Sequence record: NC_054930.1
Length of the DNA stretch: 64,000 bases
Reading direction: 5' to 3' (one strand)
Source of the DNA: Escherichia phage PP01
Translations under genes and position numbers: made by a program
The notes under the pieces: generated by a model
What the model saw: the letters and a program-made list of their open reading frames with translations, nothing else
Databases searched by the model: none
Told to the model about the DNA's origin: nothing
In this document: piece after piece, positions 1 to 64,000 of the stretch
How positions within the stretch are numbered: position 1 is the stretch's first letter
Layout of the letters: each line of letters opens with the position of its first letter

Positions 1-939
1 GCCGAAGTTAAGAAACAAATGGAAGCTGGTGTACTGGTAGAAATCGCTGAAGGTATGGCTACTTCTATCGCTGAACTTCAGGAAGGTTTCAACGGTTCTA
101 CCGATAACCCATGGAATGAAATGGGCTTCCGTATCGATAAACAAGTTATCGAAGCTAAATCTCGTCAGCTGAAAGCTGCTTACTCTATCGAATTAGCACA
201 AGACCTCCGCGCTGTTCACGGTATGGATGCTGATGCTGAACTGTCTGGTATTCTGGCTACAGAAATTATGCTGGAAATTAACCGTGAAGTTGTTGATTGG
301 ATTAACTACTCAGCTCAGGTTGGTAAATCTGGTATGACCCTGACTCCGGGTTCTAAAGCTGGTGTATTTGACTTCCAGGACCCAATCGATATTCGTGGTG
401 CTCGCTGGGCAGGTGAATCCTTTAAAGCTCTGTTGTTCCAGATTGACAAAGAAGCAGTTGAAATTGCTCGTCAGACTGGTCGCGGCGAAGGTAATTTCAT
501 TATCGCTTCCCGTAACGTAGTTAACGTTCTGGCTTCAGTTGATACTGGCATTTCTTATGCTGCACAGGGTCTGGCTACCGGCTTCAACACTGATACTACC
601 AAGTCAGTATTTGCTGGTGTTCTGGGTGGTAAATACCGCGTATATATCGACCAATATGCTAAACAGGATTATTTCACTGTAGGTTATAAAGGTCCGAACG
701 AAATGGATGCTGGTATTTACTATGCTCCATATGTAGCTCTGACTCCACTGCGTGGTTCTGATCCGAAGAACTTCCAACCGGTAATGGGATTCAAAACTCG
801 TTACGGTATCGGTATCAACCCATTTGCAGAATCCGCTGCTCAGGCTCCGGCTTCTCGCATCCAGAGCGGTATGCCTTCTATTCTGAATAGCCTTGGTAAA
901 AACGCTTACTTTAGACGTGTATATGTTAAAGGTATCTAA
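1..939 (+). CDS. 23: Major capsid protein gp23, C-terminal 312 codons (5' end lies outside window)
   Basis: Reading frame open from position 1; stop TAA at 937-939; position immediately upstream of gene 24; followed by terminator hairpin. Confidence 0.85.
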   Translation, partial: AEVKKQMEAGVLVEIAEGMATSIAELQEGFNGSTDNPWNEMGFRIDKQVIEAKSRQLKAAYSIELAQDLRAVHGMDADAELSGILATEIMLEINREVVDWINYSAQVGKSGMTLTPGSKAGVFDFQDPIDIRGARWAGESFKALLFQIDKEAVEIARQTGRGEGNFIIASRNVVNVLASVDTGISYAAQGLATGFNTDTTKSVFAGVLGGKYRVYIDQYAKQDYFTVGYKGPNEMDAGIYYAPYVALTPLRGSDPKNFQPVMGFKTRYGIGINPFAESAAQAPASRIQSGMPSILNSLGKNAYFRRVYVKGI

Positions 940-965
940 TCTCTAACGATAGAAACACAATTTTA

Positions 966-989
966 GGGAACCTTCGGGTTCCCTTTTTC
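966..989 (+). terminator. Intrinsic terminator after gene 23
   Basis: GGGAACC-TTCG-GGTTCCC hairpin followed by TTTTT. Confidence 0.6.
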
Positions 990-1689
990 TATTTTATACG
1001 ATAGCAATCAGGCATATCATCCGCATTTATCCAATTGCGAATAGTTTTAGGACTAACTTTAAAATGCTCCGCTGCGTAATCAGGATTATCAAATTTAACG
1101 CCCTTTATACATATTGGAATAAATTTTTTAATACCACCAAGTTTTTCAGAAATAGCTTTACGGTGTGAAATCGATATAGGTTTATTTTTTCGTGGATGAA
1201 CATGTGTTTTATAATATTCATTGCGCCCTTTAACTCGCTTCGCAATAGTTTCATCAGATTGCTTAACGCCTGTTTTTGCCTTTGATATTTTTCGTTTAGC
1301 TTCCACAGTCATTCCTTCTTTTGTTCGTATTGATAACATATTACGATATGAAGGATCTTGCAAATGAACTATAACTGGATTTCCTCTGCCACCAATAGCA
1401 GCATTATAGGTATCAGTTCTCATAACGAATTCCTCATTGACTAGTAAAGCTTCCATTTTATACATCTCCTCAGATGAGGAGAAAGAATAAAGAATTTCTT
1501 TTTAAAGTTATGAATACCATATTTTTTGATGGATTTTTTGATGTTTACGCCAGAACCCATATAACCATCGTTTTCGTCAAGAGTAGCATGAGCTCCGATG
1601 TAAATTTTTCCATTGATGATATTAGTAATTTGATATATTAAATATTTCATTTTAAACATCGCTCCGTTTGTATATGAATATAATATCAT
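989..1689 (-). pseudogene. GIY-YIG homing endonuclease (Seg family), split by a frameshift; N-terminal catalytic ORF 1441..1689, C-terminal DNA-binding ORF 989..1465
   Basis: N-terminal ORF carries [14 protein letters not shown]...DDGYMGSG...GIHNF (GIY-YIG); downstream ORF in another frame carries ...LVNEEF... and an I-TevI-like C-terminal HTH (AAEHFKVSPKTIRNWI); frames join by a -1 shift at T-AAA-AAG near 1498-1504. Confidence 0.6.
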
Positions 1690-1714
1690 ATTACTTTGGT
1701 CTTGTAAATAACTT

Positions 1715-1722
1715 TATAAATA
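1715..1722 (+). promoter_or_regulatory. T4-type late promoter (TATAAATA) for gene 24
   Basis: Exact TATAAATA 28 nt upstream of the gene 24 ATG. Confidence 0.6.
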
Positions 1723-1749
1723 GTATTATATTTCAACAAGGAAAATACA

Positions 1750-3033
1750 ATGGCTAAAATCAACGAACTTCTGCGCGAATCAACCACAACGAATAGCAAC
1801 TCAATCGGTCGCCCAAATCTCGTTGCTTTGACTCGCGCTACCACTAAATTAATATATTCTGACATTGTAGCAACGCAAAGAACTAATCAACCTGTTGCTG
1901 CTTTTTATGGTATCAAATACCTTAACCCAGACAACGAATTTACATTTAAAACTGGTGCTACTTACGCTGGCGAAGCCGGATATGTAGACCGAGAACAAAT
2001 CACAGAATTAACAGAAGAGTCTAAATTAACTCTCAATAAAGGCGATTTATTCAAATATAATAATATCGTTTATAAAGTATTAGAAGATACTCCATTTGCT
2101 GATATTGAAGAAAGCGACTTAGAGTTAGCTCTTCAGATTGCAATTGTTCTTTTAAAGGTTCGTCTATTTTCTGACGCAGCGTCAACAAGCAAATTTGAAA
2201 GCTCTGATAGTGAAATTGCGGATGCTAGATTCCAGATTAATAAATGGCAAACCGCGGTTAAATCTCGTAAACTTAAAACTGGCATCACAGTTGAATTAGC
2301 GCAAGATTTAGAAGCAAATGGATTCGATGCTCCTAATTTCTTGGAAGATTTGCTTGCAACTGAAATGGCAGATGAAATCAATAAAGATATTCTGCAGTCT
2401 TTGATTACAGTGTCAAAACGCTATAAAGTTACAGGAATTACTGATAGTGGATTCATCGATTTGAGTTATGCATCTGCACCTGAAGCGGGTCGTTCATTAT
2501 ATCGAATGGTATGTGAAATGGTTTCGCATATCCAAAAAGAATCAACTTATACAGCAACGTTCTGTGTTGCTTCAGCTCGTGCCGCTGCGATTCTTGCTGC
2601 ATCAGGTTGGTTAAAACATAAACCAGAAGATGATAAATATCTTTCACAAAATGCCTACGGGTTCTTAGCTAATGGTTTACCGCTTTATTGCGATACTAAC
2701 AGTCCATTAGATTATGTAATCGTTGGCGTAGTAGAAAATATCGGCGAAAAAGAAATTGTTGGATCAATTTTCTATGCTCCGTATACAGAAGGTCTCGACT
2801 TAGATGACCCTGAACATGTAGGTGCATTTAAAGTTGTTGTTGATCCAGAAAGCTTACAACCGTCTATCGGTTTATTAGTTAGATATGCTTTATCAGCAAA
2901 TCCTTATACCGTAGCAAAAGATGAAAAAGAAGCAAGAATAATTGATGGTGGAGACATGGATAAAATGGCGGGTCGTTCAGATTTGTCTGTTTTATTAGGT
3001 GTTAAATTACCAAAAATTATTATTGATGAATAA
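1750..3033 (+). CDS. 24: Capsid vertex protein gp24
   Basis: 427 aa as in T4 gp24; synteny after gene 23; late promoter upstream. Confidence 0.9.
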   Translation: MAKINELLRESTTTNSNSIGRPNLVALTRATTKLIYSDIVATQRTNQPVAAFYGIKYLNPDNEFTFKTGATYAGEAGYVDREQITELTEESKLTLNKGDLFKYNNIVYKVLEDTPFADIEESDLELALQIAIVLLKVRLFSDAASTSKFESSDSEIADARFQINKWQTAVKSRKLKTGITVELAQDLEANGFDAPNFLEDLLATEMADEINKDILQSLITVSKRYKVTGITDSGFIDLSYASAPEAGRSLYRMVCEMVSHIQKESTYTATFCVASARAAAILAASGWLKHKPEDDKYLSQNAYGFLANGLPLYCDTNSPLDYVIVGVVENIGEKEIVGSIFYAPYTEGLDLDDPEHVGAFKVVVDPESLQPSIGLLVRYALSANPYTVAKDEKEARIIDGGDMDKMAGRSDLSVLLGVKLPKIIIDE

Positions 3034-3039
3034 AACAAA

Positions 3040-3064
3040 GGGACCGAAAGGTCCCTTTTTATTT
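3040..3064. terminator. Bidirectional terminator between gene 24 and rnlB
   Basis: GGGACC-GAAA-GGTCCC hairpin flanked by T-runs on both strands. Confidence 0.55.
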
Positions 3065-4070
3065 AGCTCACCAACTCAATCCAAGCTGGACGAAGTACAT
3101 CTTGTACCATTTTAACTAATTCCTTTTTAATCAAAGAAGGATTATCTGCTTGAGTTAGAGTAATACCTTCACGAGAAGTTTCTTCCAAAATATCTTGAAC
3201 AGTTAGCCCCATCACCTTTCCAAAATCCTTTGGACCAATTTCGCCAATTTTAGAAATAACGTTATTTACGCGGTTTAGTGTAACGTAACAAGCTAAAATT
3301 CCAACCAATTTGTTATCAGCTTCTGATAGTTCAACTTTAGCTTTAATAGGCTTATCAGACTTTTTCTTTTCACTAAATTTAGAGTTCTTGCATTTAATCG
3401 CTACACGAGCACCGTTTGGCAGCCATTTAGGGAAACAAGGCTTCAGAACATAACCTTCTGCAGTATTATCACCAATAACATTAGCATCAAATACACAATT
3501 ATTTGCTTCGACAAGGTCTTCCGATGCCGTAACGTTATAAGCGGCTAAGACGGAATCAAGGTCGTTTGGAATCATGATAAGAGCATCAAATGTTCCACGT
3601 CCAAGCATTGGTGCCATTTTAAAACCAAACGTATTACAGAAATCTTGCATTTCGTAATCACTCATGTAATAAGTATCACCGCTTTCCGTGTTTATGATGA
3701 TATCGAATACATAGAAATCTTTTTCACCGTAGTCAACACCTTTCTGAATTCCACCACCAGCGAATTCACCAAAGACTTGATATGTCACCGGCACTGAAGT
3801 TGAAATACTGTCCATGACTTCTTGAACGCCTTTAATAGCTTTATCATACTTTTTGAGTACTATTTCATAGCCATAAAAATCTTCTGCTGGAAGAATAGGG
3901 CCAGTACGTTTAGCGCAAGTTACTTTATCACGCTCAATAATCAATGAGAAATTTGTACCATGAATCTTTTCACGAGCTACCCACTCCCCACCAGTCAATC
4001 CCAAGCTATAAAGTTTTTCAATAAATTTAGAGTTGTAATGATTTTCAAGACTGCTATACTTTTTAAACAT
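3063..4070 (-). CDS. rnlB: RNA ligase 2
   Basis: 335 aa; nucleotidyltransferase lysine motif EKIHGTN; T4 position after gene 24. Confidence 0.85.
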
Positions 4071-4079
4071 AATTAATCC

Positions 4080-4358
4080 TCAAAATGTAATTTCTAACCA
4101 ATCACCATCACGCTGATCACTATTGACTTTAAAGCTGAATCCTTCTTTTCTCAGCCAATCACCAATTTCTTCAGTAATCAATTTATCACGAGCAATACAA
4201 TAATAATTAAAATGTGTTTTACCTTGTTCAGCTGCTTTATTAGCAAGTTCCGAAAAATCTTTAATAAAACATTCTAGCTTAAACTGTTTACTTTTGAATG
4301 CTTTTTCGCGTAATTGATTAGCAAAAGATTCATTTTCATAAAGATCATACTGTTCCAT
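4080..4358 (-). CDS. Hypothetical protein (T4 24.2-like position)
   Basis: 92-aa ORF with ATG start, tightly packed after the upstream ORF. Confidence 0.5.
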   Translation of the reverse strand: MEQYDLYENESFANQLREKAFKSKQFKLECFIKDFSELANKAAEQGKTHFNYYCIARDKLITEEIGDWLRKEGFSFKVNSDQRDGDWLEITF

Positions 4359-4560
4359 TTTTCACCTTTTTATTGATATGTCTTTTTCTATAGACAACTT
4401 TTTCTCGAGTTTCAAATTTATTCTTAGCAGTCATAGCTCGAGCCCATAATACAGCCACTTCTTTTGCCTGTAAGTTCAATTCACGAGCAATTTCAATGAA
4501 TGACTTTCCAGACTCATGGAGTGTAAACACCACAACCTCAGTTCTCATAATCAATCTCAT
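4345..4560 (-). CDS. Hypothetical small protein with possible helix-turn-helix (T4 24.3-like position)
   Basis: 71-aa ORF; segment GKSFIEIARELNLQAKEV resembles an HTH; start uncertain (ATG at 4560 or 4548). Confidence 0.45.
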   Translation of the reverse strand: MRLIMRTEVVVFTLHESGKSFIEIARELNLQAKEVAVLWARAMTAKNKFETREKVVYRKRHINKKVKNGTV

Positions 4561-4610
4561 GTTATCGAGTTGATGCCATTATATACACCGTTTTCTGATT
4601 GTGTTTTATG

Positions 4611-4643
4611 TGCTTTCAAAATGAAGAAAGGGGCCGAAGCCCC
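4611..4643 (-). terminator. Terminator downstream of hoc
   Basis: GGGGC-TTCG-GCCCC hairpin on minus strand followed by U-rich run. Confidence 0.55.
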
Positions 4644-4648
4644 TGAGA

Positions 4649-6067
4649 TTATGGATAGGTATAGATGATACCAGTTTCTAAAGCAGTTTTATGAATGATG
4701 TATCCATTGCGCGATTCTTGAACATCAACTTCTGGATAGTCTTTCATCATCTTCTGAAGAGTGTAACGATGCAAGTAGTATTTACTATCTGGATCTTCAG
4801 TTTTCCAATCTTTACCTTCTTCAGTCATTTTTTGGATTTCATCCATAACCCACCAACCGCACCAGATATAAGCTGAGCTACGATGTGGAAGAGGATGAAC
4901 ATAAGGTAATTCACCTTCTGGTTCCGGAGCAACTTTATCAGTCACTTGAACTTGACCTGTGGCTTTAACTGTTTTACTATCATAGTCAGTTGCTGTAACG
5001 ACAGCAGTAACTTCAATAGTTTGACTTCCAATAGATGATGTATCAACGGTGTATACATTAGTTGACCCTTCTACAGGAGAAGAATCTTTCTTCCATGAAT
5101 ACGTAATTTGTGCTTCTTCCGGAGCATCCGTAACGTTAGCAGTAAATGTAGCCGAAGCATCTTGCTGAACATTAATAGAAGGAGGAGTCAATGTAACCTG
5201 TGGATTCATTGTCTTCTTATTAACTGTCAATGATACTTCATTGGAAGTAACTTCCTTTTCATTATAATTTTCTGCAGTTACTTGGGCTACGCATTTAATT
5301 CTTTTTACTCCACTTGTAGTTGGAGTATAGTTAAATGTAGAGTTAGTTTCTCCACCAACTTGTGAATCATCTACATACCACTGATACGTGGCAGACGCTC
5401 CATCGGGTTGAGAAGCTAAGGCAGCAGTAAATTGAACCGGAGTTCCAATTACTCCAGCAGCAGGACTAGCAGGAGTTACTGCCAAGGTAGTTGTCTGCGT
5501 CTTTTTATTAACCGTCAATGATACTTCATTAGAAGTAACGCTCAATGCATCATAATCTGTCGCAGTTACTTGAGCTACACACTTGATTTTTTTAACTCCG
5601 CTTGTGGAAGGAGTGTAATTGAATGTAGCGTCAGTTGCTTCGTCTACAGGAGAACCGTCAACATACCATTGATACGTAGCAGATGCGCCCGATGGCTGTG
5701 AAGCTAAGGCAGCAGTAAATTCAACGGCTGTTCCGATTACTCCTTCTGGAGGACTATTAGGAGTTACAGCTAAGGTAGTTGTCTGTGTCTTATTTTGAAC
5801 TGTGATAGTTGTACTAATTTCAGCTGTTTCAGCTTCAGCTTCTGGAACTGTATTTGTTGCAACCACTTTAATAGTCTTTTGACCAGCAGGTCCTTTTAAT
5901 ACATAATTAAAGGTTGCTTCAGCTCCATCCTGTGGAACATTATCTACGCTCCAAGCATAGGTAATAGTTCCACCTCCAGTTTCACCACTGGGTGTAGCAG
6001 TAAACTGCTTGGTTTCATCAATAACCCCTGTTGGTGTTTTAGGAGTTATATCAACTGTAAAAGCCAT
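4649..6067 (-). CDS. hoc: Head outer capsid protein Hoc with four Ig-like domains
   Basis: 472 aa; repeated ~96-aa Ig-like units; T4 position between rnlB cluster and inh; longer than T4 Hoc as I recall it (376 aa). Confidence 0.85.
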   Translation of the reverse strand: MAFTVDITPKTPTGVIDETKQFTATPSGETGGGTITYAWSVDNVPQDGAEATFNYVLKGPAGQKTIKVVATNTVPEAEAETAEISTTITVQNKTQTTTLAVTPNSPPEGVIGTAVEFTAALASQPSGASATYQWYVDGSPVDEATDATFNYTPSTSGVKKIKCVAQVTATDYDALSVTSNEVSLTVNKKTQTTTLAVTPASPAAGVIGTPVQFTAALASQPDGASATYQWYVDDSQVGGETNSTFNYTPTTSGVKRIKCVAQVTAENYNEKEVTSNEVSLTVNKKTMNPQVTLTPPSINVQQDASATFTANVTDAPEEAQITYSWKKDSSPVEGSTNVYTVDTSSIGSQTIEVTAVVTATDYDSKTVKATGQVQVTDKVAPEPEGELPYVHPLPHRSSAYIWCGWWVMDEIQKMTEEGKDWKTEDPDSKYYLHRYTLQKMMKDYPEVDVQESRNGYIIHKTALETGIIYTYP

Positions 6068-6076
6068 AAGTTATCC

Positions 6077-6757
6077 TTATTTTAATGTTACGAAAGAAGA
6101 ATTGCGTGTTTCACGAATTAGAACTGATCCGTCACGATTAATGTAGTAAATTAAGCTAAACAAAGTTTGATGCGCAGATGCATGTTCAAAACTAGTTGGG
6201 TGAGATTTCCAATTCGGAGTTTCAGCAATCCACTGGTAAATCCACCAAGGAACAGTGCAGAATCCTGGATTTTTTCCAATCAACTGAAGATTCGGACTAA
6301 AGTTTTCCGGAAGAGTGAATACAGACGGCTTTTCAGATTCAATAATCTCAGCTACAGCCTGTTCGAATTTTTCTTCAACAAAAGGAGTATCTTCAATCAA
6401 AACATCGGTATTTTCGGGAATTTTATCCGTTTCTACTACTTCAATTTTAATGTCAGATTTAACCGGAGAATCAATCAGAAGTGCTGCTTCTGGATTGACC
6501 TCTTCATCGTCATATTTTAACCCCTCTGCAGCATCAGCAGCATCGATTAAGTCTTTAATAGATAACCCATCAGTCTCTGGCATAGGTTCATTAGCGAGCT
6601 TCTGGAGGGCTTCTTCAATATCAATAACGATATTATCAAAAGATTTATTCTTTTTGACCTTTATACCAAACTGTTCAGCATATTCAGCTAATTTAGCCTT
6701 AGCTTCTTTATTATCATCAAGAGCCTTCAGCTCTGCAATATAATCTTTATCTATCAT
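6077..6757 (-). CDS. inh: Inhibitor of prohead protease
   Basis: 226 aa, same length as T4 Inh; synteny between hoc and uvsW. Confidence 0.7.
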   Translation of the reverse strand: MIDKDYIAELKALDDNKEAKAKLAEYAEQFGIKVKKNKSFDNIVIDIEEALQKLANEPMPETDGLSIKDLIDAADAAEGLKYDDEEVNPEAALLIDSPVKSDIKIEVVETDKIPENTDVLIEDTPFVEEKFEQAVAEIIESEKPSVFTLPENFSPNLQLIGKNPGFCTVPWWIYQWIAETPNWKSHPTSFEHASAHQTLFSLIYYINRDGSVLIRETRNSSFVTLK

Positions 6758-6770
6758 AATATTTCCTCAG

Positions 6771-6778
6771 TATAAATA
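6771..6778 (+). promoter_or_regulatory. Late promoter (TATAAATA) for uvsW
   Basis: Exact TATAAATA about 30 nt upstream of the uvsW ATG. Confidence 0.6.
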
Positions 6779-6807
6779 TAGATATATTTATTACATGGTA
6801 TTTAGAC

Positions 6808-8319
6808 ATGACTGACATTAAAGTACATTTTTACGATTTTAGTCACGTGAGAATTGATTGTGAAGAAAGTACATTTCATGAACTCCGTGATTTCTTTAGC
6901 TTTGAAGCTGATGGGTATCGTTTTAATCCGAAATACAAATATGGTCACTGGGATGGACGAATCCGTCTTTTAGATTATAATCGCCTTCTTCCATTCGGTT
7001 TAGTTGGGCAAATTAAAAAGTTCTGTGATAACTTTGGCTATAAAGCCTGGATTGACCCGCAAATTAATGAAAAAGAAGAATTATCAAGAAAAGATTTTGA
7101 TGAATGGATTTCTAAATTAGAAATCTATTCAGGAAATAAAAGAATTGAACCACACTGGTATCAAAAAGATGCAGTGTTCGAAGGATTAGTTAATCGTCGT
7201 AGAATTCTTAATCTTCCAACATCCGCAGGTAAATCTTTAATTCAAGCTTTGCTTGCACGTTATTATTTGGAAAATTATGAAGGTAAAATTCTTATCATTG
7301 TTCCAACAACTGCTTTAACAACTCAGATGGCTGATGACTTTGTTGACTATCGTTTATTCAGTCATGCAATGATAAAGAAAATCGGTGGTGGAGCATCAAA
7401 AGATGATAAATATAAAAATGATGCACCAGTCGTTGTGGGTACATGGCAAACTGTAGTAAAACAACCAAAAGAATGGTTTTCCCAATTTGGTATGATGATG
7501 AATGATGAATGCCATCTTGCTACAGGAAAAAGTATTTCATCTATCATATCGGGTTTAAATAACTGCATGTTCAAATTCGGTTTGTCTGGTTCATTACGTG
7601 ATGGAAAAGCCAATATCATGCAGTATGTTGGAATGTTTGGTGAAATATTTAAGCCAGTAACGACTTCTAAATTAATGGAAGATGGGCAAGTAACTGAGCT
7701 AAAAATTAATAGTATTTTTCTTCGCTATCCTGATGAGTTCACTACTAAATTAAAGGGAAAAACTTACCAAGAAGAAATAAAAATTATTACTGGACTCAGT
7801 AAAAGAAATAAATGGATTGCTAAATTAGCTATTAAACTTGCACAAAAAGATGAAAACGCTTTTGTCATGTTTAAGCATGTATCACATGGTAAAGCTATTT
7901 TCGATTTAATTAAAAATGAATACGATAAAGTTTATTACGTATCAGGGGAAGTTGATACCGAAACACGCAACGTAATGAAAACCTTAGCTGAAAACGGTAA
8001 AGGAATAATTATAGTAGCTAGTTATGGTGTATTTTCTACTGGTATTTCAGTTAAAAATCTGCATCACGTTATTTTAGCGCACGGTGTTAAATCTAAAATT
8101 ATTGTATTGCAAACAATAGGTCGCGTATTACGTAAGCATGGTTCTAAAACAATCGCAACGGTCTGGGACCTCATAGATGATTGTGGTGTTAAGCCAAAAT
8201 CTGCTAATACGAAAAAGAAATATGTTCATTTGAACTATCTTTTAAAACACGGCATTGATCGTATTCAGCGCTACGCAGATGAAAAATTTAATTACGTAAT
8301 GAAAACAGTTAATTTATAA
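6808..8319 (+). CDS. uvsW: UvsW recombination/repair helicase (SF2)
   Basis: 503 aa; helicase motifs LNLPTSAGKS (Walker A) and DECH (Walker B). Confidence 0.9.
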   Translation: MTDIKVHFYDFSHVRIDCEESTFHELRDFFSFEADGYRFNPKYKYGHWDGRIRLLDYNRLLPFGLVGQIKKFCDNFGYKAWIDPQINEKEELSRKDFDEWISKLEIYSGNKRIEPHWYQKDAVFEGLVNRRRILNLPTSAGKSLIQALLARYYLENYEGKILIIVPTTALTTQMADDFVDYRLFSHAMIKKIGGGASKDDKYKNDAPVVVGTWQTVVKQPKEWFSQFGMMMNDECHLATGKSISSIISGLNNCMFKFGLSGSLRDGKANIMQYVGMFGEIFKPVTTSKLMEDGQVTELKINSIFLRYPDEFTTKLKGKTYQEEIKIITGLSKRNKWIAKLAIKLAQKDENAFVMFKHVSHGKAIFDLIKNEYDKVYYVSGEVDTETRNVMKTLAENGKGIIIVASYGVFSTGISVKNLHHVILAHGVKSKIIVLQTIGRVLRKHGSKTIATVWDLIDDCGVKPKSANTKKKYVHLNYLLKHGIDRIQRYADEKFNYVMKTVNL

Positions 8320-8344
8320 GGGCTTCGGCCCTTTGGAGAAAAAG

Positions 8345-8575
8345 ATGTTACTAGAATTTAAACAATTTCTTTATGAAGCTTCTATTGATGAATTTATGGG
8401 TAAAATTGCCTCTTGTCAAACATTAGAAGGTTTAGAAGAACTTGAAGCTTATTATAAGAAAAGAGTCAAAGAAACTGAATTAAAAGATACTGATGACATC
8501 TCTGTGAGAGATGCTTTGGCAGGAAAAAGAGCTGAATTAGAAGATTCAGATGATGAAGTAGAAGAAAGCTTTTAA
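8345..8575 (+). CDS. uvsW.1: UvsW.1 small acidic protein
   Basis: 76 aa from ATG 8345 preceded by GGAGAAAAAG; the ORF-track start at 8333 is a TTG. Confidence 0.7.
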   Translation: MLLEFKQFLYEASIDEFMGKIASCQTLEGLEELEAYYKKRVKETELKDTDDISVRDALAGKRAELEDSDDEVEESF

Positions 8576-8630
8576 ATTAAAAAAGGCCCAACCAAAAAGG
8601 AAGGGCCAAAACTATAGACTAAAGGTCACA

Positions 8631-8798
8631 CTATAGCAAAAGTTGTGTTTCATTTAATTGTTCTTCCGAACTTTCTGAAACTGGTAGTTCTTTAATGTAA
8701 TTATAGCAAGGCCCAGGATGTACAGGACCTTTGTCTGTTTCAACAACCAATGCAGAATCGATTGGAGTTTTACAGACAACACAAATCTTATCTGACAT
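8631..8798 (-). CDS. Small Cys-containing protein, 55 aa (not in ORF track)
   Basis: ATG at 8798 preceded by GAGGAG; translation MSDKICVVCKTPIDS...HPGPCYNY (CxxC plus H/C). Confidence 0.45.
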   Translation of the reverse strand: MSDKICVVCKTPIDSALVVETDKGPVHPGPCYNYIKELPVSESSEEQLNETQLLL

Positions 8799-8921
8799 GA
8801 TTGTCTCCTCTGAATTATATATCTATTTATAACCCCATCTTAAAACGCATTTCTTGTACACGCTTTAAACATGCTTCCATTTCTGCTAAAAGTCTAAATA
8901 CTTCTTTATAATTTGTCATAT

Positions 8922-9149
8922 TTACCCCATATCTCTCATATGCATATCAATGCCCATATCTTTAGAATAAAAATATTCATCAAGATATCCGGCAAATTTT
9001 CCTTTAATATAAAGGACATCTTCACCACACGGGTGGTCGGCCAGGATACGAATATCCTGACGCTTGAGATTATACTTTTTCATTAAGAATTGAATTTCCG
9101 TTTCAAATTCTTCTTCATAATTAAAAGCATCATCAATGCTATATCTCAT
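8922..9149 (-). CDS. Hypothetical protein (uvsY.-1-like position)
   Basis: 75-aa ORF; its start overlaps the uvsY stop (TAATG). Confidence 0.5.
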   Translation of the reverse strand: MRYSIDDAFNYEEEFETEIQFLMKKYNLKRQDIRILADHPCGEDVLYIKGKFAGYLDEYFYSKDMGIDMHMRDMG

Positions 9150-9562
9150 TATTTTCCAGCCTCAAATGCTCGCATGTCTTGAATATGCTTAATAGCAAAT
9201 CCACGTGATTTAATAGCATCAAGAGCTCCGCTACAGAAATCTAATAAAATCCCCCAATACTGTAACGAGGTATCAACCTTTAAAACATCCTTATCAGCTG
9301 ATAGAACTGTCTTCATTTCTGATTTCTCGTAACGATCCATACTAAATTCATCACCATCTCCTCGTCCCGAGTAGTAGTCTAATTTAGCTTTAAGAGCAAC
9401 TTTTTTCTGTGCTTCAATTCTAAGCATTTCCTTTTTAATACTTGAATGCTTATTAAGCCATTTACTATATAACATCACATTATTAGCTGCTTCATATTGT
9501 AATTTAGTCGAATCTATAAACACATCTTTCTTCAATTCTTCTTGAAGATCTTCTAATTTCAT
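9149..9562 (-). CDS. uvsY: UvsY recombination mediator
   Basis: 137 aa as in T4 UvsY; synteny. Confidence 0.85.
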   Translation of the reverse strand: MKLEDLQEELKKDVFIDSTKLQYEAANNVMLYSKWLNKHSSIKKEMLRIEAQKKVALKAKLDYYSGRGDGDEFSMDRYEKSEMKTVLSADKDVLKVDTSLQYWGILLDFCSGALDAIKSRGFAIKHIQDMRAFEAGK

Positions 9563-9628
9563 ACTGTTCTCTATTCAATTGTTATTGGATGGACTTAGAT
9601 TCATTATACCACGTTTATACGTGAAGCA

Positions 9629-10027
9629 TTATACTCTATTACTGGAAGCCAGTTGCAGTTTTATCTGCTCAATATCATCAGGGTTATCAATGACCGAAAA
9701 GCGTATTTCTACTATCAGAGTATAATCATCATAAACCGGTATTACATTAACTGCTAATTTATCAATACGTGGCTCATAGTTTCTTACTGCGCTTTCGATG
9801 TTACGCTCAACCGTATCAGCAGTAAGAGGAGTCATATTTTCAAAAAGCTGATCTGATAAATCACATCCAAATTCAGGGTCAAACGGTCTTGAACCTTTTC
9901 TTGTTGTAATAATTCCTAAAAGACTGTTTTTAATTGACCTTAATCCAAGCGATCTGGAAACGTCTTTGTTCCAATCCATTTTCATTTCCGGGTCAATGTC
10001 AGAATAAAGCTTATTAATATTTGCCAT
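9629..10027 (-). CDS. 25: Baseplate wedge protein gp25
   Basis: 132 aa; synteny 26-25. Confidence 0.85.
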   Translation of the reverse strand: MANINKLYSDIDPEMKMDWNKDVSRSLGLRSIKNSLLGIITTRKGSRPFDPEFGCDLSDQLFENMTPLTADTVERNIESAVRNYEPRIDKLAVNVIPVYDDYTLIVEIRFSVIDNPDDIEQIKLQLASSNRV

Positions 10028-10653
10028 TATAGTAACTCAAAGAACTCTTTGAGGCCTCTTATTACGTGAGCATGGGTTTTTCCACACTCTGGACACTTAA
10101 TTGGAACAGCCAAATAAACGGTAGGTTTTAAAAGCATATCTTTTATAGCTACAATATCTGACTCTGTGATGATAGAATATAAATCTTCTAGTTCCTTTTC
10201 ATTTAAGTCTTCAACTGGAATGCTTTCCCCGTTAGCATGAATCGTTTCTATGCATGATACTATCATGTGGGCTATATTTTTATCATCAAAAATTTTAGGG
10301 TATCGGAATTTAATTTTAATGTCACCCAGTGTATACCAGAGGTCTTCTGGTGCATCTATTTGTGTATGTAATAGATTTATATGGGTTGGTATTTCAGTTC
10401 CACAGGTGCACTTCCAGGAGTTTTCGTGATTAACTTCGCCGAGAGAATGTGCCCATAAATGAATCAACAATAGTTCTGATTCTTGGCGGTTTAAATCTTT
10501 TGCATTTGTGCAGTCTTTGATTAGCTTTTTAACAATTACTTCTACGGAACCATTATTTTTGGCAGTAATAAGTTCTAGATATTCTTTAAGCGTGAATGCG
10601 CGACAATTGATTATTTTAGAACCAACTCTCACATCAAATTTGTATTCATACAT
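10027..10653 (-). CDS. 26: Baseplate hub protein gp26
   Basis: 208 aa; synteny; stop overlaps the gene 25 start. Confidence 0.8.
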
Positions 10654-10675
10654 ATTTTAGCTCCTTTATTTATCA

Positions 10676-10687
10676 TATTTATAAATA
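10676..10687. promoter_or_regulatory. Overlapping divergent late promoters for genes 26 (minus) and 51 (plus)
   Basis: TATTTATAAATA: TATAAATA on plus at 10680-10687 and on minus at 10676-10683. Confidence 0.55.
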
Positions 10688-10704
10688 GAATAAAAGGAGC
10701 ATCT

Positions 10705-11454
10705 ATGGCAAACATTATTCGTTGTAAATTACCAGATGGTGTTCATCGTTTTAAACCATTTACGGTAGAAGATTATCGAGATTTTTTGTTAGTTCGAAAC
10801 GATATAGAACATCGGTCACCACAAGAACAAAAAGAAATAATTACTGATTTAATTGATGATTATTTTGGAGACTATCCGAAGACTTGGCAACCATTTATAT
10901 TTTTGCAGGTATTTGTAGGGTCAATAGGTAAAACTAAAGTACCGGTCACATTTGTATGTCCAAAATGTAAAAAAGAAAAGACAGTTCCATTTGAAATATA
11001 TCAAAAAGAATTAAAGGAACCTGTTTTTGATGTAGCTAATGTTAAAATTAAATTAAAGTTTCCTTCTGAGTTTTATGAAAATAAAGCAAAGATGATTACT
11101 GAAAATATTCATTCCGTCCAAGTAGATGAAATTTGGTATGATTGGAAGGAAATTAGCGAGTCCAGTCAAATAGAACTAGTTGACGCCATCGAGATAGAAA
11201 CATTAGAAAAAATTCTCGATGCAATGAATCCTATTAATTTAACTCTACATATGTCATGCTGTAATAAGTACATTAAAAAATACACTGATATAGTAGACGT
11301 GTTTAAGCTATTAGTTAACCCAGATGAGATATTTACTTTTTATCAAATTAATCACACACTCGTAAAAAGTAATTATAGCTTAAATTCAATAATGAAAATG
11401 ATTCCTGCCGAGCGCGGATTCGTATTAAAACTGATTGAGAAGGATAAACAATAA
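10705..11454 (+). CDS. 51: Baseplate hub assembly protein gp51
   Basis: 249 aa; synteny. Confidence 0.8.
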
Positions 11455-12629
11455 TGAGTATGTTGCAACGCCCCGGATATCCAAATCTCAGCGTTAAATT
11501 ATTTGATAGCTACGACGCTTGGAGTAATAATAGATTTGTTGAATTAGCTGCTACTATTACCACATTAACTATGCGGGATTCTCTTTATGGCCGAAATGAA
11601 GGAATGCTGCAGTTTTATGATTCTAAAAACATCCATACAAAAATGGATGGAAATGAAATAATTCAGATTTCTGTAGCTAATGCAAACGATATTAATAATG
11701 TTAAAACAAGAGTTTATGGATGTAAGCATTTTTCCGTGTCAGTAGATTCAAAGGGTGATAACATCATTGCTATTGAATTGGGAACTATTCATTCTATAGA
11801 AAATCTTAAATTTGGTAGACCGTTTTTCCCTGATGCAGGTGAATCTATAAAGGAAATGCTTGGCGTCATTTATCAAGATCGCACATTATTAACTCCAGCA
11901 ATAAATGCTATAAATGCTTATGTTCCTGATATTCCGTGGACTAGCACATTTGAAAACTATTTGTCATATGTCAGAGAAGTTGCTCTAGCTGTAGGAAGTG
12001 ACAAATTTGTATTTGTATGGCAAGACATCATGGGAGTTAACATGATGGACTATGATATGATGATAAATCAAGAACCGTATCCAATGATTGTCGGTGAGCC
12101 ATCTTTAATAGGTCAATTCATCCAAGAATTAAAATATCCATTGGCATATGATTTCGTTTGGTTGACTAAATCGAATCCTCACAAACGTGACCCAATGAAA
12201 AATGCTACTATCTATGCGCATTCATTTTTAGATTCTTCAATACCAATGATTACTACAGGAAAGGGTGAAAACTCTATTGTAGTGTCAAGGTCAGGTGCTT
12301 ATTCTGAAATGACTTATAGGAATGGATATGAAGAAGCTATTCGTCTTCAAACTATGGCACAATATGACGGCTATGCTAAATGTTCTACTGTCGGTAATTT
12401 TAACTTGACTCCTGGTGTTAAAATTATTTTTAATGATAGTAAAAACCAATTTAAAACAGAATTTTACGTTGATGAAGTTATTCATGAATTATCCAATAAT
12501 AATTCAGTAACTCATCTATATATGTTCACTAATGCAACGAAACTGGAAACAATAGACCCAGTTAAGGTTAAAAATGAATTTAAATCTGATACTACCACTG
12601 AAGAAAGTAGTTCTTCCAATAAGCAATAA
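11454..12629 (+). CDS. 27: Baseplate hub protein gp27
   Basis: 391 aa; TAATG overlap with gene 51. Confidence 0.85.
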
Positions 12630-13107
12630 AGAAGTTTCTATTCCTAAAATGGGTCTTAAACACTATAACATTTTAAAAGATGTTAAAGGACCTGATGAAA
12701 ATTTAAAACTTCTTATTGATTCTATTTGTCCGAATTTATCACCGGCAGAAGTTGATTTCGTTTCTATTCATTTATTGGAATTTAATGGAAAGATTAAATC
12801 TCGTAAAGAAATAGATGGCTATACTTATGACATTAATGATGTTTATGTGTGCCAAAGATTAGAATTTCAATACCAAGGAAATACATTTTATTTTAGACCT
12901 CCTGGAAAATTTGAACAATTTTTAACGGTGAGCGATATGTTATCCAAGTGCTTGCTTAAGGTCAATAATGAAGTTAAAGAAATTAATTTTCTTGAGATGC
13001 CAGCATTCGTTTTAAAATGGGCAAATGACATTTTTACAACTTTAGCAATTCCTGGCCCTAATGGTCCAATAACCGGAATTGGCAATATTATTGGATTATT
13101 TGAATGA
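12574..13107 (+). CDS. 28: Baseplate hub distal protein gp28
   Basis: 177 aa; synteny. Confidence 0.8.
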
Positions 13108-14876
13108 AAAAGCCACAAGAAATGCAAACGATGCGTAGAAAAGTTATTTCAGATAATAAACCAACACAGGAAGCGGCTAAATCCGCTTCCAATACTTTAT
13201 CTGGACTTAACGATATATCTACGAAATTGGATGATGCTCAAGCTGCTTCTGAATTAATTGCTCAAACTGTCGAAGAAAAATCGAATGAAATAATTGGAGC
13301 AATTGACAATGTAGAAAGCGCAGTGAGTGATACTACTGCTGGTTCTGAGTTAATTGCTGAAACTGTTGAAATTGGCAACAATATTAATAAAGAAATCGGT
13401 GAATCGCTCGGGAGTAAATTAGATAAATTAACGAGTTTATTAGAGCAAAAAATTCAGACAGCTGGAATTCAACAAACAGGAACCAGTTTAGCCACTGTTG
13501 AAAGCGCTATTCCTGTTAAAGTTGTTGAGGATGATACAGCTGAATCTGTGGGTCCTTTATTACCGGCTCCTGAAGCAGTTAATAATGATCCTGACGCTGA
13601 TTTTTTCCCTACCCCTCAGCCAGTTGAACCTAAACAAGAATCACCAGAAGAAAAACAGAAAAAAGACGCATTTAACTTAAAATTATCTCAAGCTTTAGAT
13701 AAATTAACAAAGACTGTTGATTTTGGATTTAAGAAATCCATTTCAATTACTGATAAAATATCAAGCATGTTATTTAAGTATACCGTCAGTGCTGCTATTG
13801 AAGCCGCTAAAATGACTGCAATGATATTGGCTGTTGTTGTTGGAATAGACCTGTTGATGGTTCATTTCAAATATTGGTCAGATAAATTTTCGCAGGCTTG
13901 GGATTTGTTTAGTACAGACTTTACTAAATTCTCTAGCGAAACCGGAACATGGGGTCCTTTATTACAGAGCATCTTTAGTTCTATTGATGAAATTAAAAAA
14001 TTCTGGGAAGCGGGAGATTGGGGCGGTTTGACAGTAGCTATTGTAGAAGGACTTGGAAAGGTTCTTTATAATTTAGGTGAACTTATTCAACTTGGAATGG
14101 CTAAATTATCTGCTGCAATTCTTCGAGTCATTCCTGGAATGAAGGATACTGCTGATGAAGTAGAAGGAAGAGCACTAGAAAATTTCCAAAATTCTACTGG
14201 AGCATCTCTCAATAAAGAAGACCAGGAAAAAGTTGCAAATTATCAAGATAAACGAATGAATGGAGACCTCGGTCCAATAGCAGAAGGACTAGATAAAATT
14301 GCGAACTGGAAAACTCGTGCATCTAACTGGATTCGTGGTGTTGATAATAAAGAAGCACTAACTACCGACGAAGAACGTGCAGCGGAAGAAGAAAAATTAA
14401 AGCAACTTTCGCCGGAAGAAAGAAAAAATGCTTTAATGAAGGCTAATGAAGCTCGTGCCGCGATGATTCGCTTTGAAAAATATGCTGATTCAGCTGATAT
14501 GAGTAAAGACTCAACGGTTAAATCAGTTGAAGCTGCCTATGAAGACCTTAAAAAACGGATGGATGACCCGGATTTAAATAATTCACCGGCAGTTAAAAAA
14601 GAACTTGCTGCTAGATTTTCTAAAATTGATGCTACTTATCAAGAACTCAAGAAAAATCAGCCTAATGCCAAACCTGAAACTTCTGCTAAATCGCCAGAAG
14701 CAAAACAAGTCCAGGTTATTGAAAAGAACAAAGCACAACAAGCTCCTGTTCAACAAGCATCTCCTTCAATCAATAATACTAATAATGTTATTAAGAAAAA
14801 TACTGTCGTTCATAATATGACACCCGTAACGAGCACGACTGCTCCTGGTGTATTTGATGCGACTGGAGTTAATTAA
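13104..14876 (+). CDS. 29: Tail tube length-determination (tape measure) protein gp29
   Basis: 590 aa; ATGA overlap with gene 28. Confidence 0.85.
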   Translation: MKKPQEMQTMRRKVISDNKPTQEAAKSASNTLSGLNDISTKLDDAQAASELIAQTVEEKSNEIIGAIDNVESAVSDTTAGSELIAETVEIGNNINKEIGESLGSKLDKLTSLLEQKIQTAGIQQTGTSLATVESAIPVKVVEDDTAESVGPLLPAPEAVNNDPDADFFPTPQPVEPKQESPEEKQKKDAFNLKLSQALDKLTKTVDFGFKKSISITDKISSMLFKYTVSAAIEAAKMTAMILAVVVGIDLLMVHFKYWSDKFSQAWDLFSTDFTKFSSETGTWGPLLQSIFSSIDEIKKFWEAGDWGGLTVAIVEGLGKVLYNLGELIQLGMAKLSAAILRVIPGMKDTADEVEGRALENFQNSTGASLNKEDQEKVANYQDKRMNGDLGPIAEGLDKIANWKTRASNWIRGVDNKEALTTDEERAAEEEKLKQLSPEERKNALMKANEARAAMIRFEKYADSADMSKDSTVKSVEAAYEDLKKRMDDPDLNNSPAVKKELAARFSKIDATYQELKKNQPNAKPETSAKSPEAKQVQVIEKNKAQQAPVQQASPSINNTNNVIKKNTVVHNMTPVTSTTAPGVFDATGVN

Positions 14877-14884
14877 GGAATAAT

Positions 14885-15979
14885 ATGGCAATTGTTAAAG
14901 AAATAACTGCTGATTTAATTAAAAAGTCCGGTGAGAAAATTTCAGCCGGACAGAGTACTAAATCAGAAGTAGGAACTAAAACATACACAGCCCAGTTTCC
15001 AACTGGGCGTGCTAGTGGTAATGACACTACAGGGGACTTCCAGGTAACAGATCTATATAAGAATGGATTATTATTTACTGCATACAATATGTCATCTAGG
15101 GATTCTGGAAGTCTTAGATCGATGAGATCTAACTACTCTTCTTCATCTTCGAGTATTTTACGTACAGCCAGAAACACTATCAGTAATACAGTATCAAAAC
15201 TGTCAAATGGATTAATATCAGATAATAATTCAGGAACAATAAGTAAAGCCCCTGTTGCAAATATTCTTTTACCAAGATCTAAATCTGATGTTGATACATC
15301 ATCACATAGATTTAATGATGTTCAAGAAAGTCTTATCAGCAGAGGCGGAGGTACTGCTACTGGTGTGCTAAGTAATATTGCTTCAACTGCAGTATTTGGA
15401 GCACTGGAAAGTATAACACAAGGTATAATGGCTGATAATAATGAACAGATTTATACGACAGCCAGAAGTATGTATGGCGGCGCTGAGAATAGAACTAAAG
15501 TGTTTACATGGGATTTGACTCCACGTTCAACAGAAGATTTAATGGCTATTATTAATATCTATCAATATTTTAACTATTTTTCTTATGGTGAAACGGGTAA
15601 ATCTCAATACGCTGCTGAAATAAAGGGGTATTTAGATGATTGGTATCGTTCTACGTTAATTGAACCTTTATCTCCGGAAGACGCAGCTAAAAATAAAACA
15701 CTATTTGAGAAAATGACATCGAGTTTAACTAACGTCCTAGTAGTTTCAAACCCGACAATTTGGATGGTGAAAAACTTTGGTGCAACATCTAAGTTTGATG
15801 GAAAAACGGAAATATTTGGCCCATGCCAAATACAGAGCATCAGATTTGATAAAACACCTAATGGTAACTTTAACGGATTAGCTATTGCTCCAAACCTCCC
15901 TAGTACATTTACTCTTGAGATTACTATGAGAGAAATTATCACGTTAAACCGTGCTTCTTTATATGCGGGGACTTTTTAA
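14885..15979 (+). CDS. 48: Baseplate tail-tube junction protein gp48
   Basis: 364 aa; synteny. Confidence 0.85.
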   Translation: MAIVKEITADLIKKSGEKISAGQSTKSEVGTKTYTAQFPTGRASGNDTTGDFQVTDLYKNGLLFTAYNMSSRDSGSLRSMRSNYSSSSSSILRTARNTISNTVSKLSNGLISDNNSGTISKAPVANILLPRSKSDVDTSSHRFNDVQESLISRGGGTATGVLSNIASTAVFGALESITQGIMADNNEQIYTTARSMYGGAENRTKVFTWDLTPRSTEDLMAIINIYQYFNYFSYGETGKSQYAAEIKGYLDDWYRSTLIEPLSPEDAAKNKTLFEKMTSSLTNVLVVSNPTIWMVKNFGATSKFDGKTEIFGPCQIQSIRFDKTPNGNFNGLAIAPNLPSTFTLEITMREIITLNRASLYAGTF

Positions 15980-16944
15980 TGTATTCTTTAGAGGAATTTA
16001 ATAATCAAGCAATAAACGCAGATTTCCAACGTAATAATATGTTTAGCTGCGTTTTTGCGACAACTCCATCAACTAAAAGCTCTTCGTTGATAAGTTCAAT
16101 TAGCAACTTTTCTTATAATAACTTGGGTCTAAATTCAGATTGGTTAGGATTGACTCAAGGCGATATTAATCAGGGAATTACCACGCTAATTACAGCTGGC
16201 ACACAAAAACTGATAAGAAAATCAGGGGTTAGTAAATATCTTATTGGTGCCATGAGTCAACGTACAGTTCAAAGTTTATTAGGCTCATTTACAGTTGGTA
16301 CATATTTAATTGACTTCTTTAACATGGCATATAACTCATCTGGATTGATGATATACTCCGTAAAAATGCCAGAGAATAGATTATCCTATGAAACTGACTG
16401 GAACTATAATTCTCCTAATATTCGTATAACTGGGAGAGAATTAGACCCTTTGGTTATTTCATTTAGGATGGATTCAGAAGCATGTAACTATCGTGCAATG
16501 CAAGACTGGGTTAACGCTGTTCAAGACCCAGTAACTGGACTGCGTGCTTTGCCACAAGATGTCGAGGCAGACATTCAAGTTAATCTTCATGCTCGTAATG
16601 GATTACCTCATACTGCTGTGATGTTCACCGGATGCATTCCAGTGTCAGTGAGCGCTCCTGAGTTATCATATGATGGAGATAATCAAATAACTACATTTGA
16701 TGTTACTTTTGCGTATAGAGTCATGCAGGCTGGAGCAGTTGATAGACAAGCTGCGCTTGAATGGCTTGAATCTGCTGCTATAAATGGCATTCAAAGCGTT
16801 CTCGGAAATAGTGGAGGTGTTACTGGACTATCTAATTCGCTTTCACGACTTAGTAGATTAGGAGGAACTGCAGGAAGCATTTCAAACATTAATACTATGA
16901 CGGGAATTGTCAACTCGCAAAGTAAAATATTAGGAGCAATATAA
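15979..16944 (+). CDS. 54: Baseplate tail-tube initiator gp54
   Basis: 321 aa; synteny. Confidence 0.85.
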   Translation: MYSLEEFNNQAINADFQRNNMFSCVFATTPSTKSSSLISSISNFSYNNLGLNSDWLGLTQGDINQGITTLITAGTQKLIRKSGVSKYLIGAMSQRTVQSLLGSFTVGTYLIDFFNMAYNSSGLMIYSVKMPENRLSYETDWNYNSPNIRITGRELDPLVISFRMDSEACNYRAMQDWVNAVQDPVTGLRALPQDVEADIQVNLHARNGLPHTAVMFTGCIPVSVSAPELSYDGDNQITTFDVTFAYRVMQAGAVDRQAALEWLESAAINGIQSVLGNSGGVTGLSNSLSRLSRLGGTAGSISNINTMTGIVNSQSKILGAI

Positions 16945-16948
16945 CAAT

Positions 16949-16978
16949 GGGGACCTTTCGGTCCCCGTGTTTTTATTT
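16949..16978 (+). terminator. Terminator after gene 54
   Basis: GGGGACC-TTTC-GGTCCCC hairpin followed by GTGTTTTTATTT. Confidence 0.6.
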
Positions 16979-17263
16979 ACGGAATGAAATAAAAGCAGCA
17001 ACTGAAGCAACTAAACTGTCTTCAATATAAACTTCAATTTTTACCGGAGCTTCTGACTCAAATTTACCTGTTACTACACCTTGGAAAATGCTTTCAGTCT
17101 GCTCTGGCTTTGAAAAATTTTCAGAAGGAAAAATTCCGAACTTTTTATCTGTTCCAAAAATTTTGATAAATTCATCATAAACTGCTTCATTAAAAGCGTT
17201 ATCAGCAGGAATAACGCCTTCAACTACGAGTTCTTGACCTAAAAAGCGCAAAGAAGATTTCAT
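16973..17263 (-). CDS. Hypothetical protein (alt.-3-like position)
   Basis: 96-aa ORF with ATG and GAGGA SD, directly downstream of an early promoter. Confidence 0.55.
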   Translation of the reverse strand: MKSSLRFLGQELVVEGVIPADNAFNEAVYDEFIKIFGTDKKFGIFPSENFSKPEQTESIFQGVVTGKFESEAPVKIEVYIEDSLVASVAAFISFRK

Positions 17264-17294
17264 TTTGTGTTCCTCATGTTATGTCAGTAAGATT

Positions 17295-17323
17295 ATTATA
17301 ACACAACACGAGGGACTTGTAAA
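17295..17323 (-). promoter_or_regulatory. T4-type early promoter
   Basis: Minus strand GTTTACA-N17-TATAAT; part of a 55-bp cassette repeated at 32857-32911. Confidence 0.6.
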
Positions 17324-19381
17324 CTACATTTTGAACTTTTTAGACATTCCGTTGATGTTAACCAAAGAAGCCAAGATTTGAGAAACTTCATTTTCCTCTT
17401 CTTTTGATTCTTCTACAAGGAATTGATTAAATCCAGCCATTGGACGAACTTCACCAGTTTCCATTAGATGGTCGCCATCATATACCGATTCTTTTAATTG
17501 TTCAGAAGGAGGAACGATTGTGCCTTCGATTAAATACTTATTATAAGCAGTTTCTTTCATCATGTACGTACTCACTTTATTAATCTTCAGCAAAATTCCA
17601 CGCGGTAAAATAACTTCAGCTTCTGACGGAAATCCTGATAAATGCCCTGGAACGATAACTTTGATTCGCTCAGCTCCTTTAATTACCATACCCACGCTAG
17701 TTTCAGCATCTTCATTCGCATAAGCAGAATGACTGCCCATATGCATTAAATCTTCAGCATCAACGGAACCTTCTCCTTCACCAGAAAATACTGCACCGGA
17801 ATCATCTAGAGCCATATAGTTTTTACCATACTCACCGAAGATATTTGGTTTAAGCGATGTGGATACGAAGTTCTTGAAATAGAACATTTTATTTTCAATA
17901 TTATGACGTAAAGTTTTAAAGGTAACTTCTTGTCCACGGTAAAGTGTAGTTCCTGGAGGAAGAACTGATCCTTTGGCAAAGGCAGAATCCATTGTCTCGA
18001 TGTGTTTAATAGCTCGTTCCATGTATTCTTCACGTGTAGAATCCGGTTTACCTAAAAGGAACGAGTTCATTTCAACATATGAATCTGCACAATAATCTTC
18101 AATTACATCAGACTCAGCCTGAGTTAATCCTTTTGGAGTTACTTCAGTACTTGCATATTCATACGCTTGAGAAGCAGACTCATTAATCAATTTATAAACG
18201 CCATTCATGACAAATTGAATAATAGCTACCTTTTCATCTGGCGTGGCTTTAGAACCTTTAACTAAATCATTGACGATTTTCTTAATAACATCAAAGCTAT
18301 TAGAAATATTAATGTCAGCAAGATCGCTTAAAATTTTATCAGTTTTATAATCAAAAAATTCTTTATTCTTTAAATATTCTTGAGAACCTTGATATGTTAT
18401 ATCGCTCTGTAACTTGATAGATGGATCACGTAAACGTGCATGAGCCAATGCAATATGATTTCGGAAGCTTTCTAGTTCATAATCACTAGATTTAAAACGA
18501 GAAGCACTTCTCATACCACCGATAGCTCCTTTGCTGAAGTTTGAACCAACCTGAATAACGCCGGAGTTCATTGGTCCTTCTGCTTTATATACCGGAACTT
18601 TAGATTCAAACTCTTGGTATTTCTTAGCAGCGAAGCTATCACCCTGAAGTGAAGCATCGACGGTAGAGTATTGAGCTTGTGCTGCTAATCGACGACTAAT
18701 TTTAGTTTTCTGAATAACAGCTTGATCCGTGCGCTTATCATTTTCTAAAGCAATAGAAGCGGCAACAGCGACAGCTTTAGGAACAGCATTACCTGTTTTA
18801 ACATCTACATAAACATCACCAACCTTTGATTCAACTTTTGTGAATAACTCAGTTGAAATAGGAGGTACACCTGGAATGTCTTCTAAATTGGCATTTTTAC
18901 GGTAAACCATAATATATGCATATTTCTTATCATAGTCCCAGATTTCCTTTAAAAGAACATATCGACCTGCTCCTTTAGTACGTACTAAACGGTCGGCAAT
19001 AACTTGCATTTGACGAGCTGCGCCATTTGTTTTACTCTTTAGTACGCGGAATAAGCATGCGTCAATTTTGTACTGTTTCATTGTCTGAAGAGCAGTATCA
19101 AAAACCGCATTAATGACACCAATTGGATTTCCACCCAAGTTTTTAAGTTTAACTAATGATAGTTTCTCATTAACACCTATCATTACGATATGCATCATTT
19201 TATCGCCTGGCTTAACGTTTTTATTCGTATCACCGCCAGAGGTGTATGTACAAAATCTAAATCCAGGAAGCACGCTTTCTTCGCCTGCTTGAATAGCAAA
19301 AATTTGAGGTATTTTATGCTTAGGATTTAAGTTAACAACCGGCGCCGAAGCGCCGTCAAATAATTCTGTAATAAGTTCCAT
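17324..19381 (-). CDS. Alt-family mono-ADP-ribosyltransferase paralog (distal copy)
   Basis: 685 aa; Alt-like N-terminus MELITELFD...; R-S-E motifs LYRGQ, FVSTSL, EAEVILPRG. Confidence 0.8.
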   Translation of the reverse strand: MELITELFDGASAPVVNLNPKHKIPQIFAIQAGEESVLPGFRFCTYTSGGDTNKNVKPGDKMMHIVMIGVNEKLSLVKLKNLGGNPIGVINAVFDTALQTMKQYKIDACLFRVLKSKTNGAARQMQVIADRLVRTKGAGRYVLLKEIWDYDKKYAYIMVYRKNANLEDIPGVPPISTELFTKVESKVGDVYVDVKTGNAVPKAVAVAASIALENDKRTDQAVIQKTKISRRLAAQAQYSTVDASLQGDSFAAKKYQEFESKVPVYKAEGPMNSGVIQVGSNFSKGAIGGMRSASRFKSSDYELESFRNHIALAHARLRDPSIKLQSDITYQGSQEYLKNKEFFDYKTDKILSDLADINISNSFDVIKKIVNDLVKGSKATPDEKVAIIQFVMNGVYKLINESASQAYEYASTEVTPKGLTQAESDVIEDYCADSYVEMNSFLLGKPDSTREEYMERAIKHIETMDSAFAKGSVLPPGTTLYRGQEVTFKTLRHNIENKMFYFKNFVSTSLKPNIFGEYGKNYMALDDSGAVFSGEGEGSVDAEDLMHMGSHSAYANEDAETSVGMVIKGAERIKVIVPGHLSGFPSEAEVILPRGILLKINKVSTYMMKETAYNKYLIEGTIVPPSEQLKESVYDGDHLMETGEVRPMAGFNQFLVEESKEEENEVSQILASLVNINGMSKKFKM

Positions 19382-19384
19382 GAT

Positions 19385-21481
19385 TTATCCTTGAACGAAC
19401 TTGTAAGGCATGTTTGTAATATCTATGCAAGACGCAATAATTCCAAGAGATGATTCTACTTTCTGTTTAATATTTGATGAAACAAATGATGCAAAGTCAA
19501 CTCTGTCTTCTATTTCAATATCATCTGTCATTGCAACTACTTCGCCGGTTTCCATTAGACGGTCACCGTCATAAATTACTGATTCGGTGAGTTCTTCCGT
19601 AGTCATAACTTCAGCTTGAATGAGTTTTGTATTATTAGATGTTGTTCCGTCATTATTAGAAGCATCAGTTATTTTATTAACTTTGACCATCAATCCGCGT
19701 GGTAGAATAACTTCAGCTTCTGTTGCTATTCCGAGACTTCCTGGATATACAACATTAACTTTATGAGCTCCATCAATTGCCCATCCTATTTGAACTTTAA
19801 CGTATTCAGGATTTTCTTTATACGCTCTTATTTCGTTTGGATTGATAGTTATTCCTTCTTCATTTTTATCAACTGTTAATTCATTACGAGCTTCTGGTTC
19901 TAAAAGACCTATACCAGCATGTGTAATTCCAAAACGTCCAAAAATGATAGGAGTTAAAGAAGTAGATACAAAATTTCTGAAATAGAACACTTTATTTTTA
20001 ACTAGTGCTTCGTATATAGGAGCAGTCATGCTTTGAGCACGATAAACTGTAATGCCTTCTGGTATACGGTCACCATTTTCAAAAGCTGAATCTAAATTAT
20101 TTATCGCAGATTCAATTTCTTTTTCACTCATTACATCATATCGTTCTGGATTGTAGCGGCCTAAAAGAAGATTATTGATGTCAGTATATCCTGATCCACA
20201 ATACTCTCTAATGCCGCGCTTTTGCGATGGAGTATATTTAGAACCATCACGTGCAATGGTAATATCAATCATTGGACCTGCACCAATTCCAGAAAAGCTA
20301 TAAATCATTCGTTTGAGGAATTTAGTTTTTGCTGCGTTCCAGGAATTTTTAGTTATTTCTTCCCAGACTTCATCTGGCTGCCCTTTACGAGTTTTATTAT
20401 GTTTATCAAGCCAATTATCTTTATATTCTTCAAAGAATTGATTAACAGCTGCTGCGTATTTCTCTAAACATTTTATTGAAGTAGTTGGTTCATTTTTAAT
20501 CGCATTAAGAATTACATCTTTAATTTTTTCAGAAACTTCATTAACCTCACTTTTTGAAAAGAATTTATAATCATAGTGAAGTTCATCTGCAGTTCCTTCA
20601 GCAATAATTTTTGCTGCCTTAGTTTTAGAAGCTAATGAATTAATTCCAAGTTTCATTTCTTCTGCTTCAGGAATTAAAGGAGCTGTAGCAGGTTTATTGA
20701 AATTAGCTGCGGTAGATTCATACTTCTGGAATAATTCACTTTCAAATCTAGAAGATTCTAATGATTGACTTTGCGCAATTGCTCTACGGGAAATTTTAAC
20801 TTTAACGATTACAGCTTGGTCAGAACGTTTATCATTTTCTTGTGCAATAGAAGCAGCAATTGCCTCATTTTTAGTTACTTGAGCTCCAGTATCTTTATTA
20901 ATATAAACATCGCCGACTTTCGATTCAACTTTAGTAAAGAGCTCGGTACTAATTTCCGGAACTCCTGGAATGTCTTCTAGTGATACATTTTTGCGATGTA
21001 TAAGAATATATGCATACTTTTTATCATAATCCCAGAGTTCCTTAAGAAGGACGTATCTGCCACCTGAACGACTACGGATAAGTCTATCAGCAATAACTTG
21101 AATTTGTCGAGCTTGACCAGCAGTTTTAGACTTAAGAATACGAAGCATGCAGGCATCAATTTTATACTGACGCATTGTTTGCATTGCAATAGTAAAAACT
21201 GAATTGATATAATTAATTGGGCTTGGACCGAGACCTTTTAATTTAGCAATTGAACCTTTAGCAGTTAATGTAAAAGGAACAATATGCATCATTTTATCGC
21301 CCATTTTTAAATCGCGATTAGTATCACCTCCAGATGTATAGGTACATAAACGAAAGCCTGGTTGTTCAATTGCGTCATCAACGTGAACTGAAAAAATTTG
21401 TGGTATTTTCTTCTTTGGATTTAAGTTTGTAATCGGAAGAGTAGTATCTTCGTCAAATAATTCTGTAATAAGTTCCATCAT
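19385..21481 (-). CDS. alt: Alt mono-ADP-ribosyltransferase (copy adjacent to gene 30)
   Basis: 698 aa; N-terminus MMELITELFD; motifs VYRAQ, FVSTSL, EAEVILPRG; late promoter upstream. Confidence 0.8.
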   Translation of the reverse strand: MMELITELFDEDTTLPITNLNPKKKIPQIFSVHVDDAIEQPGFRLCTYTSGGDTNRDLKMGDKMMHIVPFTLTAKGSIAKLKGLGPSPINYINSVFTIAMQTMRQYKIDACMLRILKSKTAGQARQIQVIADRLIRSRSGGRYVLLKELWDYDKKYAYILIHRKNVSLEDIPGVPEISTELFTKVESKVGDVYINKDTGAQVTKNEAIAASIAQENDKRSDQAVIVKVKISRRAIAQSQSLESSRFESELFQKYESTAANFNKPATAPLIPEAEEMKLGINSLASKTKAAKIIAEGTADELHYDYKFFSKSEVNEVSEKIKDVILNAIKNEPTTSIKCLEKYAAAVNQFFEEYKDNWLDKHNKTRKGQPDEVWEEITKNSWNAAKTKFLKRMIYSFSGIGAGPMIDITIARDGSKYTPSQKRGIREYCGSGYTDINNLLLGRYNPERYDVMSEKEIESAINNLDSAFENGDRIPEGITVYRAQSMTAPIYEALVKNKVFYFRNFVSTSLTPIIFGRFGITHAGIGLLEPEARNELTVDKNEEGITINPNEIRAYKENPEYVKVQIGWAIDGAHKVNVVYPGSLGIATEAEVILPRGLMVKVNKITDASNNDGTTSNNTKLIQAEVMTTEELTESVIYDGDRLMETGEVVAMTDDIEIEDRVDFASFVSSNIKQKVESSLGIIASCIDITNMPYKFVQG

Positions 21482-21502
21482 ATCCTCTCTAGTGTTTATT
21501 CT

Positions 21503-21510
21503 ATTTATAA
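21503..21510 (-). promoter_or_regulatory. Late promoter (TATAAATA on minus strand) for alt
   Basis: Plus strand TATTTATA; about 22 nt upstream of the alt ATG. Confidence 0.55.
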
Positions 21511-21532
21511 AATTAAAGGCCCGAAGGCCTTT
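21511..21532 (-). terminator. Terminator hairpin between gene 30 cluster and alt
   Basis: AAAGGCC-TTCG-GGCCTTT hairpin followed by A/U-rich run on minus strand. Confidence 0.5.
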
Positions 21533-21719
21533 AATAATCTAGTGGTAAGAGAGTACGGTATATTTCAAACTTTGGCCCTTTTTCATAGGCATCAAATGTT
21601 TCTGTAAATTTATTATAAGCATACGCATCTACAAATTCGAGAATGACTTGCGATACCGAAGTAGAAACATCTCCACCTTCTTTTTGAGCTATAACAATTG
21701 TTTCTAAGTAAGCTTTCAT
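21531..21719 (-). CDS. Hypothetical protein
   Basis: 62-aa ORF; ATGA overlap with the gene 30 stop. Confidence 0.5.
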   Translation of the reverse strand: MKAYLETIVIAQKEGGDVSTSVSQVILEFVDAYAYNKFTETFDAYEKGPKFEIYRTLLPLDY

Positions 21720-23176
21720 AGACCAGTTACCTCATGAAAATCACCAAATACATCCTCGAATGTATTAGCTTTAGTTTTATCTTCACGTAAACGAATCGCA
21801 ATCGGAAGAAATAATTTAACGTAATCAGTGCGGCCATCAGATTTTAACCAACCATTGCATTCGCACTCTAGAATTTTTCCAATATAATAATTTTGGTTTT
21901 CCATAATGCGAGTACGGTCAAGTTCATGTGATTTTACACCGGCTTTATCTTTTAAGCCTGAACCTGCATTTACTTTAATTTTTCCACACTCTGATTCAAG
22001 AATAAATCCACCCGCTTTAGTAGGGTCTTTACGGTGAGGATAAATTCCTACAATTTTTAAATCAACATCAATTACTTCTTTAAATTTATAGAGATTTTTT
22101 GAACGAGCATTTTCCCACAATCCATCGGTATTTTTGAGAATAATACCTTCAAGACCTTGGTCAATATATTTTTTATAAATTACCTTAGCTTCATCTAGGT
22201 TATTTACTACCTGGTTTTCAATTAAAATTACTTTATCATATCCTGATGCCATTTGTTCTAGTTTAGAAAAACGTACATCATATTTTAAACGAAACGCCGG
22301 AAGACCGTATATTTCTACCAACGGAACATAATCCCAGACCTGAAACTTCATGCATTTGGCTTCTTTTTCTGAAATAGTTCCCTTTAAAGATTTATTGGCG
22401 ATTCCATTAGAAGCAGTACGAGATTCAGCTACTTCGGCAAACTCTTTAGCTTTACTGATTTCAGGAGCATCAAAAAGAAAATCTAGGCCTTCTGGTTCCT
22501 TTTCAACTTGCTCATGGTATACCAATTCGCCATCAATTAACACACCTTCTGGATGAATCTGGCGGGCTTCAGCAGTCATTTTGATTAACTCTTCCTTAAG
22601 AAGATCTAATCCTAAATATTCATTACCAGCTCGCGATAAAAGACGAACATCATCTAATTCATCGCCTCGGACTTCAGCAAAACACCGAGCTCCATCAGCT
22701 TTTAACTGTGCAAAAGCTGGAAACTTGATATTCTTACTAATGCCTTTTTCATCATAAGAACTTGCAAGCATTTGAGGTTGTTCAGGAATTAAACCTGGCC
22801 AAACTTTGTTTGCAATAGATACTGAAGCACCGCATTCAAGGTCTCGCATCATAACTCGACGCAAAACTTCAACATCATCCTTTTTACCATCGGTGATATA
22901 TCCAGTTAATTCCTCAATTGCTGCATTGCCAGTTAATTTCCGAGTAGCTAACGTGAATTCAATGAAGTCAAGCATATCGGTAATAGTCAACATTCCAAAA
23001 CTCTGGGTAGCAATACCAGGTTTAGGCCATTTCTTGATATAATATTGTAACCCACGAGAATAAGTCAGACGATATACTCGTTTAAGCAATTCATTATCTT
23101 TATTCTTTTCAAGAATTGCTTGCTTCTGTTTAGTTGATCCAATAGATGCTATTTCATTCAGAATTTTAAGAATCAT
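21716..23176 (-). CDS. 30: ATP-dependent DNA ligase gp30
   Basis: 486 aa; adenylation motif LKADGAR (KxDG); synteny. Confidence 0.9.
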   Translation of the reverse strand: MILKILNEIASIGSTKQKQAILEKNKDNELLKRVYRLTYSRGLQYYIKKWPKPGIATQSFGMLTITDMLDFIEFTLATRKLTGNAAIEELTGYITDGKKDDVEVLRRVMMRDLECGASVSIANKVWPGLIPEQPQMLASSYDEKGISKNIKFPAFAQLKADGARCFAEVRGDELDDVRLLSRAGNEYLGLDLLKEELIKMTAEARQIHPEGVLIDGELVYHEQVEKEPEGLDFLFDAPEISKAKEFAEVAESRTASNGIANKSLKGTISEKEAKCMKFQVWDYVPLVEIYGLPAFRLKYDVRFSKLEQMASGYDKVILIENQVVNNLDEAKVIYKKYIDQGLEGIILKNTDGLWENARSKNLYKFKEVIDVDLKIVGIYPHRKDPTKAGGFILESECGKIKVNAGSGLKDKAGVKSHELDRTRIMENQNYYIGKILECECNGWLKSDGRTDYVKLFLPIAIRLREDKTKANTFEDVFGDFHEVTGL

Positions 23177-23442
23177 TGCTCATCCTTCAAGGTTTGGTTT
23201 ACAGCTCTATTATAAATCAATTCATCATTAAGCTCAGGCAAAGACTTATGATATGTAGTTCTAACTTTATTTCCTTGCATCCAGTGCTTGACGTAAATGA
23301 AACCTTGCTCTACACATTTTTTAAAAATTCGTTCGTCTTTTTGAGCTCGGAATTCTGGATTGCATCTAAAAAATTGATTTACGTGACCGTAATCACGTGT
23401 AGTATTACCTTCATTTTCATAAATAGTGTGAACGACAAACAT
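23173..23442 (-). CDS. Hypothetical protein (30.1-like)
   Basis: 89-aa ORF overlapping the gene 30 start codon. Confidence 0.5.
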   Translation of the reverse strand: MFVVHTIYENEGNTTRDYGHVNQFFRCNPEFRAQKDERIFKKCVEQGFIYVKHWMQGNKVRTTYHKSLPELNDELIYNRAVNQTLKDEQ

Positions 23443-24281
23443 TAGAATGCTCCTTGAAAAATATTATCACCACTAGTAGGTCTATTATACAAATACTCTA
23501 TGCCACCAGGTTTAATATAGTTCCATGTCTGAAACGGATGTGTCTGATATGGATGATATGGATGATTATAAGGATTAAATCCAGGCGTTCTCCAGGTAGT
23601 GTTCCAAGGAAAAGAATCGTTTTTAACCATCTTCTCAATTACATCTTTTATAGCTTTTTCACTATCAAAACTTTCTTTATTTTCCTTTGGTGAAAAAAGC
23701 TTATTTTCTACATCATTCCATGTATAAACTCGCTGCGCAGTTTTTGGAATATTGTCACGCTCTCCTCGAGCCATCCAATAAACTGGAACATTTAATATTT
23801 CACTCGCATGATCGCAGTGATGAGCGAGATCGTCAATATAACAAATTACGTTATATTTCTCTTTTGCCTTTTTGAACAGCTCTTCTTTTGAAGAATCATG
23901 ACCACACATCATTACTTCTGAGAAGGCACCGGGAAAAAGAGCATTCAAATTAAATTGACGATTCAACAGAGCGTCAATAGAATCACCCAATGCTGTAACA
24001 GCTACAAAATTATAATCTTCCTTTAATTTGTTAATTACACACAGGGCATCTTTATACGGAGACAAGTAACGAATAAAATCTGAACGATTGTATTTTTCAA
24101 TTAACTTGACGCCAAGTTCTTCGTCACAATTAAAGAGTTTACCTGGAGAAATAAATTTCTCATCTTGGATCATTTTTAAAATATGTTCTAATGGAAGATT
24201 ATATTTCTGAGCAAAATAAGGAAGGCCTGATTGCCAGCTTAAACATACTCCATCAATATCAGTCAAAATAGTTGGCTTCAT
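23442..24281 (-). CDS. HAD-superfamily phosphatase, 5'(3')-deoxyribonucleotidase-like (30.2-like)
   Basis: N-terminal ILTDIDGV motif (DxDGV); aromatic/proline-rich C-terminal tail. Confidence 0.55.
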   Translation of the reverse strand: MKPTILTDIDGVCLSWQSGLPYFAQKYNLPLEHILKMIQDEKFISPGKLFNCDEELGVKLIEKYNRSDFIRYLSPYKDALCVINKLKEDYNFVAVTALGDSIDALLNRQFNLNALFPGAFSEVMMCGHDSSKEELFKKAKEKYNVICYIDDLAHHCDHASEILNVPVYWMARGERDNIPKTAQRVYTWNDVENKLFSPKENKESFDSEKAIKDVIEKMVKNDSFPWNTTWRTPGFNPYNHPYHPYQTHPFQTWNYIKPGGIEYLYNRPTSGDNIFQGAF

Positions 24282-24736
24282 AGAGAGTCTCTTAATAGAT
24301 TTAACACATCAATAAATTCAGCTTCGGTTAGTATTGTATCATCTTTTGTTAGACCACTAGCCATGCTGTGCTTCAAAACTTTTCCTTTCGAGGCTTGTAA
24401 TGCATCACGAAAGCCCCTGTTTTGGATCGCTGCTTCAAAATATGCATTTGTGTATAATTCTTTCCACGCTGGAGAGTATCTTGAAAACGGAACTCCAAGC
24501 CAGAACAACGTGCCACGGTCCTGAGCTCTAGCATAAGCTCGTCCAGCTTTTTGCGCGTCCAACCCAGACATCCCAAATATACGACGTTGTTGTTCAACAT
24601 TTTTCACCTTACATCCCTGGAGAAATCCTTCGAGACCTCCAAATTGGATACCATTCATAACGAAAGGCCATTGGGCGAAATTGCTTAATGCACATGATGG
24701 CCATCTAAAATTGCTTCTAATCTCTAACTCAGACAT
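24278..24736 (-). CDS. NADAR/YbiA-like domain protein (30.3-like)
   Basis: Motif LSNFAQWPF...GIQFGGLEGFLQ matches the YbiA/NADAR signature FSNFxxWP...EHYFQ. Confidence 0.6.
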   Translation of the reverse strand: MSELEIRSNFRWPSCALSNFAQWPFVMNGIQFGGLEGFLQGCKVKNVEQQRRIFGMSGLDAQKAGRAYARAQDRGTLFWLGVPFSRYSPAWKELYTNAYFEAAIQNRGFRDALQASKGKVLKHSMASGLTKDDTILTEAEFIDVLNLLRDSL

Positions 24737-24944
24737 CTTTAATACTTATAATTTCAATATCAGCCCAATGACCGTAACCTGGTAGACGGTCCTCAATGGA
24801 TAATCCGCCATCATATTTAAGCATTTTAATTGTCATAATATATGGCTCTAAATGGTCTTCTGTGAGAGGAGAAACGTCAGTCACACGATAAGTAACTTCA
24901 ACCATTTCCGTACCTAATAATTTCTGAATTAATTTCTTAAACAT
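24729..24944 (-). CDS. Hypothetical protein
   Basis: 71-aa ORF, ATG start, operon-packed. Confidence 0.45.
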   Translation of the reverse strand: MFKKLIQKLLGTEMVEVTYRVTDVSPLTEDHLEPYIMTIKMLKYDGGLSIEDRLPGYGHWADIEIISIKDV

Positions 24945-24948
24945 TTTA

Positions 24949-25236
24949 TTAGAACCTCATCTGAAAACCATGCGATTTAACATTACCGCCGCCAATATCA
25001 GAAATGTTAATTTCACGCGCAATTGAAGGGTCAATATCAATTTCACGATTGAGTTTAGTAATAGCTAAAGTATCACGGCCATTTACAGTACGGAACTCTA
25101 AAGGGCAGACTACATTAACGTAGTTTTTAATCGATTCACTGGTAGGTTGCAAATGAGCAGGAAGGTCTTTAGGCGCCTTAGAGAAAACTACTTCACAGAA
25201 ATTTTTGCGGGTATCAAAATAAGTAGTCATAAACAT
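24949..25236 (-). CDS. Hypothetical protein
   Basis: 95-aa ORF, ATG start with GAGGAAAAT SD. Confidence 0.5.
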   Translation of the reverse strand: MFMTTYFDTRKNFCEVVFSKAPKDLPAHLQPTSESIKNYVNVVCPLEFRTVNGRDTLAITKLNREIDIDPSIAREINISDIGGGNVKSHGFQMRF

Positions 25237-25277
25237 AGTATTTTCCTCAGTAAGGGGCCGAAGCCCCTCATTTTATT

Positions 25278-25643
25278 TTAAATGTCAAATTCGTTAAGAA
25301 CTACATCAAAGATTGCTTCAAGATGCTCAGGTTTAGCTCTGTTACTCAGAATATGACGAATCCAAGTTTTAACCAGAAGCTTGCGATTAACGCCATTCCA
25401 ACAAGGATGAGTACCTAAATCACGTTGACGGAAATCATCATCTAATGCGATTTTAAAGGAAGAACCTTCTTTCGTGATTGAAACCGTGATGCCATTTTCA
25501 AATCGCATATAAACGTAGTTAGGAGTCATATACTGTTCAATTTCGCATACTGATCCATTTTGATGTTTCCAAAGGCAAATAGTATCAATAGAACCTGCAA
25601 TACCGTTAGAAACATATTTACGTTCAAAGTTGATGTAGTTCAT
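25278..25643 (-). CDS. Hypothetical protein
   Basis: 121 aa from ATG 25643 (SD GGAGAATAAA); the track start at 25655 is a TTG. Confidence 0.5.
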   Translation of the reverse strand: MNYINFERKYVSNGIAGSIDTICLWKHQNGSVCEIEQYMTPNYVYMRFENGITVSITKEGSSFKIALDDDFRQRDLGTHPCWNGVNRKLLVKTWIRHILSNRAKPEHLEAIFDVVLNEFDI

Positions 25644-25679
25644 TTTATTCTCCAAGATGTTTAATTGCGGTACAGGTAT

Positions 25680-25707
25680 ATAATATCATATCCTGTACCA
25701 AAGTAAA
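25680..25707 (-). promoter_or_regulatory. Early promoter
   Basis: Minus strand GTTTACT-N16-TATTAT; -10 lies inside inverted repeat GGTACAGG...CCTGTACC. Confidence 0.45.
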
Positions 25708-25710
25708 CAA

Positions 25711-26043
25711 TTATTTTACTAATTTCCAATGCTTCATGTCAAGTTTGCCAACTTTTTTCATCTTCTCAATTAAGCGTTCGGCACGTTGGCGAGCTGTAAC
25801 ATAATACCATTCACCTAATTCATTTTGTTCAATTTTTCCAACGATTACTGTATTCAATTCATAAATCCAACCAGTAAAGAAATTATGAACTTGAATTGTA
25901 AAGGTGAAATCTGTTCCCATACCTTCTGTTGTTTCTACTTCAACAATATCACCTTCAACTGCCATTAAGAACCACATAGTTTCATCATATTTACCATTGA
26001 AGCATTTAGTTTTAACCGCAGCGTTCAGATTAATCGTTTTCAT
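25711..26043 (-). CDS. Hypothetical protein
   Basis: 110-aa ORF with ATG and GGAGAATAAA SD. Confidence 0.5.
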   Translation of the reverse strand: MKTINLNAAVKTKCFNGKYDETMWFLMAVEGDIVEVETTEGMGTDFTFTIQVHNFFTGWIYELNTVIVGKIEQNELGEWYYVTARQRAERLIEKMKKVGKLDMKHWKLVK

Positions 26044-26070
26044 TTTATTCTCCTTTGTTTGTGTAAGATA

Positions 26071-26099
26071 ATACTATCACAAAGGAACCATACTGTAAA
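26071..26099 (-). promoter_or_regulatory. Early promoter
   Basis: Minus strand GTTTACA-N17-TAGTAT upstream of the ORF starting at 26043. Confidence 0.5.
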
Positions 26100-26127
26100 C
26101 AACTTTGTGCAATCTTTGGAAAATAAA

Positions 26128-26147
26128 AAAGGACTCCCGAAGGAGTC
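26128..26147 (-). terminator. Intrinsic terminator
   Basis: GGACTCC-TTCG-GGAGTCC hairpin followed by TTTTTTATTTT on minus strand. Confidence 0.65.
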
Positions 26148-26153
26148 CTCAAC

Positions 26154-26372
26154 TTATGCTTTCTGCTTACCAAAACGAGAAGCATCATCTCGAAGAACCG
26201 CACGTGCTCGACGCATGATCTTCTCAACAGTTTGATTGATACGAGAGTTCGACGCACGCTTGTAACCAGCGCGTTTAGAATCACCAACTTTCTTTTCAAC
26301 TGCTTTCTTTGCTTTAGCTTGTTTTGCCATTGTAAATTCTCTTTTAAATGAAAATGCAGGACTTATTGGCAT
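26154..26372 (-). CDS. Small basic protein (30.9-like position)
   Basis: Lys/Arg-rich ORF; alternative ATG at 26330 would give 58 aa (MAKQAKAKK...). Confidence 0.45.
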   Translation of the reverse strand: MPISPAFSFKREFTMAKQAKAKKAVEKKVGDSKRAGYKRASNSRINQTVEKIMRRARAVLRDDASRFGKQKA

Positions 26373-26524
26373 TGCCTGCGCAAGCCCTCAAGGGGAACAT
26401 AGGTTTTGTATATTTACCGACAGGATAACCATAAACCTCGTCAACATTCAAGAGGTACACCGTAAAACAAAGTTCGACGGCTCCTCGATTTTAGCTCACA
26501 CTAAGGCAGTGAATCTCCAATAAA

Positions 26525-26773
26525 TTACTTCAGTGTTACCACAAAGTGACGAACTGCTTTTCGTGCAGCAGAAGCCAGAGGCTTAGCATACTTAAGTTCA
26601 TCTTTTTCCTGGAGCTCAGCAGCTAATGCGGTTTGAGCAGGATTCAGATGTTTGAAATAACGCAGGATTTCAAGAGCTTCGGCTTCAACATCAATAGATG
26701 CGCCATAGTTTTCGTGACCATTATTCCATGCGTTTCGTTGCAGTTCAAGAGCGTGTTGTAATTGTTTAATCAT
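26525..26773 (-). CDS. rIII: rIII lysis-inhibition accessory protein
   Basis: 82 aa as in T4 rIII; synteny between gene 31 and the gene 30 cluster. Confidence 0.75.
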   Translation of the reverse strand: MIKQLQHALELQRNAWNNGHENYGASIDVEAEALEILRYFKHLNPAQTALAAELQEKDELKYAKPLASAARKAVRHFVVTLK

Positions 26774-26920
26774 TTAAAAATTCTCGTTAGAGATTAAAAC
26801 TCGGTAGTCACGTTCTTCTGAATTTCATCTTCTTTCGACAGATCTCTCAGTTGTAGACTACCACGTAGAATTGTTCGGTTAACTTATTATTCCGACACCC
26901 AATTCATATTATTATTTATA

Positions 26921-27256
26921 TCACTTATAAAGACACGGAATAGCTTTATAGTGACAAGTAACGAATTTTTGTTTAATTTCTTTTGGCTGCTTAAGACCCA
27001 GAGCTACAAAAGGATGCGGAACGTTTCGAATTTGACCAACTGGAAGAGAAGTCAAATCACCAACTTCGCAGAAACCTTCAGGAACATCAGGACCAACAGA
27101 GTGAACTACACACAGTTCAGGAACTTCACCTTGAACACGTTTACCGATAATGAGTCCTGATTCTGTAACTTCTTCATCACCAGCTTGCGCAGGTTCAGAA
27201 ACTAAAATAACATATTCACCGACAGCACGAATTGGTAGCTGTTGTACTTCAGACAT
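26921..27256 (-). CDS. 31: Co-chaperonin gp31 (GroES-like)
   Basis: 111 aa as in T4 gp31; middle promoter upstream. Confidence 0.85.
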
Positions 27257-27286
27257 CGTTTTTCCTTTTTGTTAACAGATGAATTA

Positions 27287-27314
27287 ATAATAACAAATAA
27301 TTCTTAAAGCATTT
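27287..27314 (-). promoter_or_regulatory. Middle promoter with MotA box for gene 31
   Basis: Minus strand AAATGCTTTA (MotA box) then 12 nt then TATTAT. Confidence 0.5.
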
Positions 27315-27621
27315 ATTTACCAATAAATTGAAGCAAATGCTCAACTTTCATGCCATTAACGGAAATCAATTTGTCAATAGAAAAACCTCGCCATGCACCA
27401 AGCTCAACATCAAATACTGGAACCATATCAGTAGATTCTTTCCGAGTTGATTCAGTCAATTTACCGGTTTGCATGGTTGGCATAAAGTCAGCATCACGAG
27501 TACCTTTCATAGTACGAATAGTACCGTCAGACTTTTCAAAAACCACGTTTGAAATACCCATAGACAATTTAGTTTTCAAAATTTCACGAATTGCTACTTT
27601 TTGTTCAGTCGTCAGTTTCAT
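27313..27621 (-). CDS. Hypothetical protein (31.1-like)
   Basis: 102-aa ORF with ATG start. Confidence 0.5.
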   Translation of the reverse strand: MKLTTEQKVAIREILKTKLSMGISNVVFEKSDGTIRTMKGTRDADFMPTMQTGKLTESTRKESTDMVPVFDVELGAWRGFSIDKLISVNGMKVEHLLQFIGK

Positions 27622-27858
27622 TTATTTACCTATCACAGTTTTAATATGGGTTGTTCCACGTTCTTTAAGAGTGGAAAGCAATTTTTGGCATTTTTCTAAA
27701 TCAGATTTCCAACTATACGGTCTATCAATACAAACCCAGTCTGACTTATAATACTGTTTCCATTTAGAGAAAAAATACTTCTTATACTCTACAGCAAATG
27801 AAATGTTCTCGTTGGAATAAGAACTAATTGCTGTGAGTTGTACCAAACGAAATTTCAT
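27622..27858 (-). CDS. Hypothetical protein (31.2-like)
   Basis: 78-aa ORF with ATG start. Confidence 0.5.
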   Translation of the reverse strand: MKFRLVQLTAISSYSNENISFAVEYKKYFFSKWKQYYKSDWVCIDRPYSWKSDLEKCQKLLSTLKERGTTHIKTVIGK

Positions 27859-28439
27859 TATTCACCACAGAATTCGTTGATATTTTCCCAGTTTAACTTA
27901 TTCAAGTTTTTCTTAGGAACATTAAACACTTCAATACCTGCATTTCGCAGAATATCATCCCAGCCAGGTTTATTTTTATCGTATGTTTCGCAATAAACCA
28001 ACTTTTTAATTCCAGATTGAGCTATCGCTTTTGCACAATCTGGGCAAGGAGAAAGTGTTACATACATAGTAGCACCTTCAATTGAAGAACCATTTCGTGC
28101 AGCAAACAAAATTGCATTTAGTTCAGCATGAATTTCATTTTTAGGCGACCATTCAGAATGAGCGCTGCGGTGTTCTTTCGCCAAGACAAAACGATCAGTT
28201 GAACCAAACGATACACATTCGGGCTTATGACCTTGAATGATAGTATGTTTAGGTTTATTCAACAACCAACCTTGCTCGGCAGCATAATCACAGCAATTCA
28301 CACCGCCTGCAGGCGAACCATTATATCCGGTAGAAATAATACGTCCATTCTTTTCAATTACTGCTCCTACCTTCCAGGAGCAACATTTTGATTCTTGTGA
28401 TACTAAATATGCAATTTGAAGTACTGTACTCGCTTTCAT
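27858..28439 (-). CDS. cd: dCMP deaminase
   Basis: 193 aa; zinc-binding motifs HAELNAI and SPCPDCAKAI. Confidence 0.9.
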   Translation of the reverse strand: MKASTVLQIAYLVSQESKCCSWKVGAVIEKNGRIISTGYNGSPAGGVNCCDYAAEQGWLLNKPKHTIIQGHKPECVSFGSTDRFVLAKEHRSAHSEWSPKNEIHAELNAILFAARNGSSIEGATMYVTLSPCPDCAKAIAQSGIKKLVYCETYDKNKPGWDDILRNAGIEVFNVPKKNLNKLNWENINEFCGE

Positions 28440-28774
28440 TTCATAATCACCAGATAAGCAGATTTAGCAGTTTCAACACGATAAATTTCGTGACGAAGTT
28501 TAGTTATACTTTTAATAACAGAACTAATTATATTCTGCCCATCTTTAAAGCGGTTTTTCTTATCAATAAAAATTGCACCAGCCATCTTTTTGTGAAGCTC
28601 AACTGGATACTTCGTCACAATAATAGCATCATACACAGAAGGATGAATACTGTTCACCAGAGTATCGTTCATTAAAGTTATTCTAATGAACTGAGCTGTT
28701 TCAGAATCAAGCGCTCTATGATCGCCAGTATCATTTTCAAGACAATTATCAATTATATCAGTTAAATTCATCAT
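28436..28774 (-). CDS. Hypothetical protein (cd.1-like)
   Basis: 112-aa ORF; ATGA overlap with the cd start. Confidence 0.5.
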   Translation of the reverse strand: MMNLTDIIDNCLENDTGDHRALDSETAQFIRITLMNDTLVNSIHPSVYDAIIVTKYPVELHKKMAGAIFIDKKNRFKDGQNIISSVIKSITKLRHEIYRVETAKSAYLVIMK

Positions 28775-29007
28775 AGTACGCCATACACCCTTTGTGCTTC
28801 AACTAATCCATCAAAATCCAATTTGAGATGTGTTATTTGGTCACCATCACCTGGATTCACAATTACTAATACTGAACGAGGAGTTTCGGTAATAACACGA
28901 ACCGACGTTTCAGGAAATCGTTCAGAAACCTTATTTACCAATTCCTGAGCAAATAGTTTAACTTTTTCTTGGAATTCTTTAACAGTAATTGGATTTTCAC
29001 TTAGCAT
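28771..29007 (-). CDS. Hypothetical protein
   Basis: 78-aa ORF; overlapping start/stop. Confidence 0.5.
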   Translation of the reverse strand: MLSENPITVKEFQEKVKLFAQELVNKVSERFPETSVRVITETPRSVLVIVNPGDGDQITHLKLDFDGLVEAQRVYGVL

Positions 29008-29528
29008 GTTGATCCAAGCTCCTTACTTTCAACGTTTTTAACTAATTTGACAGAAACTAATTCAGCATCTTGAGTAATCATTACCGGACCTTCTTCATAC
29101 TCTTCAAGATATTCTAGAGCTTTCTTTTTAGCTTCTTCCTTCGTATCAGTTTGAGCATAGATATAGAACATACAACCAGTAATACCTACTACTTTCCACT
29201 TAATTTCTTTATCAGCTTTAATTTCAAATTTACTGGCAGAATCATCTTTTTGAACTTCTTCGAAAAAAGAATATTCTAACATATAAGCAATTGAAAATAA
29301 CGGACTAACTTTATAGGATTCGCCCATTACATCAACAGCTTTATACCAACAGTCATCAATTTCGCGTTTAATGCTAATAACATTTTTCGCAGGATCTATT
29401 TTTACTTTAAATGAATTTTCCCCAATAAACTGGGCAATTCGTTTATTAGCCCCACAAGTTTCATTAAAAATATCTTTATATCCAGCTTTAAAGCGATAAA
29501 CCTTATCTTCTTCAAACCATTCGCTCAT
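29001..29528 (-). CDS. Hypothetical protein
   Basis: 175-aa ORF preceded by an early promoter and GAGGAAA SD. Confidence 0.55.
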   Translation of the reverse strand: MSEWFEEDKVYRFKAGYKDIFNETCGANKRIAQFIGENSFKVKIDPAKNVISIKREIDDCWYKAVDVMGESYKVSPLFSIAYMLEYSFFEEVQKDDSASKFEIKADKEIKWKVVGITGCMFYIYAQTDTKEEAKKKALEYLEEYEEGPVMITQDAELVSVKLVKNVESKELGSTC

Positions 29529-29558
29529 TTCAATTTCCTCATTTGTTTTGGTAGAGCT

Positions 29559-29587
29559 ATAATATCACAACTCTACCGTAAAGTAAA
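29559..29587 (-). promoter_or_regulatory. Early promoter
   Basis: Minus strand GTTTACT-N17-TATTAT; -10 lies inside inverted repeat GGTAGAG...CTCTACC. Confidence 0.5.
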
Positions 29588-29590
29588 CTG

Positions 29591-29866
29591 TTAAATTGCT
29601 TTGAATTCTGATGTCTGCGATTCAAAGCGAATATCGCCCTTGATAACTAACTCAGCATCAAGACCGAATACGACAATGATATGCGCGGAACCTGGATACA
29701 GCGTAATGGCGATAGAATCCACCTGGTCTGGAAGCAAAGTGTTCAATACATGAGTCACTTGAGCGTGGATTCGAAGTTCAGCTGCATTATCAAGCTTTTC
29801 AAACATGTTATTAACGATAATTTGACTAAACACTACTTCTACGATTTTAGAATAAGTCGGAAACAT
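29591..29866 (-). CDS. Hypothetical protein
   Basis: 91-aa ORF, ATG start. Confidence 0.45.
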   Translation of the reverse strand: MFPTYSKIVEVVFSQIIVNNMFEKLDNAAELRIHAQVTHVLNTLLPDQVDSIAITLYPGSAHIIVVFGLDAELVIKGDIRFESQTSEFKAI

Positions 29867-29868
29867 AT

Positions 29869-30069
29869 TTACCTCACATAATTTTCTTCAAGCCAATCAA
29901 TAACATCCAACGCATTATCAAAAGTTGAACCATCTACTTTGTCTTCTGTTTCATAATCAAGAACATCTAAACCTACTCTTCCATCAACAATAGGCCATAA
30001 ACAAAATAGATATTTCTTTTCTTTTTCAATTTTATCACAAAGTCGATAAATCTTTTCTATGTTATTCAT
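29869..30069 (-). CDS. Hypothetical acidic protein
   Basis: 66-aa ORF, ATG start. Confidence 0.45.
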   Translation of the reverse strand: MNNIEKIYRLCDKIEKEKKYLFCLWPIVDGRVGLDVLDYETEDKVDGSTFDNALDVIDWLEENYVR

Positions 30070-30258
30070 AAGTTTTCCATGGTAAAGGCAGTTTAGTTTT
30101 CTTTACTGTTAGTTCAACATCAGGATTCTTTTCTCTTAATTTAAGACATTCCTCCCAAGCCCTAATTTCACTAGTGAATACGCAAAATTGCCCATTACTA
30201 GTACCAACTAAATCGCTATTTACAATAACAATAGCCCAAGTTTCATGATGCCAAGCCA

Positions 30259-30259
<1 letters not shown>
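30062..30259 (-). CDS. Hypothetical protein
   Basis: 65-aa ORF; stop overlaps the pseT start region. Confidence 0.45.
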
Positions 30260-31477
<1,218 letters not shown>

Positions 31478-31481
<4 letters not shown>

Positions 31482-31708
31482 TTATTTTTCTCAACCAATG
31501 ATTGAATATAATCATGCAGGTCTTTAGATGCTTTGCCCCACTTATTTTGATATTCATTTTTGAGATTAGCACGTGATTGAGCTAATAAAACATCATTAGT
31601 TGGAGGTAAAGATTCTAATCGTTGAATCTGGCGTCCATAAATCATTGCAGCCATCTCAGATTCATAAATCAATCCTTTGAGATGTTCAAATTGATGCCAT
31701 GAAATCAT
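31478..31708 (-). CDS. Hypothetical protein
   Basis: 76-aa ORF, ATG start. Confidence 0.45.
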
Positions 31709-32004
31709 TTACATTTATCCTCTTTTAGCTCTTGACGATAATAACATATCATAGTTTTTTGGTCATGTACATATCGTTTTACATCATTAAGCCAAATACG
31801 AAATTCCTGAGAATCTTCGAATGGCATACCGACCCAAGCTTTACCATCAATAACTTTAACTTGCCAAGATAGTTTAGCTTCGTCATATGACTTTATTTGC
31901 ACAGGCCAATTAGGATGAACTGTTTCTTTCTTTACTTCTAGAGGCTTTGTCGAACAACCAACTAGAAGACCAATAGATAATATTACTGCTGATAGTTTAA
32001 TCAT
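31705..32004 (-). CDS. Outer-membrane spanin (o-spanin lipoprotein; T4 pseT.2-like)
   Basis: N-terminal signal with lipobox LLVGC; ATGA overlap with the upstream i-spanin. Confidence 0.7.
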   Translation of the reverse strand: MIKLSAVILSIGLLVGCSTKPLEVKKETVHPNWPVQIKSYDEAKLSWQVKVIDGKAWVGMPFEDSQEFRIWLNDVKRYVHDQKTMICYYRQELKEDKCK

Positions 32005-32354
32005 TTAGAAAGGTCCTGGATGTCTTCTGCGAACTTGTTGAAGGAGTTGTTGATTTGTTTTTCAACCAATCCTGGCTTATGAGCCACCACATCCGCCTTC
32101 TTTGCATCTTTGCGCAGTTTTTCATTTTCACGCTCAATAGCAGCAATTGCCTCACGATTTTTATTATTCATCGCATCAATATAATTATATTGAATTTTTA
32201 AATCATTCAATGCTAAAGCGTTTTCATTGGCCGTTTTTGTAATTTCAGTAACCGATGTTTCTAATCTTTCTACCTTATTTTTTAAAATAATAGATGTTCC
32301 GCCAAATGCTATTACAAGTAATAGCAATCCAGCTGTAAAATTACTTACATGCAT
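32001..32354 (-). CDS. Inner-membrane spanin (i-spanin; T4 pseT.3-like)
   Basis: N-terminal TM helix FTAGLLLLVIAFGGTSIIL then coiled-coil-like periplasmic region; paired with the lipoprotein. Confidence 0.7.
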   Translation of the reverse strand: MHVSNFTAGLLLLVIAFGGTSIILKNKVERLETSVTEITKTANENALALNDLKIQYNYIDAMNNKNREAIAAIERENEKLRKDAKKADVVAHKPGLVEKQINNSFNKFAEDIQDLSK

Positions 32355-32851
32355 AAAGTTTTAATAACCTCTACAATATCGTCTTGAGAAAGACCGTTAA
32401 TTAAAATATGATGTTCAGCTGGAGATTTAGAAATTTTAAAGCATGCCTCAACATCTTCTGCCATATCTGATGCGCTACGATTTGGATTACTAATTCCAAG
32501 ACGATGTTTTCCCGTCAAAGGATTAACGATGATGTAGCATTTACAGCTATTAATGTGAACATTAGGTTGAGTCTGATTAATGAATACTTCACAATCGTAT
32601 TTCGCAAGCTGATTTTCTAAAAAGACTTTCATCTCCTCGACCGCATCAGGAAGCATATCACGAGCTTGCTCAAGACGACGATTTCGATATTCTTTGATGG
32701 TCGTTTTCCGCTTAACTTGCTTAGCTAAATCTTTCTTAAGATCGGTGATATATCCAACTCGACGATTTCCTTTGAATACAGAAATCCCATCTGTAGTATC
32801 ACCGTATGCTTCAACGACCATCTCAGTAGTAATAAACTGCAAATCCATCAT
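32345..32851 (-). CDS. alc: Alc, inhibitor of host transcription
   Basis: 168 aa, close to T4 Alc (167 aa); position between rnlA and pseT cluster; early promoter upstream. Confidence 0.6.
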   Translation of the reverse strand: MMDLQFITTEMVVEAYGDTTDGISVFKGNRRVGYITDLKKDLAKQVKRKTTIKEYRNRRLEQARDMLPDAVEEMKVFLENQLAKYDCEVFINQTQPNVHINSCKCYIIVNPLTGKHRLGISNPNRSASDMAEDVEACFKISKSPAEHHILINGLSQDDIVEVIKTLCM

Positions 32852-32879
32852 AAAGTCCTCATGTTATGTCAGTAAGATT

Positions 32880-32908
32880 ATTATAACACAACACGAGGGA
32901 CTTGTAAA
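32880..32908 (-). promoter_or_regulatory. Early promoter for alc
   Basis: Minus strand GTTTACA-N17-TATAAT; 55-bp cassette identical to 17271-17325. Confidence 0.6.
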
Positions 32909-32912
32909 CAGC

Positions 32913-34500
<1,588 letters not shown>

Positions 34501-34527
34501 AATAAAATGGGCCTTGCGGCCCACTCC

Positions 34528-35697
34528 TTAAAAATATTTTTTAAAACTCATCATAACTTTATCATCAACATCATTATCAATCTGTGCTACAAGGTAAGAT
34601 GACAGTTCTACTTCTTGCGGCGCGGATTGAACATTATCAGAATTAAGATATTCACGAATCCAAGGATATGGATGTTTAACCGGAGCATCGGTAATTGGGC
34701 ATGGAAGACCGCACTGTTTCATACGAGATACAGTTAAGTAATCAATAAAGCTCCACATGCTATTTGTATTTAATCCAGGAACATCACCATCTTTAAATAA
34801 ATGAACTGCCCAATCTTTTTCTTGACGGTTAACTTCCATGAAAATATCAACTGCTTCTTGTTCACACTCTTGAGCAATTTTAACCCATTCATCACCGTCA
34901 GTGCCAAGTTGAAGTTGACGAATAATATATTGAGTGCCTTTAAGATGAAGTTGCTCATCGCGCGCAATGAACTTCATAATCTTAGCATTACCTTCCATGA
35001 TTTCCATGTTCTTATGGAAGTTAAAGGTACATGCGAAAGATACATAAAAACGAATAGCTTCCAATGCATTGATTACATGAAGGCAAAGATAAAGAGATTT
35101 CATTAGTGCTCGTTTAGTACATTCAACAACTTTGCCTAACTCTTCTTTACGAAATCCTTCTGATAAAATTCCTTCATAATCTTCAACCGCATTCTGATAT
35201 TCACGAGTCTTAACTAGAACATCATCATAATAGCGACCAATGGACTCGGCACGTTTCATAATAGCTTTATCTAATACAATCTCATCAAATACCTTTGATG
35301 GATCAGTATAAAGATTTCGCATGATATGAGTATATGAACGGCTGTGAATAGTTTCACTAAAAGTCCATGTAGCAACCCATGTATCAAGACTTGGGTCTGA
35401 AATTAATGACATAAGTACAGCAGACGGTGCACGACCCTGAATGCTATCCAAAAGTGATTGATACTTCAGGTTATTAGTAAAAATATCTTGCTGATACTGA
35501 GGAAGCTTGTTAAATTGTGCAGCATCCATCATCAAGTTTACTTCTTCAGGACGCCAGAAAAATGACAACTGCTTTTCAGTTAAATCTTCAAAAACTTTAT
35601 GACGTTGAATATCATAACGCGCAATACCAAGACCTGAACCGAAGAACATAGGTTCTTTTAAAACATCAACTGGATTTGTATTAAAAACTGTGCTCAT
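34528..35697 (-). CDS. nrdB: Ribonucleotide reductase beta subunit, uninterrupted (no intron)
   Basis: 389-aa continuous ORF. Confidence 0.85.
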   Translation of the reverse strand: MSTVFNTNPVDVLKEPMFFGSGLGIARYDIQRHKVFEDLTEKQLSFFWRPEEVNLMMDAAQFNKLPQYQQDIFTNNLKYQSLLDSIQGRAPSAVLMSLISDPSLDTWVATWTFSETIHSRSYTHIMRNLYTDPSKVFDEIVLDKAIMKRAESIGRYYDDVLVKTREYQNAVEDYEGILSEGFRKEELGKVVECTKRALMKSLYLCLHVINALEAIRFYVSFACTFNFHKNMEIMEGNAKIMKFIARDEQLHLKGTQYIIRQLQLGTDGDEWVKIAQECEQEAVDIFMEVNRQEKDWAVHLFKDGDVPGLNTNSMWSFIDYLTVSRMKQCGLPCPITDAPVKHPYPWIREYLNSDNVQSAPQEVELSSYLVAQIDNDVDDKVMMSFKKYF

Positions 35698-35748
35698 AAA
35701 TTTTCCGCTTAGTTAATAGATAGTGACTCGTCCGTGAGTCAAATTATA

Positions 35749-38013
35749 TCATAATTTACAGGATGAACAATCTTCAGCTTTTGGAGTTTCTATTTCATAA
35801 TCATCAGTACCAGAACCATCACGGGTATTATGATAATAGAAATTTTTTCCGCCAAAATACCAAAAATACAAAAGGTCATCAATCATTACAGACATTGGAA
35901 CCTTTCCTTTTGGAAAAATCTGCGGGTCATAATATGTATTCGCTGAAGCTGATTGACATACCCATTTCAGCATAATAGCTACCTGCGTAAGATAAGGTTT
36001 ATTACCTTTCTTAGCTAATTTCCATGTATAATCATAGAGGTCTATGTTATGTTCAATATTGGGCACGACTTGATTAAAGGAACCCTCTTTTGATTCTTTA
36101 ACCGAGACTGGTCCACGTGGAGGCTCGATACCATTTGTACTGTTAGAAACTTGGGAAGATGACTCACATGGCATAAGTGCTGATAATGTGCTATTACGGA
36201 TGCCAAAGAGCTTAAGGTCTTCCCGCAGCGCCGACCAGTCACAAACGTATTTTGGAGCTGCGATTTGATCAATCTTTTTATTGTACCAGTCGATAGGTAA
36301 TTCGTCTCGAGACCAACGAGTGTCTGAATAATATTCGCAAGGTCCTTTTTCTTTGGCGAGCTTAATGGATGCTTTAATGAGTCCATACTGTAGTCTCTCA
36401 AATAGTTCATGTGTTAAATCGTTAGCATCTTCATAAGAAGCAAAGTTACTTGCCAGCCAAGCTGCATAGTTAGTAACACCTACACCAAGATTTCGACGCT
36501 TTTTAGCTTTTTCTGCTTCAGGAACTGGATATCCTTGGTAATCCAAAAGATTATCAAGAGCACGAACTTGGACTTCTGCCAATTCATTAATTTTATCTTG
36601 GTCTTGCCAATCGAAGTTATCCAACACAAATGCAGATAACGTACACAATCCAATTTCAGCATCAGGACTATTCACATCATTTGTTGGAATAGCAATTTCA
36701 CAGCACAAGTTACTCTGACGAATAGGTGCCTTTTCACGAATAAACGGAGTATAGTTATTCGTATTATCAATGAACTGTACATAAATCCTTGCTGTTCCTG
36801 AGCGTTCAGTCATGAGCAATTCAAATAATTCACGAGCTTTAATACGCTTTTTACGAATATTAGGATCTTTTTCTGCTGCTTCGTATAATTCACGGAAACG
36901 GTCTTGGTCTTTAAAATAAGAATAATAAAGCTCGCCACCCATTTCATGCGGACTGAACAAAGTAATGTAGTCGTTCTTTCCAAACCGTTCCATCATCAAA
37001 TCATTCAGCTGGACGCCATAATCCATATGACGGATACGGTTTTCTTCTACACCTTTGTTATTTTTCAAAACGAGAAGATTTTCAACTTCCAAATGCCAAA
37101 TAGGATAATAAGCAGTAGCAGCGCCGCCACGAATTCCGCCCTGTGAACATGATTTAACAGCAGTCTGAAAATGTTTCCAAAAAGGAATAACCCCAGTATG
37201 ACGCACTTCACCTGTGCCAATCTTAGAACCTTCGGCACGAATCATACCAACGTTAATGCCGATTCCAGCTCGTTTAGAAATATACTCAACAATTGAAGCA
37301 GAAGCCTTATTGATAGACTTCAGCGAATCACCTGCCTCAATAACAACGCATGAACTAAATTGCCGAGTCGGAGTACGACATCCAGCCATAATAGGAGTTG
37401 GCAATGAAATCTGTCGAGTAGATACTGCTTCATAAAAACGGATAACGTGTTTTAATCTATCAACAGGTTCATCTTGATGCAATGCCATTCCAATAGTCAT
37501 AAATGCAAACTGTGGAGTTTCATAAATTTGACCAGTGGTTTTATCTTTAACGAGATATTTTTCTTTTAATTGCATCGCCCCGGAATAAGTAAATTCCATA
37601 TCCCGCTCATGCTTAATTTTTGATTCTAAAAATGTAATTTCTTCTGCTGAATATTTTGACAACAATTCAGGGTCATATTTACCTTCATTTACGCAGTAAG
37701 AAATATGGTCAATAAATGAACGTGGTTCATACTGCCCATAAACATGCTTACGAAGAGCGAACATTAAACAGCGCGCAGCTACGTATTGATAATCAGGCTC
37801 TTCAACTGAAATAGAATTCGCAGCAGCCTTAATGACAATAGTCTGAATGTCATCAGTTGTCATTCCATCACGGAGATATGATTTAATATTTTCATATAAT
37901 TCATAAGGATCTACAGATGTTCCTTCAGCTGCCCAAGATAAAACTTTAATAATTTTTTGCGGGTCAAAGCTTTGAGAAACACCACTACTTTTGATAACAT
38001 TAATTAATTGCAT
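35749..38013 (-). CDS. nrdA: Ribonucleotide reductase alpha subunit
   Basis: 754 aa as in T4 NrdA; ATP-cone N-terminus; synteny. Confidence 0.9.
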   Translation of the reverse strand: MQLINVIKSSGVSQSFDPQKIIKVLSWAAEGTSVDPYELYENIKSYLRDGMTTDDIQTIVIKAAANSISVEEPDYQYVAARCLMFALRKHVYGQYEPRSFIDHISYCVNEGKYDPELLSKYSAEEITFLESKIKHERDMEFTYSGAMQLKEKYLVKDKTTGQIYETPQFAFMTIGMALHQDEPVDRLKHVIRFYEAVSTRQISLPTPIMAGCRTPTRQFSSCVVIEAGDSLKSINKASASIVEYISKRAGIGINVGMIRAEGSKIGTGEVRHTGVIPFWKHFQTAVKSCSQGGIRGGAATAYYPIWHLEVENLLVLKNNKGVEENRIRHMDYGVQLNDLMMERFGKNDYITLFSPHEMGGELYYSYFKDQDRFRELYEAAEKDPNIRKKRIKARELFELLMTERSGTARIYVQFIDNTNNYTPFIREKAPIRQSNLCCEIAIPTNDVNSPDAEIGLCTLSAFVLDNFDWQDQDKINELAEVQVRALDNLLDYQGYPVPEAEKAKKRRNLGVGVTNYAAWLASNFASYEDANDLTHELFERLQYGLIKASIKLAKEKGPCEYYSDTRWSRDELPIDWYNKKIDQIAAPKYVCDWSALREDLKLFGIRNSTLSALMPCESSSQVSNSTNGIEPPRGPVSVKESKEGSFNQVVPNIEHNIDLYDYTWKLAKKGNKPYLTQVAIMLKWVCQSASANTYYDPQIFPKGKVPMSVMIDDLLYFWYFGGKNFYYHNTRDGSGTDDYEIETPKAEDCSSCKL

Positions 38014-38330
38014 AAGTCCTCAACTTGAAAATCGTCTTTAAACAATCGGTTAACTATATGAGCTATTATATCACCATGACACGGCTTTGGTTTACATGTG
38101 CATCCTAGCCTCATTCCACGTAAAGGCTCTAAATGTGCTTTAGTTATTTCTCCGGATTTAATTCGACGTATAAAATCTTTTTTAAATAATTCAATGGCAG
38201 CCTCCCGGCTGCCAGCATCTTTACCGACGTAATTTCCCCAAAATGTACCGCGGTGAATATTAACATCAAAGTCGGATTTATATTTATTCACTACCCGGCA
38301 TAGACGGCCCGCGCGGTGATAATTCAGCAT
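38004..38330 (-). CDS. Hypothetical protein with Cys/His cluster (nrdA.1-like)
   Basis: 108-aa ORF; [13 protein letters not shown] motif; start uncertain (ATG 38330, or a GTG overlapping the upstream stop). Confidence 0.5.
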
Positions 38331-38547
38331 ATTGTTTTTCCGTCAAAACAGTAATATCGTAGTAACAGTCAGAAGAAGTTTTAACTGTGGAAATTTTATT
38401 ATCAAAATACTCACGGGTCATTTTATGAGTATAATATTTTTTACCATAAATGATAATAGGCTGATTTGGTCCTGGAACTTCTAACTCACTTGGGTTAGGA
38501 AGTGTAAAAAGAACGGCACCAGAAGTATCTTTAAATCGTAAAATCAT
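38284..38547 (-). CDS. Hypothetical protein (nrdA.2-like)
   Basis: 87 aa from ATG 38547 with GAGAGGA SD; the track start at 38559 is a TTG. Confidence 0.5.
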
Positions 38548-38570
38548 ATATCCTCTCAATTAAATTAAAA

Positions 38571-39431
38571 TTATACCGCCATCTTTCCTTTAATTGGCGG
38601 GTGAGATACATAGTTGTTAAGAACGAAATCTTTAGGTCTAAGTTTAAGAACATATTTTAATTGTTCTTTAGTAGAAAGATATCGGAATTTATAAGGTAGA
38701 CCACTTATTACCAGCTCACAAAGCTCTTTAGGTTCACGCCTCAAAATTTCTTTACACTGTTCTACGTGATTCATATAGATATGAGTATTACCACCAGAAA
38801 ATATCAAATCTCCTGGAATAAGATTACACATCTTAGCTACAATATGAACTAACGTAGCATATGATGCAATATTAAATGGAAGACCGAGAAAAACATCTAC
38901 CGAACGTTGATACCACTGCAAATCCAAATAGCCATTACGCACATTAAACTGATAGAACATATGACAAGGCGGTAATGCCATATATTTAAGTTCAGCTGGA
39001 TTCCATGCTGAAACAATTTGACGCCTATCATTTGGCAGTTTTTTAATACGATCAACAACTTCTATAATTTGGTCTACACCACCAAAATCACGCCACTGTT
39101 TTCCATAAATTGGACCAAGTTCACCGCTATGATACCCTAAATCTTTTGCCTGATTTTCGTAATTTTCATCCCAAACTGTTTTGCCTTGAATTAATGAATC
39201 GTGCTGAATTAATCGTAAATCATTGACATTTGTGCTTCCTGATAAAAACCAAAGCAGCTCAGCAATGCAAGCTTTCCAGGCGAGCTTCTTAGTTGTTACC
39301 GCAGGAAAACCTTTAGTTAAATCCCAGCGTAATTTAGTACCAAACAAAGCAATTGTTCCTGTGCCTGTTCGGTCATCGGTTTCATAGCCATTTTCAAAAA
39401 TGTCTTTAATTAAATCTTGGTATTGTTTCAT
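38571..39431 (-). CDS. td: Thymidylate synthase, uninterrupted (no intron)
   Basis: 286-aa continuous ORF; T4 td is intron-interrupted. Confidence 0.9.
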   Translation of the reverse strand: MKQYQDLIKDIFENGYETDDRTGTGTIALFGTKLRWDLTKGFPAVTTKKLAWKACIAELLWFLSGSTNVNDLRLIQHDSLIQGKTVWDENYENQAKDLGYHSGELGPIYGKQWRDFGGVDQIIEVVDRIKKLPNDRRQIVSAWNPAELKYMALPPCHMFYQFNVRNGYLDLQWYQRSVDVFLGLPFNIASYATLVHIVAKMCNLIPGDLIFSGGNTHIYMNHVEQCKEILRREPKELCELVISGLPYKFRYLSTKEQLKYVLKLRPKDFVLNNYVSHPPIKGKMAV

Positions 39432-39476
39432 TTAGTACCTTATATAAATTATAATACATTTTATGAAGCTAAATAA

Positions 39477-39824
39477 TCAATACGGTTTAGCATCAAATTT
39501 TCTCTCAATTTCAGGCGTGAAGTATAATTCTTTGCCACGTTTGGAAAAGCGACCAATAATATGATAATTATTCTCATCAAACGTAATATTGCCAATATCC
39601 ATGGCTTTCAACCAAATATCGATATTTCTATCCAGTTTTATATCAAAATTCCAATACGGAGAACTATTACCGAAAATACTGCAAGCGGATTCAGTGAAAC
39701 AACTACTATAAATCTTGTCTTTAGGAACTACTAATTGATAGACGCCTTTAATAAACTGAGGACCCTGCCATTTAGGTTGTTTCGCGTCTTTTTCTAATAG
39801 AATAGGGTAATAATTAAAATTCAT
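39477..39824 (-). CDS. Hypothetical protein between frd and td
   Basis: 115 aa from ATG 39824; the track start at 39836 is a GTG; no recognisable motif. Confidence 0.5.
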   Translation of the reverse strand: MNFNYYPILLEKDAKQPKWQGPQFIKGVYQLVVPKDKIYSSCFTESACSIFGNSSPYWNFDIKLDRNIDIWLKAMDIGNITFDENNYHIIGRFSKRGKELYFTPEIERKFDAKPY

Positions 39825-39844
39825 ATTTTCCGCCACGCATTATT

Positions 39845-40671
<827 letters not shown>

Positions 40672-40681
40672 ATTATTTTCC

Positions 40682-40924
40682 TTAAACAGACTTTTTCACA
40701 ATTTTCCAATCAGCTTTAAACTGCTCGACGTCAGAATGGTAAATCCAGAATCCTGCGCTTTCTCCATCCTCATAAAGAGGACATCCATCGCATTCATCTT
40801 CCCATCCCATATCACGTAAAAGATGTTCAGCTTTTTCAACAAGTTCAGAATCTTTACCGATGATATTAAAATACCATTTACCTCTAACTTCTGAATCTTT
40901 GATGCTTTGGCGTTGTAATCTCAT
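40682..40924 (-). CDS. Hypothetical protein (frd.2-like)
   Basis: 80-aa ORF with ATG start. Confidence 0.5.
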   Translation of the reverse strand: MRLQRQSIKDSEVRGKWYFNIIGKDSELVEKAEHLLRDMGWEDECDGCPLYEDGESAGFWIYHSDVEQFKADWKIVKKSV

Positions 40925-40978
40925 TTTATTCTCCTTAATTGATAGGGTAATAGTATCACGCTACTACCCTTCTGTAAA

Positions 40979-41359
40979 CTACTTTTTGAAAGTTTTTCGC
41001 AAAAGTTCAATGATTTCATCTACATTGTTTTCGTCAACAATGCAGTGAATTTTTGTTACGCCAGAAACCGGGTCTTTGACTTCATCTTTTTCAGAAGTCG
41101 GTTCTTTATACTCACGAAAACAATGAAATTCGTCTTCGCAAATTTCTAAAAGTCTATCTTTGAGGTAAAAATGTTTTCCATTTGCGCATTCAATGTGTTT
41201 TACTGCTTTATATCCATTAGCGACGGAAACTTCTTTAACTTCAAACCATCCGCCATTCTCTCGAATGGCTTTAACTATTGATGAATTAGAACGTGGGCTA
41301 TAATTAATAAATGTATCAATAAGTCTTGGAACAAGTTCATACTTTTTACCGGTATACAT
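40979..41359 (-). CDS. Hypothetical protein (frd.3-like)
   Basis: 126-aa ORF with GAGGAAA SD. Confidence 0.5.
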   Translation of the reverse strand: MYTGKKYELVPRLIDTFINYSPRSNSSIVKAIRENGGWFEVKEVSVANGYKAVKHIECANGKHFYLKDRLLEICEDEFHCFREYKEPTSEKDEVKDPVSGVTKIHCIVDENNVDEIIELLRKTFKK

Positions 41360-41403
41360 TACGGTTTCCTCATTTTAACGGGGCTGTAATAGCCCCTTGA
41401 TAA

Positions 41404-41631
41404 TTATTGTTCAATCAGTCCCATGTAAAATTCTGCGTCTTCAGAATCCATGCCATCACAATATTCATTAGCCATAAAGAGGGTGAGGTCTTCAAGAGGA
41501 CCTTTAATAACGATTTGAATACTCCAAAACTTAGAATCTTGCACGCTTGTGATACTAAGTTCAGGATAACGATTACGAATAATCTCTTCAATATATTCAA
41601 AATCAACGATGTCAATATCAACTTTAGCCAT
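41404..41631 (-). CDS. Hypothetical acidic protein
   Basis: 75 aa from ATG 41631 (SD AAGAGGAAAA); the longer track ORF would start upstream of its own promoter. Confidence 0.5.
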
Positions 41632-41674
41632 ATTATTTTCCTCTTTAATCATCAGCAGTATTGCCGATAGTTGT

Positions 41675-41703
41675 ATAGTACCATGGAAGGACAAGGATGT
41701 AAA
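41675..41703 (-). promoter_or_regulatory. Early promoter
   Basis: Minus strand GTTTACA-N17-TACTAT with A/T-rich upstream region. Confidence 0.5.
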
Positions 41704-41720
41704 CAGTTTTGTGAAAAATT

Positions 41721-41753
41721 TTTAAATTAAAAAAGGGGACCCTAGAGGTCCCC
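41721..41753 (-). terminator. Terminator downstream of gene 32
   Basis: GGGGACC-TCTAG-GGTCCCC hairpin followed by TTTTTAATTT on minus strand. Confidence 0.65.
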
Positions 41754-41775
41754 AATTAATTAGTAATATAATCTA

Positions 41776-42684
41776 TTAAAGGTCATTCAAAAGGTCATCC
41801 AGGTCCGTGTCATCAGCACTAGATGAACTGCTAGAGCTTGAGCTCATAAAATCATCTTCAGTTTTTGTATTGAAGTCATCAACATTGAATGCATCCAAAT
41901 CATCAGCAACTTTATCAGCTTTCTTAGCAGCAGTTGCAGCGGCACCGCCCATCACAGCAGTTCCCATAACTTGACCGAATTTAGTATTCAGTTCTTCAAA
42001 CGATTTGAATTTATCTTTAGAAGTCATTTCAGAAAGGTCAACCATTTGTTCGAACAGTTCTTTCTGGAAAGATTCATCGTCAATGTTTGGAATCGCAGAT
42101 TGATTCAGGAATTTAGATTCATCGTAGTTACTAAATCCGGAAACTTGTTTAACTTTCAGTACAAAGTTAGCACCTTCCCACGGGCAAGTTACATCAACCG
42201 GAGTTTCACCCATTTCGACATCAACCGCAATCATTGCATTGATTTTATCCCAGATTTTCTTACCGAAACGGTATTTAAATACTTTACCTTCGTTTTCTGG
42301 AGCAGCTGGGTCTTTTACTACAAGAATGTTAGCCCAGTAAGAAGTTTTACGTTTAACAAGACCGTACTCTTTATTGTCAGTGTTGTACAGATCATTTTTA
42401 CTGATGTACTGACATACTGGGCAAGAATCGTAATCACCGTGGGTAGATGAACAGTTTTCAATATACCATTTACCATTTTTCTTGAAACCGTGATTTACAA
42501 GAATTGCGAATGGTGCTTGTTCATCATTTTTAGACGGAAGAAAACGAATTACTGCTTGACCGTTACCCGCATTGTCGAGTTTCAGTTTCCACTCGCCTTT
42601 ATCTTCAGAAGAAAAACCACCTTTATTTCCAGCCAGTTTAGCCATTTGTGCAGCGAGTTCAGCAGTAGATTTACGTTTAAACAT
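41776..42684 (-). CDS. 32: Single-stranded DNA-binding protein gp32
   Basis: 302 aa; zinc ligands [10 protein letters not shown]; acidic C-terminus with poly-Ser then [12 protein letters not shown]. Confidence 0.95.
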
Positions 42685-42783
42685 TTTTATTTCCTTTTTA
42701 ATTTAATTAACAGTTGGTGCTATGACGATGTATGACCTCATAGCTGGTCAGTGAGATAATTATAATTTATTTATAATAAGCAA

Positions 42784-43437
42784 TTAATACTTACAAGATT
42801 TCACAGTTTCAATAAAAACTTTTTTAGCTTCCTGTGAATCGATATTTAAAATTTTTCTATAAGCTTTTAACTTTATAGAATAATTGTTCCAAACTAAATT
42901 ATCAGTTTGTTCATCATGTTTATCAATTATATTTAAAAATGAATCAAGCAAGATAAACGTTTCAAACGAAATTATGTTCGACTGAAGCAGTTTAAAAATA
43001 TAACTTGATTGAACCTTTGGATTATATTCAAAGATTTCTTTAAAAGCAGAAACTTCAACTTTTTTACTAAAATAATAAATGTTGCGAATATCTTCTTCAA
43101 ACTTAAATTTAATTTGCTTTAAGCGTCCGATATATTCACGATAAAACACAAGTGCATCAGCGTCAGAGATGTCACCAATCCAAGCATCTTGGTTAGCAAC
43201 AAGATTGCTTATAAAGATTAAAGCAAGTTCCTTTAATTTATATTTTTCTGATAACTTCTGGAAAAAATACTTATCCCTTCGCTTTTGATAAGCGGCATCA
43301 GACACCCGCATGCACCAATTATACTTAATTACATCATACTTTCCATTCATATGTTGTTTTATCATTAAGTATAATTTATAAACTGATTTACCATCAATAT
43401 ATCTTTCACCACCAGCAGGCATGCGGAGTTTAATCAT
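42784..43437 (-). CDS. 59: Helicase loader gp59
   Basis: 217 aa as in T4 gp59; synteny. Confidence 0.85.
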   Translation of the reverse strand: MIKLRMPAGGERYIDGKSVYKLYLMIKQHMNGKYDVIKYNWCMRVSDAAYQKRRDKYFFQKLSEKYKLKELALIFISNLVANQDAWIGDISDADALVFYREYIGRLKQIKFKFEEDIRNIYYFSKKVEVSAFKEIFEYNPKVQSSYIFKLLQSNIISFETFILLDSFLNIIDKHDEQTDNLVWNNYSIKLKAYRKILNIDSQEAKKVFIETVKSCKY

Positions 43438-43447
43438 AGTAGAAAAT

Positions 43448-43771
43448 CTAATGTATTAGTTTTTCACAACGAACAACAGAAGGACGTAAAAGATTTTCGT
43501 CAATGGCTTCTGACTGAATTTTTTCAATTATACCCGAAGGAATAAATTTAGCAAATTGAGTTTCAGGAATAGAATTTTCTTCTAAGAATGCTGTTGTAGC
43601 TTCAAGATAACTCATTCCAAACTCTTCTACCATTTTTTCAATAATAAATCCATTTTCTTGGCGGTCAAGAAGCTTTGCTATTTCATCCTTTTCTTTCTTA
43701 ATTGAAAGTTCTTTTTCTGAAAGACCGGTCTCATCGACCGGACGAATATCATTTAGAGAAAACTGTGTCAT
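43448..43771 (-). CDS. 33: Late transcription co-activator gp33
   Basis: About 107 aa from ATG 43771 (the track start at 43780 is a TTG); synteny 59-33-dsbA. Confidence 0.7.
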   Translation of the reverse strand: MTQFSLNDIRPVDETGLSEKELSIKKEKDEIAKLLDRQENGFIIEKMVEEFGMSYLEATTAFLEENSIPETQFAKFIPSGIIEKIQSEAIDENLLRPSVVRCEKLIH

Positions 43772-44018
43772 AAAGTTCAACTACCTCTTCAGTTTCAGCT
43801 TCAAACACATCACGGTTATCTTTATGATACAAAGCTAATAGACGATTAAACATCTTACCATCAACGCCAAGTTCATCTTTGGCACGAATTCGAATATCTT
43901 TAATCAGTTCATTATAACCGGAAATTTTCAGTTTATGATCAGATGCTTCTTTAATAAATTTAGCCAAGTCTTCGCCATGGATAGCTTCATCAAATTCAAC
44001 CATTTCTTTTTTAGCCAT
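43749..44018 (-). CDS. dsbA: dsDNA-binding late transcription enhancer DsbA
   Basis: 89 aa as in T4 DsbA; synteny. Confidence 0.7.
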   Translation of the reverse strand: MAKKEMVEFDEAIHGEDLAKFIKEASDHKLKISGYNELIKDIRIRAKDELGVDGKMFNRLLALYHKDNRDVFEAETEEVVELYDTVFSK

Positions 44019-44026
44019 TATTCACC

Positions 44027-44944
44027 TCAAAATTCATTAATGCTATTAGTTAATTTAGAAAGACCCGCTTTTACAAAATATGAATAAATTTTGCCACGCG
44101 GTGGTAATTTATATGAATTATAGTAATTCACAATGTTTGAAGCAATATTATCAGGAATATAATCAAAATCAATTAGAACTAAATTTTCTTTATAACGATT
44201 ATATTCAGATTCTGTGAGAAGCACCTTAGCTTGCTCACGGTCATTAGCAATAGCTTCAACGATTGAAGTTTTCATTGAAGGAGTTCGTTCACCTTCAACT
44301 CTGGTAAACCAAAAGTCAGATCGTACTTTAACTGAAGCAACGTTATCCTTTTTGTCGCCTTTAAGGATTTTAGTCATACAGTCAATTTCAGCAGAACCAC
44401 TTTTAATTTTAACCCATTTCTTATGCATCGGAGACCATTGCTTAACATTTGGGTATTTGTGAAGTTGAGTAAAGTCACCATCCGATGAAATGATTAAAAT
44501 CTTATGTCCTTCTAAAGAGAACTTTTTAACAAGAACAGCAATGTGGTCATCTGCTTCATACTTATCAATATCCATAACAATGTATGGCATATAAGCTTTC
44601 AATTCATCTATAACTTTATGACTGGATTCAAAATAACCTTCCCAGTCCCAAGTAGATTCTTCTCGTGCTTTTCCACGGTTTTTCTTATAATAATAAGCGA
44701 AATCACGACGCCAGTATCCAGATTTCGCGTTATCAATACACAGTACAATTTTAGTGTATCCAAGCGTTTTTGCTTTTTTGACATTAAACTTAATTGAGTT
44801 CAATATCAAATGACGAACCATTGATAAATTAATTTTTTCTTTATCTGGGAAGTTTACAAGAGCAGTTGAAAGCGCAATTTGACTAAAGTCAATAAAGCAA
44901 ATTCCTTCTTTATAGTCTTCATCTAGCATCATTTCTAAATCCAT
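44027..44944 (-). CDS. rnh: RNase H (5'-3' exonuclease/flap endonuclease)
   Basis: 305 aa from ATG 44944 (N-terminus MDLEMMLDEDYKEG); the longer track start is probably an upstream extension. Confidence 0.85.
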   Translation of the reverse strand: MDLEMMLDEDYKEGICFIDFSQIALSTALVNFPDKEKINLSMVRHLILNSIKFNVKKAKTLGYTKIVLCIDNAKSGYWRRDFAYYYKKNRGKAREESTWDWEGYFESSHKVIDELKAYMPYIVMDIDKYEADDHIAVLVKKFSLEGHKILIISSDGDFTQLHKYPNVKQWSPMHKKWVKIKSGSAEIDCMTKILKGDKKDNVASVKVRSDFWFTRVEGERTPSMKTSIVEAIANDREQAKVLLTESEYNRYKENLVLIDFDYIPDNIASNIVNYYNSYKLPPRGKIYSYFVKAGLSKLTNSINEF

Positions 44945-45006
44945 ATGAACCTCGTTCAATTAGTGAGATTTCTATTATATACCATCCAAATCTTAAAGTA
45001 AACAAG

Positions 45007-45014
45007 TATAAATA
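45007..45014 (+). promoter_or_regulatory. Late promoter (TATAAATA) for gene 34
   Basis: Exact TATAAATA about 35 nt upstream of the gene 34 ATG. Confidence 0.6.
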
Positions 45015-45048
45015 CTTATTATTGAAAACACAATAGGAGCCCGGGAGA

Positions 45049-48000
45049 ATGGCCGAGATTAAAAGAAAGTTCAGAGCAGAAGATGGTCTGGACGCAGGTG
45101 GTGATAAAATAATCAACGTAGCTTTAGCTGATCGTGCCGTAGGAACTGACGGCGTTAACGTTGATTACTTAATTCAAGAAAACACAGTTCAACAATATGA
45201 TCCAACTCGTGGATATTTAAAAGATTTTGTAATCATTTATGATAACCGCTTTTGGGCTGCTATAAATGATATTCCAAAACCAGCAGGAGCTTTTAATAGC
45301 GTACGATGGAGAGCGTTACGTACTCATGCAAACTGGACAGCTGTTTCATCAGGACCTTATCAATTAAAATCAGGCGAATCAATTTCAGTTGATACTGCAG
45401 CTGGTAATGACATTACATTTACTTTACCATCTACCCCAATTGACGGTGATACTATCGTTCTCCAAGATATTGGAGGAAAACCTGGAGTTAATCAAGTTTT
45501 AATTACAGCTCCGGTACAAAGCATTGTAAATTTTAGAGGTCAGCAAGTACGATCAGTACTAATGACTCATCCAAAATCACAGATAGTTTTAATTTTTAGT
45601 AATCGTCTGTGGCAAATGTATGTCGCTGATTATAGTAGAGAAGCTGTAGTTGTAACGCCTGCGAGTCTCTATCAGGCGCAATCAAACGATTTTATCGTAC
45701 GTAGATTTACTTCTGCTTCAGCAATTAATATTAAACTTCCAAGATTTGCTAATCATGGCGATATTATTAATTTCGTTGATTTGGATAAATTAAATCCTCT
45801 TTATCACACAATTGTTACTACATATGATGAAACAACTTCAGTACAAGAAGTTGGAACTCATTCCATTGAAGGCCGTACATCGATTGACGGTTTCTTGATG
45901 TTTGATGATAATGAGAAATTGTGGAGATTGTTTGACGGGGATAGTAAAGCACGTTTACGCATTATAACAACTAATTCTAATATTCGTCCAAATGAAGAAG
46001 TCATGGTATTTGGCGCGAATAATGGAACAACCCAAACAATTGAACTTCAGCTTCCGACTGATATTTCTGTTGGTGATACTGTCAAAATTTCCATGAATTA
46101 CATGAGAAAAGGACAAACAGTTAAAATCAAAGCTGCAGGTGAAGATAAAATTGCTTCTTCAGTTCAATTGTTGCAATTCCCAAAACGCTCAGAATATCCG
46201 CCTGAAGCTGAATGGGTAACAGTTCAAGAATTAGTTTTTAACGGTGAAACTAATTATGTTCCAGTTTTGGAGCTTGCTTATATAGAAGATTCTGATGGAA
46301 AATACTGGGTTGTACAACAAAACGTTCCAACTGTAGAAAGAGTAGATTCTTTAAATGATTCTACTAGAGCAAGATTAGGCGTAATTGCTTTAGCTACACA
46401 AGCTCAAGCTAATGCTGATTTAGAAAATTCTCCACAAAAAGAATTGGCAATTACTCCAGAAACGTTAGCTAACCGTACTGCTACTGAAACTCGCAGAGGT
46501 ATCGCAAGAATAGCAACAACTGCTCAAGTTAACCAGGATACTACATTCTCTTTTGCTGATGATATTATCATCACTCCTAAAAAGCTGAATGAAAGAACAG
46601 CTACTGAAACTCGCAGAGGTGTTGCTGAAATTGCTACGCAGCAAGAAACTAATGCAGGAACCGATGATACTACAATCATCACTCCTAAAAAGCTTCAAGC
46701 TCGTCAAGGTTCTGAATCATTATCTGGTATTGTAACCTTTGTATCTACTGCAGGTGCTACTCCAGCTTCTAGCCGTGAATTAAATGGTACGAATGTTTAT
46801 AATAAAAACACTGATAATTTAGTTGTTTCACCTAAAGCTTTGGATCAGTATAAAGCTACTCCAACACAACAAGGTGCGGTAATTTTAGCAGTTGAAAGTG
46901 AAGTAATTGCTGGACAAAGTCAGGAAGGATGGGCAAATGCTGTTGTAACGCCAGAAACGTTACATAAAAAGACATCAACTGATGGAAGAATTGGTTTAAT
47001 TGAAATTGCTACGCAAAGTGAAGTTAATACAGGAACTGATTATACTCGTGCAGTCACTCCTAAAACTTTAAATGACCGTAGAGCAACTGAAAGTTTAAGT
47101 GGTATAGCTGAAATTGCTACACAAGTTGAATTCGACGCAGGCGTCGACGATACTCGTATCTCTACGCCATTAAAAATTAAAACCAGATTTAATAGTACTG
47201 ATCGTACTTCTGTTGTTGCTCTATCTGGATTAGTTGAATCAGGAACTCTCTGGGACCATTATACCCTTAATATTCTTGAAGCAAATGAGACACAGCGTGG
47301 TACACTTCGTGTGGCTACACAAGTTGAAGCTGCTGCAGGAACATTGGATAATGTTCTAATAACTCCTAAAAAGCTTTTAGGTACTAAATCTACTGAAGCA
47401 CAGGAAGGTGTTATTAAAGTTGCAACTCAGTCTGAAACTGTGGCTGGAACGTCAGCAAATACTGCTGTATCTCCAAAAAATTTAAAATGGATTGTGCAGA
47501 GTGAACCAACTTGGGCAGCAACTACTCTGATAAGAGGGTTTGTTAAAACTTCATCTGGTTCAATTACATTCGTTGGTAATGATACCGTTGGTTCAACGCA
47601 GTCATTAGAATTATACGAGAAAAATAGTTATGCAGTATCGCCATACGAATTAAACCGTGTATTAGCAAATTATTTGCCGTTAAAAGCAAAAGCTGTAGAT
47701 AGTAATTTACTGGATGGTCTAGATTCATCTCAGTTCATTCGTAGGGATATTGCACAAACGGTTAATGGTTCACTAACCTTAACACAACAAACGAATCTGA
47801 GTGCCCCTCTTGTATCATCTAGTACTGCTACATTCGGTGGATCAGTTTCAGCAAATAGTACATTAACTATTTCTAATACTGGAACGGCAACTCGTCTGAT
47901 TTTTGAGAAAGGACCTCAAACTGGAACAAACCCGGCTCAAACGATGACAGTCAGAGTGTGGGGAAATCAATTTAGCGGGGAATCAGACACAACACGTTCT

Positions 48001-48918
48001 ACCGTATTTGAAGTTAGTGATGAAACGTCTAGTCATTTTTATTCTCAGCGTAATAAAGCTGGAAATATAACATTTAATATCAACGGTACAGTAACACCGA
48101 TAAATGTTAATGCTTCAGGAACATTGAATGCAAATGGTGTAGCAACATTTGGTAATTCAGTCACTGCAACTGGTGAAATTATTTCTCGAAGCGCAAATGC
48201 TTTCCGTGCTATTAACGGAAATTATGGTTTCATTGTTCGCAATGATGGATCAGTAACGAATTTTATGCTTACTGCATCGGGTGATCAGACTGGTGGATTT
48301 AATGGATTACGTCCTTTAGCTATTAATAATGCATCTGGCCAAGTAACGATTGGTGAAAGCTTAATCATTGCCAAAGGTGCTACTATAAATTCAGGCGGTT
48401 TGACTGTTAACTCGAGAATTCGTTCTCAGGGCACTAAAACATCTGATTTATACACCCGCGCTCCAACATCTGATACTGTAGGATTCTGGTCAATTGATAT
48501 TAACGATTCAGCCACTTATAACCAGTTCCCGGGTTATTTTAAAATGGTTGAAAAAACTAATGAAGTGACTGGGCTTCCATACTTAGAACGTGGCGAAGAA
48601 GTTAAATCTCCTGGTACATTGACTCAGTTTGGTAACACACTTGATTCGCTTTACCAAGATTGGATTACTTATCCAACGACCCCAGAAGCACGTACCACTC
48701 GCTGGACGCGTACATGGCAGAAAACTAAAAATTCTTGGTCAAGTTTTGTTCAGGTATTTGATGGAGGTAACCCTCCTCAACCTTCGGATATAGGAGCAAT
48801 CCCATCTGATAATGGAATAATAGGTAATCTTACTATTCGTGATTTCTTACGAATTGGTAATGTTCGCATTATTCCTGACCCAGTGAATAAAACTGTTAAA
48901 TTTGAATGGGTTGAATAA
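45049..48918 (+). CDS. 34: Long tail fibre proximal subunit gp34
   Basis: 1289 aa as in T4 gp34; repeated TPKKL/ATQ motifs. Confidence 0.9.
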   Translation: MAEIKRKFRAEDGLDAGGDKIINVALADRAVGTDGVNVDYLIQENTVQQYDPTRGYLKDFVIIYDNRFWAAINDIPKPAGAFNSVRWRALRTHANWTAVSSGPYQLKSGESISVDTAAGNDITFTLPSTPIDGDTIVLQDIGGKPGVNQVLITAPVQSIVNFRGQQVRSVLMTHPKSQIVLIFSNRLWQMYVADYSREAVVVTPASLYQAQSNDFIVRRFTSASAINIKLPRFANHGDIINFVDLDKLNPLYHTIVTTYDETTSVQEVGTHSIEGRTSIDGFLMFDDNEKLWRLFDGDSKARLRIITTNSNIRPNEEVMVFGANNGTTQTIELQLPTDISVGDTVKISMNYMRKGQTVKIKAAGEDKIASSVQLLQFPKRSEYPPEAEWVTVQELVFNGETNYVPVLELAYIEDSDGKYWVVQQNVPTVERVDSLNDSTRARLGVIALATQAQANADLENSPQKELAITPETLANRTATETRRGIARIATTAQVNQDTTFSFADDIIITPKKLNERTATETRRGVAEIATQQETNAGTDDTTIITPKKLQARQGSESLSGIVTFVSTAGATPASSRELNGTNVYNKNTDNLVVSPKALDQYKATPTQQGAVILAVESEVIAGQSQEGWANAVVTPETLHKKTSTDGRIGLIEIATQSEVNTGTDYTRAVTPKTLNDRRATESLSGIAEIATQVEFDAGVDDTRISTPLKIKTRFNSTDRTSVVALSGLVESGTLWDHYTLNILEANETQRGTLRVATQVEAAAGTLDNVLITPKKLLGTKSTEAQEGVIKVATQSETVAGTSANTAVSPKNLKWIVQSEPTWAATTLIRGFVKTSSGSITFVGNDTVGSTQSLELYEKNSYAVSPYELNRVLANYLPLKAKAVDSNLLDGLDSSQFIRRDIAQTVNGSLTLTQQTNLSAPLVSSSTATFGGSVSANSTLTISNTGTATRLIFEKGPQTGTNPAQTMTVRVWGNQFSGESDTTRSTVFEVSDETSSHFYSQRNKAGNITFNINGTVTPINVNASGTLNANGVATFGNSVTATGEIISRSANAFRAINGNYGFIVRNDGSVTNFMLTASGDQTGGFNGLRPLAINNASGQVTIGESLIIAKGATINSGGLTVNSRIRSQGTKTSDLYTRAPTSDTVGFWSIDINDSATYNQFPGYFKMVEKTNEVTGLPYLERGEEVKSPGTLTQFGNTLDSLYQDWITYPTTPEARTTRWTRTWQKTKNSWSSFVQVFDGGNPPQPSDIGAIPSDNGIIGNLTIRDFLRIGNVRIIPDPVNKTVKFEWVE

Positions 48919-48926
48919 GAGGTATT

Positions 48927-50042
48927 ATGGAAAAATTTATGGCAGAGTTTGGACAAGGATATGTCCAAACGCCATTTTTATCGGAAAGCAATTCAGTAAG
49001 ATACAAAATAAGCATAGCGGGTTCTTGCCCGCTTTCTACAGCAGGACCATACGTTAAATTTCAGGATAATCCTGTAGGAAGTCAAACATTTAGCGCAGGC
49101 CTTCATTTAAGAGTTTTTGACCCTTCCACGGGAGCATTAGTTGATAGTAAGTCATATGCTTTTTCGACTTCAAATGATACAACATCTGCCGCTTTTGTTA
49201 GCTTCATGAATTCTTTGACGAATAATCGAATTGTTGCTATATTAACTAACGGAAAGGTTAATTTTCCTCCTGAAGTAGTATCTTGGTTAAGAACCGCAGG
49301 AACGTCTGCTTTTCCATCTGATTCTATATTGTCAAGATTTGACGTATCATATGCTGCTTTTTACACTTCTTCTAAAAGAGCTATCGCATTAGAGCATGTT
49401 AAACTGAGTAATAGAAAAAGCACAGATGATTATCAAACTATTTTAGATGTTGTATTTGACAGTTTAGAAGATGTTGGAGCTACCGGGTTTCCAAGAAGAA
49501 CGTATGAAAGTGTTGAGCAATTCATGTCAGCGGTTGGTGGAACTAATAACGAAATTGCACGTTTACCAACTTCATCCGCGATAAGTAAACTCTCTGATTA
49601 TAATTTAATTCCTGGCGATGTTCTTTATCTTAAAGCGCAGTTATATGCTGATGCAGATTTACTTGCGCTTGGAACTACAAATATATCTATCCGTTTTTAT
49701 GATGAATTGAATGGATATATTTCTTCAACACACGCTGAGTTTACTGGACAAGCTGGGTCATGGGAATTAAAGGAAGATTATGTAGTTATTCCAGAAAATG
49801 CAGTAGGATTTACGATATATGCACAAAGAACTGCTCAAGCTGGTCAAGGTGGCATGAGGAATTTAAGCTTTTCGGAAGTGTCAAGAAATGGAAGTATTTC
49901 GAAACCTGCTGAATTTGGCGTCAATGGTATTCGAGTTAATTATGTCTGTGAATCTGCTTCACCTCCAGATATAATGGTACTTCCTACACAAGCATCGTCT
50001 AAAACTGGTAAAGTGTTTGGACAAGAATTTAGAGAAGTTTAA
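48927..50042 (+). CDS. 35: Long tail fibre hinge protein gp35
   Basis: 371 aa; synteny. Confidence 0.85.
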   Translation: MEKFMAEFGQGYVQTPFLSESNSVRYKISIAGSCPLSTAGPYVKFQDNPVGSQTFSAGLHLRVFDPSTGALVDSKSYAFSTSNDTTSAAFVSFMNSLTNNRIVAILTNGKVNFPPEVVSWLRTAGTSAFPSDSILSRFDVSYAAFYTSSKRAIALEHVKLSNRKSTDDYQTILDVVFDSLEDVGATGFPRRTYESVEQFMSAVGGTNNEIARLPTSSAISKLSDYNLIPGDVLYLKAQLYADADLLALGTTNISIRFYDELNGYISSTHAEFTGQAGSWELKEDYVVIPENAVGFTIYAQRTAQAGQGGMRNLSFSEVSRNGSISKPAEFGVNGIRVNYVCESASPPDIMVLPTQASSKTGKVFGQEFREV

Positions 50043-50047
50043 ATTGA

Positions 50048-50071
50048 GGGAGCCTTCGGGTTCCCTTTTTC
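50048..50071 (+). terminator. Terminator after gene 35
   Basis: GGGAGCC-TTCG-GGTTCCC hairpin followed by TTTTT. Confidence 0.55.
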
Positions 50072-50073
50072 TT

Positions 50074-50081
50074 TATAAATA
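50074..50081 (+). promoter_or_regulatory. Late promoter (TATAAATA) for gene 36
   Basis: Exact TATAAATA 24 nt upstream of the gene 36 ATG. Confidence 0.6.
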
Positions 50082-50104
50082 CTATTAAAATAAAGGGGCA
50101 TACA

Positions 50105-50761
50105 ATGGCTGATTTAAAAGTAGGTTCAACAACTGGAGGCTCTGTCATTTGGCATCAAGGAAATTTTCCATTGAATCCAGCCGGTGACGATGTACTCTAT
50201 AAATCATATAAAATATATTCAGAATATAATAAGCCACAAGCTGTTGATAACGATTTCGTTTCTAAAGCTAATGGTGGTACTTATTTAAATAAAGTAATTT
50301 TTAATAAAGGAATGACTGTTCCTGGCGCAGGGTCAGGCGATAACGGTATTTTTGCTGGTCCTGGTGATAGTGCCACGTATGATACTACAAATATGGATAT
50401 TGTTTCGTGGTATGGTATTGGTTTTAAATCATCACAGGGTTCAGCGGGTAGAACTGTAGTAATTAACACGCGAAATGGAGATATTAGCTCAAAGGGTGTA
50501 ATTGAAGCATCACAAATACGCGCAACTTCATTATCTCCAGTAAATAATTATGACCTTACACGGAAAGATTATGTTGATGGAGCAATAAATATTGTTACAG
50601 CAAACGCAAACTCTAGGGTATTACGCTCTGGAGACACTATGACAGGAAATTTAACTGCGCCAAACCTTTTTTCACAGAATCCTGCATCTCAACCCTCACA
50701 TGTTCCACGATTTGATCAAATTGTTATTAAGGATTCTGTTCAAGATTTCGGCTATTATTAA
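50105..50761 (+). CDS. 36: Long tail fibre distal connector gp36
   Basis: 218 aa; synteny. Confidence 0.85.
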   Translation: MADLKVGSTTGGSVIWHQGNFPLNPAGDDVLYKSYKIYSEYNKPQAVDNDFVSKANGGTYLNKVIFNKGMTVPGAGSGDNGIFAGPGDSATYDTTNMDIVSWYGIGFKSSQGSAGRTVVINTRNGDISSKGVIEASQIRATSLSPVNNYDLTRKDYVDGAINIVTANANSRVLRSGDTMTGNLTAPNLFSQNPASQPSHVPRFDQIVIKDSVQDFGYY

Positions 50762-50769
50762 GAGGACTT

Positions 50770-54910
<4,141 letters not shown>

Positions 54911-54940
54911 TTTGAATAAATATCCTTAAAAGGAGGGTCT

Positions 54941-55597
54941 ATGGCAGCACCTAGAATATCATTTTCGCCCTCTGATATTCTGTTGGGTGTTCTAGATCGC
55001 TTGTTCAAAGATAACGCTACCGGGAAGGTTCTTGCTTCCCGGGTAGCTGTCGTAATTCTTTTGTTTATAATGGCGATTGTTTGGTATAGGGGAGATAGTT
55101 TCTTTGAGTACTATAAGCAATCAAAGTATGAAACATACAGTGAAATTATTGAAAAGGAAAGAAATGCACGCTTTGAATCTGTCGCCCTGGAACAACTCCA
55201 GATAGTTCATATATCATCTGAGGCAGACTTTAGTGCGGTATATTCTTTCCGCCCTAAAAACTTAAACTATTTTGTTGATATTATAGCATATGAAGGAAAA
55301 TTACCTTCAACAATAAGCGAAAAATCACTTGGAGGATATCCTGTTGATAAAACTATGGATGAATATACAGTTCATTTAAATGGACGTCATTATTATTCCG
55401 ACTCAAAATTTGCTTTTTTACCAACTAAAAAGCCTACTCCCGAAATAAACTACATGTACAGTTGTCCATATTTCAATTTGGATAATATCTATGCTGGAAC
55501 AATAACTATGTACTGGTATAGAAATGATCATATAAGTAATGACCGCCTTGAATCAATATGTGCTCAGGCGGCCAGAATATTAGGAAGGGCTAAATAA
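54941..55597 (+). CDS. t: Holin T
   Basis: 218 aa as in T4 T; single N-terminal TM segment VAVVILLFIMAIVWY; SD AAGGAGGG. Confidence 0.85.
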   Translation: MAAPRISFSPSDILLGVLDRLFKDNATGKVLASRVAVVILLFIMAIVWYRGDSFFEYYKQSKYETYSEIIEKERNARFESVALEQLQIVHISSEADFSAVYSFRPKNLNYFVDIIAYEGKLPSTISEKSLGGYPVDKTMDEYTVHLNGRHYYSDSKFAFLPTKKPTPEINYMYSCPYFNLDNIYAGTITMYWYRNDHISNDRLESICAQAARILGRAK

Positions 55598-55870
55598 TTA
55601 TTTGTTCGTATACATCTCTAGATATCGATATACACCCTCAAAACCCTCGTTGAATTCGTCGATGAGGGTTTTCTTATCTTCTTGAGTTAATTCAGAAACA
55701 ATTTTACGGAATGAATTCTGATTTAATTTTCTACCTTCATGCGTTACTCCAATCTCATTCAGAAATGCAATAAAATTAGCACGATTTTCAACAATATCTT
55801 CTCTGGAAAATTTAATCAAAATAGACGCAACAGTAATAATTTCACGAACTGTATCAATATTTTTATTCAT
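55598..55870 (-). CDS. asiA: Anti-sigma70 factor AsiA
   Basis: 90 aa; sequence MNKNIDTVREIITVASILIKF... matches T4 AsiA as I recall it. Confidence 0.85.
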   Translation of the reverse strand: MNKNIDTVREIITVASILIKFSREDIVENRANFIAFLNEIGVTHEGRKLNQNSFRKIVSELTQEDKKTLIDEFNEGFEGVYRYLEMYTNK

Positions 55871-55882
55871 TAACTATACCAC

Positions 55883-56035
55883 TCAATTAGTTGACTTTAT
55901 TATAGTATCATCAGACGCTTGATTTGTAAACTGGTCTGTGTTATTTTCTTCAAAAATTTTTTCTACGAATTCCTTGAACGACTTACGTTCCTGAGCTACA
56001 TTATGCTCGATTACCTTTTCAAGATTATGACTCAT
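55883..56035 (-). CDS. Small hypothetical protein, 50 aa (not in ORF track)
   Basis: ATG overlaps the stop of the upstream ORF (ATGA). Confidence 0.4.
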   Translation of the reverse strand: MSHNLEKVIEHNVAQERKSFKEFVEKIFEENNTDQFTNQASDDTIIKSTN

Positions 56036-56310
56036 TCGAAATAATCTTCAATTTCATAATCATGGACATAAATCATTATAGTTTTTAATACATCATCAAT
56101 ACTTTTTCCTGGAGCTGGAATTACGTAAAAATACCCTGCTTTTGAGAGGTCTTTATAAGTTCCAATCAAGAAATCATTATTCTCAAGATGTAGTTCTTCA
56201 ACTAATTCATTAACAATTGAGTGGTATAAATTTGGTAGAAACTTATATAGCTTTTCTAGAATATCAATTTTGATTGTGTATTGAACCACGGACTGAGAAT
56301 CAATAATCAT
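56032..56310 (-). CDS. arn: Probable Arn (anti-restriction, DNA-mimic inhibitor of McrBC)
   Basis: 92 aa, strongly acidic with no Arg; position between asiA and motA as in T4. Confidence 0.55.
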   Translation of the reverse strand: MIIDSQSVVQYTIKIDILEKLYKFLPNLYHSIVNELVEELHLENNDFLIGTYKDLSKAGYFYVIPAPGKSIDDVLKTIMIYVHDYEIEDYFE

Positions 56311-56393
56311 AGACCTTCCCCTTATGTTTCTGTTTGCGATTAGATTCTTTAAACGCTTTCTTCTTATCCTTATGAACAGAAGCTTTATTAAAA

Positions 56394-56612
56394 TTATGTT
56401 TTGCGACTAAATTGTTCATAATGCTGAATTACCTCTCTTAAACATTTGCATGTGAATGAAAACTTTTTAGCTACACCACATTCAAATATATGTTCTCTTA
56501 AATCGTTTGTATCGGTATATCCCATCTCAACAATAAAATGCCGTATTAGATTTTTATCTTTATCATTGAGAGAATTAAAATAATCAGATTTTGAATTAAT
56601 TTCCCTGGCCAA
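56394..56612 (-). CDS. Hypothetical protein
   Basis: 72-aa ORF; probable TTG start with GAAGGTGA SD. Confidence 0.4.
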   Translation of the reverse strand: MAREINSKSDYFNSLNDKDKNLIRHFIVEMGYTDTNDLREHIFECGVAKKFSFTCKCLREVIQHYEQFSRKT

Positions 56613-56892
56613 ATTGAATCACCTTCAGTTGACGTTTTAGCTCTTTTATCATCTCTTCGTTCATCGCAATATAAAGATCGCGTAAAGCAGGTTTTAGCAT
56701 TCCATTTACTGGAGAACTAAATGGACATACATAATCTTTTCCTACAAGCTTTTTGGCGAATTCCATATCGCAGAACTTAAATCCCGGCTCATTGGTATAA
56801 ATTCCCCAATTAGTTGACATCATTTTATTGGCATATTCTAGTGCCTGGATTTGATTAGTAATTCCATCAATTTGAAACTTTTTAATATTCAT
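56596..56892 (-). CDS. Hypothetical protein
   Basis: 98-aa ORF with ATG start. Confidence 0.5.
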   Translation of the reverse strand: MNIKKFQIDGITNQIQALEYANKMMSTNWGIYTNEPGFKFCDMEFAKKLVGKDYVCPFSSPVNGMLKPALRDLYIAMNEEMIKELKRQLKVIQFGQGN

Positions 56893-57359
56893 TAGTAAAG
56901 GTCCTCGGAGTAAAGTTCTTTTTCACTACCACCACGTTCAATACGCACTTGTCCAGCGTAAGTTGCAATAATCATTGCTTCTTCACGTGTCCAGTAATTG
57001 CTATACTGGTCAATAAATCCTTGGTCTTCACCACAAACATGGTCTGATACAAGTTTATCACTTACCTGGTCAAGAACTTCAGCCATATCTTTAGAATAAT
57101 GACGAGCACCAGGAATAACCAGAGTCCCACCATCTTTTAACTTAAAGCGGTTGGCTGCACACACAATTCGACGTTGATATTTTTCATTATTGTTCCAATG
57201 AGCTACTTGCCAACAGATTTCAGGAACCTCTTCTAAAACATCCTCTTCCGTATATTCGGTGTAGTCGCCATAGGCCTGTAATTTAGCTGCTAGACTTTCT
57301 GGAGTTTCACGTAATAAAGCCAGGTCTAATAATTCAAGACGCTCTTTGAAGGTTTTCAT
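56892..57359 (-). CDS. Hypothetical protein
   Basis: 155-aa ORF with ATG start. Confidence 0.5.
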
Positions 57360-57507
57360 TTGGTTTCCTCAACACTTTTAATTTTTATAGCTTGTTTAGA
57401 ACTTTCAAAGCATTGACAATATACTCTTACCGCATCAAACTGGTTGGCCGCTTTAAGATGGACTACACCTTCGCCGTTATAAAATTCTACGACAATTTTA
57501 AATGTTT

Positions 57508-57837
57508 TCATTTAAACCATCCTTTAATACGTTGCCATAAAGTTTTCTGTTGAGCTTTGTTAACACCAATTGAGCGAATAACTGGTTGAGATTCATGGAA
57601 TTCTTTATAATCAGCAAGGTAAATTTCGTAAGCTGAATCCATAAAGGAACTTATAGCTGCCATGAAATTATTGCGAATACCTACTGGAGCATCTTTACTT
57701 TCACGAATAATCATGTATTTACCAGTCTTAATCTTTACAATAGTTCCAAGATAAGCCCCATGGTACCAGATGTCCCATCCCTCTTGAGTGGGTTCTGCAC
57801 AACGACGAAGTTCATTAACAATTTCTAACTTGTTCAT
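57508..57837 (-). CDS. Hypothetical protein (motA.1-like)
   Basis: 109-aa ORF immediately downstream of motA. Confidence 0.5.
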   Translation of the reverse strand: MNKLEIVNELRRCAEPTQEGWDIWYHGAYLGTIVKIKTGKYMIIRESKDAPVGIRNNFMAAISSFMDSAYEIYLADYKEFHESQPVIRSIGVNKAQQKTLWQRIKGWFK

Positions 57838-57847
57838 TATTTATTCC

Positions 57848-58483
57848 TCACAGTTCAGATGCTACAGTGATTACTGCTTCAATGTTTTCTGCCGAGCGTT
57901 TAATGTCAAGATACACATTACCGTTTTTAGCGATTTTACATGACATTCCGATATCAGTAAATTTCTGAATATGATGTTCCATCATTTTGTATCCAAAAAT
58001 TCGCATATTTCCATTATTGTTAATTTCAAAATTACGAATTCCGTGAGTGCGTTTTTCTAAAATGGCAAGATAATTACTACGATAAGTTTCAACCTTTTTA
58101 AGAACAAATCCATTTTCATCTAAAAGTTTTAACATGAGGTCTTTATCTTCTTCCATATCAGAAGTAATCTCACGAGCTTTACGAGTTGCTCGTTTTTTCA
58201 GCAGTTCCGGAGCATTTTCCTGTGCATATAAAGTTGCTGCATTTGAAATAATATCCTGAGCTTCACCAGTAATGATTAATCCATCACCAGATTTCTCCAC
58301 CAGGCCTTTTTTAATCAATACCCCAATATTACTATTAACTACTGCGTTACCTAAATCTGGATGCACCTCACGAACTTCTGCAGCTGTAATGAAATCTTTC
58401 TTAGCAATGGTAATTAAAATCGCAGCAGTTTTTTCATTCAGAACATCGTTAGAAGCTTTGATGATGTAAGTTACTTTAGACAT
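57848..58483 (-). CDS. motA: Middle-transcription activator MotA
   Basis: 211 aa as in T4 MotA; early promoter upstream. Confidence 0.85.
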   Translation of the reverse strand: MSKVTYIIKASNDVLNEKTAAILITIAKKDFITAAEVREVHPDLGNAVVNSNIGVLIKKGLVEKSGDGLIITGEAQDIISNAATLYAQENAPELLKKRATRKAREITSDMEEDKDLMLKLLDENGFVLKKVETYRSNYLAILEKRTHGIRNFEINNNGNMRIFGYKMMEHHIQKFTDIGMSCKIAKNGNVYLDIKRSAENIEAVITVASEL

Positions 58484-58524
58484 TTTCTAATCTCCGTAAT
58501 TCTGTATCAGTAGTTGATAGTTGT

Positions 58525-58553
58525 ATAGTACCACAGTATGCTTTGGTTGTAAA
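58525..58553 (-). promoter_or_regulatory. Early promoter for motA
   Basis: Minus strand GTTTACA-N17-TACTAT with upstream A/T-rich region. Confidence 0.55.
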
Positions 58554-58570
58554 CCGTTTTGTGAAAAAAA

Positions 58571-58605
58571 TTTTAAAATAAAAAAGGGAGAGCCGAGGCT
58601 CTCCC
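58571..58605 (-). terminator. Intrinsic terminator
   Basis: GGGAGAGCC-TC-GGCTCTCCC hairpin followed by TTTTTTATTTT on minus strand. Confidence 0.65.
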
Positions 58606-58610
58606 TAAAA

Positions 58611-58760
58611 TTACTGTTCAAACGCGATTACTATCATGATAACACGCTGAATACCAAAAGCAAGAAGACCTCCTGCTACGGCTGGAACAACACCTAAACC
58701 CGCCAGTAAAATGGCACCAGATACTAACGCAGCGCTTGTAATACCTACGAATGGACTCAT
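58611..58760 (-). CDS. Small hydrophobic membrane peptide, 49 aa (not in ORF track)
   Basis: ATG with GAGGAAA SD; Gly/Ala/Leu-rich TM-like sequence; terminator directly downstream. Confidence 0.5.
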   Translation of the reverse strand: MSPFVGITSAALVSGAILLAGLGVVPAVAGGLLAFGIQRVIMIVIAFEQ

Positions 58761-60085
58761 TTGATTTCCTCTAAATCTTTGGTGTATTCTGTAACTACAT
58801 CAGTAGTTTTCCAATATTCGTTTTCTTCTTTCTTAGCTTTAGCTTCTTCGGCAAGTTTCTTTGCTTCATCAGAAGTCATGTGAAAAATATTCATTCCAAC
58901 TAGTTTATCAACATAAGAAGAATACATGTCAATTTTAGAAAGTTCTTCGGTCAGTTCTTTGCGAGTTTTACCCTGTACAACGATTTCACCTGAAATTACT
59001 TTCTTAATGAAATGTGCCTTGGCAAAGGCTAAACGAAATGCTGATTCAGTTTCTTTGATTTTGTTATCAATTCGTTTTTGGACATAAGTTTTACGAACTT
59101 CAACGAAGTCTTTGATTAAATCGACTACGTTATCGTAAACTTGTAGTTTTCCTTTCTCATTAATAACCGTAATATTCTGAGAACGACGCTCAATCAACCC
59201 GAAGTCTTTCATAATTTTTGCATGACGTTCTTCTTCATTATCGCTCAAAGAATATTCTTTGCGGAATTTAACTTTGAATCCAAAACCATGCTCACCGCAA
59301 GCATCATCCCATGTAATGAAGCCTTTATCTTCAAGTGGGTCTAAGATTTTACTCACATAAGTTTCACGATCATACTTATACGGAATCTCAGTGATATGCA
59401 TTTGAGTTCGTGAAGTAAACTTATATGTTCCACGAATTTCATATTGCCCATCAATCTCAACGACTTCACCACGAAATTCTGGGAATTCTACCTTCGGTTT
59501 AGTTACTTTCTTTCCTTGAAGAGCTTGCAGTACAGCTTTCTTAACAGAAGAAACACTATGAGGAAGAATGTAAGTTGCATAACCAGTTGCAATACCGGAA
59601 ACGCCATTAAGAAGAACGGTAGGAATAATAGGCAAATAGAAAGCAGGCGGAATGTGTTCTTTATCTTGATGTACCGGAGCATATTCAGTATCTTTATATA
59701 CGTTATAGAAATTTTTACTTACACGAGCAAAAATATAACGACTTGCCGCGGCCTTTTGAACAGTACGAGAACCAAAGTTTCCTTGGCCATCTAACAAAGG
59801 AAAGTTATTATTCCAAGTGTTAGCCATCAAAGCACCTGCATCTTGTGCAGAGTTTTCGCCATGGTGATATCCAAGGTCCGCTACACCACCTGCAATAGAA
59901 GCGAGTTTGTGAAACTTATCTTTATTTCCTCGTGCCAAATCAAGAGCTCGAGCAATAACAAATCGTTGAACTGGCTTAAATCCATCAATCATATTTGGAA
60001 TGGCACGATTTTCAACCGTGTACATAGCATAAGCCAATGCTTCATTATCAATGATACTTTTTAAATCGCGATTATTCAGTTGCAT
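58757..60085 (-). CDS. 52: DNA topoisomerase II medium subunit gp52
   Basis: 442 aa as in T4 gp52; synteny. Confidence 0.9.
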   Translation of the reverse strand: MQLNNRDLKSIIDNEALAYAMYTVENRAIPNMIDGFKPVQRFVIARALDLARGNKDKFHKLASIAGGVADLGYHHGENSAQDAGALMANTWNNNFPLLDGQGNFGSRTVQKAAASRYIFARVSKNFYNVYKDTEYAPVHQDKEHIPPAFYLPIIPTVLLNGVSGIATGYATYILPHSVSSVKKAVLQALQGKKVTKPKVEFPEFRGEVVEIDGQYEIRGTYKFTSRTQMHITEIPYKYDRETYVSKILDPLEDKGFITWDDACGEHGFGFKVKFRKEYSLSDNEEERHAKIMKDFGLIERRSQNITVINEKGKLQVYDNVVDLIKDFVEVRKTYVQKRIDNKIKETESAFRLAFAKAHFIKKVISGEIVVQGKTRKELTEELSKIDMYSSYVDKLVGMNIFHMTSDEAKKLAEEAKAKKEENEYWKTTDVVTEYTKDLEEIK

Positions 60086-60089
60086 AAAT

Positions 60090-60230
60090 TTACCATACTA
60101 GTGAATGTAGTGCCATAATAACATCAGAAATGAAAAGCACGACTTGAATTAATCCGAACATTACTCCATAATATAATGCTACCAATAAAGCAGCAAGGGC
60201 TAATGAATAGCCCAAGATTTTCTTAATCAT
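60090..60230 (-). CDS. Small hydrophobic membrane peptide, 46 aa
   Basis: ATG start; single TM-like segment; not in ORF track. Confidence 0.4.
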   Translation of the reverse strand: MIKKILGYSLALAALLVALYYGVMFGLIQVVLFISDVIMALHSLVW

Positions 60231-60381
60231 TAGTAGATAACAACACAAATGTTAAATATGCACACATACCCTGAGCTAAAGCTTGCGAAAACACACTGCT
60301 GGCATCAATACAGATAGTTAAAACACATGCTACTATCCAACAAATAAATGAAATAACTCCTAATAATTTTGCAATATTCAT
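60223..60381 (-). CDS. Small hydrophobic membrane peptide, 52 aa (possibly ac)
   Basis: ATG with GAGGAAA SD; Cys-rich TM-like sequence; position between stp and gene 52. Confidence 0.45.
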   Translation of the reverse strand: MNIAKLLGVISFICWIVACVLTICIDASSVFSQALAQGMCAYLTFVLLSTND

Positions 60382-60388
60382 ATTTTCC

Positions 60389-60469
60389 TCACTGGCGTCC
60401 GAAGACGCCTTTAGTTTTAAGATTATTACGATAAAACTGCATCACGTGTTCGTTGTGAAAATTACTCAT
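60389..60469 (-). CDS. stp: Stp peptide, 26 aa
   Basis: Translation [26 protein letters not shown] matches T4 Stp as I recall it; not in ORF track. Confidence 0.75.
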
Positions 60470-60927
60470 TAATATGCCTGCAAAACGAATTTAAAGTTAT
60501 CAGCCAACATACGGTTCATTTCTTCAAGTGTTTGATACTCAGAATGATGATTACGAGTAAACGCAAAAGCTAACTGTCCTTTTCCAAATCCCGTCGTCAA
60601 AGGTTTCATCTTAGAAGCAGGCAGATAAAATACTGTGTATGGAACATTGTTATTTGCAATAGTACGTGCAAGTTGAGACCGTCGTTGACGAATATGACTT
60701 AGAACTGCACTGAATCCTTGCTTAGAACGCTGATTACCTACATAAAATCGTGCAGACACACATGGATTACTAAATGGACGACCATCTAATTTACTTACTA
60801 AAAAATAAAATCCAGGTTTAGATAAAATATCTTTATGCGGAGTTCCCAAAAACCACTCACCACCCTTGATTGTACCAATAACAGTAGCGCCTGCATTGTT
60901 CAGATCAGTAACAGTCATGTATTTCAT
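60469..60927 (-). CDS. ndd: Nucleoid disruption protein Ndd
   Basis: 152 aa from ATG 60927 (SD AGAGGAAA); the track start is an upstream non-ATG extension; synteny. Confidence 0.6.
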
Positions 60928-60987
60928 ATTAATTTCCTCTAAATTATTTTCTACTCCAAGGCCGCATGAATACACACGGCCATTAAA

Positions 60988-61203
60988 TTAATCGTCGCAG
61001 TCGACGCTCAATTCCCAGAATTCTTCTACGGTATAAGTTTCAGTATCATTTTCAATACAGAAACGTTCATTACTGTTATTTGCTAAAGTAGCGTTAACTG
61101 TCATTTTCTCGCTAGTGCTCTTAAGAGGTGAAATACGAATTAACTGATCACCGTTATCTAAACAAAAAATTTCACCAACTTTTACATCTTTAAAAATTTT
61201 CAT
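60988..61203 (-). CDS. Hypothetical protein (ndd.1-like)
   Basis: 71-aa ORF with GAGGTGA SD. Confidence 0.5.
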   Translation of the reverse strand: MKIFKDVKVGEIFCLDNGDQLIRISPLKSTSEKMTVNATLANNSNERFCIENDTETYTVEEFWELSVDCDD

Positions 61204-61211
61204 AATTCACC

Positions 61212-61322
61212 TCAAGGAGTATAAAATCCAAATGCAGTTGTTGACCATCCCATCCAATATGGGAAATTTGCACCAATGTAAAACATAAGAATATAAAACC
61301 AACCGCTCAGCAAATTCATCAT
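61212..61322 (-). CDS. Small hydrophobic peptide, 36 aa
   Basis: ATGATGA-coupled to the upstream ORF; aromatic-rich TM-like sequence; not in ORF track. Confidence 0.35.
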   Translation of the reverse strand: MMNLLSGWFYILMFYIGANFPYWMGWSTTAFGFYTP

Positions 61323-61516
61323 TTTACACCATTCCAAATTGTTTCAACCACGGATTTTAAACCATTTTGATGAATATCCATTCCGACTACCGCCATCAAA
61401 TAAATTCCAACTACAACTGAACCTAAGGCAAAAATCAGCATGAAAATGAATAAAGCCGGAAAAATATTATCGAAAAACCATTCAATAAATGTAAAAGCAC
61501 TGCGTTTACGCTTCAT
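61319..61516 (-). CDS. Small membrane protein, 65 aa
   Basis: ATG 61516 with GAGGAAAAT SD; TM segment IFPALFIFMLIFALGSVVVGIYLMAVV; the track start is a TTG. Confidence 0.45.
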   Translation of the reverse strand: MKRKRSAFTFIEWFFDNIFPALFIFMLIFALGSVVVGIYLMAVVGMDIHQNGLKSVVETIWNGVK

Positions 61517-61523
61517 ATTTTCC

Positions 61524-61637
61524 TCACATAAATCCAAAGTAAACGTTTAATACATCAATCATTAAAACGATTGGGAATATACTCAAAACTACTAGTATTA
61601 TAACTACATTCCATATAGCTTTAATAATCTTTTTCAT
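61524..61637 (-). CDS. Small membrane peptide, 37 aa
   Basis: ATG 61637 with GGAGGAACAGAAA SD; TM segment VVIILVVLSIFPIVLMI; the longer track ORF overlaps its own promoter. Confidence 0.45.
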   Translation of the reverse strand: MKKIIKAIWNVVIILVVLSIFPIVLMIDVLNVYFGFM

Positions 61638-61665
61638 TTTCTGTTCCTCCGTAGTTGATAGGGTA

Positions 61666-61694
61666 ATAGTACCACGGAAGAACAGTCTTGTAAA
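61666..61694 (-). promoter_or_regulatory. Early promoter
   Basis: Minus strand GTTTACA-N17-TACTAT. Confidence 0.5.
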
Positions 61695-61911
61695 CAACTT
61701 TTTAAAAATATTCGTAATAAATGTGAATACCAACTACTACCGCTGAAACCTGTGCAACCCACCACGCACAAGCAATAAGTACAGAATTCATAATTTTCAT
61801 AATAACCTCATTACAAAAGTAAATGTTAAACAAATTAATGGAATACTAACTAACCAAACAAAACACCACCACAATGAACTCATAGTTCAATCTCAACGAT
61901 TTTCATTTTAC

Positions 61912-62118
61912 TCAATAATCCGCTAAAAGATCAACGATTGCATCACGAAGACACTTATTCGCAATACGTTTAAGAGCAATTTCAGTTTCTGGAGCATTTT
62001 GAATAATCATCGAATTCAACTCAGCCTCAGCAAATTGAAGTTCTTTAACTAGTTCAGCTTTATATTTCCCTTGCCCTTTCTTAGCTTTTGCTCGTTTTAA
62101 TTCAGCTGTAGTAAACAT
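61912..62118 (-). CDS. Hypothetical protein, 68 aa
   Basis: ATG 62118 downstream of an early promoter; the track start lies upstream of the promoter. Confidence 0.45.
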   Translation of the reverse strand: MFTTAELKRAKAKKGQGKYKAELVKELQFAEAELNSMIIQNAPETEIALKRIANKCLRDAIVDLLADY

Positions 62119-62152
62119 TTTATTCTCCAAATCCGTATCAGTTGATAGTTGT

Positions 62153-62181
62153 ATAGTACCACGGTCCTTGTGGTATGTAAA
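62153..62181 (-). promoter_or_regulatory. Early promoter
   Basis: Minus strand GTTTACA-N17-TACTAT. Confidence 0.5.
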
Positions 62182-62198
62182 CTGTTTTGTGAAATTTT

Positions 62199-62756
62199 TT
62201 AAATGGAAAGATACCATCCGTTGTAGTTGCTTTTTCTTACAACCTTACGAAGGTCTTCTCTGTCACCGATGAACTTCGGAGTGTACTGGATGACACCTGG
62301 ATGAATTTCTTTAGTGTTGAATATAATTATACAGTCAGCGACTTGATGATTTAGAATGGGCCCTAGATTTATTCCAGAACCATATGGATACTCTCCGCTG
62401 CATCCCGTTGTTACCGAAATCCAACGTGAGTCAGTTTGATGTGTCTTAACTTCTACACGAAGCCCACAGTATTTTGGATGTGCTAAAACATCCCATGCAT
62501 ACGTGTACGGATCATCGACATCTTCTTGGCCTTTATTGACATATCCGCTTAGCCAATCTGCCACAAAAAACTCTGCGTACACAGCGATACGGCATCTTTC
62601 GATAACTTCTGCCTTATCCTGATTTGGGTTCTGTTTTAAAGAGTATCTTGCAGTATCAGCAATTTTGACCTTCATTTCATTGGTTAAATCGTTGTTCGAT
62701 AGAGTAAATGTTGGAATCTGAAATAGTCTCTGTAACCCAGGATTCGTTTTCTGCAT
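62199..62756 (-). CDS. denB: Endonuclease IV
   Basis: 185 aa as in T4 DenB; position next to rIIB. Confidence 0.75.
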   Translation of the reverse strand: MQKTNPGLQRLFQIPTFTLSNNDLTNEMKVKIADTARYSLKQNPNQDKAEVIERCRIAVYAEFFVADWLSGYVNKGQEDVDDPYTYAWDVLAHPKYCGLRVEVKTHQTDSRWISVTTGCSGEYPYGSGINLGPILNHQVADCIIIFNTKEIHPGVIQYTPKFIGDREDLRKVVRKSNYNGWYLSI

Positions 62757-62805
62757 TTAAACTTTCCTTTATGTCGGAATCACTGATATTCATATAAATC
62801 ATAAT

Positions 62806-62833
62806 TTCTCTTAAAACAAAAGGGCCGAAGCCC
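62806..62833 (-). terminator. Terminator hairpin
   Basis: GGGC-TTCG-GCCC hairpin followed by U-rich run on minus strand. Confidence 0.45.
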
Positions 62834-62838
62834 TTATT

Positions 62839-63033
62839 TTATTTGAATTGTGCAATTCTTTTCTCTAAACAGTCAGCGTAAGATTTCATTGAGATGAACT
62901 GCGAAAGTAGCAGTTCTTGCTCAACTGCGCTAACTGTTAGAAACTTTGCGCTTTCTAAAAATTTACTCAGTGCATTAATTTTGAGCATTAATTGATCGTA
63001 TTCTTCTTTTACTCGTGCTTGATAACCTAACAT
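62839..63033 (-). CDS. Hypothetical protein (rIIB-adjacent)
   Basis: 64-aa ORF with AAGGAAAA SD. Confidence 0.5.
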   Translation of the reverse strand: MLGYQARVKEEYDQLMLKINALSKFLESAKFLTVSAVEQELLLSQFISMKSYADCLEKRIAQFK

Positions 63034-63061
63034 AATTTTCCTTAGTTAAGGGCCGAAGCCC

Positions 63062-64000
63062 TTATTTAAATTGTTCAGTAACGTCTTCAACTACTTCGTA
63101 TTGGCAGGTACGCATTTTAGCATCGTTATAATCAATCGGAATTGATACCACATCGCGAGGATGCACTTTAACTTTTACGACTCGGCTGGTTGAACTGCCA
63201 AAGTGACGAATATAAGATTTAGAACACACATGCAGACCACGTGAACAAGTTTGTGTATCATCGTCATTCACACGAGTACGTGGCATTTTAACTACTTTAC
63301 CCGGACTGTTATCAAAGGTGTTTGAGTGACAGTCAAAGTAATTGCTGCGAACTACTTTCCAAGCATAGAAGTAACCATCTTCTGTAATTTCAATATCGTT
63401 TGCTACCAAGAAATCAAAGAGTCGAGATACCGCTTTTTGGCTTGGGTTTTCCAGTAGATTTTCCAAGAACGGAAAATAAAATTCAAAGTTTTCGCCTTTT
63501 TCCATCGAGTCAAGAATACGATCAACTAAACCGGACCGCAATTCGATATTTTGATAGAACAAGCTTCCACCTTCAATTCGAACATCACCGGAAATATATT
63601 TTTCAACAGCGCGACGAACATTAATTTTTTGTGCCGCTTCTTCCAACTTATCTGCTACGAGCAGATTAAGAATTTCCTGGAAGTTTGAATGAGTATTAGG
63701 AGTTGCATTATAAGTTACACCGTCAACAGTAATTGAAATGAATTTTTTAGATGCATTCCAAATAATGTCAGATTTAGCAACTGGAGCAATAACTGCATCG
63801 CTATTAACTTTAACTGTAATATCACCGCTAATAGTAACTTTAGGGCGTTTAGCTTCTTCAGCATTTTTCAAAACACGACGGATTGTGTCAACCGATACAC
63901 CTTGCCAATCAGCCAATTCCTGTTGGGTGTAATTACCGCTTGAATACAGTTTAACAATTTCAGCTTGTTCGTTTTTGGTCAGGCATTTAATATTGTACAT
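63062..64000 (-). CDS. rIIB: rIIB protein (start codon at window edge)
   Basis: 312 aa; N-terminus MYNIKCLTKNEQAEIVKLYSSGNYTQQELADW matches T4 rIIB as I recall it. Confidence 0.9.
   Translation of the reverse strand: MYNIKCLTKNEQAEIVKLYSSGNYTQQELADWQGVSVDTIRRVLKNAEEAKRPKVTISGDITVKVNSDAVIAPVAKSDIIWNASKKFISITVDGVTYNATPNTHSNFQEILNLLVADKLEEAAQKINVRRAVEKYISGDVRIEGGSLFYQNIELRSGLVDRILDSMEKGENFEFYFPFLENLLENPSQKAVSRLFDFLVANDIEITEDGYFYAWKVVRSNYFDCHSNTFDNSPGKVVKMPRTRVNDDDTQTCSRGLHVCSKSYIRHFGSSTSRVVKVKVHPRDVVSIPIDYNDAKMRTCQYEVVEDVTEQFK

Follow-up and report, generated by a model that had tools for sequence, protein, structure and literature searches.

A one-base homopolymer difference appears to underlie the split segD homing endonuclease gene in the deposited genome of Escherichia phage PP01

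The free-standing GIY-YIG homing endonuclease gene segD has been annotated between genes 23 and 24 of bacteriophage T4 (AF158101; protein AAD42657) and of phage RB18 (protein AXF42483), and is absent from phages RB14 and RB51. Sokolov and colleagues reportedly found, in 2018, a site-specific endonuclease activity for T4 SegD. The regulation of T4 homing endonucleases has been described in terms of promoters, hairpins that sequester the ribosome binding site, and autorepression, with segD having no promoter of its own and transcript levels that are probably vanishingly low (PMC2988022).

Several described systems show how a short A-run can move a reading frame. At the -1 frameshift sites of E. 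coli dnaX and of IS elements, the lysine codons AAA AAG lie in the zero frame within the heptamer A_AAA_AAG, the single E. coli tRNA-Lys slips back by one base into the downstream frame, and the site is accompanied by an upstream Shine-Dalgarno-like element and a downstream stem-loop; in dnaX, this shift truncates the protein. The shifty lysine codons of E. coli are well documented, and A_AAG suffices as a minimal site for -1 shifting by its single tRNA-Lys (PMC5009743). In the over-expression vector pDEST17, the non-canonical sequence C_AAA_AAA gave 25-60% -1 frameshifting and restored active enzyme from clones carrying a 1-nt deletion (Belfield et al. 2007, PMC1851650; for the class, Atkins et al. 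2016, PMC5009743). At the DNA level, +/-1 slippage in runs of six or more bases of phages T2, T4 and T6 is reported to exceed the basal mutation rate by far, and such homopolymers have been described as contingency loci of T-even phages (Gomez, Barrick & Waters 2025, bioRxiv 10.1101/2025.10.21.683753). Run lengths may also be wrong in a single record, as is the case in the T4 reference AF158101, where runs are miscalled in the gene 23/segD terminator and in uvsW/uvsW.1.

In this study, we describe the segD locus of Escherichia phage PP01 (NC_054930.1), where the gene is recorded in two overlapping frames joined at an A-run. The window, meaning the whole stretch of 64,000 nucleotides that was analysed, is a Tequatrovirus (T4-like) segment that makes up the final 64 kb when the genome is ordered as in the T4 map; it begins within the 3' portion of gene 23 and extends as far as the rIIB start codon, which falls exactly at base 64000. 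Within the phage collection, no record was closer to the window than about 97% over 25 kb. The features discussed here are listed in Table 1.

The PP01 gene is the same free-standing GIY-YIG gene as that of T4 and RB18, with the same place, orientation and domain matches. Its DNA identity to T4 and RB18 ranged from 99.3 to 99.8% over 901 bases, the highest value being that to RB18, and within the coding sequence it differs from RB18 segD by a 1-nt gap and one synonymous base only. When the missing A is restored, the amino-acid sequence is that of T4 and RB18 SegD. It is unlike both genes in lacking one A at nt 157-162, which breaks the 223-codon frame after K54. The intergenic hairpin found in the terminator scan is terminator-like on the + strand and has A/T runs on either side.

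Table 1. Positions of the features discussed, numbered from the first base of the window
Feature	Position	Strand	Description	Basis
Gene 23	19..939		3' part	
G+C-rich hairpin AGGGAACC-TTCG-GGTTCCCT	965..984		Between gene 23 and segD 3' ends	Terminator scan
segD	989..1659	-	Between genes 23 and 24, antisense to both	
-1 frame	989..1501	-	Native SegD residues 55-223	tblastn, query residues 54-223 matching 1501..992, 100% identity
Out-of-frame tail	1441..1497	-	18 residues and TAG (1443..1441), read if the ribosome keeps frame	
Hairpin UCUCCUC-AUCU-GAGGAGA	1465..1482	-	Starts 15 nt 3' of the heptamer	RNA fold
Junction T AAA AAG	1498..1504	-	A5 run at 1503..1499 (T5 on + strand, 1499..1503)	
segD codons 1-54	1498..1659	-	Native N-terminal part with GIY and YIG motifs, to K54	tblastn, translation, alignment
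Gene 24	1750..3033			
Gene 33 run	43460..43464	-	T5 (A5 on coding strand) where relatives have six, gene 33 nt 308-313	

Reading of both frames confirmed that the split is present in the deposited sequence. The ATG at 1659 (MFKM...), annotated as the start in RB18 and T4, was taken as the start of segD. From there the zero frame, to which tblastn aligned residues 1-57 of T4 SegD (1659..1489), proceeds to N51 F52 K53 K54 and then through the out-of-frame tail, giving a product of 72 aa, of which 54 residues are native and 18 are out of frame. Immediately behind a TAA (1504..1502) the -1 frame becomes open; its first ATG is at 1465, and it ends at the normal segD stop (991..989). Across the junction, the window reads TTT AAA AAG AAA TTC, and the alignment shows TTT AAA AAA GAA ATT in RB18, T4 and FL33. 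An earlier note on this DNA, made from the letters and their open reading frames, had placed a Seg-like gene in two frames with an A-run junction between genes 23 and 24, and both the sequence and the tblastn matches bear this out. It had further given the truncated product as 82 aa; an ORF of that length does begin at an upstream ATG (1689), but the annotated start gives the 72-aa product.

The same note had divided the gene into a nuclease ORF and a DNA-binding ORF, and this division does not agree with the domain structure. In intact SegD, the GIY-YIG family PF01541 covers residues 5-76, and PF19835, matched at 27.8 bits against a cut-off of 25, reaches residue 84. The N-terminal ORF of the window matches only positions 1-51 of the 78 positions of the Pfam GIY-YIG profile, and E77 and N86, which are invariant in an alignment of SegD with I-TevI, SegE and SegG, are both encoded downstream of the break. 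As recorded, no single polypeptide from segD contains the whole GIY-YIG catalytic domain; the break lies inside that domain and not between the nuclease and DNA-binding domains. According to Pfam matches, the -1 frame encodes the remainder of the GIY-YIG domain together with a NUMOD3-like motif and, at the C-terminus, a helix-turn-helix; it also matched, weakly, 1I3J, the DNA-binding domain of I-TevI.

The site was then compared with other segD genes. A 65-base query across it matched 66 bases at 98.5% identity, equivalent to one gap, in 51 of 51 segD-bearing phage records, all of which carry A6 at segD nt 157-162 and a single continuous frame. A search of JGI metagenomes with the pattern CATAACTTTAAAAA N{0,2} GAAATTCTTTATTC, which allows A5 to A7, added one contig, likewise with A6 and an unbroken frame, and the pattern had no match in IMG/VR or GTDB genomes. 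A protein-based locus search of viral contigs returned no SegD relatives, no protein with the frameshift tail was present among the 5.8 billion clusters searched, and exact look-ups of the 82-, 72-, 69- and 158-aa segD products, of the truncated gp33 described below and of the gp37 encoded in the window found none on record. A homology search with the 72-aa product returned unrelated lesions only, namely a T4_7t1 fragment and a Logan contig. The laboratory T4 clones T4_7t1 and T4_583L share a 2-bp frameshift deletion at segD nt 288-289, and the Logan contig has a different local scramble in segD, some 15 nt downstream of the junction seen here. In the PYPS2T group, segD has lost 12 bp in frame between two copies of the repeat ATCAAAAAAT.

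None of the 51 natural or laboratory records showed a changed length at any of the A6 tracts of segD, and tract-length alleles of segD are therefore rare at the consensus level. From the comparison with relatives it follows that the two-frame layout is a derived state confined to one sequence, in a gene that is undamaged elsewhere. The layout is not an architecture that relatives conserve, nor is it a pseudogene in long-standing decay, and the split itself is best described as a one-base difference in homopolymer length (A5 against A6) and not as a recoding signal. The term decaying pseudogene, which had been one of three readings offered earlier, is apt only weakly: the frame is indeed broken, but the gene has no other lesion and a single synonymous change.

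The remainder of the window was surveyed for differences of the same type. Homopolymer runs of three or more bases were compared with those of T4, RB18, FL33, OES_C-2 and VEc74, and 2905 of 3824 runs were comparable, of which seven differed from every matched panel genome. When counted against three relatives, singleton runs numbered one in T4, none in RB18, one in FL33 and four in the window. Four run-length sites that break no gene were tested (10655, 31489, 58564/58580 and 61699; three taken from the list of seven and one, at the end of gene pseT.1, from a blastn gap list), and since each is common to 8-36 other phages, these are natural polymorphisms. The two run differences that break a frame, in segD and in gene 33, are both A6-to-A5 changes in genes coded on the minus strand, and are shared with no genome. 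A frame check of the T4 genes in the region showed a change of frame in segD and uvsW only. The uvsW break was considered as a third lesion and rejected, as RB18, FL33 and OES_C-2 annotate uvsW and uvsW.1 separately; it reflects the old fused uvsW ORF of T4 AF158101, a record that itself flags sequence discrepancies in this section.

The short run in gene 33 was found in the base-level list of blastn gaps against T4. An exact match to a 71-base gene 33 query was found in 0 of 628 records, the best match being 98.6% identical with one gap. By translation, gp33 ends with ...CEKLIH (stop) in the window as against ...CEKTNTLDFLL (stop) in the relatives, so that the last eight residues (TNTLDFLL), which form the clamp-binding tail, are removed. 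Gene 33 is essential, and a viable phage should not carry a tail-truncating lesion; the in vitro biochemistry reviewed in PMC2988020 suggests that truncation of gp33 would be lethal.

These observations bear on the cause of the A5 run. Homopolymer miscalls in the record are, in our estimate, the most likely single cause of the segD split, with about an even chance of being the correct one. The deposited record may under-call two six-base A/T runs, one in segD and the other in gene 33, in which case PP01 would carry a normal intact segD of 223 codons. The segD run length differs from that of every related record while its flanks are identical, and the second unique run change falls in gene 33, where selection should forbid it. 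An artefact is favoured because the only run changes unique to the window are the two that destroy frames, a pattern that a technical under-call would produce, whereas selection would leave the opposite one. We infer an artefact in preference to a mutation from the expected lethality of the gene 33 lesion. A sequencing error in the A-run had been among the readings put forward earlier, and the unique loss in gene 33 lends it unexpected support.

Other observations speak against an artefact. The assembly is otherwise clean, with no other frame-broken gene among about 95 T4 homologues, and the implied error rate is only about 2 in 73 six-base runs. The segD gene is dispensable, the frameshifted laboratory T4 clones being an example.

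The miscalled T4 reference runs are likewise single-base discrepancies confined to one record. In the T-run that follows the segD stop (984..988), six T's are recorded in the T4 reference only, and each of the 1479 reads from a T4 stock has five (bioRxiv 10.1101/2025.10.21.683753). The T4 discrepancies are backed by independent resequencing, whereas those of the window are known only from the deposited sequence.

A strong competitor, to which we give a little under an even chance, is that the A5 run is real and arose by a recent polymerase slippage of the Streisinger type, with the loss of one A from a dispensable, selfish segD to give a null or leaky allele. In classical T4 genetics, Streisinger reportedly observed spontaneous frameshift hot spots at A6 runs. 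The A6 tract of the relatives is a mononucleotide repeat of at least six bases inside a gene, that is, the same kind of six-base tract with +/-1 slippage as in the T-even contingency loci. As T-even homopolymers of six bases or more are reported to be hypermutable, a real deletion in segD is quite plausible. The segD tract is itself listed in the T4 table of Gomez et al.; in two stocks, its variant reads numbered 1 of 1387 and 0 of 2195, and those of the gene 33 tract 0 of 1161 and 0 of 1809 (bioRxiv 10.1101/2025.10.21.683753). In these T4 stocks, however, the lone variant read at the segD tract fell in a different length class, whereas in the window the shorter length is the consensus.

A real deletion also agrees with the tolerance of segD for frameshifts, as seen in T4_7t1, T4_583L and the Logan contig, with the absence of broken genes from the rest of the assembly, and with the statement that frameshifted homing-endonuclease genes are typical in other phages (PMC10448857). 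Weighing against it are the constancy of the A6 tract in the 51 segD records and the co-occurring unique loss in essential gene 33, which points to a shared technical cause. If the A5 run is real, the allele would be fresh and reversible, and its zero frame would yield a 72-aa fragment without the catalytic Glu and Asn.

Such an allele might be leaky in the same manner as the pDEST17 deletion clones. With a real A5 run, a -1 slip of tRNA-Lys on A_AAG followed by reading of GAA could regenerate the exact wild-type SegD (...NFKK-EILY...), the product being exactly wild type because the slip and the deletion share one run. In this respect the locus resembles C_AAA_AAA of pDEST17, as both have an N_AAA_AAR sequence beside a 1-nt deletion and in both the slip gives the undeleted protein. 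The frameshifting in pDEST17 was, however, measured in a T7-driven over-expression vector, while segD is probably barely transcribed and its slippage is a prediction from sequence. Counted over open frames of 100 codons or more, the window contains 42 AAA-AAG pairs in frame, of which 28 follow a U, and 143 in-frame A_AAG tetramers. The occurrence of 28 in-frame U_AAA_AAG sites in ordinary open frames argues that the unstimulated rate of shifting is low. Any rescued SegD would be minute in amount, because the gene is reported to lack its own promoter and probably yields very little transcript (PMC2988022). Rescue of this kind would amount to adventitious compensation at a low level, and would be neither evolved nor programmed.

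An improbable extension of the deletion reading is that a real A5 allele and the A6 tract together form a reversible on/off switch, with trace SegD made by slippage in the off state. If this were true, a DNA-level contingency tract and translational leakiness would jointly keep a potentially harmful nuclease at a very low level.

Programmed -1 frameshifting of the dnaX/IS type, which would limit nuclease dose by making the 72-aa protein by default and full-length SegD as a minor product, is less probable still, and is not supported by the features of the locus. In its favour, the zero frame has AAA AAG at the junction, with the start of the open -1 frame just 5' of these codons and a hairpin of 7 bp downstream, and shifty lysine codons are well known in E. 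coli. The likeness to dnaX and IS sites thus extends to the lysine codons, to the single tRNA-Lys and to a -1 slip into the downstream frame. The first base of the heptamer is nevertheless a U, and U_AAA_AAG is not of the form X_XXY_YYZ; it is non-canonical because the P-site tRNA would have to re-pair with UAA after a -1 slip. The junction noted earlier as T-AAA-AAG was correctly read, but is not the canonical A_AAA_AAG, which has no in-frame occurrence in the window's open frames of 100 codons or more.

The surroundings of the heptamer also differ from those of the known sites. The usual spacing of a stimulator from the slippery site is 5-9 nt, and the dnaX stem-loop lies at about 6 nt. The sole stable hairpin at segD is 15 nt away and is identical in the intact alleles of RB18, T4 and FL33; it is not allele-specific, and its 3' arm is a Shine-Dalgarno-like GAGGAG that abuts an internal ATG. 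The fold of the region was no better than that of shuffled sequences (z = -1.67). No Shine-Dalgarno-like stimulator or GGAGG-like string was found in the 30 nt upstream of the heptamer, whereas dnaX/IS sites have such an element. A scan of positions 800..1900 against Rfam, with E up to 10, gave six weak matches at chance level, none of them a frameshift element, and the gathering score of no family was reached.

Comparison with relatives tells equally against a programmed site. All 52 other segD sequences are in a single frame, from which it follows that no lineage maintains a two-frame segD, and the arrangement is found in no orthologue, again unlike dnaX/IS sites. Translation in the zero frame would give half of a catalytic domain, which has no plausible role. 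The direction of the effect is the opposite of that in dnaX, where the shift truncates the protein, whereas at segD it would restore it. The review of T4 homing-endonuclease regulation never uses the word frameshift (PMC2988022). The earlier reading as a programmed low-level frameshift is thus not supported, given the A6 tract of the 51 records and the contig, the non-canonical heptamer and the distance of the hairpin, and the comparison of orthologs, which had been suggested as a check, placed segD of related phages in one frame with the two-frame layout in none.

The appearance of a slippery site has a simple explanation in phase. In the open frames of the window, 11 of 11 A6G strings lie in the phase AAA AAA G, and any loss of one A from them yields N AAA AAG and leaves the native frame in the -1 position. 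The slippery site at segD is consequently a result of where the base is missing, and does not constitute independent evidence. The motif is common; the exceptional part is the missing base alone, which is unique among the relatives examined.

Transcriptional slippage was also considered and was rejected, the A5 and A6 runs being shorter than the length needed. Slippage by E. coli RNA polymerase needs runs of about 8-9 bases or more.

Least credible of all is a functional split, in which the C-terminal DNA-binding part would be made from an internal ATG (1465 or 1456) as a site-specific binder or repressor free of nuclease activity: the Shine-Dalgarno-like GAGGAG does precede the internal ATGs, and both the NUMOD3-like and the helix-turn-helix match are retained in the ORF of 158 aa, but GAGGAG is sequestered in the predicted hairpin, the split arrangement is found in no relative, and the internal start sequence is not a feature of the split because it is present in every intact allele.

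On any reading of appreciable probability the locus is ordinary: the gene is known, the type of lesion (homopolymer +/-1) is known, and the heptamer arises by construction. It does provide a caution, in that the loss of one base from AAA AAA G mimics a dnaX-type heptamer complete with the right downstream frame, and slippery look-alikes of this sort need an orthologue check before recoding is proposed. Under the favoured reading of a miscalled run, segD and gene 33 of the PP01 record probably need to be corrected or re-checked, as annotators would otherwise call segD a pseudogene and gp33 truncated. If instead the deletion is true, PP01 would represent one more case in which a dispensable T-even homing-endonuclease gene has been inactivated by homopolymer slippage, and its allele would lend itself, as a naturally occurring substrate, to measuring how often U_AAA_AAG slips by -1 when unstimulated.

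Lesions in segD other than the split in the phage PP01 copy were found in several related records. Two records of mutant T4 clones, OL964745 (T4_7t1) and MZ375356 (T4_583L), carry the same 2-bp deletion (TA, segD nt 288-289), and this common frameshift shows that segD is dispensable in laboratory lineages. In the Yersinia phage PYPS2T group (n = 4 records), segD has lost 12 bp in frame (nt 117-128) between two direct repeats of ATCAAAAAAT, and the SegD protein lacks four residues (SIKK). Additionally, the segD of a 1022-nt Logan contig, SRR25448477, is that of phage RB18 apart from a local scramble, TATTCTTTCTCC to TATAC-ATCTCC, which lies some 15 nt 3' of the A-run and shifts the frame into the same wrong frame as that of the segD in the window; the scramble may have arisen by engineering, as an escape mutation or through faulty assembly.

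Positions of the features in and around segD and elsewhere in the window
Feature	Position	Strand	Remark
T-run	984-988		just 3' of the segD stop; adjoins the gene 23 terminator hairpin (965-984)
Hairpin and start look-alike inside segD	1456-1482	minus	
Sigma-70-like promoter match	1680-1708	minus	just upstream of segD
Stretches listed for differences from T4 in homing endonucleases and gene content	6760-6815, 35030-35750, 38880-39840, 42690-42790		
Gene 33	about 43448-43771	minus	
Gene 33 A-run, one base lost	43460-43464	minus	A6 run is gene 33 nt 308-313
rIIB end of window	63065-64000		last base of the window on the rIIB start codon

The perfect 7-bp hairpin inside segD has GAGGAG as its 3' arm, followed directly by ATG-TAT-AAA-ATG, and both GAGGAG hairpin and ATGs are kept in all aligned segD alleles. 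This Shine-Dalgarno-plus-start look-alike could give rise to a putative, N-terminally truncated DNA-binding fragment of SegD. Whereas the literature reports that no segD-specific promoter was found (PMC2988022), the window carries a sigma-70-like match just upstream of the gene (TTTACA, 17 nt, TATTAT; score 10/12), with TG preceding the -10 element. Promoter-like matches in the region did not exceed those in shuffled sequence (6 versus 4.4 +/- 2.1).

Heptamers were counted over the whole window in open frames 100 codons long or longer. Each of the 11 A6G strings in these frames was in the phase AAA AAA G, and the canonical dnaX-type A_AAA_AAG did not occur in frame, none of the 42 AAA-AAG pairs being preceded by an A. 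From these raw counts, its absence suggests that the heptamer most prone to shifting may be avoided.

At two sites the T4 reference (AF158101) is itself in doubt. The T-run beyond the segD stop is T5 in the window, RB18 and FL33 and T6 in the T4 reference, and the latter is likely an old error, since not one of the 1479 reads of a T4 stock has the reference's length there (Gomez et al. 2025 supplement, bioRxiv 10.1101/2025.10.21.683753). Relative to AF158101, which is annotated with a fused UvsW of 587 aa, the window also has a frame change at 8316-8324, the uvsW/uvsW.1 junction. Because uvsW and uvsW.1 are separate ORFs in the annotations of RB18, FL33 and OES_C-2, and the T4 record carries its own warning of sequence discrepancies in the uvsW section, it appears that the window is normal here and that the T4 reference is the one that deviates.

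With T4 I-TevI, I-TevIII, mobE, segG and nrdB.1 finding no match in the window, and the segE query matching segD alone, none of the homing-endonuclease genes that T4 has in this region is, judged by sequence matches, represented there except segD. The phage has a second alt-like gene. T4 gp38 had no match in the window, a 263-aa ORF occupying its position, and gp37 is only about 35% identical to that of T4. Since the rIIB start codon forms the exact end of the window, the window represents the terminal 64 kb of a linear record, in T4 map numbering.

The loss of one base from the A6 run of gene 33, which encodes an essential late-transcription co-activator, changes the C-terminus of gp33 from the usual ...CEKTNTLDFLL* to ...CEKLIH* and removes the tail that binds the gp45 clamp. 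This loss was present in none of 628 related records, and the deposited sequence is probably in error here; were the loss real, it would be of greater interest than the segD split.

Follow-up and report, generated by a model that had tools for sequence, protein, structure and literature searches.

The hoc gene of Escherichia phage PP01 encodes a protein of 472 aa, against 376 aa for the Hoc of phage T4, which raises the question of how the additional length arose and when it was acquired. Hoc is a well-studied, non-essential capsid decoration protein. An original prediction, made from the letters of the DNA, held that a single Ig-like domain had recently been duplicated in tandem and in frame and that the duplication would lengthen the fiber on the capsid surface. 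We followed up this proposal by computational analysis of the hoc locus in a window of 64,000 nucleotides of the PP01 record (NC_054930.1), and all coordinates given below refer to this window.

The reading frame of hoc is unbroken over 1419 nt. Its product matches the Hoc-like head decoration family phrog_1149 in PHROGs (E=1.8e-141), and its best solved-structure match by sequence in the PDB is to the T4 Hoc chains 5vf3_Z and 8t1x (E=1.2e-221). Pfam recognizes a PKD domain at 41 bits against a cutoff of 23.5 bits, with Ig_2, Ig_3, and I-set close to their thresholds. In agreement with this, Pfam, an AlphaFold model, and Foldseek all describe the N-terminal part of the protein as a string of Ig-like (PKD/I-set-like) beta-sandwiches, the arrangement that identifies a Hoc. 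The window belongs to a Tequatrovirus genome that is ~97% identical to IME340, NBG2, and LYE-01 over 24 kb; the gene order rnlB, 24.2, 24.3, hoc, inh, uvsW is that of T4, and the neighbors of hoc are alike in relatives. The plus-strand ORFs that overlap hoc (61 aa at 4691-4876) were judged to be spurious, as nothing supports them. The features of the locus are the following:

4649-6067, minus strand: hoc (472 aa, 50.7 kDa, pI 4.56), encoding in order D1, unit A, unit B, D3, and a capsid-binding domain at the C-terminus.
5792-6067, minus strand: Ig-like domain 1 (D1), aa 1-92; 90% nucleotide identity to T4 Hoc aa 1-92; a beta-sandwich in the model, with block-mean pLDDT of 81-92.
5504-5791, minus strand: repeat unit A, aa 93-188; the first D2-type Ig/PKD-like copy, of the "first-position" type; Pfam BiPBP_C and Ig_2 within aa 120-186.
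5216-5503, minus strand: repeat unit B, aa 189-284; the second D2-type Ig/PKD-like copy, of the "last-position" type; Pfam PKD at aa 197-267.
4928-5215, minus strand: Ig-like domain 3 (D3), aa 285-380; orthologous to T4 Hoc domain 3 by alignment; Pfam Ig_3 and I-set at aa 289-374; a beta-sandwich in the model.
4652-4927, minus strand: linker and C-terminal capsid-binding domain, aa 381-472; phrog_21694 over aa 408-472 (E=1.3e-41); function taken from the cryo-EM of T4 Hoc (PMC10385173).
4629-4644, minus strand: intrinsic-terminator-like hairpin AGGGGCTTCGGCCCCT with a T-rich tail, 5 nt past the hoc stop codon.

The repeat itself is readily recovered. Tandem Repeats Finder reported a period of 288 with 2.0 copies over 5211-5791 (78% matches, 0% indels, score 719), and a repeat search of the window paired 5211-5498 with 5499-5786 at 78%. 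The segment 5216-5791, which had been singled out at the outset, maps exactly onto aa 93-284, that is, onto units A and B. The two units are in frame, contain no indels relative to one another, and are identical at 224/288 nt (77.8%) and 75/96 aa (78.1%). Self-comparison therefore confirmed the repeat and the predicted figure of about 80% DNA identity over 288 bp; the units are clearly related, as had been stated, but to call them near-identical overstated a protein identity of 78%. Chance is excluded as a source of this identity, since random pairs of 288-nt windows have a mean identity of 27% and a maximum of 40% (binomial P 2e-74). A and B have exactly identical tracts of 14, 22, 11, and 17 nt, located at unit nt 7-20, 71-92, 220-230, and 262-278, respectively, at which crossovers could occur. 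The flanking Ig-like domains are more divergent, again as proposed: D1 and D3 are ~30-40% identical to the repeat units (38/96, 34/90, 30/72, and 22/70, computed in the close two-unit relative L002).

T4 Hoc (NP_049793; PDB: 5VF3 and 8T1X) is encoded by the counterpart of this gene, which likewise lies between inh and 24.3. Aligned end to end, the two proteins are separated by a single gap of 96 aa: T4 has one D2 unit (376 aa in NC_000866, 40.4 kDa), whereas the window has two (472 aa, 50.7 kDa). Both the lengths and the in-frame duplication of one Ig-like domain, T4 domain 2, into two tandem copies were thereby confirmed. Elsewhere the genes differ little, with ~90-91% DNA identity across D1, D3, and the C-terminal part, and the last 92 aa of the protein contain a single difference from T4 (E424, which is D in T4; dN=0.004). 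Both proteins are acidic (pI 4.74 for T4, 4.56 for the window), and both consist of a string of Ig-like domains on a capsid anchor. Unit B is the closer counterpart of the single domain 2 of T4, with 90% nucleotide identity, and is identical at the protein level to unit 2 of P0010 from phage BF15.

Several details of the surroundings of hoc deserve mention. The terminator hairpin behind hoc is a strong one, and the records of NBG2 and fPS-90 annotate a terminator over the hoc stop codon and the next ~34 nt. No exact match to the T4 late promoter (TATAAATA) adjoins hoc or inh on the minus strand; sigma-70-like matches occur at chance level, and a promoter was not assigned. The interval 6758-6807, which separates inh (6077-6757, minus strand) from uvsW (6808-8319, plus strand), is without the homing-endonuclease gene segE, which T4 has there; such presence or absence of a mobile endonuclease is ordinary variation. 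On the other side of hoc, the homolog of gene 24.3 (4345-4560, minus strand; DUF2774 in relatives) encodes 71 aa, compared with 56 aa in T4 and 61-67 aa in relatives, so that the start site or the N-terminus of this gene varies.

The number of units varies among relatives, a comparison that the original prediction had proposed as a check. When the best 120 cluster representatives, drawn from a search of 5.8 billion proteins, were sorted by length, they fell into classes of 376 aa (80), 472 aa (29), and 568 aa (7), with a step of exactly 96 aa; the four odd lengths were 377, 468, 567, and 570 aa. The closest protein among the representatives listed, P0009, is 97% identical to the window Hoc. 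In nucleotide records, unit number was judged by the span of hoc, 1419 versus 1131 nt. Among 60 evenly spaced records out of 677 matching phage records, hoc spans 1419 nt in ~19 and 1131 nt in ~31, the remaining ten being partial or divergent; the two-unit form therefore makes up ~38% of full-length Tequatrovirus-type hoc genes (~19/50 in this evenly spaced sample). The megablast count of 595/677 records with at least 80% query coverage was rejected as a measure of two-unit frequency because single-unit genes such as that of T4 align to both units of the query and score 100% coverage, which inflates the count.

The four-Ig Hoc proteins of the Tequatrovirus isolates 132, vB_EcoM_SP1, BF15, NBG2, and IME340 share the architecture of the window gene (1419 nt, 93-97% nucleotide identity), and differ from it only by point differences that are concentrated in the loops of unit A and of D1. 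Their GenBank labels include Hoc, outer capsid protein, and PKD domain protein, and the record of phage moskry already marks a repeat_region over the units. The five-Ig Hoc proteins of UGKSEcP1 and UGKSEcP2 (568-570 aa) have one more 96-aa unit, three as compared with the two of the window, and their first and last units are orthologous to the A and B classes of the window. Farther away, the Hoc homologs of Straboviridae, such as those of RB49 (PDB: 3SHS) and Serratia phage Muldoon, which has 10 Ig-like domains, combine a conserved C-terminal anchor with a variable Ig string. These are distant sequences (RB49 Hoc has a published identity of ~22% with T4 Hoc), whereas the window presents a within-genus copy-number polymorphism of a single domain.

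Not all length variation in hoc concerns whole units. The closest database relative by hoc DNA, phage 132 (MZ417521.1, hoc at 301-1725; 97.2%), has a gene of 1425 nt and 474 aa in which the first unit starts at aa 95 rather than 93, placing two extra residues within D1. The 570-aa protein P0002 likewise has two extra residues (EP) close to the end of D1. Because of these extra residues, the linker at the D1 end is also considered to be variable in length. Two classical laboratory phages depart from the intact gene: in the T6 record (AP018814.1, locus 301-1432), hoc is annotated as two overlapping CDS with a span of 1132 nt, and in the T2 record (PV648363.1), as three Hoc-like pieces with a span of 1117 nt. 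This suggests that hoc is frameshifted or degraded in these phages, or that the records contain sequencing errors.

Tandem repeats can mis-assemble, and with hoc broken in some records (two CDS in T6, three in T2), one might suppose that the window gene is itself an assembly or annotation artefact and that the real gene has a single unit, as in T4. The probability of this is practically negligible: units that are 22% diverged can be neither collapsed nor expanded by an assembler, the frame is intact over 1419 nt, and the same architecture is found in many independent assemblies from different laboratories.

We then considered the age of the duplication. A recent in-frame tandem duplication within the lineage of the window phage would account for two adjacent, in-register units of 288 nt without indels where T4 has one. 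Against this stands the divergence of the units, 22% overall, with a dS of 0.84 between A and B (dN 0.14, dN/dS 0.17), which is about three times the dS of 0.30 that separates the rest of hoc in the window phage from T4. The same relation was found across 13 hoc genes: comparison of first with last units gave a median dS of 0.85 and a minimum of 0.46, as against a median of 0.37 for orthologous first units and 0.42 for orthologous last units, while D3 and the C-terminal domain have a median dS of 0.24-0.25 and a maximum of 0.38. The value for A and B could be inflated if the two units diverged as alleles in separate phages before they were joined, and it could be deflated by gene conversion.

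The relationships among units lead to the same answer. Unit A is 96% identical in DNA to the first unit of phage 132 and 94% identical to that of NBG2, and unit B is 99% and 98% identical to the respective second units, so that A and B resemble one another less than each resembles its counterpart in these phages. Neighbor-joining of 22 units placed the first units from eight genes with more than one unit (those of the window, 132, NBG2, fPS-90, pSs-1, moskry, UGKSEcP1, and one IMG/VR contig) in one clade with no second or last unit of these genes inside it; in the seven relatives, units of the A and B types stand at the array positions that they have in the window. Units also group by position at the protein level in 37 multi-unit cluster representatives, where mean identity is 0.88-0.89 among first units (first of two and first of three), 0.88 among second units of two, and 0.80 between the first and second units of two. 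Extraction of units by a regular expression missed 26/122 proteins, and length-based extraction left the conclusions unchanged. No young array was found among the 30 two-unit and 7 three-unit representatives, none of which contains a pair of units more than 85% identical, and the allele is present in ~38% of the sampled Tequatrovirus-type hoc genes. With A and B separated by a dS some threefold above the orthologous value to T4, and with units that group by array position, the duplication is not recent. Positional orthology and dS refute an origin within the window phage's own lineage, which we regard as highly improbable, and the word "recent" in the original prediction had to be given up. 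The domains are old relative to the clade, and are present in many relatives, although not in all.

If the array is old, its copy number has nevertheless moved, and the footprints of this movement can be read at the DNA level. In L024 (OP072537), a gene with a single unit, one breakpoint joins sequence of unit 1 to sequence of unit 3 of L023 (UGKSEcP1), which has three units. Up to nt 129, L024 is of the unit-1 type at 24 of 25 informative sites, with the remaining site matching neither unit; from nt 143 onward, it is of the unit-3 type at 33 of 38 informative sites. The switch point is a 13-nt tract that is identical in both units, and the flanks of L023 and L024 are 96-97% identical. At the protein level, P0056, P0106, P0072, and P0075 are fusions of units 1 and 3 of the three-unit P0001 with 0 mismatches. 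Treated as one-breakpoint hybrids, 81 single-unit proteins (cluster representatives, which are phylogenetically non-independent) were better explained by a first-unit head and a last-unit tail in 58 cases; the opposite order fitted better in 15, and 8 were tied. This orientation is precisely the one to be expected after unequal homologous crossover of direct repeats. The locus therefore behaves as a variable-copy array, with length classes that differ by whole units and collapse products that are in-register head/tail hybrids, and the asymmetry of the hybrids argues that many single-unit genes probably derive from arrays.

The history of individual units can be more involved. Units are mosaics: on a conserved framework, a small number of variable patches reappear in varying combinations. 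In the T4 unit, nt 34-219 resemble B and nt 231-279 resemble A. T4 was accordingly rejected as a simple deletion product of a window-type array, as a B-type head joined to an A-type tail is the reverse of what collapse produces; given this reversed orientation, the history of the T4 unit involves more than one exchange. Some single-unit genes, at least, have a more complex history than simple collapse.

Exchange is also seen on a larger scale. Phage moskry (MN850651.1, hoc at 501-1919) is a Mosigvirus, RB69-like, yet it carries a Tequatrovirus-type two-unit hoc that is ~90% identical to the window gene over all 1419 nt, whereas RB69 matches only the C-terminal 19%; this suggests that hoc has been exchanged between genera by recombination. 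P0043 (567 aa, 24 member sequences) is a chimeric five-Ig Hoc with 53% overall identity, in which D1, the first unit, and the C-terminal domain are Tequatrovirus-like and the inner three domains have diverged strongly, which again points to modular exchange within hoc. A scan of IMG/VR returned 21 loci, few of them close. Two of these (UViG_2974735671 and UViG_2974546015; hoc from locus position 1501) are ~50% identical to the window Hoc and encode proteins of 471-472 aa with four Ig-like domains, of which domains 3 and 4 are mutually similar (54/93 and 72/92 identical); judging from the sequences, this looks like an independent tandem duplication elsewhere in the domain string.

That hoc crosses lineages, as in moskry, and that mosaicism among units is pervasive would also be expected if the array had been built by illegitimate or unequal recombination between the diverged single-unit alleles, A-type and B-type, of co-infecting phages, and had then spread among Tequatroviruses by homologous recombination. 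Near-pure single-unit genes that might represent such alleles exist, namely L005 for the A type (90% identical to A, 74% to B) and L003 for the B type (94% identical to B). We nevertheless consider this origin unlikely. The excess of 58 over 15 in the direction of the hybrids is better accommodated by single-unit genes that derive from arrays, and pure A or B genes are also expected from crossovers within the unit-end tracts (nt 7-20 and 262-278). In either case the array is old, given a median dS of 0.37 among first units themselves.

We next turn to what the second unit may mean for the protein. The AlphaFold2 model, computed from an alignment of 52 sequences, has a mean pLDDT of 83.9 and shows four beta-sandwich domains; units A and B are modeled mostly above 90 with the same strand pattern, and the C-terminal alpha/beta domain has low confidence. 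In the PDB, Foldseek ranked four-domain Ig strings highest, namely Dscam, Sidekick, and ICAM-5 D1-D4. The 21 differences between A and B lie predominantly in loops, affecting 16 of 42 loop positions but only 5 of 51 strand positions (Fisher P=0.002). Pairwise Nei-Gojobori estimates, a crude test, gave no sign of positive selection in the loops, with a dN/dS of 0.19 for A and B of the window and of 0.09-0.72 in other genes. With pairwise loop dN/dS below 1, the domain does not qualify as a diversity-generating or positively selected hypervariable domain. This negative result leaves any adaptive role of the second D2 domain hypothetical.

T4 Hoc is a monomeric fiber of 180 A whose C-terminal domain sits at the center of each gp23* hexamer, with 155 copies per capsid, and it binds mucin glycans and the E. 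coli surface through its Ig-like domains (PMC10385173; PMC9271167; PMC11150434). From its near-identical capsid-binding domain, we infer that the window Hoc would attach in the same manner, at the center of the gp23 hexamer. On the model, its fiber would be longer than that of T4 by about one Ig domain (~4 nm), and a second D2-type surface with different loops would be displayed on the capsid. By analogy with what has been reported for T4 Hoc, the role of the protein here is likely to be weak adhesion to glycans or cell surfaces.

Taken together, these observations make it very probable that the hoc allele of the window is the common one with two units and four Ig domains, in which an old D2 array has had its copy number moved by unequal recombination. 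We propose that, within the clade, one to three copies of a 96-aa (288-nt) unit make up the second Ig-like domain of Hoc as a short tandem array, and that units A and B arose by a duplication older than the diversification of the Tequatrovirus hoc genes sampled. Purifying selection (dN/dS ~0.17) would since have maintained both units, with a shared beta-strand framework and loops that differ. On this proposal, unequal homologous recombination at the short tracts of exact identity moves the copy number up or down, and segments exchanged between units and between phages yield mosaic units. T4 domain 2 is such a unit, B-like for the most part and A-like in its tail. On the capsid, a protein anchored through its C-terminus at the center of the gp23 hexamer would present four Ig-like domains and not three, an addition of ~10 kDa and ~4 nm.

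A further-reaching possibility, which we put forward tentatively and hold to be rather doubtful, is that the D2 array serves as an "accordion" cassette. Frequent unequal crossover, together with segment exchange among units or phages, would then shuffle a limited set of loop variants and vary the number of units between one and three, tuning adhesion to mucins and glycans or escape from anti-Hoc antibodies, and many single-unit Hocs, possibly including that of T4, would have collapsed or been reshuffled from longer arrays.

That Hoc homologs differ in their number of Ig-like domains is already documented in the literature. A search of the literature, with subscription journals outside its reach and hence as weak evidence, found general statements on domain number and no explicit description of an array of one, two, or three D2 units or of its unequal-crossover dynamics; filling this gap would be an incremental point. 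The hoc feature of the window is an already-known, abundantly deposited allele, neither recent nor particular to the window phage. The consequences for the window itself are therefore small, as the allele is standard and abundant and near-identical copies have been deposited and annotated.

Three points are of modest value. In the array, unequal recombination in a lytic phage has left clean footprints that can be dated. The Hoc of T4 with its three Ig domains, on which all structural, display, and mucus-adherence studies have been carried out, represents one natural length class out of three, and about one third of relatives would display a four-Ig fiber with an extra domain that differs in its loops. 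This polymorphism in length and loops should be allowed for wherever phage-display, vaccine, or mucus-adherence studies extrapolate from T4 Hoc.

Follow-up and report, generated by a model that had tools for sequence, protein, structure and literature searches.

Background

Two kinds of described elements come closest to the locus analysed here. [quoted passage not shown] 2010, PMC2839356). The PST/T4-type PeSLs use a TTTACW-N17-TAYWAT promoter, and their stem-loop has been described as lying just upstream of it (Comeau et al. 2014, PMC4122927). Neither of these papers (PMC2839356, PMC4122927) mentions translation, pairing of the SD or gene conversion. The second kind is the leader hairpin that sequesters the RBS and is combined with an internal promoter, as in the T4 genes e (lysozyme), soc, 49 and I-TevI, and also in I-TevII/III, Aeh1 mobE and segB (PMC3014915). 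Our literature search found the sequence of the cassette discussed below in no paper, and found neither a T4 transcription-start map nor any published transcription start, RNA structure or translation measurement for the cassette sites; the T4 genome review (PMC150520) was outside the scope of this search and may hold an older description of the hairpin.

The repeat pair and its gene setting

The window, i.e. the whole stretch of 64,000 nucleotides of Escherichia phage PP01 (NC_054930.1) that was analysed, comes from a Tequatrovirus genome and carries a perfect repeat in two intergenic gaps. The features that define its setting are as follows:

17271..17324, minus strand: cassette copy A, located ahead of the alt.-3-like ORF and reaching over 54 bp from -35 box to SD (exact repeat, sequence reading)
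32856..32909, minus strand: cassette copy B, located ahead of alc and reaching over 54 bp from -35 box to SD (exact repeat, sequence reading)
16973..17263, minus strand: alt.-3 homologue, 96 aa, served by copy A (PHROG 1739, E 1e-44; T4 alt.-3 annotation)
17324..19381, minus strand: second alt paralog, 685 aa, from which transcripts would run into copy A (ORF, annotations)
32345..32851, minus strand: alc, inhibitor of host transcription, served by copy B (PHROG 1253, E 6e-82; annotations)
32913..34037, minus strand: rnlA (gene 63), from which transcripts would run into copy B (ORF, annotations)
21502..21509, minus strand: late-promoter motif TATAAATA, 21 nt ahead of the ATG of the first alt gene (motif match)
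16947..16968, no single strand: bidirectional terminator-like hairpin after alt.-3 (terminator scan)

The initial annotation of this DNA had reported an identical 55-bp cassette present twice. The identity holds (0 mismatches, exactly two occurrences in the window), but the repeat is 54 nt long, because the bases flanking each copy differ on both sides; position 17325 had been included one base too far, and the limits 32857-32911 were off by 1-2 bases. A search of the window for the repeat string found no further copy beyond 17271-17324 and 32856-32909, even with up to 3 mismatches allowed, and the repeat string was matched in 0 of 100 dinucleotide-preserving shuffles.

The assignment of neighbouring genes was correct for both copies: copy A lies between the stop codon of the second alt paralog and the ATG of the alt.-3 homologue, and copy B between the stop codon of rnlA (32913) and the ATG of alc (32851/32848). 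Both fill their gaps almost completely, in the manner of PeSLs, with copy A starting within the alt stop codon and finishing 7 nt short of the ATG, and copy B starting 3 nt past the rnlA stop and finishing 4 nt short of the ATG. The rnlA start at 34037 was inferred from an internal methionine (MQELF...) and from the 1125-nt T4 rnlA annotation, while the ORF listing gives an upstream GTG at 34073. Late transcripts that run through copy A probably originate at the motif TATAAATA (21502..21509), and transcripts crossing this copy probably end at the hairpin at 16947..16968. The segment upstream of copy A varies: the window, T2, T6 and G28 have a full alt paralog there, and T4 and ACG-C40 have alt.-1/alt.-2 remnants.

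Both copies carry an early promoter

The promoter elements were located by a promoter scan:

17318..17323, minus strand: -35 hexamer TTTACA of copy A
17295..17300, minus strand: -10 hexamer TATAAT of copy A, with the extended -10 TG at 17302-17303
32903..32908, minus strand: -35 hexamer TTTACA of copy B
32880..32885, minus strand: -10 hexamer TATAAT of copy B, with the TG at 32887-32888

The minus strand reads G-TTTACA-N17-TATAAT at both sites, as had been proposed, and each copy matches the sigma-70 consensus at 11 of 12 positions, with a 17-nt spacer and a TG two bases ahead of the -10 box. The G that precedes the -35 box of copy A (17324) is the final base of the stop codon TAG of the alt paralog. 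Variants of the -10 box occur in T4 (TATAGT) and in the alc copy of T6 (TACAGT). Judging from the geometry of the -10 box, transcription is predicted to start about 7 nt downstream, near 17288 in copy A and near 32873 in copy B. The leader is identical in both copies and ends in the SD GAGGA, again in agreement with the initial annotation.

The early-promoter reading is supported by the consensus match and by the T4 omics data, in which alt.-3 and alc, the genes downstream, are early at both the RNA and the protein level, as opposed to the upstream alt, which is a late gene in T4 (PMC9697503). In the same data alt.-1/.-2 are middle, and rnlA has early RNA and late protein. The late-promoter motif TATAAATA is absent from both cassettes.

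The promoter spacer is predicted to pair with the SD

The predicted RNA hairpin has 18 base pairs, with its 5' arm formed by the promoter spacer and most of the -10 box, and its 3' arm formed by the leader and the SD:

17296..17313, minus strand: 5' arm of copy A, CCUCGUGUUGUGUUAUAA (minimum-free-energy and centroid folds, z -4.4)
17272..17290, minus strand: 3' arm of copy A, UUACUGACAUAACAUGAGG, with the SD GAGG at 17272-17275 (folds)
32881..32898, minus strand: 5' arm of copy B (fold, z -4.2)
32857..32875, minus strand: 3' arm of copy B, with the SD GAGG at 32857-32860 (fold)

The energies of the hairpins are -21.4 and -22.8 kcal/mol, with z-scores of roughly -4 to -6, and the stem of copy B is lengthened by AAGU/ACUU. 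The stem overlaps the -10 box, and stable promoter-associated stem-loops of this kind are known from PeSLs. The predicted +1 falls inside the 3' arm of either copy, and by this geometry RNA made from the cassette's own promoter would lack the 5' arm and have its SD free. In RNA that arrives from upstream, the predicted probability that the SD is unpaired is 0.00-0.01, and opening the SD-to-AUG region is predicted to cost 10.7-12.4 kcal/mol, compared to 1.7-3.3 kcal/mol in RNA from the own +1. In the short alt.-3 RNA, with its opening cost of 2.5-3.3 kcal/mol, the SD also pairs weakly with the coding start (unpaired probability 0.02-0.03). When the 78 translation starts of the window are ranked by structure, alc is the 1st (18.7 kcal/mol) and alt.-3 the 4th (12.9 kcal/mol), with a median of 4.4 kcal/mol. 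Thus, by prediction, the SD is sequestered in upstream transcripts, and the pairing of the arms is conserved across genera (see below). The spacer and leader, which had been described as non-consensus, are not drifting freely: each supplies one side of a hairpin that is conserved and joins the spacer to the SD, so their conservation is partly due to selection.

We consider it probable that each copy is a self-contained cassette, filling the gap between two genes, in which an early promoter is merged with a hairpin that hides the SD. The promoter and the hairpin are established by sequence and comparison, and from them we infer the translational effect. A strong T4-type early promoter (GTTTACA-N17-TGnTATAAT) would be read by the host sigma-70 RNA polymerase straight after infection, giving RNA that begins within the 3' arm, has no 5' arm and would be translated. 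RNA entering from upstream, including late alt RNA over copy A and nrd-denA-rnlA RNA of the early or middle period over copy B, would fold into the 18-bp hairpin with the SD buried, leaving alt.-3 or alc untranslated. The outcome would be that the synthesis of Alc and Alt.-3 is confined to the period when the early promoters fire.

Alternatively, the cassette could be a PeSL-type insulator, whose stem-loop attenuates or terminates the RNA polymerase coming from upstream or shields the 3' end of the upstream message, with the pairing of the SD as a by-product of the short gap. We regard this as unlikely, even though the PeSLs of RB49/phi1 share the layout and terminate in reporters (PMC2839356), those of PST/T4 share the promoter type (PMC4122927), and other early promoters of the window (40950, 29559, 25680) have stems that flank the -10 box and leave the SD untouched. 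The cassette stem is rich in A-U and G-U pairs, no U-run follows it at either copy, and the terminator scan made no terminator-like call at either site. For lack of the U-run the cassettes were rejected as intrinsic terminators; the real terminator-like site is the one at 16947-16968. Rfam covariance models gave no match at either cassette in 16500-34000 with E up to 1. The single match in that interval, to an sRNA and below threshold, lies elsewhere.

The pair across Tequatrovirus: an old duplication and gene conversion

Essentially all Tequatrovirus records searched have the pair, with 995 places in 498 records; T4, T2 and T6 are among them. The identity of the copies had been ascribed to recent copying as opposed to convergence; the copying is upheld, but a recent duplication is not, as both copies occur in about 498 Tequatrovirus records, and hence the duplication must be an old one that is not peculiar to the genome studied here. 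As judged from the haplotypes, the recent event is the homogenisation of the two copies by recurrent gene conversion. Among 17 non-independent genomes, the copies within a genome differ on average less (2.06) than pairs taken between genomes (2.69; permutation P-value about 0.006); 17 genomes rather than about 500 were compared because the IMG/VR and metagenome pattern scans gave 8 loci each. Five different haplotypes are each common to both copies of one genome; in T2 and T6 the two copies still show 5 differences from each other. Conversion probably ran in both directions and in short tracts, which would explain the perfect identity in the genome studied here. The suggestion that the repeats are substrates for recombination is thus borne out for short conversion tracts, but not for deletion or duplication of the 15.5-kb interval, of which no case was seen. 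G28, the only three-copy genome found, was rejected as a case of cassette-mediated recombination: its third copy belongs to an unrelated tandem duplication of 351 bp, which is perfect and has its junctions within the rnlA and alc genes. The sharing of haplotypes, together with the variable segment upstream of copy A, corresponds to the recombination between copies and the differences in gene content that characterise PeSLs.

Stability of the hairpin is retained in all 8 of the 8 Tequatrovirus haplotypes folded (-19 to -24 kcal/mol). Most substitutions in the arms keep the pairing (C replaced by U opposite G, or G by A opposite U), although chance alone readily gives pair-compatible transitions in a G-U-rich stem; there is also one full swap of a pair, C-G to U-A, in GBLB0003. 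Three variants break a pair, namely G to T in the alc copies of T6 and of GBLB0003, plus a T-to-C change within the -10 box. These observations bear on the notion of a plain promoter duplication, according to which only the promoter matters, the hairpin is accidental and the identity stems from a copying event followed by gene conversion. Gene conversion would indeed suffice to hold two short repeats identical, with no RNA structure required. Such an account is quite improbable, given that the stability of the hairpin is preserved in all haplotypes and also in genera with unrelated sequences, and that the translation starts of both genes rank with the most structured of the 78 in the window.

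In Tequatrovirus, G-U pairs make the fold of the sense strand 4-9 kcal/mol more stable than that of the antisense strand; outside this genus the asymmetry is absent or reversed. The inverted repeat overlaps the promoter, and the conversion between the copies shows that this DNA recombines, so a DNA-level element (protein operator, cruciform or recombination hotspot) should be considered. However, three G-T pairs of the arms correspond to A-C mismatches in the other strand, and with an antisense fold weaker by 4-9 kcal/mol the repeat would make a poor cruciform; moreover, the 18-bp arms are much longer than typical operators, and T4 recombination requires no special site. This is the least probable of the explanations weighed here, and we retain the RNA hairpin that hides the SD as the preferred one.

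The same design upstream of alc and regB in other Tevenvirinae

In Gelderlandvirus, Karamvirus, Moonvirus, Jiaodavirus and Dhakavirus the region upstream of alc also contains GTTTACA, and behind it a spacer that is the complement of the alc SD, even though the sequences differ. Throughout the six genera the 3' arm takes in the alc SD, and the 5' arm opens right after the -35 box with the exact complement of the SD (TCTCC/GGAGA, TCCTC/GAGGA). An attenuator of the PeSL type would need no such exact complement, yet all six genera pair the alc SD; on the other hand, the alc stem of Tegunavirus TG1 spares the SD, as an insulator might. The design is therefore not universal: the hairpins of TG1 and of the Mosigvirus-like NHEP10 leave the alc SD uncovered, and Gaprivervirus TH44 has no promoter upstream of alc. 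Cassettes of the same design precede regB in Tequatrovirus RB32, in Karamvirus, in a Jiaodavirus-like phage and in PEi20-type contigs; the PEi20-type cassettes (L046, L047, L051, L052) were rejected as alc orthologues, as tblastn and PHROGs place them ahead of regB. In the alignment of the arms (A2, 13 pairs), which combines alc and regB cassettes and covers three lineages only, 98% of the cells are paired compared to 37-56% in slid controls. One pair covaries as UA/AU/GC and another as AU/GC; as two loci are mixed, these counts support the cassette design and not alc orthology. The alc cassettes of Karamvirus and Jiaodavirus have two BLAST places per record; the second place is not alt.-3 in Karamvirus, is not regB, does not lie within roughly 5-12 kb around alc in the loci scanned, and was not found by further pattern scans.

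The alt.-3 promoter differs in four other genera. Since alt.-3 has another early promoter outside Tequatrovirus, and since the alc hairpin occurs in five more genera, the comparison points to the alc cassette as the older of the two, which would have been copied ahead of alt.-3 in the ancestor of Tequatrovirus.

The association with regB, and the GGAG that serves as the alc SD inside the stem in Karamvirus, Moonvirus and Gelderlandvirus, are also what might be expected of an RNA processing or protection element, i.e. a ribonuclease target or shield (e.g. separation of cistrons by RNase III or protection of GGAG-type SDs from RegB). This possibility is very improbable: an 18-bp bulged stem is short for RNase III, and targeting of the Tequatrovirus cassette by RegB was rejected, as its SD is GAGGA and it contains no GGAG, so that RegB is not relevant to either copy in the window.

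Returning to concealment of the SD, it may tentatively be extended to a general design of Tevenvirinae, not previously described, in which the spacer of a self-insulating early promoter encodes an anti-SD. According to this idea, which we put forward with less than even confidence, alc, regB, alt.-3 and a small membrane peptide would be translated solely from their own immediate-early RNA and would be silent on the abundant read-through, middle and late RNA, and the cassettes would be portable, copied between genes and homogenised by gene conversion.

Implications

If this prediction is correct, a T4-type phage confines potentially harmful takeover proteins, such as Alc, which stops transcription on cytosine DNA, or RegB, an mRNA-cutting nuclease, to the first minutes of infection by means of a single 54-bp module, despite the long transcripts made later. 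The hairpin control known from T4 lysozyme would then be extended from late to early genes, and there would be a functional reason for the conserved bases in early-promoter spacers, accounting for part of the unexplained 'extra' conservation in T4. The pair is also a clean natural instance of a regulatory module that evolves in concert inside a viral genome. In practical terms, the cassette could serve as a compact, portable part combining a promoter with a translational insulator. Should the mechanism fail, there would remain two PeSL-like early promoters, well documented and held alike through gene conversion, a situation that is ordinary for phages of this group.

Comparison with known systems

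As a promoter, the cassette does not differ from the T4 early promoters (Pe class; Hinton 2010, PMC2988021), with which it shares the -35 box of the GTTTAC type, the 17-nt spacer, the TGn, the TATAAT-like -10 box and the A-rich upstream stretch; the 'extra conserved' bases of the spacer are explained here by pairing with the SD. With the PeSLs it has in common the filling of the gap from stop codon to ATG, the sigma-70-type early promoter, the stem-loop, the SD and ATG at the 3' side and the recombination of copies between loci; the position of the stem fits the description of RB49 PeSLs and not the 'just upstream' one of PST. It differs from them in that the PeSL stem-loop has been interpreted as a terminator or attenuator, whereas here the 3' arm is the SD itself, and in that the two cassettes, located around essential genes at a distance of 15.5 kb, exchange only short tracts, whereas PeSLs excise mini-circles or shuffle ORFs. 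As in the leader hairpins of T4 e, soc, 49 and I-TevI, a helix in the upstream RNA hides the SD and/or the AUG, and a promoter in or beside the 5' arm frees its own transcripts, which for the cassettes is a prediction. In all described cases, however, the promoter is late (or middle) and it is early read-through that is silenced, whereas the cassettes have an early sigma-70 promoter, and the predicted effect is therefore reversed, with translation only in the immediate-early window. As its internal promoter is early, and not of the late TATAAATA or the middle type, the cassette is a variant of the e/soc/49/I-TevI family and not a strict member of it. With the PeSL cassettes and these T4 hairpins as its nearest known kinds, we rate it as a modestly new variant.

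The repeat and its gene setting

An exact search located the 54-nt string twice in the window, with 0 mismatches between the copies; no further match was found in the window at up to 3 mismatches, and 100 shuffles gave 0. The initial annotation had recognized the identical pair, described as 55 bp long and with a second interval (32857-32911) that is off by 1-2 bases. The flanking bases are unlike on either side of both copies, hence the repeat is exactly 54 bp long. The features concerned are:

17271-17324, minus strand: copy A, from the G of the alt-paralog stop codon to 7 nt before the ATG of the alt.-3 homologue
32856-32909, minus strand: copy B, from 3 nt past the rnlA stop (32913) to 4 nt before the alc ATG
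17324-19381, minus strand: alt paralog (685 aa), upstream neighbour of copy A
16973-17263, minus strand: alt.-3 homologue (96 aa), downstream of copy A
21502-21509: late-promoter motif immediately 5' of the first alt gene
16947-16968: terminator-like site 3' of alt.-3

All adjoining genes lie on the minus strand, and the end-points relative to stop codon and ATG indicate that each copy runs from the -35 box through the Shine-Dalgarno sequence (SD), occupying the whole intergenic gap. This phage possesses two full-length tandem alt paralogs (17324-21481, minus strand, compared with L001 11066-13503), as do T2, T6 and G28; in T4 and ACG-C40 the second is reduced to the remnants alt.-1/alt.-2. 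The variable alt-paralog segment ends exactly at copy A.

Promoter and expression timing

Both copies exhibit TTTACA-N17-TATAAT, the -10 box being preceded by TG (11/12 consensus match), which bears out the early promoter proposed initially, fits the T4 early promoter class (PMC2988021) and agrees with the T4/PST form TTTACW-N17-TAYWAT (PMC4122927). In time-resolved T4 omics (PMC9697503), alt.-3 and alc are early as RNA and protein, alt (upstream of copy A) is late, alt.-1/.-2 are middle, and rnlA is early as RNA yet late as protein; these classes of the neighbouring genes imply a switch of kinetics at the cassettes, as an early promoter would predict. The literature search found no direct 5'-end mapping for the cassette promoters.

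A hairpin predicted to bury the SD

Besides the promoter, computation and comparison establish a hairpin in both copies, its conservation, and a signal of gene conversion. The minus strand folds into an 18-bp stem with one bulge (-21.4 kcal/mol in copy A, -22.8 in copy B; z-scores about -4 to -6), whose 5' arm comprises the promoter spacer and most of the -10 box, and whose 3' arm comprises the leader and the SD (GAGG). The spacer and leader, initially regarded as non-consensus, thus supply both arms of a hairpin that is conserved and predicted to sequester the SD. Neither cassette resembles an intrinsic terminator or matches an Rfam family.

A start placed ~7 nt past the -10 box would fall within the 3' arm, the exact start sites of both cassettes being predicted ones. 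To open the region from SD to AUG, RNA that comes in from upstream would need a predicted 10.7-12.4 kcal/mol, and RNA begun at the cassette's own start 1.7-3.3 kcal/mol, with the caveat that the SD of the short alt.-3 RNA is predicted to form weak pairs with the beginning of the coding sequence. Of 78 candidate starts of translation in the window (median 4.4 kcal/mol), alc ranks as the most structured (18.7) and alt.-3 as the fourth (12.9). Given the late-promoter motif before the first alt gene and the terminator-like site after alt.-3, late alt transcripts should cross copy A. We infer that the hairpin may gate translation: in read-through RNA the SD would be paired and hard to open, while RNA from the cassette's own start would begin in the 3' arm and its SD would be cheap to open.

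Next after alc in this ranking by structure comes the denA start (34500-34540, minus strand), where a GC-rich, terminator-like hairpin, GUGGGCC-GCAA-GGCCCAU, followed by a U-run, lies between the SD AAGGAG and AUG, reminiscent of the split SD-AUG arrangement in T4 genes 25 and 38.

Spread and probable gene conversion in Tequatrovirus

In both cassette regions the window shares 97-98% identity with many genomes from the T4/T6/RB51 group of Tequatrovirus. The blastn search with the 54-mer found 995 places in 498 phage records, i.e. two per record, including T4 (upstream of alt.-3 and alc), T2, T6, RB32 and RB51. The pair thus belongs to the genus as a whole rather than marking a recent event in PP01, and is ancient. 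The initial interpretation was partly right: the repeat, the early-promoter cassette and likeness due to copying hold, while the duplication is old, not recent.

Seventeen genomes possessing both copies were compared. All 8 haplotypes folded keep a stability of -19 to -24 kcal/mol; arm substitutions are mostly pair-preserving (in GBLB0003 one full change from C-G to U-A), and three variants disrupt a pair. Owing to G-U pairs, folds of the sense strand in these haplotypes are more stable than those of the antisense strand by 4-9 kcal/mol, an asymmetry that favours a role at the RNA level over a DNA cruciform.

The alt.-3 copy has either a locus-specific 5' arm, TTCCTTATG (T2, T6, teqhal, GBLB0003 and one IMG/VR phage), or an alc-like one, TCCCTCGTG (PP01, T4, G28 and others), and CJY920 exhibits the opposite mix. 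Five distinct haplotypes are each common to both copies of one genome (PP01/G28, RB51, TH09, one IMG/VR contig and, nearly, ACG-C40). The copies differ on average by 2.06 within and 2.69 between genomes (permutation p ~0.006, approximate because the genomes are related). We read these patterns as recurrent short-tract gene conversion between both sites, and attribute the copy identity in PP01 to ongoing conversion.

G28 (L002, 3985-4686) carries a perfect 351-bp tandem duplication that takes in the 3' end of rnlA, the cassette and ~190 nt from the beginning of alc, leaving the genome with three cassette copies and a truncated alc. Its junctions lie inside coding regions, away from the cassette, and a cassette-mediated origin was rejected. 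In phage P479 alc is listed twice.

The design at alc, alt.-3 and regB in other phages

Upstream of alc in Gelderlandvirus, Karamvirus, Moonvirus, Jiaodavirus and Dhakavirus, GTTTACA directly precedes a sequence complementary to the SD region of alc (e.g. arm pairs TCTCCATTTGGTT/AACCAAATGGAGA, TCTCCGTTT/AAACGGAGA, TCCTCGTCAG/CTGATGAGGA and TCTCCTCAT/ATGAGGAGA), with opening costs of 10-18 kcal/mol in the long and 0.6-3.7 in the short RNA. The exceptions are NHEP10 (RB69-like) and TG1, whose hairpins spare the SD, and Gaprivervirus TH44, with no promoter upstream of alc. The alt.-3 genes of Karamvirus, Moonvirus, Gaprivervirus and RB69 have a different early promoter, whose spacer contains a small hairpin and whose ACATGAGGA leader is similar. 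Since the alc design is common and the alt.-3 promoter differs, the alc cassette is the older one, and the alt.-3 cassette arose from it by copying in the Tequatrovirus lineage.

In these alt.-3 promoters (L038-L041, ~100-160) and the NHEP10 alc promoter (L035, ~160-225) the hairpin lies wholly within the spacer and has a conserved GGAA-type loop, e.g. CACAC-GGAA-GTGTG. BLAST searches with the alc cassettes of Karamvirus and Jiaodavirus likewise give two places per record; the second is not upstream of Karamvirus alt.-3, nor upstream of regB, nor within the ~5-12 kb scanned around alc.

The same design precedes regB, encoding an endoribonuclease, in RB32, a Karamvirus, a Jiaodavirus-like phage and PEi20-type contigs (L058, L056, L057, L046/L047/L051/L052), where the early-promoter spacer is complementary to the gene's own GGAG-type SD. 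The RB32 arms are TTCCTCTTGACTG/CAGTTAAGAGGAG (L058, ~82-140; -22.4 kcal/mol), and the PEi20-type cassettes closely resemble the Karamvirus and Moonvirus alc cassettes. When the arms of alc and regB cassettes are aligned over 13 pairs, mixing two loci from only three lineages, 98% of cells are paired vs 37-56% in slid controls, with three Watson-Crick types at one pair and two at another.

Further sites in the window are:

61637-61694, minus strand: early promoter TTTACA-N17-TACTAT, its spacer pairing with SD GGAGG in a 15-bp stem (-22.7 kcal/mol)
40950-40978, 29559-29587 and 25680-25707, minus strand: early-promoter-like sites whose spacer/+1-region stems enclose the -10 box and spare the SD

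The first, alike in design and unrelated in sequence, serves a 37-aa hydrophobic ORF (MKKIIKAIWNV...) at ~61.6 kb; the others have an arrangement like the promoter-early stem-loop (PeSL) cassettes of T4-type phages.

Relation to known systems

PeSL cassettes share their layout and recombination behaviour with the alc/alt.-3 cassettes; their stem-loops are treated as terminators, and the papers describing them mention neither translation nor gene conversion (PMC2839356, PMC4122927). The genes alc, alt.-3 and regB are absent from the list of SD hairpins in a review (PMC3014915), though an older description is possible in literature beyond our search, and for regB the only description is of a typical early promoter. 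The hairpins of T4 e, soc, 49 and I-TevI, like the cassettes, combine SD sequestration with an internal promoter, which is always late in those genes, but early in the alc/alt.-3 cassettes.

Follow-up and report, generated by a model that had tools for sequence, protein, structure and literature searches.

Alt and its relatives in T4-like phages

Alt is a textbook case of an enzyme that is injected together with phage DNA for takeover of the host. In T4, Alt (NP_049811, 682 aa) ADP-ribosylates Arg265 of the RNA polymerase alpha subunit as well as other host proteins (PMC2988021); the gene is non-essential (PMC9026906), and it is for T4 Alt only that packaging and cleavage have been shown experimentally (PMC9026906, PMC5694885), with gp21 cleavage mapped by mass spectrometry at ITE-6 and LTE-619 (PMC5694885). 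T4 ModA and ModB are likewise phage ADP-ribosyltransferases of the R-S-E clade that act on host proteins (PMC5512222), but unlike Alt they are small, expressed early, not packaged, and devoid of the N-domain and propeptides. The C3-like and binary-toxin enzymes (Vis, C3bot, iota/CDTa, VIP2, Certhrax) share with the Alt copies described here the catalytic fold and the R, S-T-S, and E-x-E residues, at 10-25% identity; these toxins are secreted, whereas Alt proteins have a phage-specific N-domain, a helical centre, protease-removed propeptides, and delivery by the capsid.

The tandem arrangement of alt genes is already published, and hundreds of records have both genes annotated. Full-length paralogues beside alt were described as ORF187c/188c in 44RR and ORF183c in RB49 (PMC1524935), and a 2026 paper on 6phi13/SHFML-11 reported two paralogues with 43.29% identity, making the same observation and drawing the same inference of target divergence as the present analysis (PMC13600099). 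In Dhakavirus C6 this locus contains three copies (ORF206-208), against two here, and other T4-like tandem alt loci likewise differ from this one in copy number and alleles. T4 itself has a single 682-aa alt with small alt.-1 and alt.-2 ORFs in the second position, an arrangement that the initial annotation of the present DNA had pointed out and that is seen in the T4 annotation. As a sequence finding, a further tandem pair adds little to this record; on the function and proteomics of the second paralogue, on alt.-2, and on Alt in T6, the literature searched yielded genome-annotation remarks only, and no experimental data for the downstream protein.

Two intact Alt-family genes at one locus

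The window analysed here is a 64,000-nt stretch of Escherichia phage PP01 (NC_054930.1). Its gene order of 54, alt.-3, downstream copy, upstream copy, alt.1, and 30 is the same as in T4, T6, RB3, and AR1, where the locus lies between alt.1/DNA ligase (gene 30) and alt.-3/gene 54 (Table 1). The two adjacent minus-strand Alt-family paralogues proposed in the initial annotation are both intact ORFs and match the family along their full length: phrog_802 aligns with residues 1-685 of the downstream protein (profile positions 2-674 of 674, E 2.7e-255) and with residues 1-696 of the upstream one (E 8.4e-272), and Pfam PF03496 (ADPrib_exo_Tox), with a curated cut-off of 23.4 bits, scores 73.1 bits (2.5e-20) and 129 bits (1.8e-37), respectively. 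Both proteins have the ADP-ribosyltransferase fold that PF03496 stands for (R-S-E clade, C3/VIP2-like). NCBIfam has no family for either protein, a PDB sequence search returned no match for the downstream protein and only weak CdtA-type matches for the upstream one, and the PDB copy searched contains no solved Alt structure. RefSeq names both products "Alt-like", and the downstream paralogue is labelled alt.-2 in RB3 and ime09.

Both copies open with MELITELFD, as had been noted, but the 698-aa upstream ORF, open from 21481 (19385..21481, minus), itself begins MMELITELFD, one ATG earlier. The second ATG is the annotated start in T4 alt and in all seven public orthologues examined, and Shine-Dalgarno spacing is better there.

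Table 1. Features of the alt locus, with positions counted from the first letter of the window; a slash marks the predicted cleavage point.
Feature	Position	Strand	Basis or detail
alt.-3, 96 aa, DUF5498, downstream neighbour (context only)	16973..17263	minus	Pfam PF17602 1.4e-64; T4 annotation
Early-type promoter of alt.-3	17295-17323		matches 11/12 positions + TG
Downstream Alt paralogue	17324..19381	minus	ORF, 685 aa
Downstream residues 632-685, predicted C-terminal propeptide	17327..17488	minus	after L629-K-E631/S
Downstream ADP-ribosyltransferase domain, residues 416-622	17516..18136	minus	
Downstream catalytic sites	R482 17936-17938; S507-T-S509 17855-17863; E587-A-E589 17615-17623	minus	with F584 (ARTT turn)
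Downstream residues 239-415, variable all-helical central segment	18137..18667	minus	helical, high pLDDT in model
Downstream residues 1-238, N-terminal propeptide (MELITE/L) and shared alpha/beta N-domain	18668..19381	minus	
Gene junction	19382..19392	minus	AAGGA 19388-19392; stop TAA 19385-19387; 3-nt spacer; ATG 19379-19381
Upstream Alt gene (alt, T6-type allele)	19385..21478	minus	697 aa counted from second ATG
Upstream residues 633-697, predicted C-terminal propeptide	19388..19582	minus	after L630-T-E632/S
Upstream ADP-ribosyltransferase domain, residues 413-625	19604..20242	minus	PF03496 at 1.8e-37
Upstream catalytic sites	R480 20039-20041; S505-T-S507 19958-19966; E587-A-E589 19712-19720	minus	with I584
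Upstream variable helical centre of the T6 class, residues 239-412	20243..20764	minus	helical in model
Putative late promoter, T4 late-promoter consensus TATAAATA	21502..21509	minus	24 nt upstream of second ATG
GC-rich terminator-like hairpin AAAGGCC-TTCG-GGCCTTT, then AATTTT	21515..21532	minus	read from sequence
alt.1, 62 aa, Pfam Phage_blade, upstream neighbour (context only)	21531..21719	minus	PF24647 1.9e-29; T4 annotation

The R-S-E signature is kept in both copies, in agreement with the earlier reading. The downstream 685-aa protein carries TLYR482GQ, NFVS507TS509L, and SE587AE589VILPRG, and the upstream 697-aa protein TVYR480AQ, NFVS505TS507L, and TE587AE589VILPRG; R482/S507/E587/E589 and R480/S505/E587/E589 occupy the Arg, Ser-Thr-Ser, and Glu-x-Glu columns that are invariant in a family alignment of 59 sequences, and in the alignment of CdtA with the upstream copy, YR and EYE of CdtA stand opposite YR and EAE. 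Alt-family identity of both intact paralogues, with their R-S-E(xE) residues, is thereby confirmed. A catalytically dead copy, a case raised in the initial annotation, is not apparent from these residues, and the Glu-x-Glu motif is indicative of specificity for arginine.

The pairwise alignments that had been suggested give 41% identity between the copies (BLASTP, E 5e-161) and 70% and 42% identity to T4 Alt for the upstream and downstream copies, respectively. By segment, the two copies share 68% over residues 1-238, where all the quoted N-terminal motifs are found, 17% in the centre, 34% in the catalytic domain, and 37% in the C-terminal tail. A recent trivial duplication is ruled out by the 41% identity. 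With T6 Alt the upstream gene shares 99% identity (99.2% over residues 240-600), and its 70% identity to T4 Alt is made up of N and C ends at 92-99%, a centre at 32%, and an ADP-ribosyltransferase (ART) domain at 65%; for the downstream copy, overall identity to T4 Alt is 42%, and its centre has no detectable similarity. The locus, length, N-terminal propeptide, N-domain, R-STS-ExE residues, and C-terminal propeptide are common to T4 Alt, T6 Alt, and the pair described here.

The downstream gene, intact here, is the one that T4 retains in wrecked form as its alt.-1/alt.-2 remnants (NP_049810, NP_049809). These ORFs align with the first 338 nt and last 19 nt of the downstream gene at 95% nucleotide identity, the T4 gene being broken by a 1-nt frameshift (1-nt deletion) and by a clean 1,699-bp internal deletion flanked by CTAAA, and the PHROG families of the two fragments have the downstream copy as their best match. 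The view in the T4 annotation that alt.-1/alt.-2 duplicate the "first part" of alt is ruled out, since the alignment shows a deleted full-length paralogue. About 400 phage records in public databases, T6, RB3, and AR1 among them, have an intact second gene, and the T4-type deletion is present in 91 records only (T4 and 90 others), natural isolates included. Within the genus (Tequatrovirus), phages with two intact copies are in the majority, and the single copy of T4 is an exception caused by deletion. Nearly all Alt experiments used T4, the minority, deleted state of the locus; most relatives, including the classical T6, hold a second intact, strongly conserved Alt-type enzyme, a point worth bearing in mind in practice when phage ADP-ribosylation is studied or genomes for phage therapy are assessed.

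Both copies are under strong purifying selection. Across seven phages dN/dS is 0.038 for the upstream and 0.039 for the downstream gene, with every domain at or below 0.11; the upstream ART domain shows zero non-synonymous differences, and in the downstream gene the values are 0.08 for the centre and 0.024 for the ART domain. With dN/dS of 0.04, ORFs that are intact in the seven phages, and invariant catalytic residues, a pseudogene or decaying copy is ruled out.

Predicted expression and processing of the pair

We consider it likely that the locus arose by an old tandem duplication of alt and that both copies were kept functional; we infer that they are co-transcribed late, packaged, trimmed by gp21, and active as arginine mono-ADP-ribosyltransferases, the downstream enzyme probably with different or wider targets. 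One late message for both genes would start at the TATAAATA promoter that precedes the first gene. This motif is present in a single copy on the gene strand in the locus, with none between the two genes, and in the whole window it occurs no more often than expected by chance; the promoter is putative, being called from its position and T4 precedent. The terminator-like hairpin lies just upstream of it and overlaps the alt.1 stop codon. It was not called in a consensus terminator scan, which on the gene strand found nothing terminator-like between the genes or inside either gene. A conserved terminator upstream of alt has been described in T4-like genomes (Nolan 2006, PMC1524935). Translation of the second gene would use the AAGGA site at the 3-nt junction, which is located inside the end of the upstream gene, 6 nt before the downstream ATG, in a junction identical to that of T4 alt and alt.-1.

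The shared N-terminal targeting propeptide and N-domain would place each protein in the prohead core, the gp21 prohead protease would trim at I-T-E/L (residue 6) and L-x-E/S (631 or 632), and mature proteins of about 69 and 70 kDa would be ejected with the DNA. In the host, each enzyme would carry out NAD+-dependent mono-ADP-ribosylation of arginine residues, the upstream copy as the T6 allele of the classical Alt. Both gp21 motifs of T4 Alt are present at aligned positions in the two copies (ITE/L; LTE/S upstream, LKE/S downstream). The upstream C-terminal site, TEELTE/SVIYDGD, has the same sequence as the LTE-619 site of T4 Alt, and the P1 glutamates of both motifs (E6 and E631 in downstream numbering) are at least 90% conserved family-wide. 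AlphaFold pLDDT is low around the downstream E631 site.

Divergence of the copies and their possible targets

The initial annotation held the central segments to be unrelated, which stands for their sequence but not for their predicted fold. BLAST gave no cross-match between the two central-segment classes, and hhalign a probability of 0.2% with shallow profiles of six sequences each; the downstream centre shares 11-17% identity with those of the upstream copy and T4 Alt and 45% with that of C6 ORF206, and the upstream centre is 32% identical to that of T4 Alt, 98% to T6, and 66% to C6 ORF208. The AlphaFold models (pLDDT 81.7 for the downstream AF2 model) have the same run of helices at the same place in both centres, and both models align globally, with TM 0.68-0.80, to the SP18 Alt model, the common BFVD target through which the copies were compared in place of direct superposition. 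To judge from these models, the centres are more likely to be strongly diverged versions of one helical scaffold than unrelated.

Different target ranges for the two copies are plausible from their sequences, with support from the 34% identity of the ART domains and from the ARTT-turn residue, F584 in the downstream copy versus I584 in the upstream copy; CDTa (GYAGEYE) has an aromatic residue at this turn, as does the downstream copy, and the argument leans on C3 and iota-like toxins as analogues. Given its distinct central helix bundle, 34% catalytic identity, and F584 in place of Ile, the host proteins modified by the downstream enzyme probably form a different or a wider set, although the two target sets could overlap. 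Any such function must be dispensable under some conditions, since T4 and 90 other records are without the downstream gene and T4 alt is non-essential.

A special case of different targets would be that the downstream enzyme mainly inactivates anti-phage factors, such as toxin-antitoxin toxins, instead of reprogramming transcription, with its centre shaped by an arms race. T4 Alt ADP-ribosylates the toxin MazF. The family varies most in its central segment, many representatives matching the query only in two separate stretches (~2-245 and C-terminal from ~320-420), effector modules have been swapped between genera (95% catalytic versus 46% N-domain identity to Dhakavirus C6), and related genera carry one to three tandem copies (PMC1524935), all of which would suit such a role. 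However, the centre within each allele class is under purifying rather than diversifying selection (dN/dS 0.08), and we regard this version as unlikely. It is quite improbable that the downstream gene is a redundant dosage copy with essentially the same targets, a mildly useful extra injected enzyme that is easily lost. The T4-type deletion does circulate in 91 records, natural isolates included, upstream allele and downstream presence or absence occur in all four combinations (T6, AR1, T4, SG1/HY03), the catalytic motifs are identical in both copies, and alt is non-essential in T4 (PMC9026906); but dN/dS of 0.04 at 34% catalytic identity and with no detectable similarity of the centres would be unexpected for such a copy, the substrate-turn residues differ, and the downstream type is a distinct cross-genus lineage, with 59% (ART) and 45% (centre) identity to Dhakavirus C6 ORF206. 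That the downstream product is made but unpackaged, or is packaged as part of the core in a structural or inactive role, agrees with the restriction of experimental packaging and cleavage to T4 Alt (PMC9026906, PMC5694885) but is very improbable in view of its identical N-terminal propeptide (MELITELFD), conserved N-domain and cleavage motifs, and intact catalytic residues under strong constraint (ART-domain dN/dS 0.024). The predicted mature masses, 69.1 and 70.2 kDa, would co-migrate, which would explain why a second species was never resolved on gels.

The comparison with Dhakavirus C6 shows that the N-terminal domain follows the phage genome and that the central and catalytic parts follow the slot across genera. 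The downstream N-domain (1-238) is 68% identical to that of the upstream copy and only 45% to that of the same-slot C6 gene; the downstream protein is 51% identical to ORF206 overall (ART 59%, centre 45%), and the upstream protein matches ORF208 at 95% in the ART domain, 66% in the centre, and 46% in the N-domain. A tentative joint reading, possible though far from assured, is that the alt locus is a cassette system, in which a genome-specific, possibly GNAT-like N-module fitted to the phage's own prohead core would be joined to interchangeable centre-ART effectors moving between genera, the downstream effector acting on host targets of its own, perhaps proteins of anti-phage defence. If so, the enzyme cocktail that a T-even phage injects would differ with its number of copies, one, two, or three. 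A GNAT acetyltransferase fold, with the acetyl-CoA binding motif Q/R-x-x-G-x-G/A as its mark, had been considered for the N-domain; the N-domain profile found no match among PDB sequences, and neither the N-domain nor the centre, each searched separately against Pfam, had a significant match. Pfam PF26846 is found as a precomputed assignment on homologues.

The two Alt genes and their setting

The neighbouring genes mark the window as a Tequatrovirus (T4-like) genome, and the gene order matches that of T4: 48, 54, alt.-3, a 685-aa gene (here the downstream gene), a 697-aa gene (the upstream gene, alt), alt.1 and gp30. As the initial annotation claimed, the two central genes are adjacent ORFs on the minus strand, the longer one having been called as 698 aa (19385..21481). 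That ORF begins MMELITELFD, and its second ATG, which gives the 697-aa product, is the annotated start in T4 alt and in every public orthologue examined; a GAGAGGA ribosome-binding sequence is also better spaced from this second ATG.

Features of the alt locus in the window
Feature	Position	Strand	Remarks
Genes 48 and 54		plus	flank of the locus
Terminator-like hairpin	16947-16968	bidirectional	between converging gene 54 and alt.-3; 9 pairs, 6 G-C
alt.-3	16973-17263	minus	96 aa, DUF5498; after gene 54
alt.-3 promoter	17295-17323	minus	near-consensus sigma-70, 11/12 positions plus TG; directly after the stop codon of the downstream gene
Downstream Alt gene	17324-19381	minus	685 aa
Upstream Alt gene (alt)	19385-21478	minus	697 aa, from the second ATG
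Upstream catalytic domain	19604-20242	minus
Late-promoter motif TATAAATA	21502-21509	minus	24 nt before the second ATG
alt.1	21531-21719	minus	62 aa, Pfam PF24647 Phage_blade ('Phage blade protein')
DNA ligase gp30		minus	beyond alt.1

The tandem pair is already known, as is evident from existing annotation and a published remark: the RefSeq label at the locus reads 'Alt-like RNA polymerase ADP-ribosyltransferase (x2)', and a 2026 paper describes 'two paralogous Alt-like proteins' of 43.29% identity in 6phi13 and SHFML-11, proposing diverged targets (PMC13600099). Earlier still, Nolan et al. 2006 reported paralogues of alt, one of them a full-length duplicate in 44RR (PMC1524935).

Membership of both proteins in the Alt family is confirmed. 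They share 41% identity (E 5e-161), both match Pfam PF03496 ADPrib_exo_Tox (2.5e-20 downstream, 1.8e-37 upstream), and both match the PHROG family 'Alt-like RNA polymerase ADP-ribosyltransferase' end to end. An alignment of 59 family members was drawn from an exhaustive HMMER search, which yielded only 115 representatives among 1.84 billion proteins; its invariant columns are the YR arginine, the leading Ser of S-T-S, the two E-x-E glutamates and the P-R-G behind them. The R-S-E signature is thus kept in both copies, as R482/S507/E587/E589 downstream and R480/S505/E587/E589 upstream. In addition, HMMER pairs the CdtA motifs YR and EYE with the upstream protein's YR and EAE. A further precomputed Pfam assignment, PF26846, is found on nearly all full-length Alt homologues (P0001-P0120) and probably covers the N-domain.

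Expression, packaging and processing signals

The T4 late-promoter consensus TATAAATA occurs once on the gene strand of the locus, with a GC-rich hairpin, overlapping the stop codon of alt.1, immediately before it. The late-promoter call is positional, since the window contains the motif about as often as expected by chance. Gene-strand scans found no TATAAATA between the two Alt genes and no terminator-like site between or within them, and the gene junction (AAGGA-TAA-ATC-ATG) makes it likely that the second gene is translated from a bicistronic late message.

In T4, mass spectrometry of virions revealed that gp21 cleaves Alt after ITE-6 and LTE-619, with loss of 6 and 63 residues (PMC5694885; review PMC9026906). 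The first site, MELITE/LFD (slash, cleavage), is kept in both window proteins, and an aligned L-x-E/S site is present in both as LTE632/S upstream and LKE631/S downstream, whereas T6 and AR1 have LEE at this C-terminal position. The P1 glutamates at both sites are at least 90% conserved family-wide, and model confidence is low exactly around the C-terminal site in both proteins. From these sequence features we infer that the downstream protein is packaged and cleaved. The mature products are predicted at 70.2 and 69.1 kDa and would co-migrate on gels, which may explain why the second went unnoticed.

Loss in T4 and modular divergence

By position, the upstream gene is orthologous to T4 alt, with 70% identity, but the relationship is mosaic: against T4 Alt, the N-domain is 99% identical and the C-terminal tail 92%, the catalytic domain 65% and the centre only 32%. 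The variable part of the upstream protein shares 99.2% identity with phage T6 Alt. This 'T6-type' allele is found in 315 phage records (at least 95% identity). T4 itself has a single alt (682 aa), with the small ORFs alt.-1 and alt.-2 after it, in agreement with the initial annotation. These two ORFs correspond to the downstream gene, which is intact in the window and has about 95% nucleotide identity to T4 over its first 338 nt. The T4 version carries a frame-shifting 1-nt deletion, is then missing exactly 1,699 bp, and aligns again from 19 nt before the stop; CTAAA stands at both edges of the larger deletion. Moreover, the alt.-1 and alt.-2 PHROG families score far better on the downstream than on the upstream protein. 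Thus, the T4 state derives from loss within a full-length paralogue. The T4 RefSeq note for alt.-1/alt.-2 (L001:5066-5451, T4 locus), which describes a duplicated first part of alt, was rejected, as the alignment identifies a deleted full-length paralogue.

The two window copies are most alike at the N-terminus, with 68% identity over residues 1-238; the figure drops to 17% across the centre (239-415) and is 34% for the catalytic domain (416-622) and 37% for the C-terminal tail. The earlier claim that the centres are unrelated holds for sequence: when central segments were compared all against all by BLAST, the downstream centre was linked to the Alt homologues P0009, P0011, P0012, P0014 and P0123 and the upstream one to T4 Alt, P0122, P0130, P0141 and P0153, with no cross-hits between the classes, and hhalign of the two small centre profiles gives a probability of 0.2%. 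In predicted structure, by contrast, nearly the same helix series appears in both models (residues about 248-468). Both models also align globally with one BFVD model of SP18 Alt (TM 0.74/0.80 over 660 columns downstream, 0.68/0.75 over 680 columns upstream). To judge from the models, the centres are likeliest a single helical scaffold that diverged past sequence recognition.

Escherichia phage C6 (Dhakavirus) carries three tandem Alt paralogues at the same locus (L011:721-6981), and comparison with them reveals a modular pattern. N-domains cluster by genome, as the window copies are only 42-46% identical to any C6 copy and the C6 N-domains share 66-87% among themselves, whereas centres and catalytic domains cluster by slot across genera. 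The upstream protein and C6 ORF208 (L011:4897-6981) are 95% identical in the catalytic domain and 66% in the centre but only 46% in the N-domain, a contrast that points to exchange of an effector module between phage genera; the downstream protein and ORF206 share 45% in the centre and 59% in the catalytic domain. From these patterns, the N-domain seems either to co-evolve with each phage or to be homogenised within it, which would fit a role in incorporation into that phage's own prohead core; the effector half behaves as an older, sometimes exchanged module. C6 also has catalytic variants, with S-A-S for S-T-S in ORF206 and WR for YR at the catalytic Arg in ORF207. Three residues before the first catalytic Glu, the downstream class has F584 in the window and Tyr in ORF206, the upstream alleles have Ile (T6-type) or Pro (T4-type), and CDTa has Tyr (GYAGEYE). 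In C3-like toxins, the ARTT-loop turn is a substrate-recognition element. By this analogy, the class-specific turn residue is the sequence feature that hints most concretely at different substrates.

Maintenance of both genes and their likely roles

Both ORFs are intact, and each keeps its length, across seven phages (the window, PE37, RB3, ime09, phiD1, SF2-1 and A2). Among them, the upstream gene has a Nei-Gojobori dN/dS of 0.038 and the downstream gene one of 0.039, with 0.007-0.013 in the N-domain, 0.076-0.081 in the centre, 0.000-0.024 in the catalytic domain and 0.05-0.11 in the C-terminal tail; by this sequence measure, decay affects neither gene. The whole 4.9-kb locus is found in 336 phage records (90-99% identity, coverage at least 80%), and the downstream central 267 aa in 400 records at 95% identity or more, including T6, RB3, ime09 and AR1; in RB3 and ime09 the intact gene is labelled alt.-2. 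A deletion junction of the T4 type is present in 91 records, from T4 strains, RB55, RB59 and such natural isolates as HY03 and SG1. The upstream allele (T4- or T6-type) and the downstream state (intact or deleted) occur in each of the four possible pairings, represented by T6 and the window, AR1, T4, and SG1/HY03.

Taken together, we consider it quite probable that both genes encode functional arginine mono-ADP-ribosyltransferases that would be late-expressed, packaged in the capsid, processed by gp21 and injected together. The upstream enzyme would be classical Alt in its T6 allele, and the downstream one an old paralogue whose effector half has diverged and which probably acts on other or further host targets. 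The initial reading of the pair as paralogues with different target ranges is thus supported as far as sequence reaches. A specifically anti-defence downstream enzyme, itself a subset of the different-target reading, seems unlikely. Simple dosage redundancy would fit the frequent loss of the downstream gene in nature, but the divergence is deep yet constrained, and we regard this explanation as rather improbable. A non-packaged or non-catalytic downstream product is very improbable given its conserved propeptides and catalytic residues. The literature searched reports no targets of the second enzyme.

Two flanking genes deserve mention. Alt.-3 mutants of T4 with an extended C-terminus evade the CmdTAC defence system (PMC11618068); in the window, alt.-3 has its own promoter. 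Orthologues of alt.1 are inconsistently annotated, as 'siderophore-interacting protein' or hypothetical, in several public records.

What the first reader, a model, noticed from the sequence alone, without database searches (positions are those of the whole stretch)
23442..24281. HAD-type nucleotidase-like protein with an aromatic/proline/histidine-rich tail
The 279-aa ORF begins with ILTDIDGV, the aspartate-nucleophile motif of HAD phosphatases and 5'(3')-deoxyribonucleotidases. It ends in an unusual low-complexity tail (FPWNTTWRTPGFNPYNHPYHPYQTHPFQTWNY). A nucleotidase would be consistent with the nucleotide-pool remodelling genes in this window (cd, nrdAB, td, frd). The tail could mediate protein or membrane association.
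Basis: partly seen in the sequence, partly recalled or inferred. Interest (0 to 1): 0.35.

Follow-up and report, generated by a model that had tools for sequence, protein, structure and literature searches.

The report
T4 gp30.2: nucleotidase-like HAD phosphatase
This is the T4 gene 30.2 orthologue, an uncharacterised early phage protein that is almost certainly an active HAD-family phosphatase most like 5'(3')-deoxyribonucleotidases, with a fast-evolving, disordered, aromatic/proline-rich tail of unknown role; it is a sensible annotation, not a surprise.

Summary
A 279-aa ORF lies at 23442..24281 on the minus strand and is 98% identical to T4 gp30.2, which RefSeq calls "hypothetical protein". 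It is translationally coupled to 30.3 (AdfN), 30.1 and DNA ligase.

- The protein has no direct Pfam or NCBIfam hit.
- All four HAD motifs are conserved across homologues: D8/D10, K132 and D150/D151 invariant, T96 in at least 90%.
- The AlphaFold model (pLDDT above 90 for residues 1-195) is a C1-capped HAD fold.
- 44 of 142 distant family representatives match Pfam NT5C.
- A broad family profile hits nucleotide phosphatases first in the PDB.

Substrate and activity remain untested.

The tail is real. It has the most extreme aromatic/Pro/His composition in the window and is predicted to be disordered. It is under purifying selection, but weaker than on the core (dN/dS 0.05-0.28 against 0.02-0.06). 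Close relatives differ by in-frame changes in "PY" repeat number. Other genera carry different tail classes, and many relatives have no tail.

The gene sits within two genes of DNA ligase in 13 of 13 loci examined.

Verdict: a new member of a known kind, of modest interest.

The parts
23442..24281 (-). Complete CDS, the orthologue of T4 gene 30.2 (279 aa plus the stop codon at 23442-23444)
   Evidence: ORF listing. 98% identity to T4 NP_049815. More than 640 phage records carry it.
23694..24281 (-). HAD phosphatase core plus cap, residues 1-196
24246..24260 (-). HAD motif I, D8-I-D10-G-V (nucleophile Asp8, acid/base Asp10)
   Evidence: D8 and D10 are invariant in 69 homologues and at least 90% conserved in 142 distant representatives.
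24012..24245 (-). All-alpha C1 cap inserted between motif I and motif II, residues 13-90. It includes conserved W16, S18, F43, Y64, N65 and S67.
   Evidence: Six helices between strand 4-7 and strand 91-96 in the model. Conservation. W16, F43 and Y64 align with cdN F18, F44 and Y65 in the HMMER alignment to 2jao.
23994..23996 (-). HAD motif II, Thr96 (VTALG)
   Evidence: At least 90% conserved. It lies at the end of strand 91-96.
23886..23888 (-). HAD motif III, Lys132
   Evidence: Invariant in both A1 and A2.
23829..23834 (-). HAD motif IV, Asp150-Asp151 (YIDDL)
   Evidence: Invariant in A1. D151 is at least 90% conserved in A2. The pair lies at the end of strand 145-150.
23619..23693 (-). 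Charged linker and predicted amphipathic helix, residues 197-221 (helix 207-220)
   Evidence: The model predicts a helix at 207-220, and the mean pLDDT of residues 211-220 is 88. 48% charged residues. Hydrophobic moment 1.59.
23445..23618 (-). Disordered aromatic/Pro/Asn/Thr/His-rich tail, residues 222-279
   Evidence: Mean pLDDT per 10-residue block is 42-52, with most residues below 50. Extreme composition. The extension (residues 197 to the end) has dN/dS 0.05-0.28 within the genus. Wimley-White interfacial sum is -5.3 kcal/mol, in the lowest 0.2% of windows, with no transmembrane segment.
23535..23576 (-). Short 'N/H-P-Y' repeat tract (NPYNHPYHPYQTHP, residues 236-249) whose copy number varies in frame among Tequatroviruses
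   Evidence: A 9-nt tandem repeat at 23545-23566. Gene lengths of 837, 840, 846, 855, 864 and 873 nt, all in frame, with the indels in this tract.
23475..23507 (-). C-terminal 'GGIEYLYNRPT' element, residues 259-269
   Evidence: A G(T)GIEYLxxQPT-type element recurs in 12 of 47 long-tailed homologues from several genera. It is replaced by GDAGYFNRLT in some Tequatroviruses.
24278..24736 (-). Context: gene 30.3 = AdfN, a NADAR DNA ADP-ribosylglycohydrolase active against DarTG1. Its stop codon overlaps the 30.2 start by 4 nt.
   Evidence: Pfam Phage_30_3, E=9e-69. PMC11825919. Coordinates.
23173..23442 (-). Context: gene 30.1 (DUF3045). Its start codon overlaps the 30.2 stop by 1 nt.
   Evidence: Pfam DUF3045, E=5.6e-63. 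Coordinates.
21716..23176 (-). Context: gene 30, ATP-dependent DNA ligase. It lies within two genes of the HAD gene in all 13 loci examined.
   Evidence: Pfam DNA_ligase_A_M. Adjacency.

Best explanation
The ORF is the orthologue of T4 early gene 30.2. It most likely encodes an active, Mg2+-dependent HAD phosphomonoesterase. Asp8 would attack the substrate phosphate to form an aspartyl-phosphate intermediate, and Asp10 would act as general acid/base. Thr96 and Lys132 (and probably Arg108) would hold the phosphate, and Asp150/Asp151 would hold the metal. A ~75-residue helical C1 cap closes over the active site, which restricts it to a small substrate. The cap carries conserved aromatic residues (Trp16, Phe43, Tyr64) at the aligned positions of the base-stacking residues of cytosolic 5'(3')-deoxyribonucleotidase. 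The most likely substrate is therefore a nucleoside or deoxynucleoside monophosphate. The enzyme would be made early, co-translated with AdfN, gp30.1 and DNA ligase. It would trim or sanitise the (d)NMP pool created when the phage degrades host DNA. The 83-residue C-terminal extension is not part of the catalytic fold. It has a charged linker with an amphipathic helix, followed by an intrinsically disordered Trp/Tyr/Phe/Pro-rich segment with lineage-specific terminal motifs. It most likely acts as a localisation or partner-binding module (protein or membrane interface) whose target changes between phage lineages. Shown here: ORF, orthology, fold, motif conservation, family link to NT5C, disorder, selection on the tail, and gene neighbourhood. 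Inferred: catalytic competence, nucleotide substrate, physiological role and tail function.
Confidence: 0.6

Rival explanations
1. It is a generic small-molecule HAD phosphatase acting on a non-nucleotide phosphoester, such as a sugar phosphate, phosphoglycolate, FMN or another metabolite. It would serve as an auxiliary metabolic or house-cleaning enzyme.
Against: Sequence-profile links point specifically to nucleotide phosphatases: NT5C is the commonest Pfam family among relatives, and 3bwv and SDT1/SSM1 are the first PDB hits. The conserved cap aromatics align with cdN cap residues.
Confidence: 0.15
2. It is a DNA- or RNA-end phosphatase (polynucleotide 3'- or 5'-phosphatase) that prepares termini for the adjacent DNA ligase, like the phosphatase domain of T4 PseT.
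Against: The matches to PNK phosphatase cover only the ~125-residue Rossmann core. gp30.2 has a large C1 cap. By established HAD structure-function rules (recalled: Burroughs et al. 2006; Allen and Dunaway-Mariano), a C1 cap encloses small substrates, whereas polynucleotide phosphatases are capless. The phage already encodes PseT, with a strong HAD_PNKP domain at 30259-31164. Adjacency to ligase may simply reflect conserved synteny in T4-like genomes.
Confidence: 0.08
3. Its selected role is counter-defence. Either it depletes a nucleotide that host immune systems use as precursor or trigger (as T5 Dmp depletes dAMP against Kongming; m6-dAMP triggers PUA-Cal-HAD), or it acts as the unidentified T-even factor that AdfN (30.3) needs for full activity. 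The fast-evolving tail would then reflect an arms race.
For: T5 Dmp is a phage dNMP phosphatase with HAD motif I, and it blocks Kongming by removing dAMP. m6-dAMP released by T-even degradation of host DNA triggers a defence system. 30.2 overlaps the anti-DarTG1 gene 30.3 by 4 nt, and AdfN(T4) works fully only during T-even infection, possibly because it needs another T-even protein. The tail evolves 5-10 times faster than the core and switches class between genera. The close family is essentially phage-restricted.
Against: There is no sequence relationship to T5 Dmp beyond motif I (hhalign probability 1.6%). No PADLOC hit. 30.3 is adjacent in only 6 of 13 loci. T2 is restricted by PUA-Cal-HAD, although T2 shares about 90% of this 10-kb region at 95% identity (I did not check directly that T2 carries 30.2). 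The T4 transposon screen text does not mention 30.2. Tail dN/dS stays below 1.
Confidence: 0.12
4. It is a catalytically dead pseudo-enzyme or a decaying accessory gene, and the tail is meaningless read-through sequence.
For: The gene is non-essential by inference: RefSeq annotates it only as hypothetical, and no phenotype is reported. The tail is absent in many relatives.
Against: All catalytic residues are conserved. Core dN/dS is 0.02-0.06 and extension dN/dS 0.05-0.28. All six Tequatrovirus length variants examined keep the reading frame and the C-terminal SGDNIFQGAF. The only apparent truncated variant (P0002) ends in a sequence I recognise as translated Illumina adapter.
Confidence: 0.03

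Closest known systems
5'(3')-deoxyribonucleotidases, Pfam NT5C (PF06941): human and mouse cdN and mdN, and the S. epidermidis protein 3bwv
   Different: The protein itself does not reach any NT5C score and shares about 15-21% identity with the structures. It has its own strongly conserved signature (WQSGLPYF, YNxSDFIRYL, NRQFNLNALFPGAF). It carries an 83-residue disordered C-terminal extension that NT5C enzymes lack. Activity is untested.
Phage T5 Dmp (deoxynucleoside-5'-monophosphatase), the anti-Kongming factor
   Same: An early phage protein with HAD motif I (WDLDGT; the paper's D22A mutant falls at the first Asp of this motif) that dephosphorylates dNMPs released from host DNA. It is the clearest precedent for what a phage HAD nucleotidase is for.
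   Different: No detectable sequence relationship beyond motif I (hhalign probability 1.6%). Different phage family and genomic position (first-step-transfer DNA). No aromatic tail. T5 discards host nucleotides, whereas T4 recycles them.
T4 PseT (polynucleotide kinase/3'-phosphatase) HAD domain
Yeast SDT1/SSM1 pyrimidine 5'-nucleotidase (3nuq, 3onn, 3opx)
   Same: A C1-capped HAD nucleotidase. It is the second-best group of PDB hits for the broad family profile (E about 5e-6 to 1e-4).
   Different: The match covers only the motif III-IV region (about 60 residues). The cap is not aligned.

Membership tests
HAD (haloacid dehalogenase-like) phosphatase superfamily | Motif I, DxDx(T/V), at the end of strand 1 (nucleophile and acid/base aspartates) | tested here: met
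   D8-I-D10-G-V. D8 and D10 are invariant in 69 homologues and at least 90% conserved in 142 representatives.
HAD (haloacid dehalogenase-like) phosphatase superfamily | Motif II (Ser/Thr), motif III (Lys/Arg) and motif IV (DD/DxxxD) in the canonical order on successive strands | tested here: met
   T96 at the end of strand 91-96, K132 before helix 133-142, and D150-D151 at the end of strand 145-150.
HAD (haloacid dehalogenase-like) phosphatase superfamily | Rossmannoid three-layer alpha/beta fold | tested here: met
HAD (haloacid dehalogenase-like) phosphatase superfamily | A match to a curated HAD sequence model | tested here: not met
   No Pfam or NCBIfam family even at E up to 1 or 10. Relatives do match Hydrolase and HAD_2.
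NT5C / 5'(3')-deoxyribonucleotidase family (PF06941) | A score above the Pfam NT5C gathering threshold | tested here: not met
   No hit for the query. The criterion is met only transitively: 44 of 142 relatives hit NT5C at E up to 0.01, with a best E of 4.2e-10, and P0242 scores 31.5 bits against a cut-off of 24.8.
NT5C / 5'(3')-deoxyribonucleotidase family (PF06941) | A helical C1 cap inserted immediately after motif I, and no C2 cap | tested here: met
   Helices 16-26, 32-40, 46-49, 54-65, 68-72 and 77-86 lie between strand 1 and strand 2. Only one helix and one strand lie between motifs II and III.
NT5C / 5'(3')-deoxyribonucleotidase family (PF06941) | Cap and core aromatic residues that stack on the nucleobase (cdN F18, F44, L45, Y65; mdN F49, F75, W76, W96, as recalled from Rinaldo-Matthis 2002 and Wallden 2005/2007) | tested here: inconclusive
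   In the HMMER alignment to 2jao, W16, F43, I44 and Y64 align with F18, F44, L45 and Y65. W16 and Y64 are invariant and F43 at least 90% conserved. But the alignment is marginal (E=0.087), and I could not verify the role of the cdN residues in the paper library.
NT5C / 5'(3')-deoxyribonucleotidase family (PF06941) | Mg2+-dependent hydrolysis of 5'- and 3'-(deoxy)nucleoside monophosphates | not testable with these tools
   This needs an enzyme assay. No published assay for gp30.2 was found.
Phage Dmp-type anti-Kongming dNMP phosphatases (T5 Dmp) | Sequence homology to T5 Dmp | tested here: not met
   hhalign probability 1.6%, with only motif I aligned.
Polynucleotide 3'-phosphatase (PNKP-type HAD) | A capless (C0) HAD core with an open active site, and a match to the HAD_PNKP model | tested here: not met
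   A large C1 cap is present. There is no HAD_PNKP hit for the query, whereas PseT in the same window scores E=6.8e-56.

The most novel reading that the evidence does not exclude
gp30.2 is a T-even counter-defence enzyme. It would be a (modified) dNMP phosphatase that removes nucleotide precursors or danger signals generated when the phage degrades host DNA (for example dAMP for Kongming-type dITP signalling, or m6-dAMP for PUA-Cal-HAD-type sensors). Alternatively it could be the missing T-even cofactor of the adjacent anti-DarTG1 enzyme AdfN. In either case the rapidly diversifying, repeat-containing aromatic tail would target it to a lineage-specific partner.
Probability: 0.12. Interest if true: 0.65.

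Novelty: new member of a known kind. Interest (0 to 1): 0.3.

Why it matters
T4 is the best-studied lytic phage, yet gene 30.2 is still 'hypothetical protein' in RefSeq, and about 1,000 related phage records carry it. A well-supported assignment as an NT5C-like HAD phosphatase with intact catalytic residues gives a directly testable biochemical function for this conserved early gene. Nucleotide pools and nucleotide-derived signals are now recognised battlegrounds between phages and bacterial immunity (T5 Dmp against Kongming; m6-dAMP sensing). A T-even nucleotidase encoded next to the anti-DarTG1 gene adfN is therefore a reasonable candidate to include in counter-defence screens. The tail is a compact natural example of an enzyme-appended disordered region that keeps its composition while its sequence, repeat number and terminal motif turn over between lineages.

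Tried and rejected
1. Direct family assignment: Pfam, NCBIfam and PADLOC gave nothing for the query, and PHROGs gave only 'unknown function'. Single-sequence phmmer against the PDB gave only a spurious RanGAP hit.

2. Literature: searches for 'gp30.2', 'gene 30.2', NP_049815 and T4p204 found nothing relevant. The two phage transposon-screen preprints do not mention 30.2 in their main text.

3. Fusion proteins as functional clues: P0151, P0198, P0103 and P0143 have extra domains with no Pfam match, so they are uninformative.

4. Tail as a portable module: a database search with the tail alone found only short gp30.2 fragments. Rejected.

5. Tail as the gp30.1-binding element, an idea prompted by the P0015 fusion of core and 30.1. 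A small ORF lies between the HAD gene and the ligase in 5 of 5 tail-bearing loci, against 1 of 6 tail-less loci. However, tail-less P0008 has a firm DUF3045 neighbour, tail-less P0097 has a weak 30.1-like ORF upstream, the two unannotated ORFs are only marginally 30.1-like, and the sample is phylogenetically non-independent. Inconclusive and not adopted.

6. Obligatory partnership with AdfN: 30.3 is adjacent in only 6 of 13 loci. Not supported as a general rule.

7. Homology to T5 Dmp: rejected.

8. Natural tail-less truncation in close relatives (P0002): rejected as an adapter-derived artefact, because the sequence ends ...RSEEHTSELQS (the adapter identification is from my own knowledge).

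9. Regulatory or RNA elements in the tail-coding DNA: promoter-like sites are not clearly above shuffled controls (12 against 7.4 +/- 2.4), there is no terminator, and there are no Rfam hits.

10. Cellular homologues for context: only one hit in 185,579 species genomes, on a phage-like 178-kb contig. The scan with the broader alignment failed for lack of conserved stretches.

11. Verification of the cdN/mdN base-stacking residues in the paper library failed.

Full report
OBSERVATION. The ORF exists as described, but on the minus strand: window 23442..24281, 279 aa, ATG start. It begins MKPTILTDIDGV. The quoted aromatic/Pro/His-rich stretch is at residues 224-255 and is followed by 24 further residues. 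The window is a Tequatrovirus (T4-like) genome. The ORF is 98% identical to T4 gp30.2 (NP_049815), which RefSeq annotates as 'hypothetical protein'. It is found at 91-99% DNA identity in about 500 phage records. Its start overlaps the stop of gene 30.3 by 4 nt. Its stop overlaps the start of gene 30.1 by 1 nt. Gene 30.1 in turn overlaps the DNA ligase gene 30 by 4 nt. The four genes therefore form a translationally coupled early block. Gene 30.3 is AdfN, a NADAR enzyme that removes DarT1 ADP-ribosylation from DNA (PMC11825919).

IS IT A HAD ENZYME? Direct library searches fail. There is no Pfam, NCBIfam or PADLOC hit, and the PHROG family (420) has unknown function. Everything else says HAD.

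An alignment of 69 homologues at 33-73% identity shows invariant D8 and D10 (motif I), K132 (motif III) and D150-D151 (motif IV), and T96 (motif II) conserved in at least 90%. A further set of invariant residues includes W16, S18, Y64, S67, D78, N84, R108, N111, F116, P117 and R172. In 142 more distant representatives (20-47% identity), R108 and K132 remain invariant, and D8, D10, W16, N111 and D151 are at least 90% conserved.

WHICH KIND OF HAD? Four lines of evidence point to the 5'(3')-deoxyribonucleotidase (NT5C) branch.
- A profile search of 1.84 billion cluster representatives finds 1,330 relatives, mostly 190-215 aa. Of the best 142, 44 match Pfam NT5C (best E=4.2e-10). That is more than match the generic HAD_2 (25) or Hydrolase (22) models. 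One of them, P0242, passes NT5C's gathering score.
- The close-family profile's best PDB hit is mouse cdN (2jao, E=0.087), aligned from motif I to motif II. The broad-family profile hits 3bwv at 2.3e-6, followed by the yeast pyrimidine nucleotidase SDT1/SSM1.
- In the 2jao alignment, gp30.2 W16, F43, I44 and Y64 align with cdN F18, F44, L45 and Y65. I recall these as the residues that form the nucleobase pocket of cdN (mdN F49, F75, W76, W96), but I could not verify that in the paper library. PMC3946280 confirms only the general rule that intracellular 5'-nucleotidases are HAD enzymes whose cap residues bind the base by pi-stacking.

A large C1 cap argues for a small-molecule substrate and against a polynucleotide end, on established HAD structure-function rules that I am citing from memory. 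T4 PseT, the capless polynucleotide 3'-phosphatase, aligns only over its ~125-residue core. It is separately encoded in this window at 30259-31164.

THE TAIL. Residues 197-279 lie outside the fold. They comprise a charged linker with a predicted amphipathic helix (207-220; the mean pLDDT of residues 211-220 is 88), followed by a segment with mean pLDDT of 42-52 per 10-residue block.

Composition. Residues 223-256 are 29% aromatic, 18% Pro, 32% Asn/Gln/Thr, 3% charged and 3% aliphatic. Their F/W/Y/P/H content (56%) is the highest of any 34-residue window in any ORF of at least 100 aa in the window.

Selection. The tail is real coding sequence. Within Tequatrovirus, dN/dS for the extension is 0.05-0.28, against 0.02-0.06 for the core. 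Six gene-length variants (837 to 873 nt) all differ by in-frame indels in a short 'N/H-P-Y' repeat tract. A 9-nt DNA tandem repeat underlies that tract. The C-terminal SGDNIFQGAF is retained in these variants.

Turnover between genera. DNA similarity stops at residue ~192. Of 69 homologues, 47 have extensions of 40 or more residues. All are Trp/Pro-rich, but they fall into classes with different terminal motifs: G(T)GIEYLxRQPT, DLRAYY, LLNKVxANDSD, DWWNNxRITC, KWTIKGPSSLRASF and others. The remaining 22 have essentially no extension. The T4-type tail is not found on any other protein.

Membrane question. The summed Wimley-White interfacial free energy is -5.3 kcal/mol, in the lowest 0.2% of windows from other ORFs. 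There is no transmembrane-grade hydrophobic stretch (the scale values are recalled). Peripheral membrane or protein-surface binding is therefore physically plausible but not shown.

An apparent tail-less variant among close relatives (P0002) ends in RSEEHTSELQS. I recognise this as translated Illumina adapter, so it is an artefact.

NEIGHBOURHOOD. All are on the minus strand. But they lie 3.6-16 kb away, beyond rIII, gene 31 and many small ORFs. The support they give is therefore generic.

The constant neighbour is DNA ligase. It lies within two genes of the HAD gene in 13 of 13 loci. These include phages whose HAD is only ~40% identical, and one locus where the order is reversed. This may be inherited synteny or co-expression, and I cannot distinguish the two.

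The NADAR gene 30.3 is adjacent in 6 of 13 loci. DUF3045 (30.1) is firmly present in 5 loci and marginally in 3 more. One short metagenomic contig encodes a tail-less core fused to a 30.1-like domain (P0015). I tested whether tail presence tracks 30.1, and the result was suggestive but inconclusive.

The close family is essentially phage-restricted. There was one hit in 185,579 species genomes, on a 178-kb phage-like contig.

MECHANISM AND ROLE. The best-supported reading is an active Mg2+-dependent phosphomonoesterase that works through an Asp8 phospho-intermediate and acts on a (deoxy)nucleoside monophosphate held under the cap by conserved aromatics. The physiological purpose is inferred only.

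T4 generates large amounts of dNMPs, including Dam- and Dcm-methylated ones, by degrading host DNA. A nucleotidase could trim or sanitise that pool.

There is now a clear precedent that such an enzyme can be a counter-defence. T5 Dmp carries HAD motif I and dephosphorylates dNMPs. It blocks the Kongming system by removing dAMP, the precursor of the dITP signal (bioRxiv 10.1101/2024.12.20.629578). In addition, m6-dAMP released by T-even degradation of host DNA triggers the PUA-Cal-HAD system (PMC12871103).

However, gp30.2 is not homologous to Dmp beyond motif I. T2 is restricted by PUA-Cal-HAD although it shares most of this region; I did not check directly that T2 carries 30.2. No data connect 30.2 to any defence system.

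A second speculative link comes from the AdfN paper. AdfN(T4) works fully only during T-even infection, and the authors suggest it may need another T-even protein. 30.2 is the overlapping downstream gene. But the two genes co-occur in only about half of the loci.

COMPARISON AND NOVELTY. The protein works like, and is distantly related to, NT5C-type 5'(3')-deoxyribonucleotidases. It fails the formal Pfam membership criterion itself, though many relatives pass. It is best described as a divergent, phage-specific subfamily of NT5C-like HAD phosphatases. A few database records already label orthologues as HAD hydrolase, phosphatase or 5'-nucleotidase. The assignment is therefore not new in kind, only better supported here. 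The disordered, compositionally conserved but sequence-variable tail is an unusual appendage for this enzyme class and remains unexplained.

Overall this is a new member of a known kind, of modest interest (0.3). There is a minority chance (about 0.12) that it is a nucleotide-targeting counter-defence factor, which would be considerably more interesting.

Noticed in passing
window 23535-23576 (-); loci L003-L006: The 'N/H-P-Y' tract of the tail varies in copy number, always in frame, among closely related Tequatroviruses (gene lengths 837 to 873 nt). A 9-nt DNA tandem repeat (TGATATGGA, 2.4 copies at 23545-23566) underlies it. This looks like slippage-driven length polymorphism in a coding repeat.
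   Followed up: partly
13 loci: window, L001, L007-L017: The HAD gene lies within two genes of the ATP-dependent DNA ligase in 13 of 13 T4-like loci, including one (L008) where the ligase is upstream instead of downstream. The small genes around them (30.1, 30.3 and others) come and go.
   Followed up: partly
P0015 (302 aa; 1.4-kb Logan contig): A tail-less 30.2 core reads straight into a gp30.1-like (DUF3045) domain, giving a possible natural fusion. Its motif I reads DIDDV (Gly to Asp), and the contig is short, so an assembly or frameshift artefact is not excluded.
   Followed up: partly
P0002 (220 aa, 39 member sequences): This apparent truncated gp30.2 cluster ends in ...RSEEHTSELQSQN. That appears to be a translated Illumina adapter, so it is adapter contamination in public assemblies and not a natural variant.
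   Followed up: yes
window 38571-39431 (td) and 34528-35697 (nrdB), minus strand: Thymidylate synthase (286 aa) and the ribonucleotide reductase small subunit (389 aa) are uninterrupted ORFs with full-length Pfam matches. As I recall, T4 itself carries group I introns in td and nrdB, so this phage appears to lack them.
   Followed up: no
window 24373-24600 (-): A 75-aa ORF lies in a different frame inside gene 30.3. It corresponds in position and length to the T4 annotation 30.3' ('internal translation, in a different reading frame').
   Followed up: no
L010 (NZ_JBHSCL010000010.1, Flagellimonas marina assembly, 178,077-bp contig): The only 'bacterial genome' hit carries 30.3-like, 30.2-like and ligase genes in T4 order on a contig of T4-like genome size. 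It is probably a co-assembled T4-like phage and not chromosomal DNA.
   Followed up: no
L002:124-858 (-), phage T5 dmp: T5 Dmp, an experimentally characterised dNMP phosphatase and anti-Kongming factor, has recognisable HAD motifs (WDLDGT, ICTAR, MIDD) but matches no Pfam model at E up to 0.1. Curated libraries seem to cover phage HAD nucleotidases poorly.
   Followed up: partly
P0143 (365 aa), P0151 (591 aa), P0198 (660 aa), P0103 (430 aa): Distant family members are fused to additional domains that have no Pfam match. By eye, the C-terminus of P0143 contains a ParB/sulfiredoxin-like 'GRHR' segment, and the N-terminus of P0151 contains a nucleotidyltransferase-like 'GDLDII' segment. Neither was tested.
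   Followed up: no
window 23565-23594 (-): A sigma-70-like site (TGGAGA, 18-nt spacer, TATAAT; 10 of 12 matches) lies inside the tail-coding region, upstream of gene 30.1 and the ligase. The overall count of such sites in the region is not clearly above shuffled controls.
   Followed up: no
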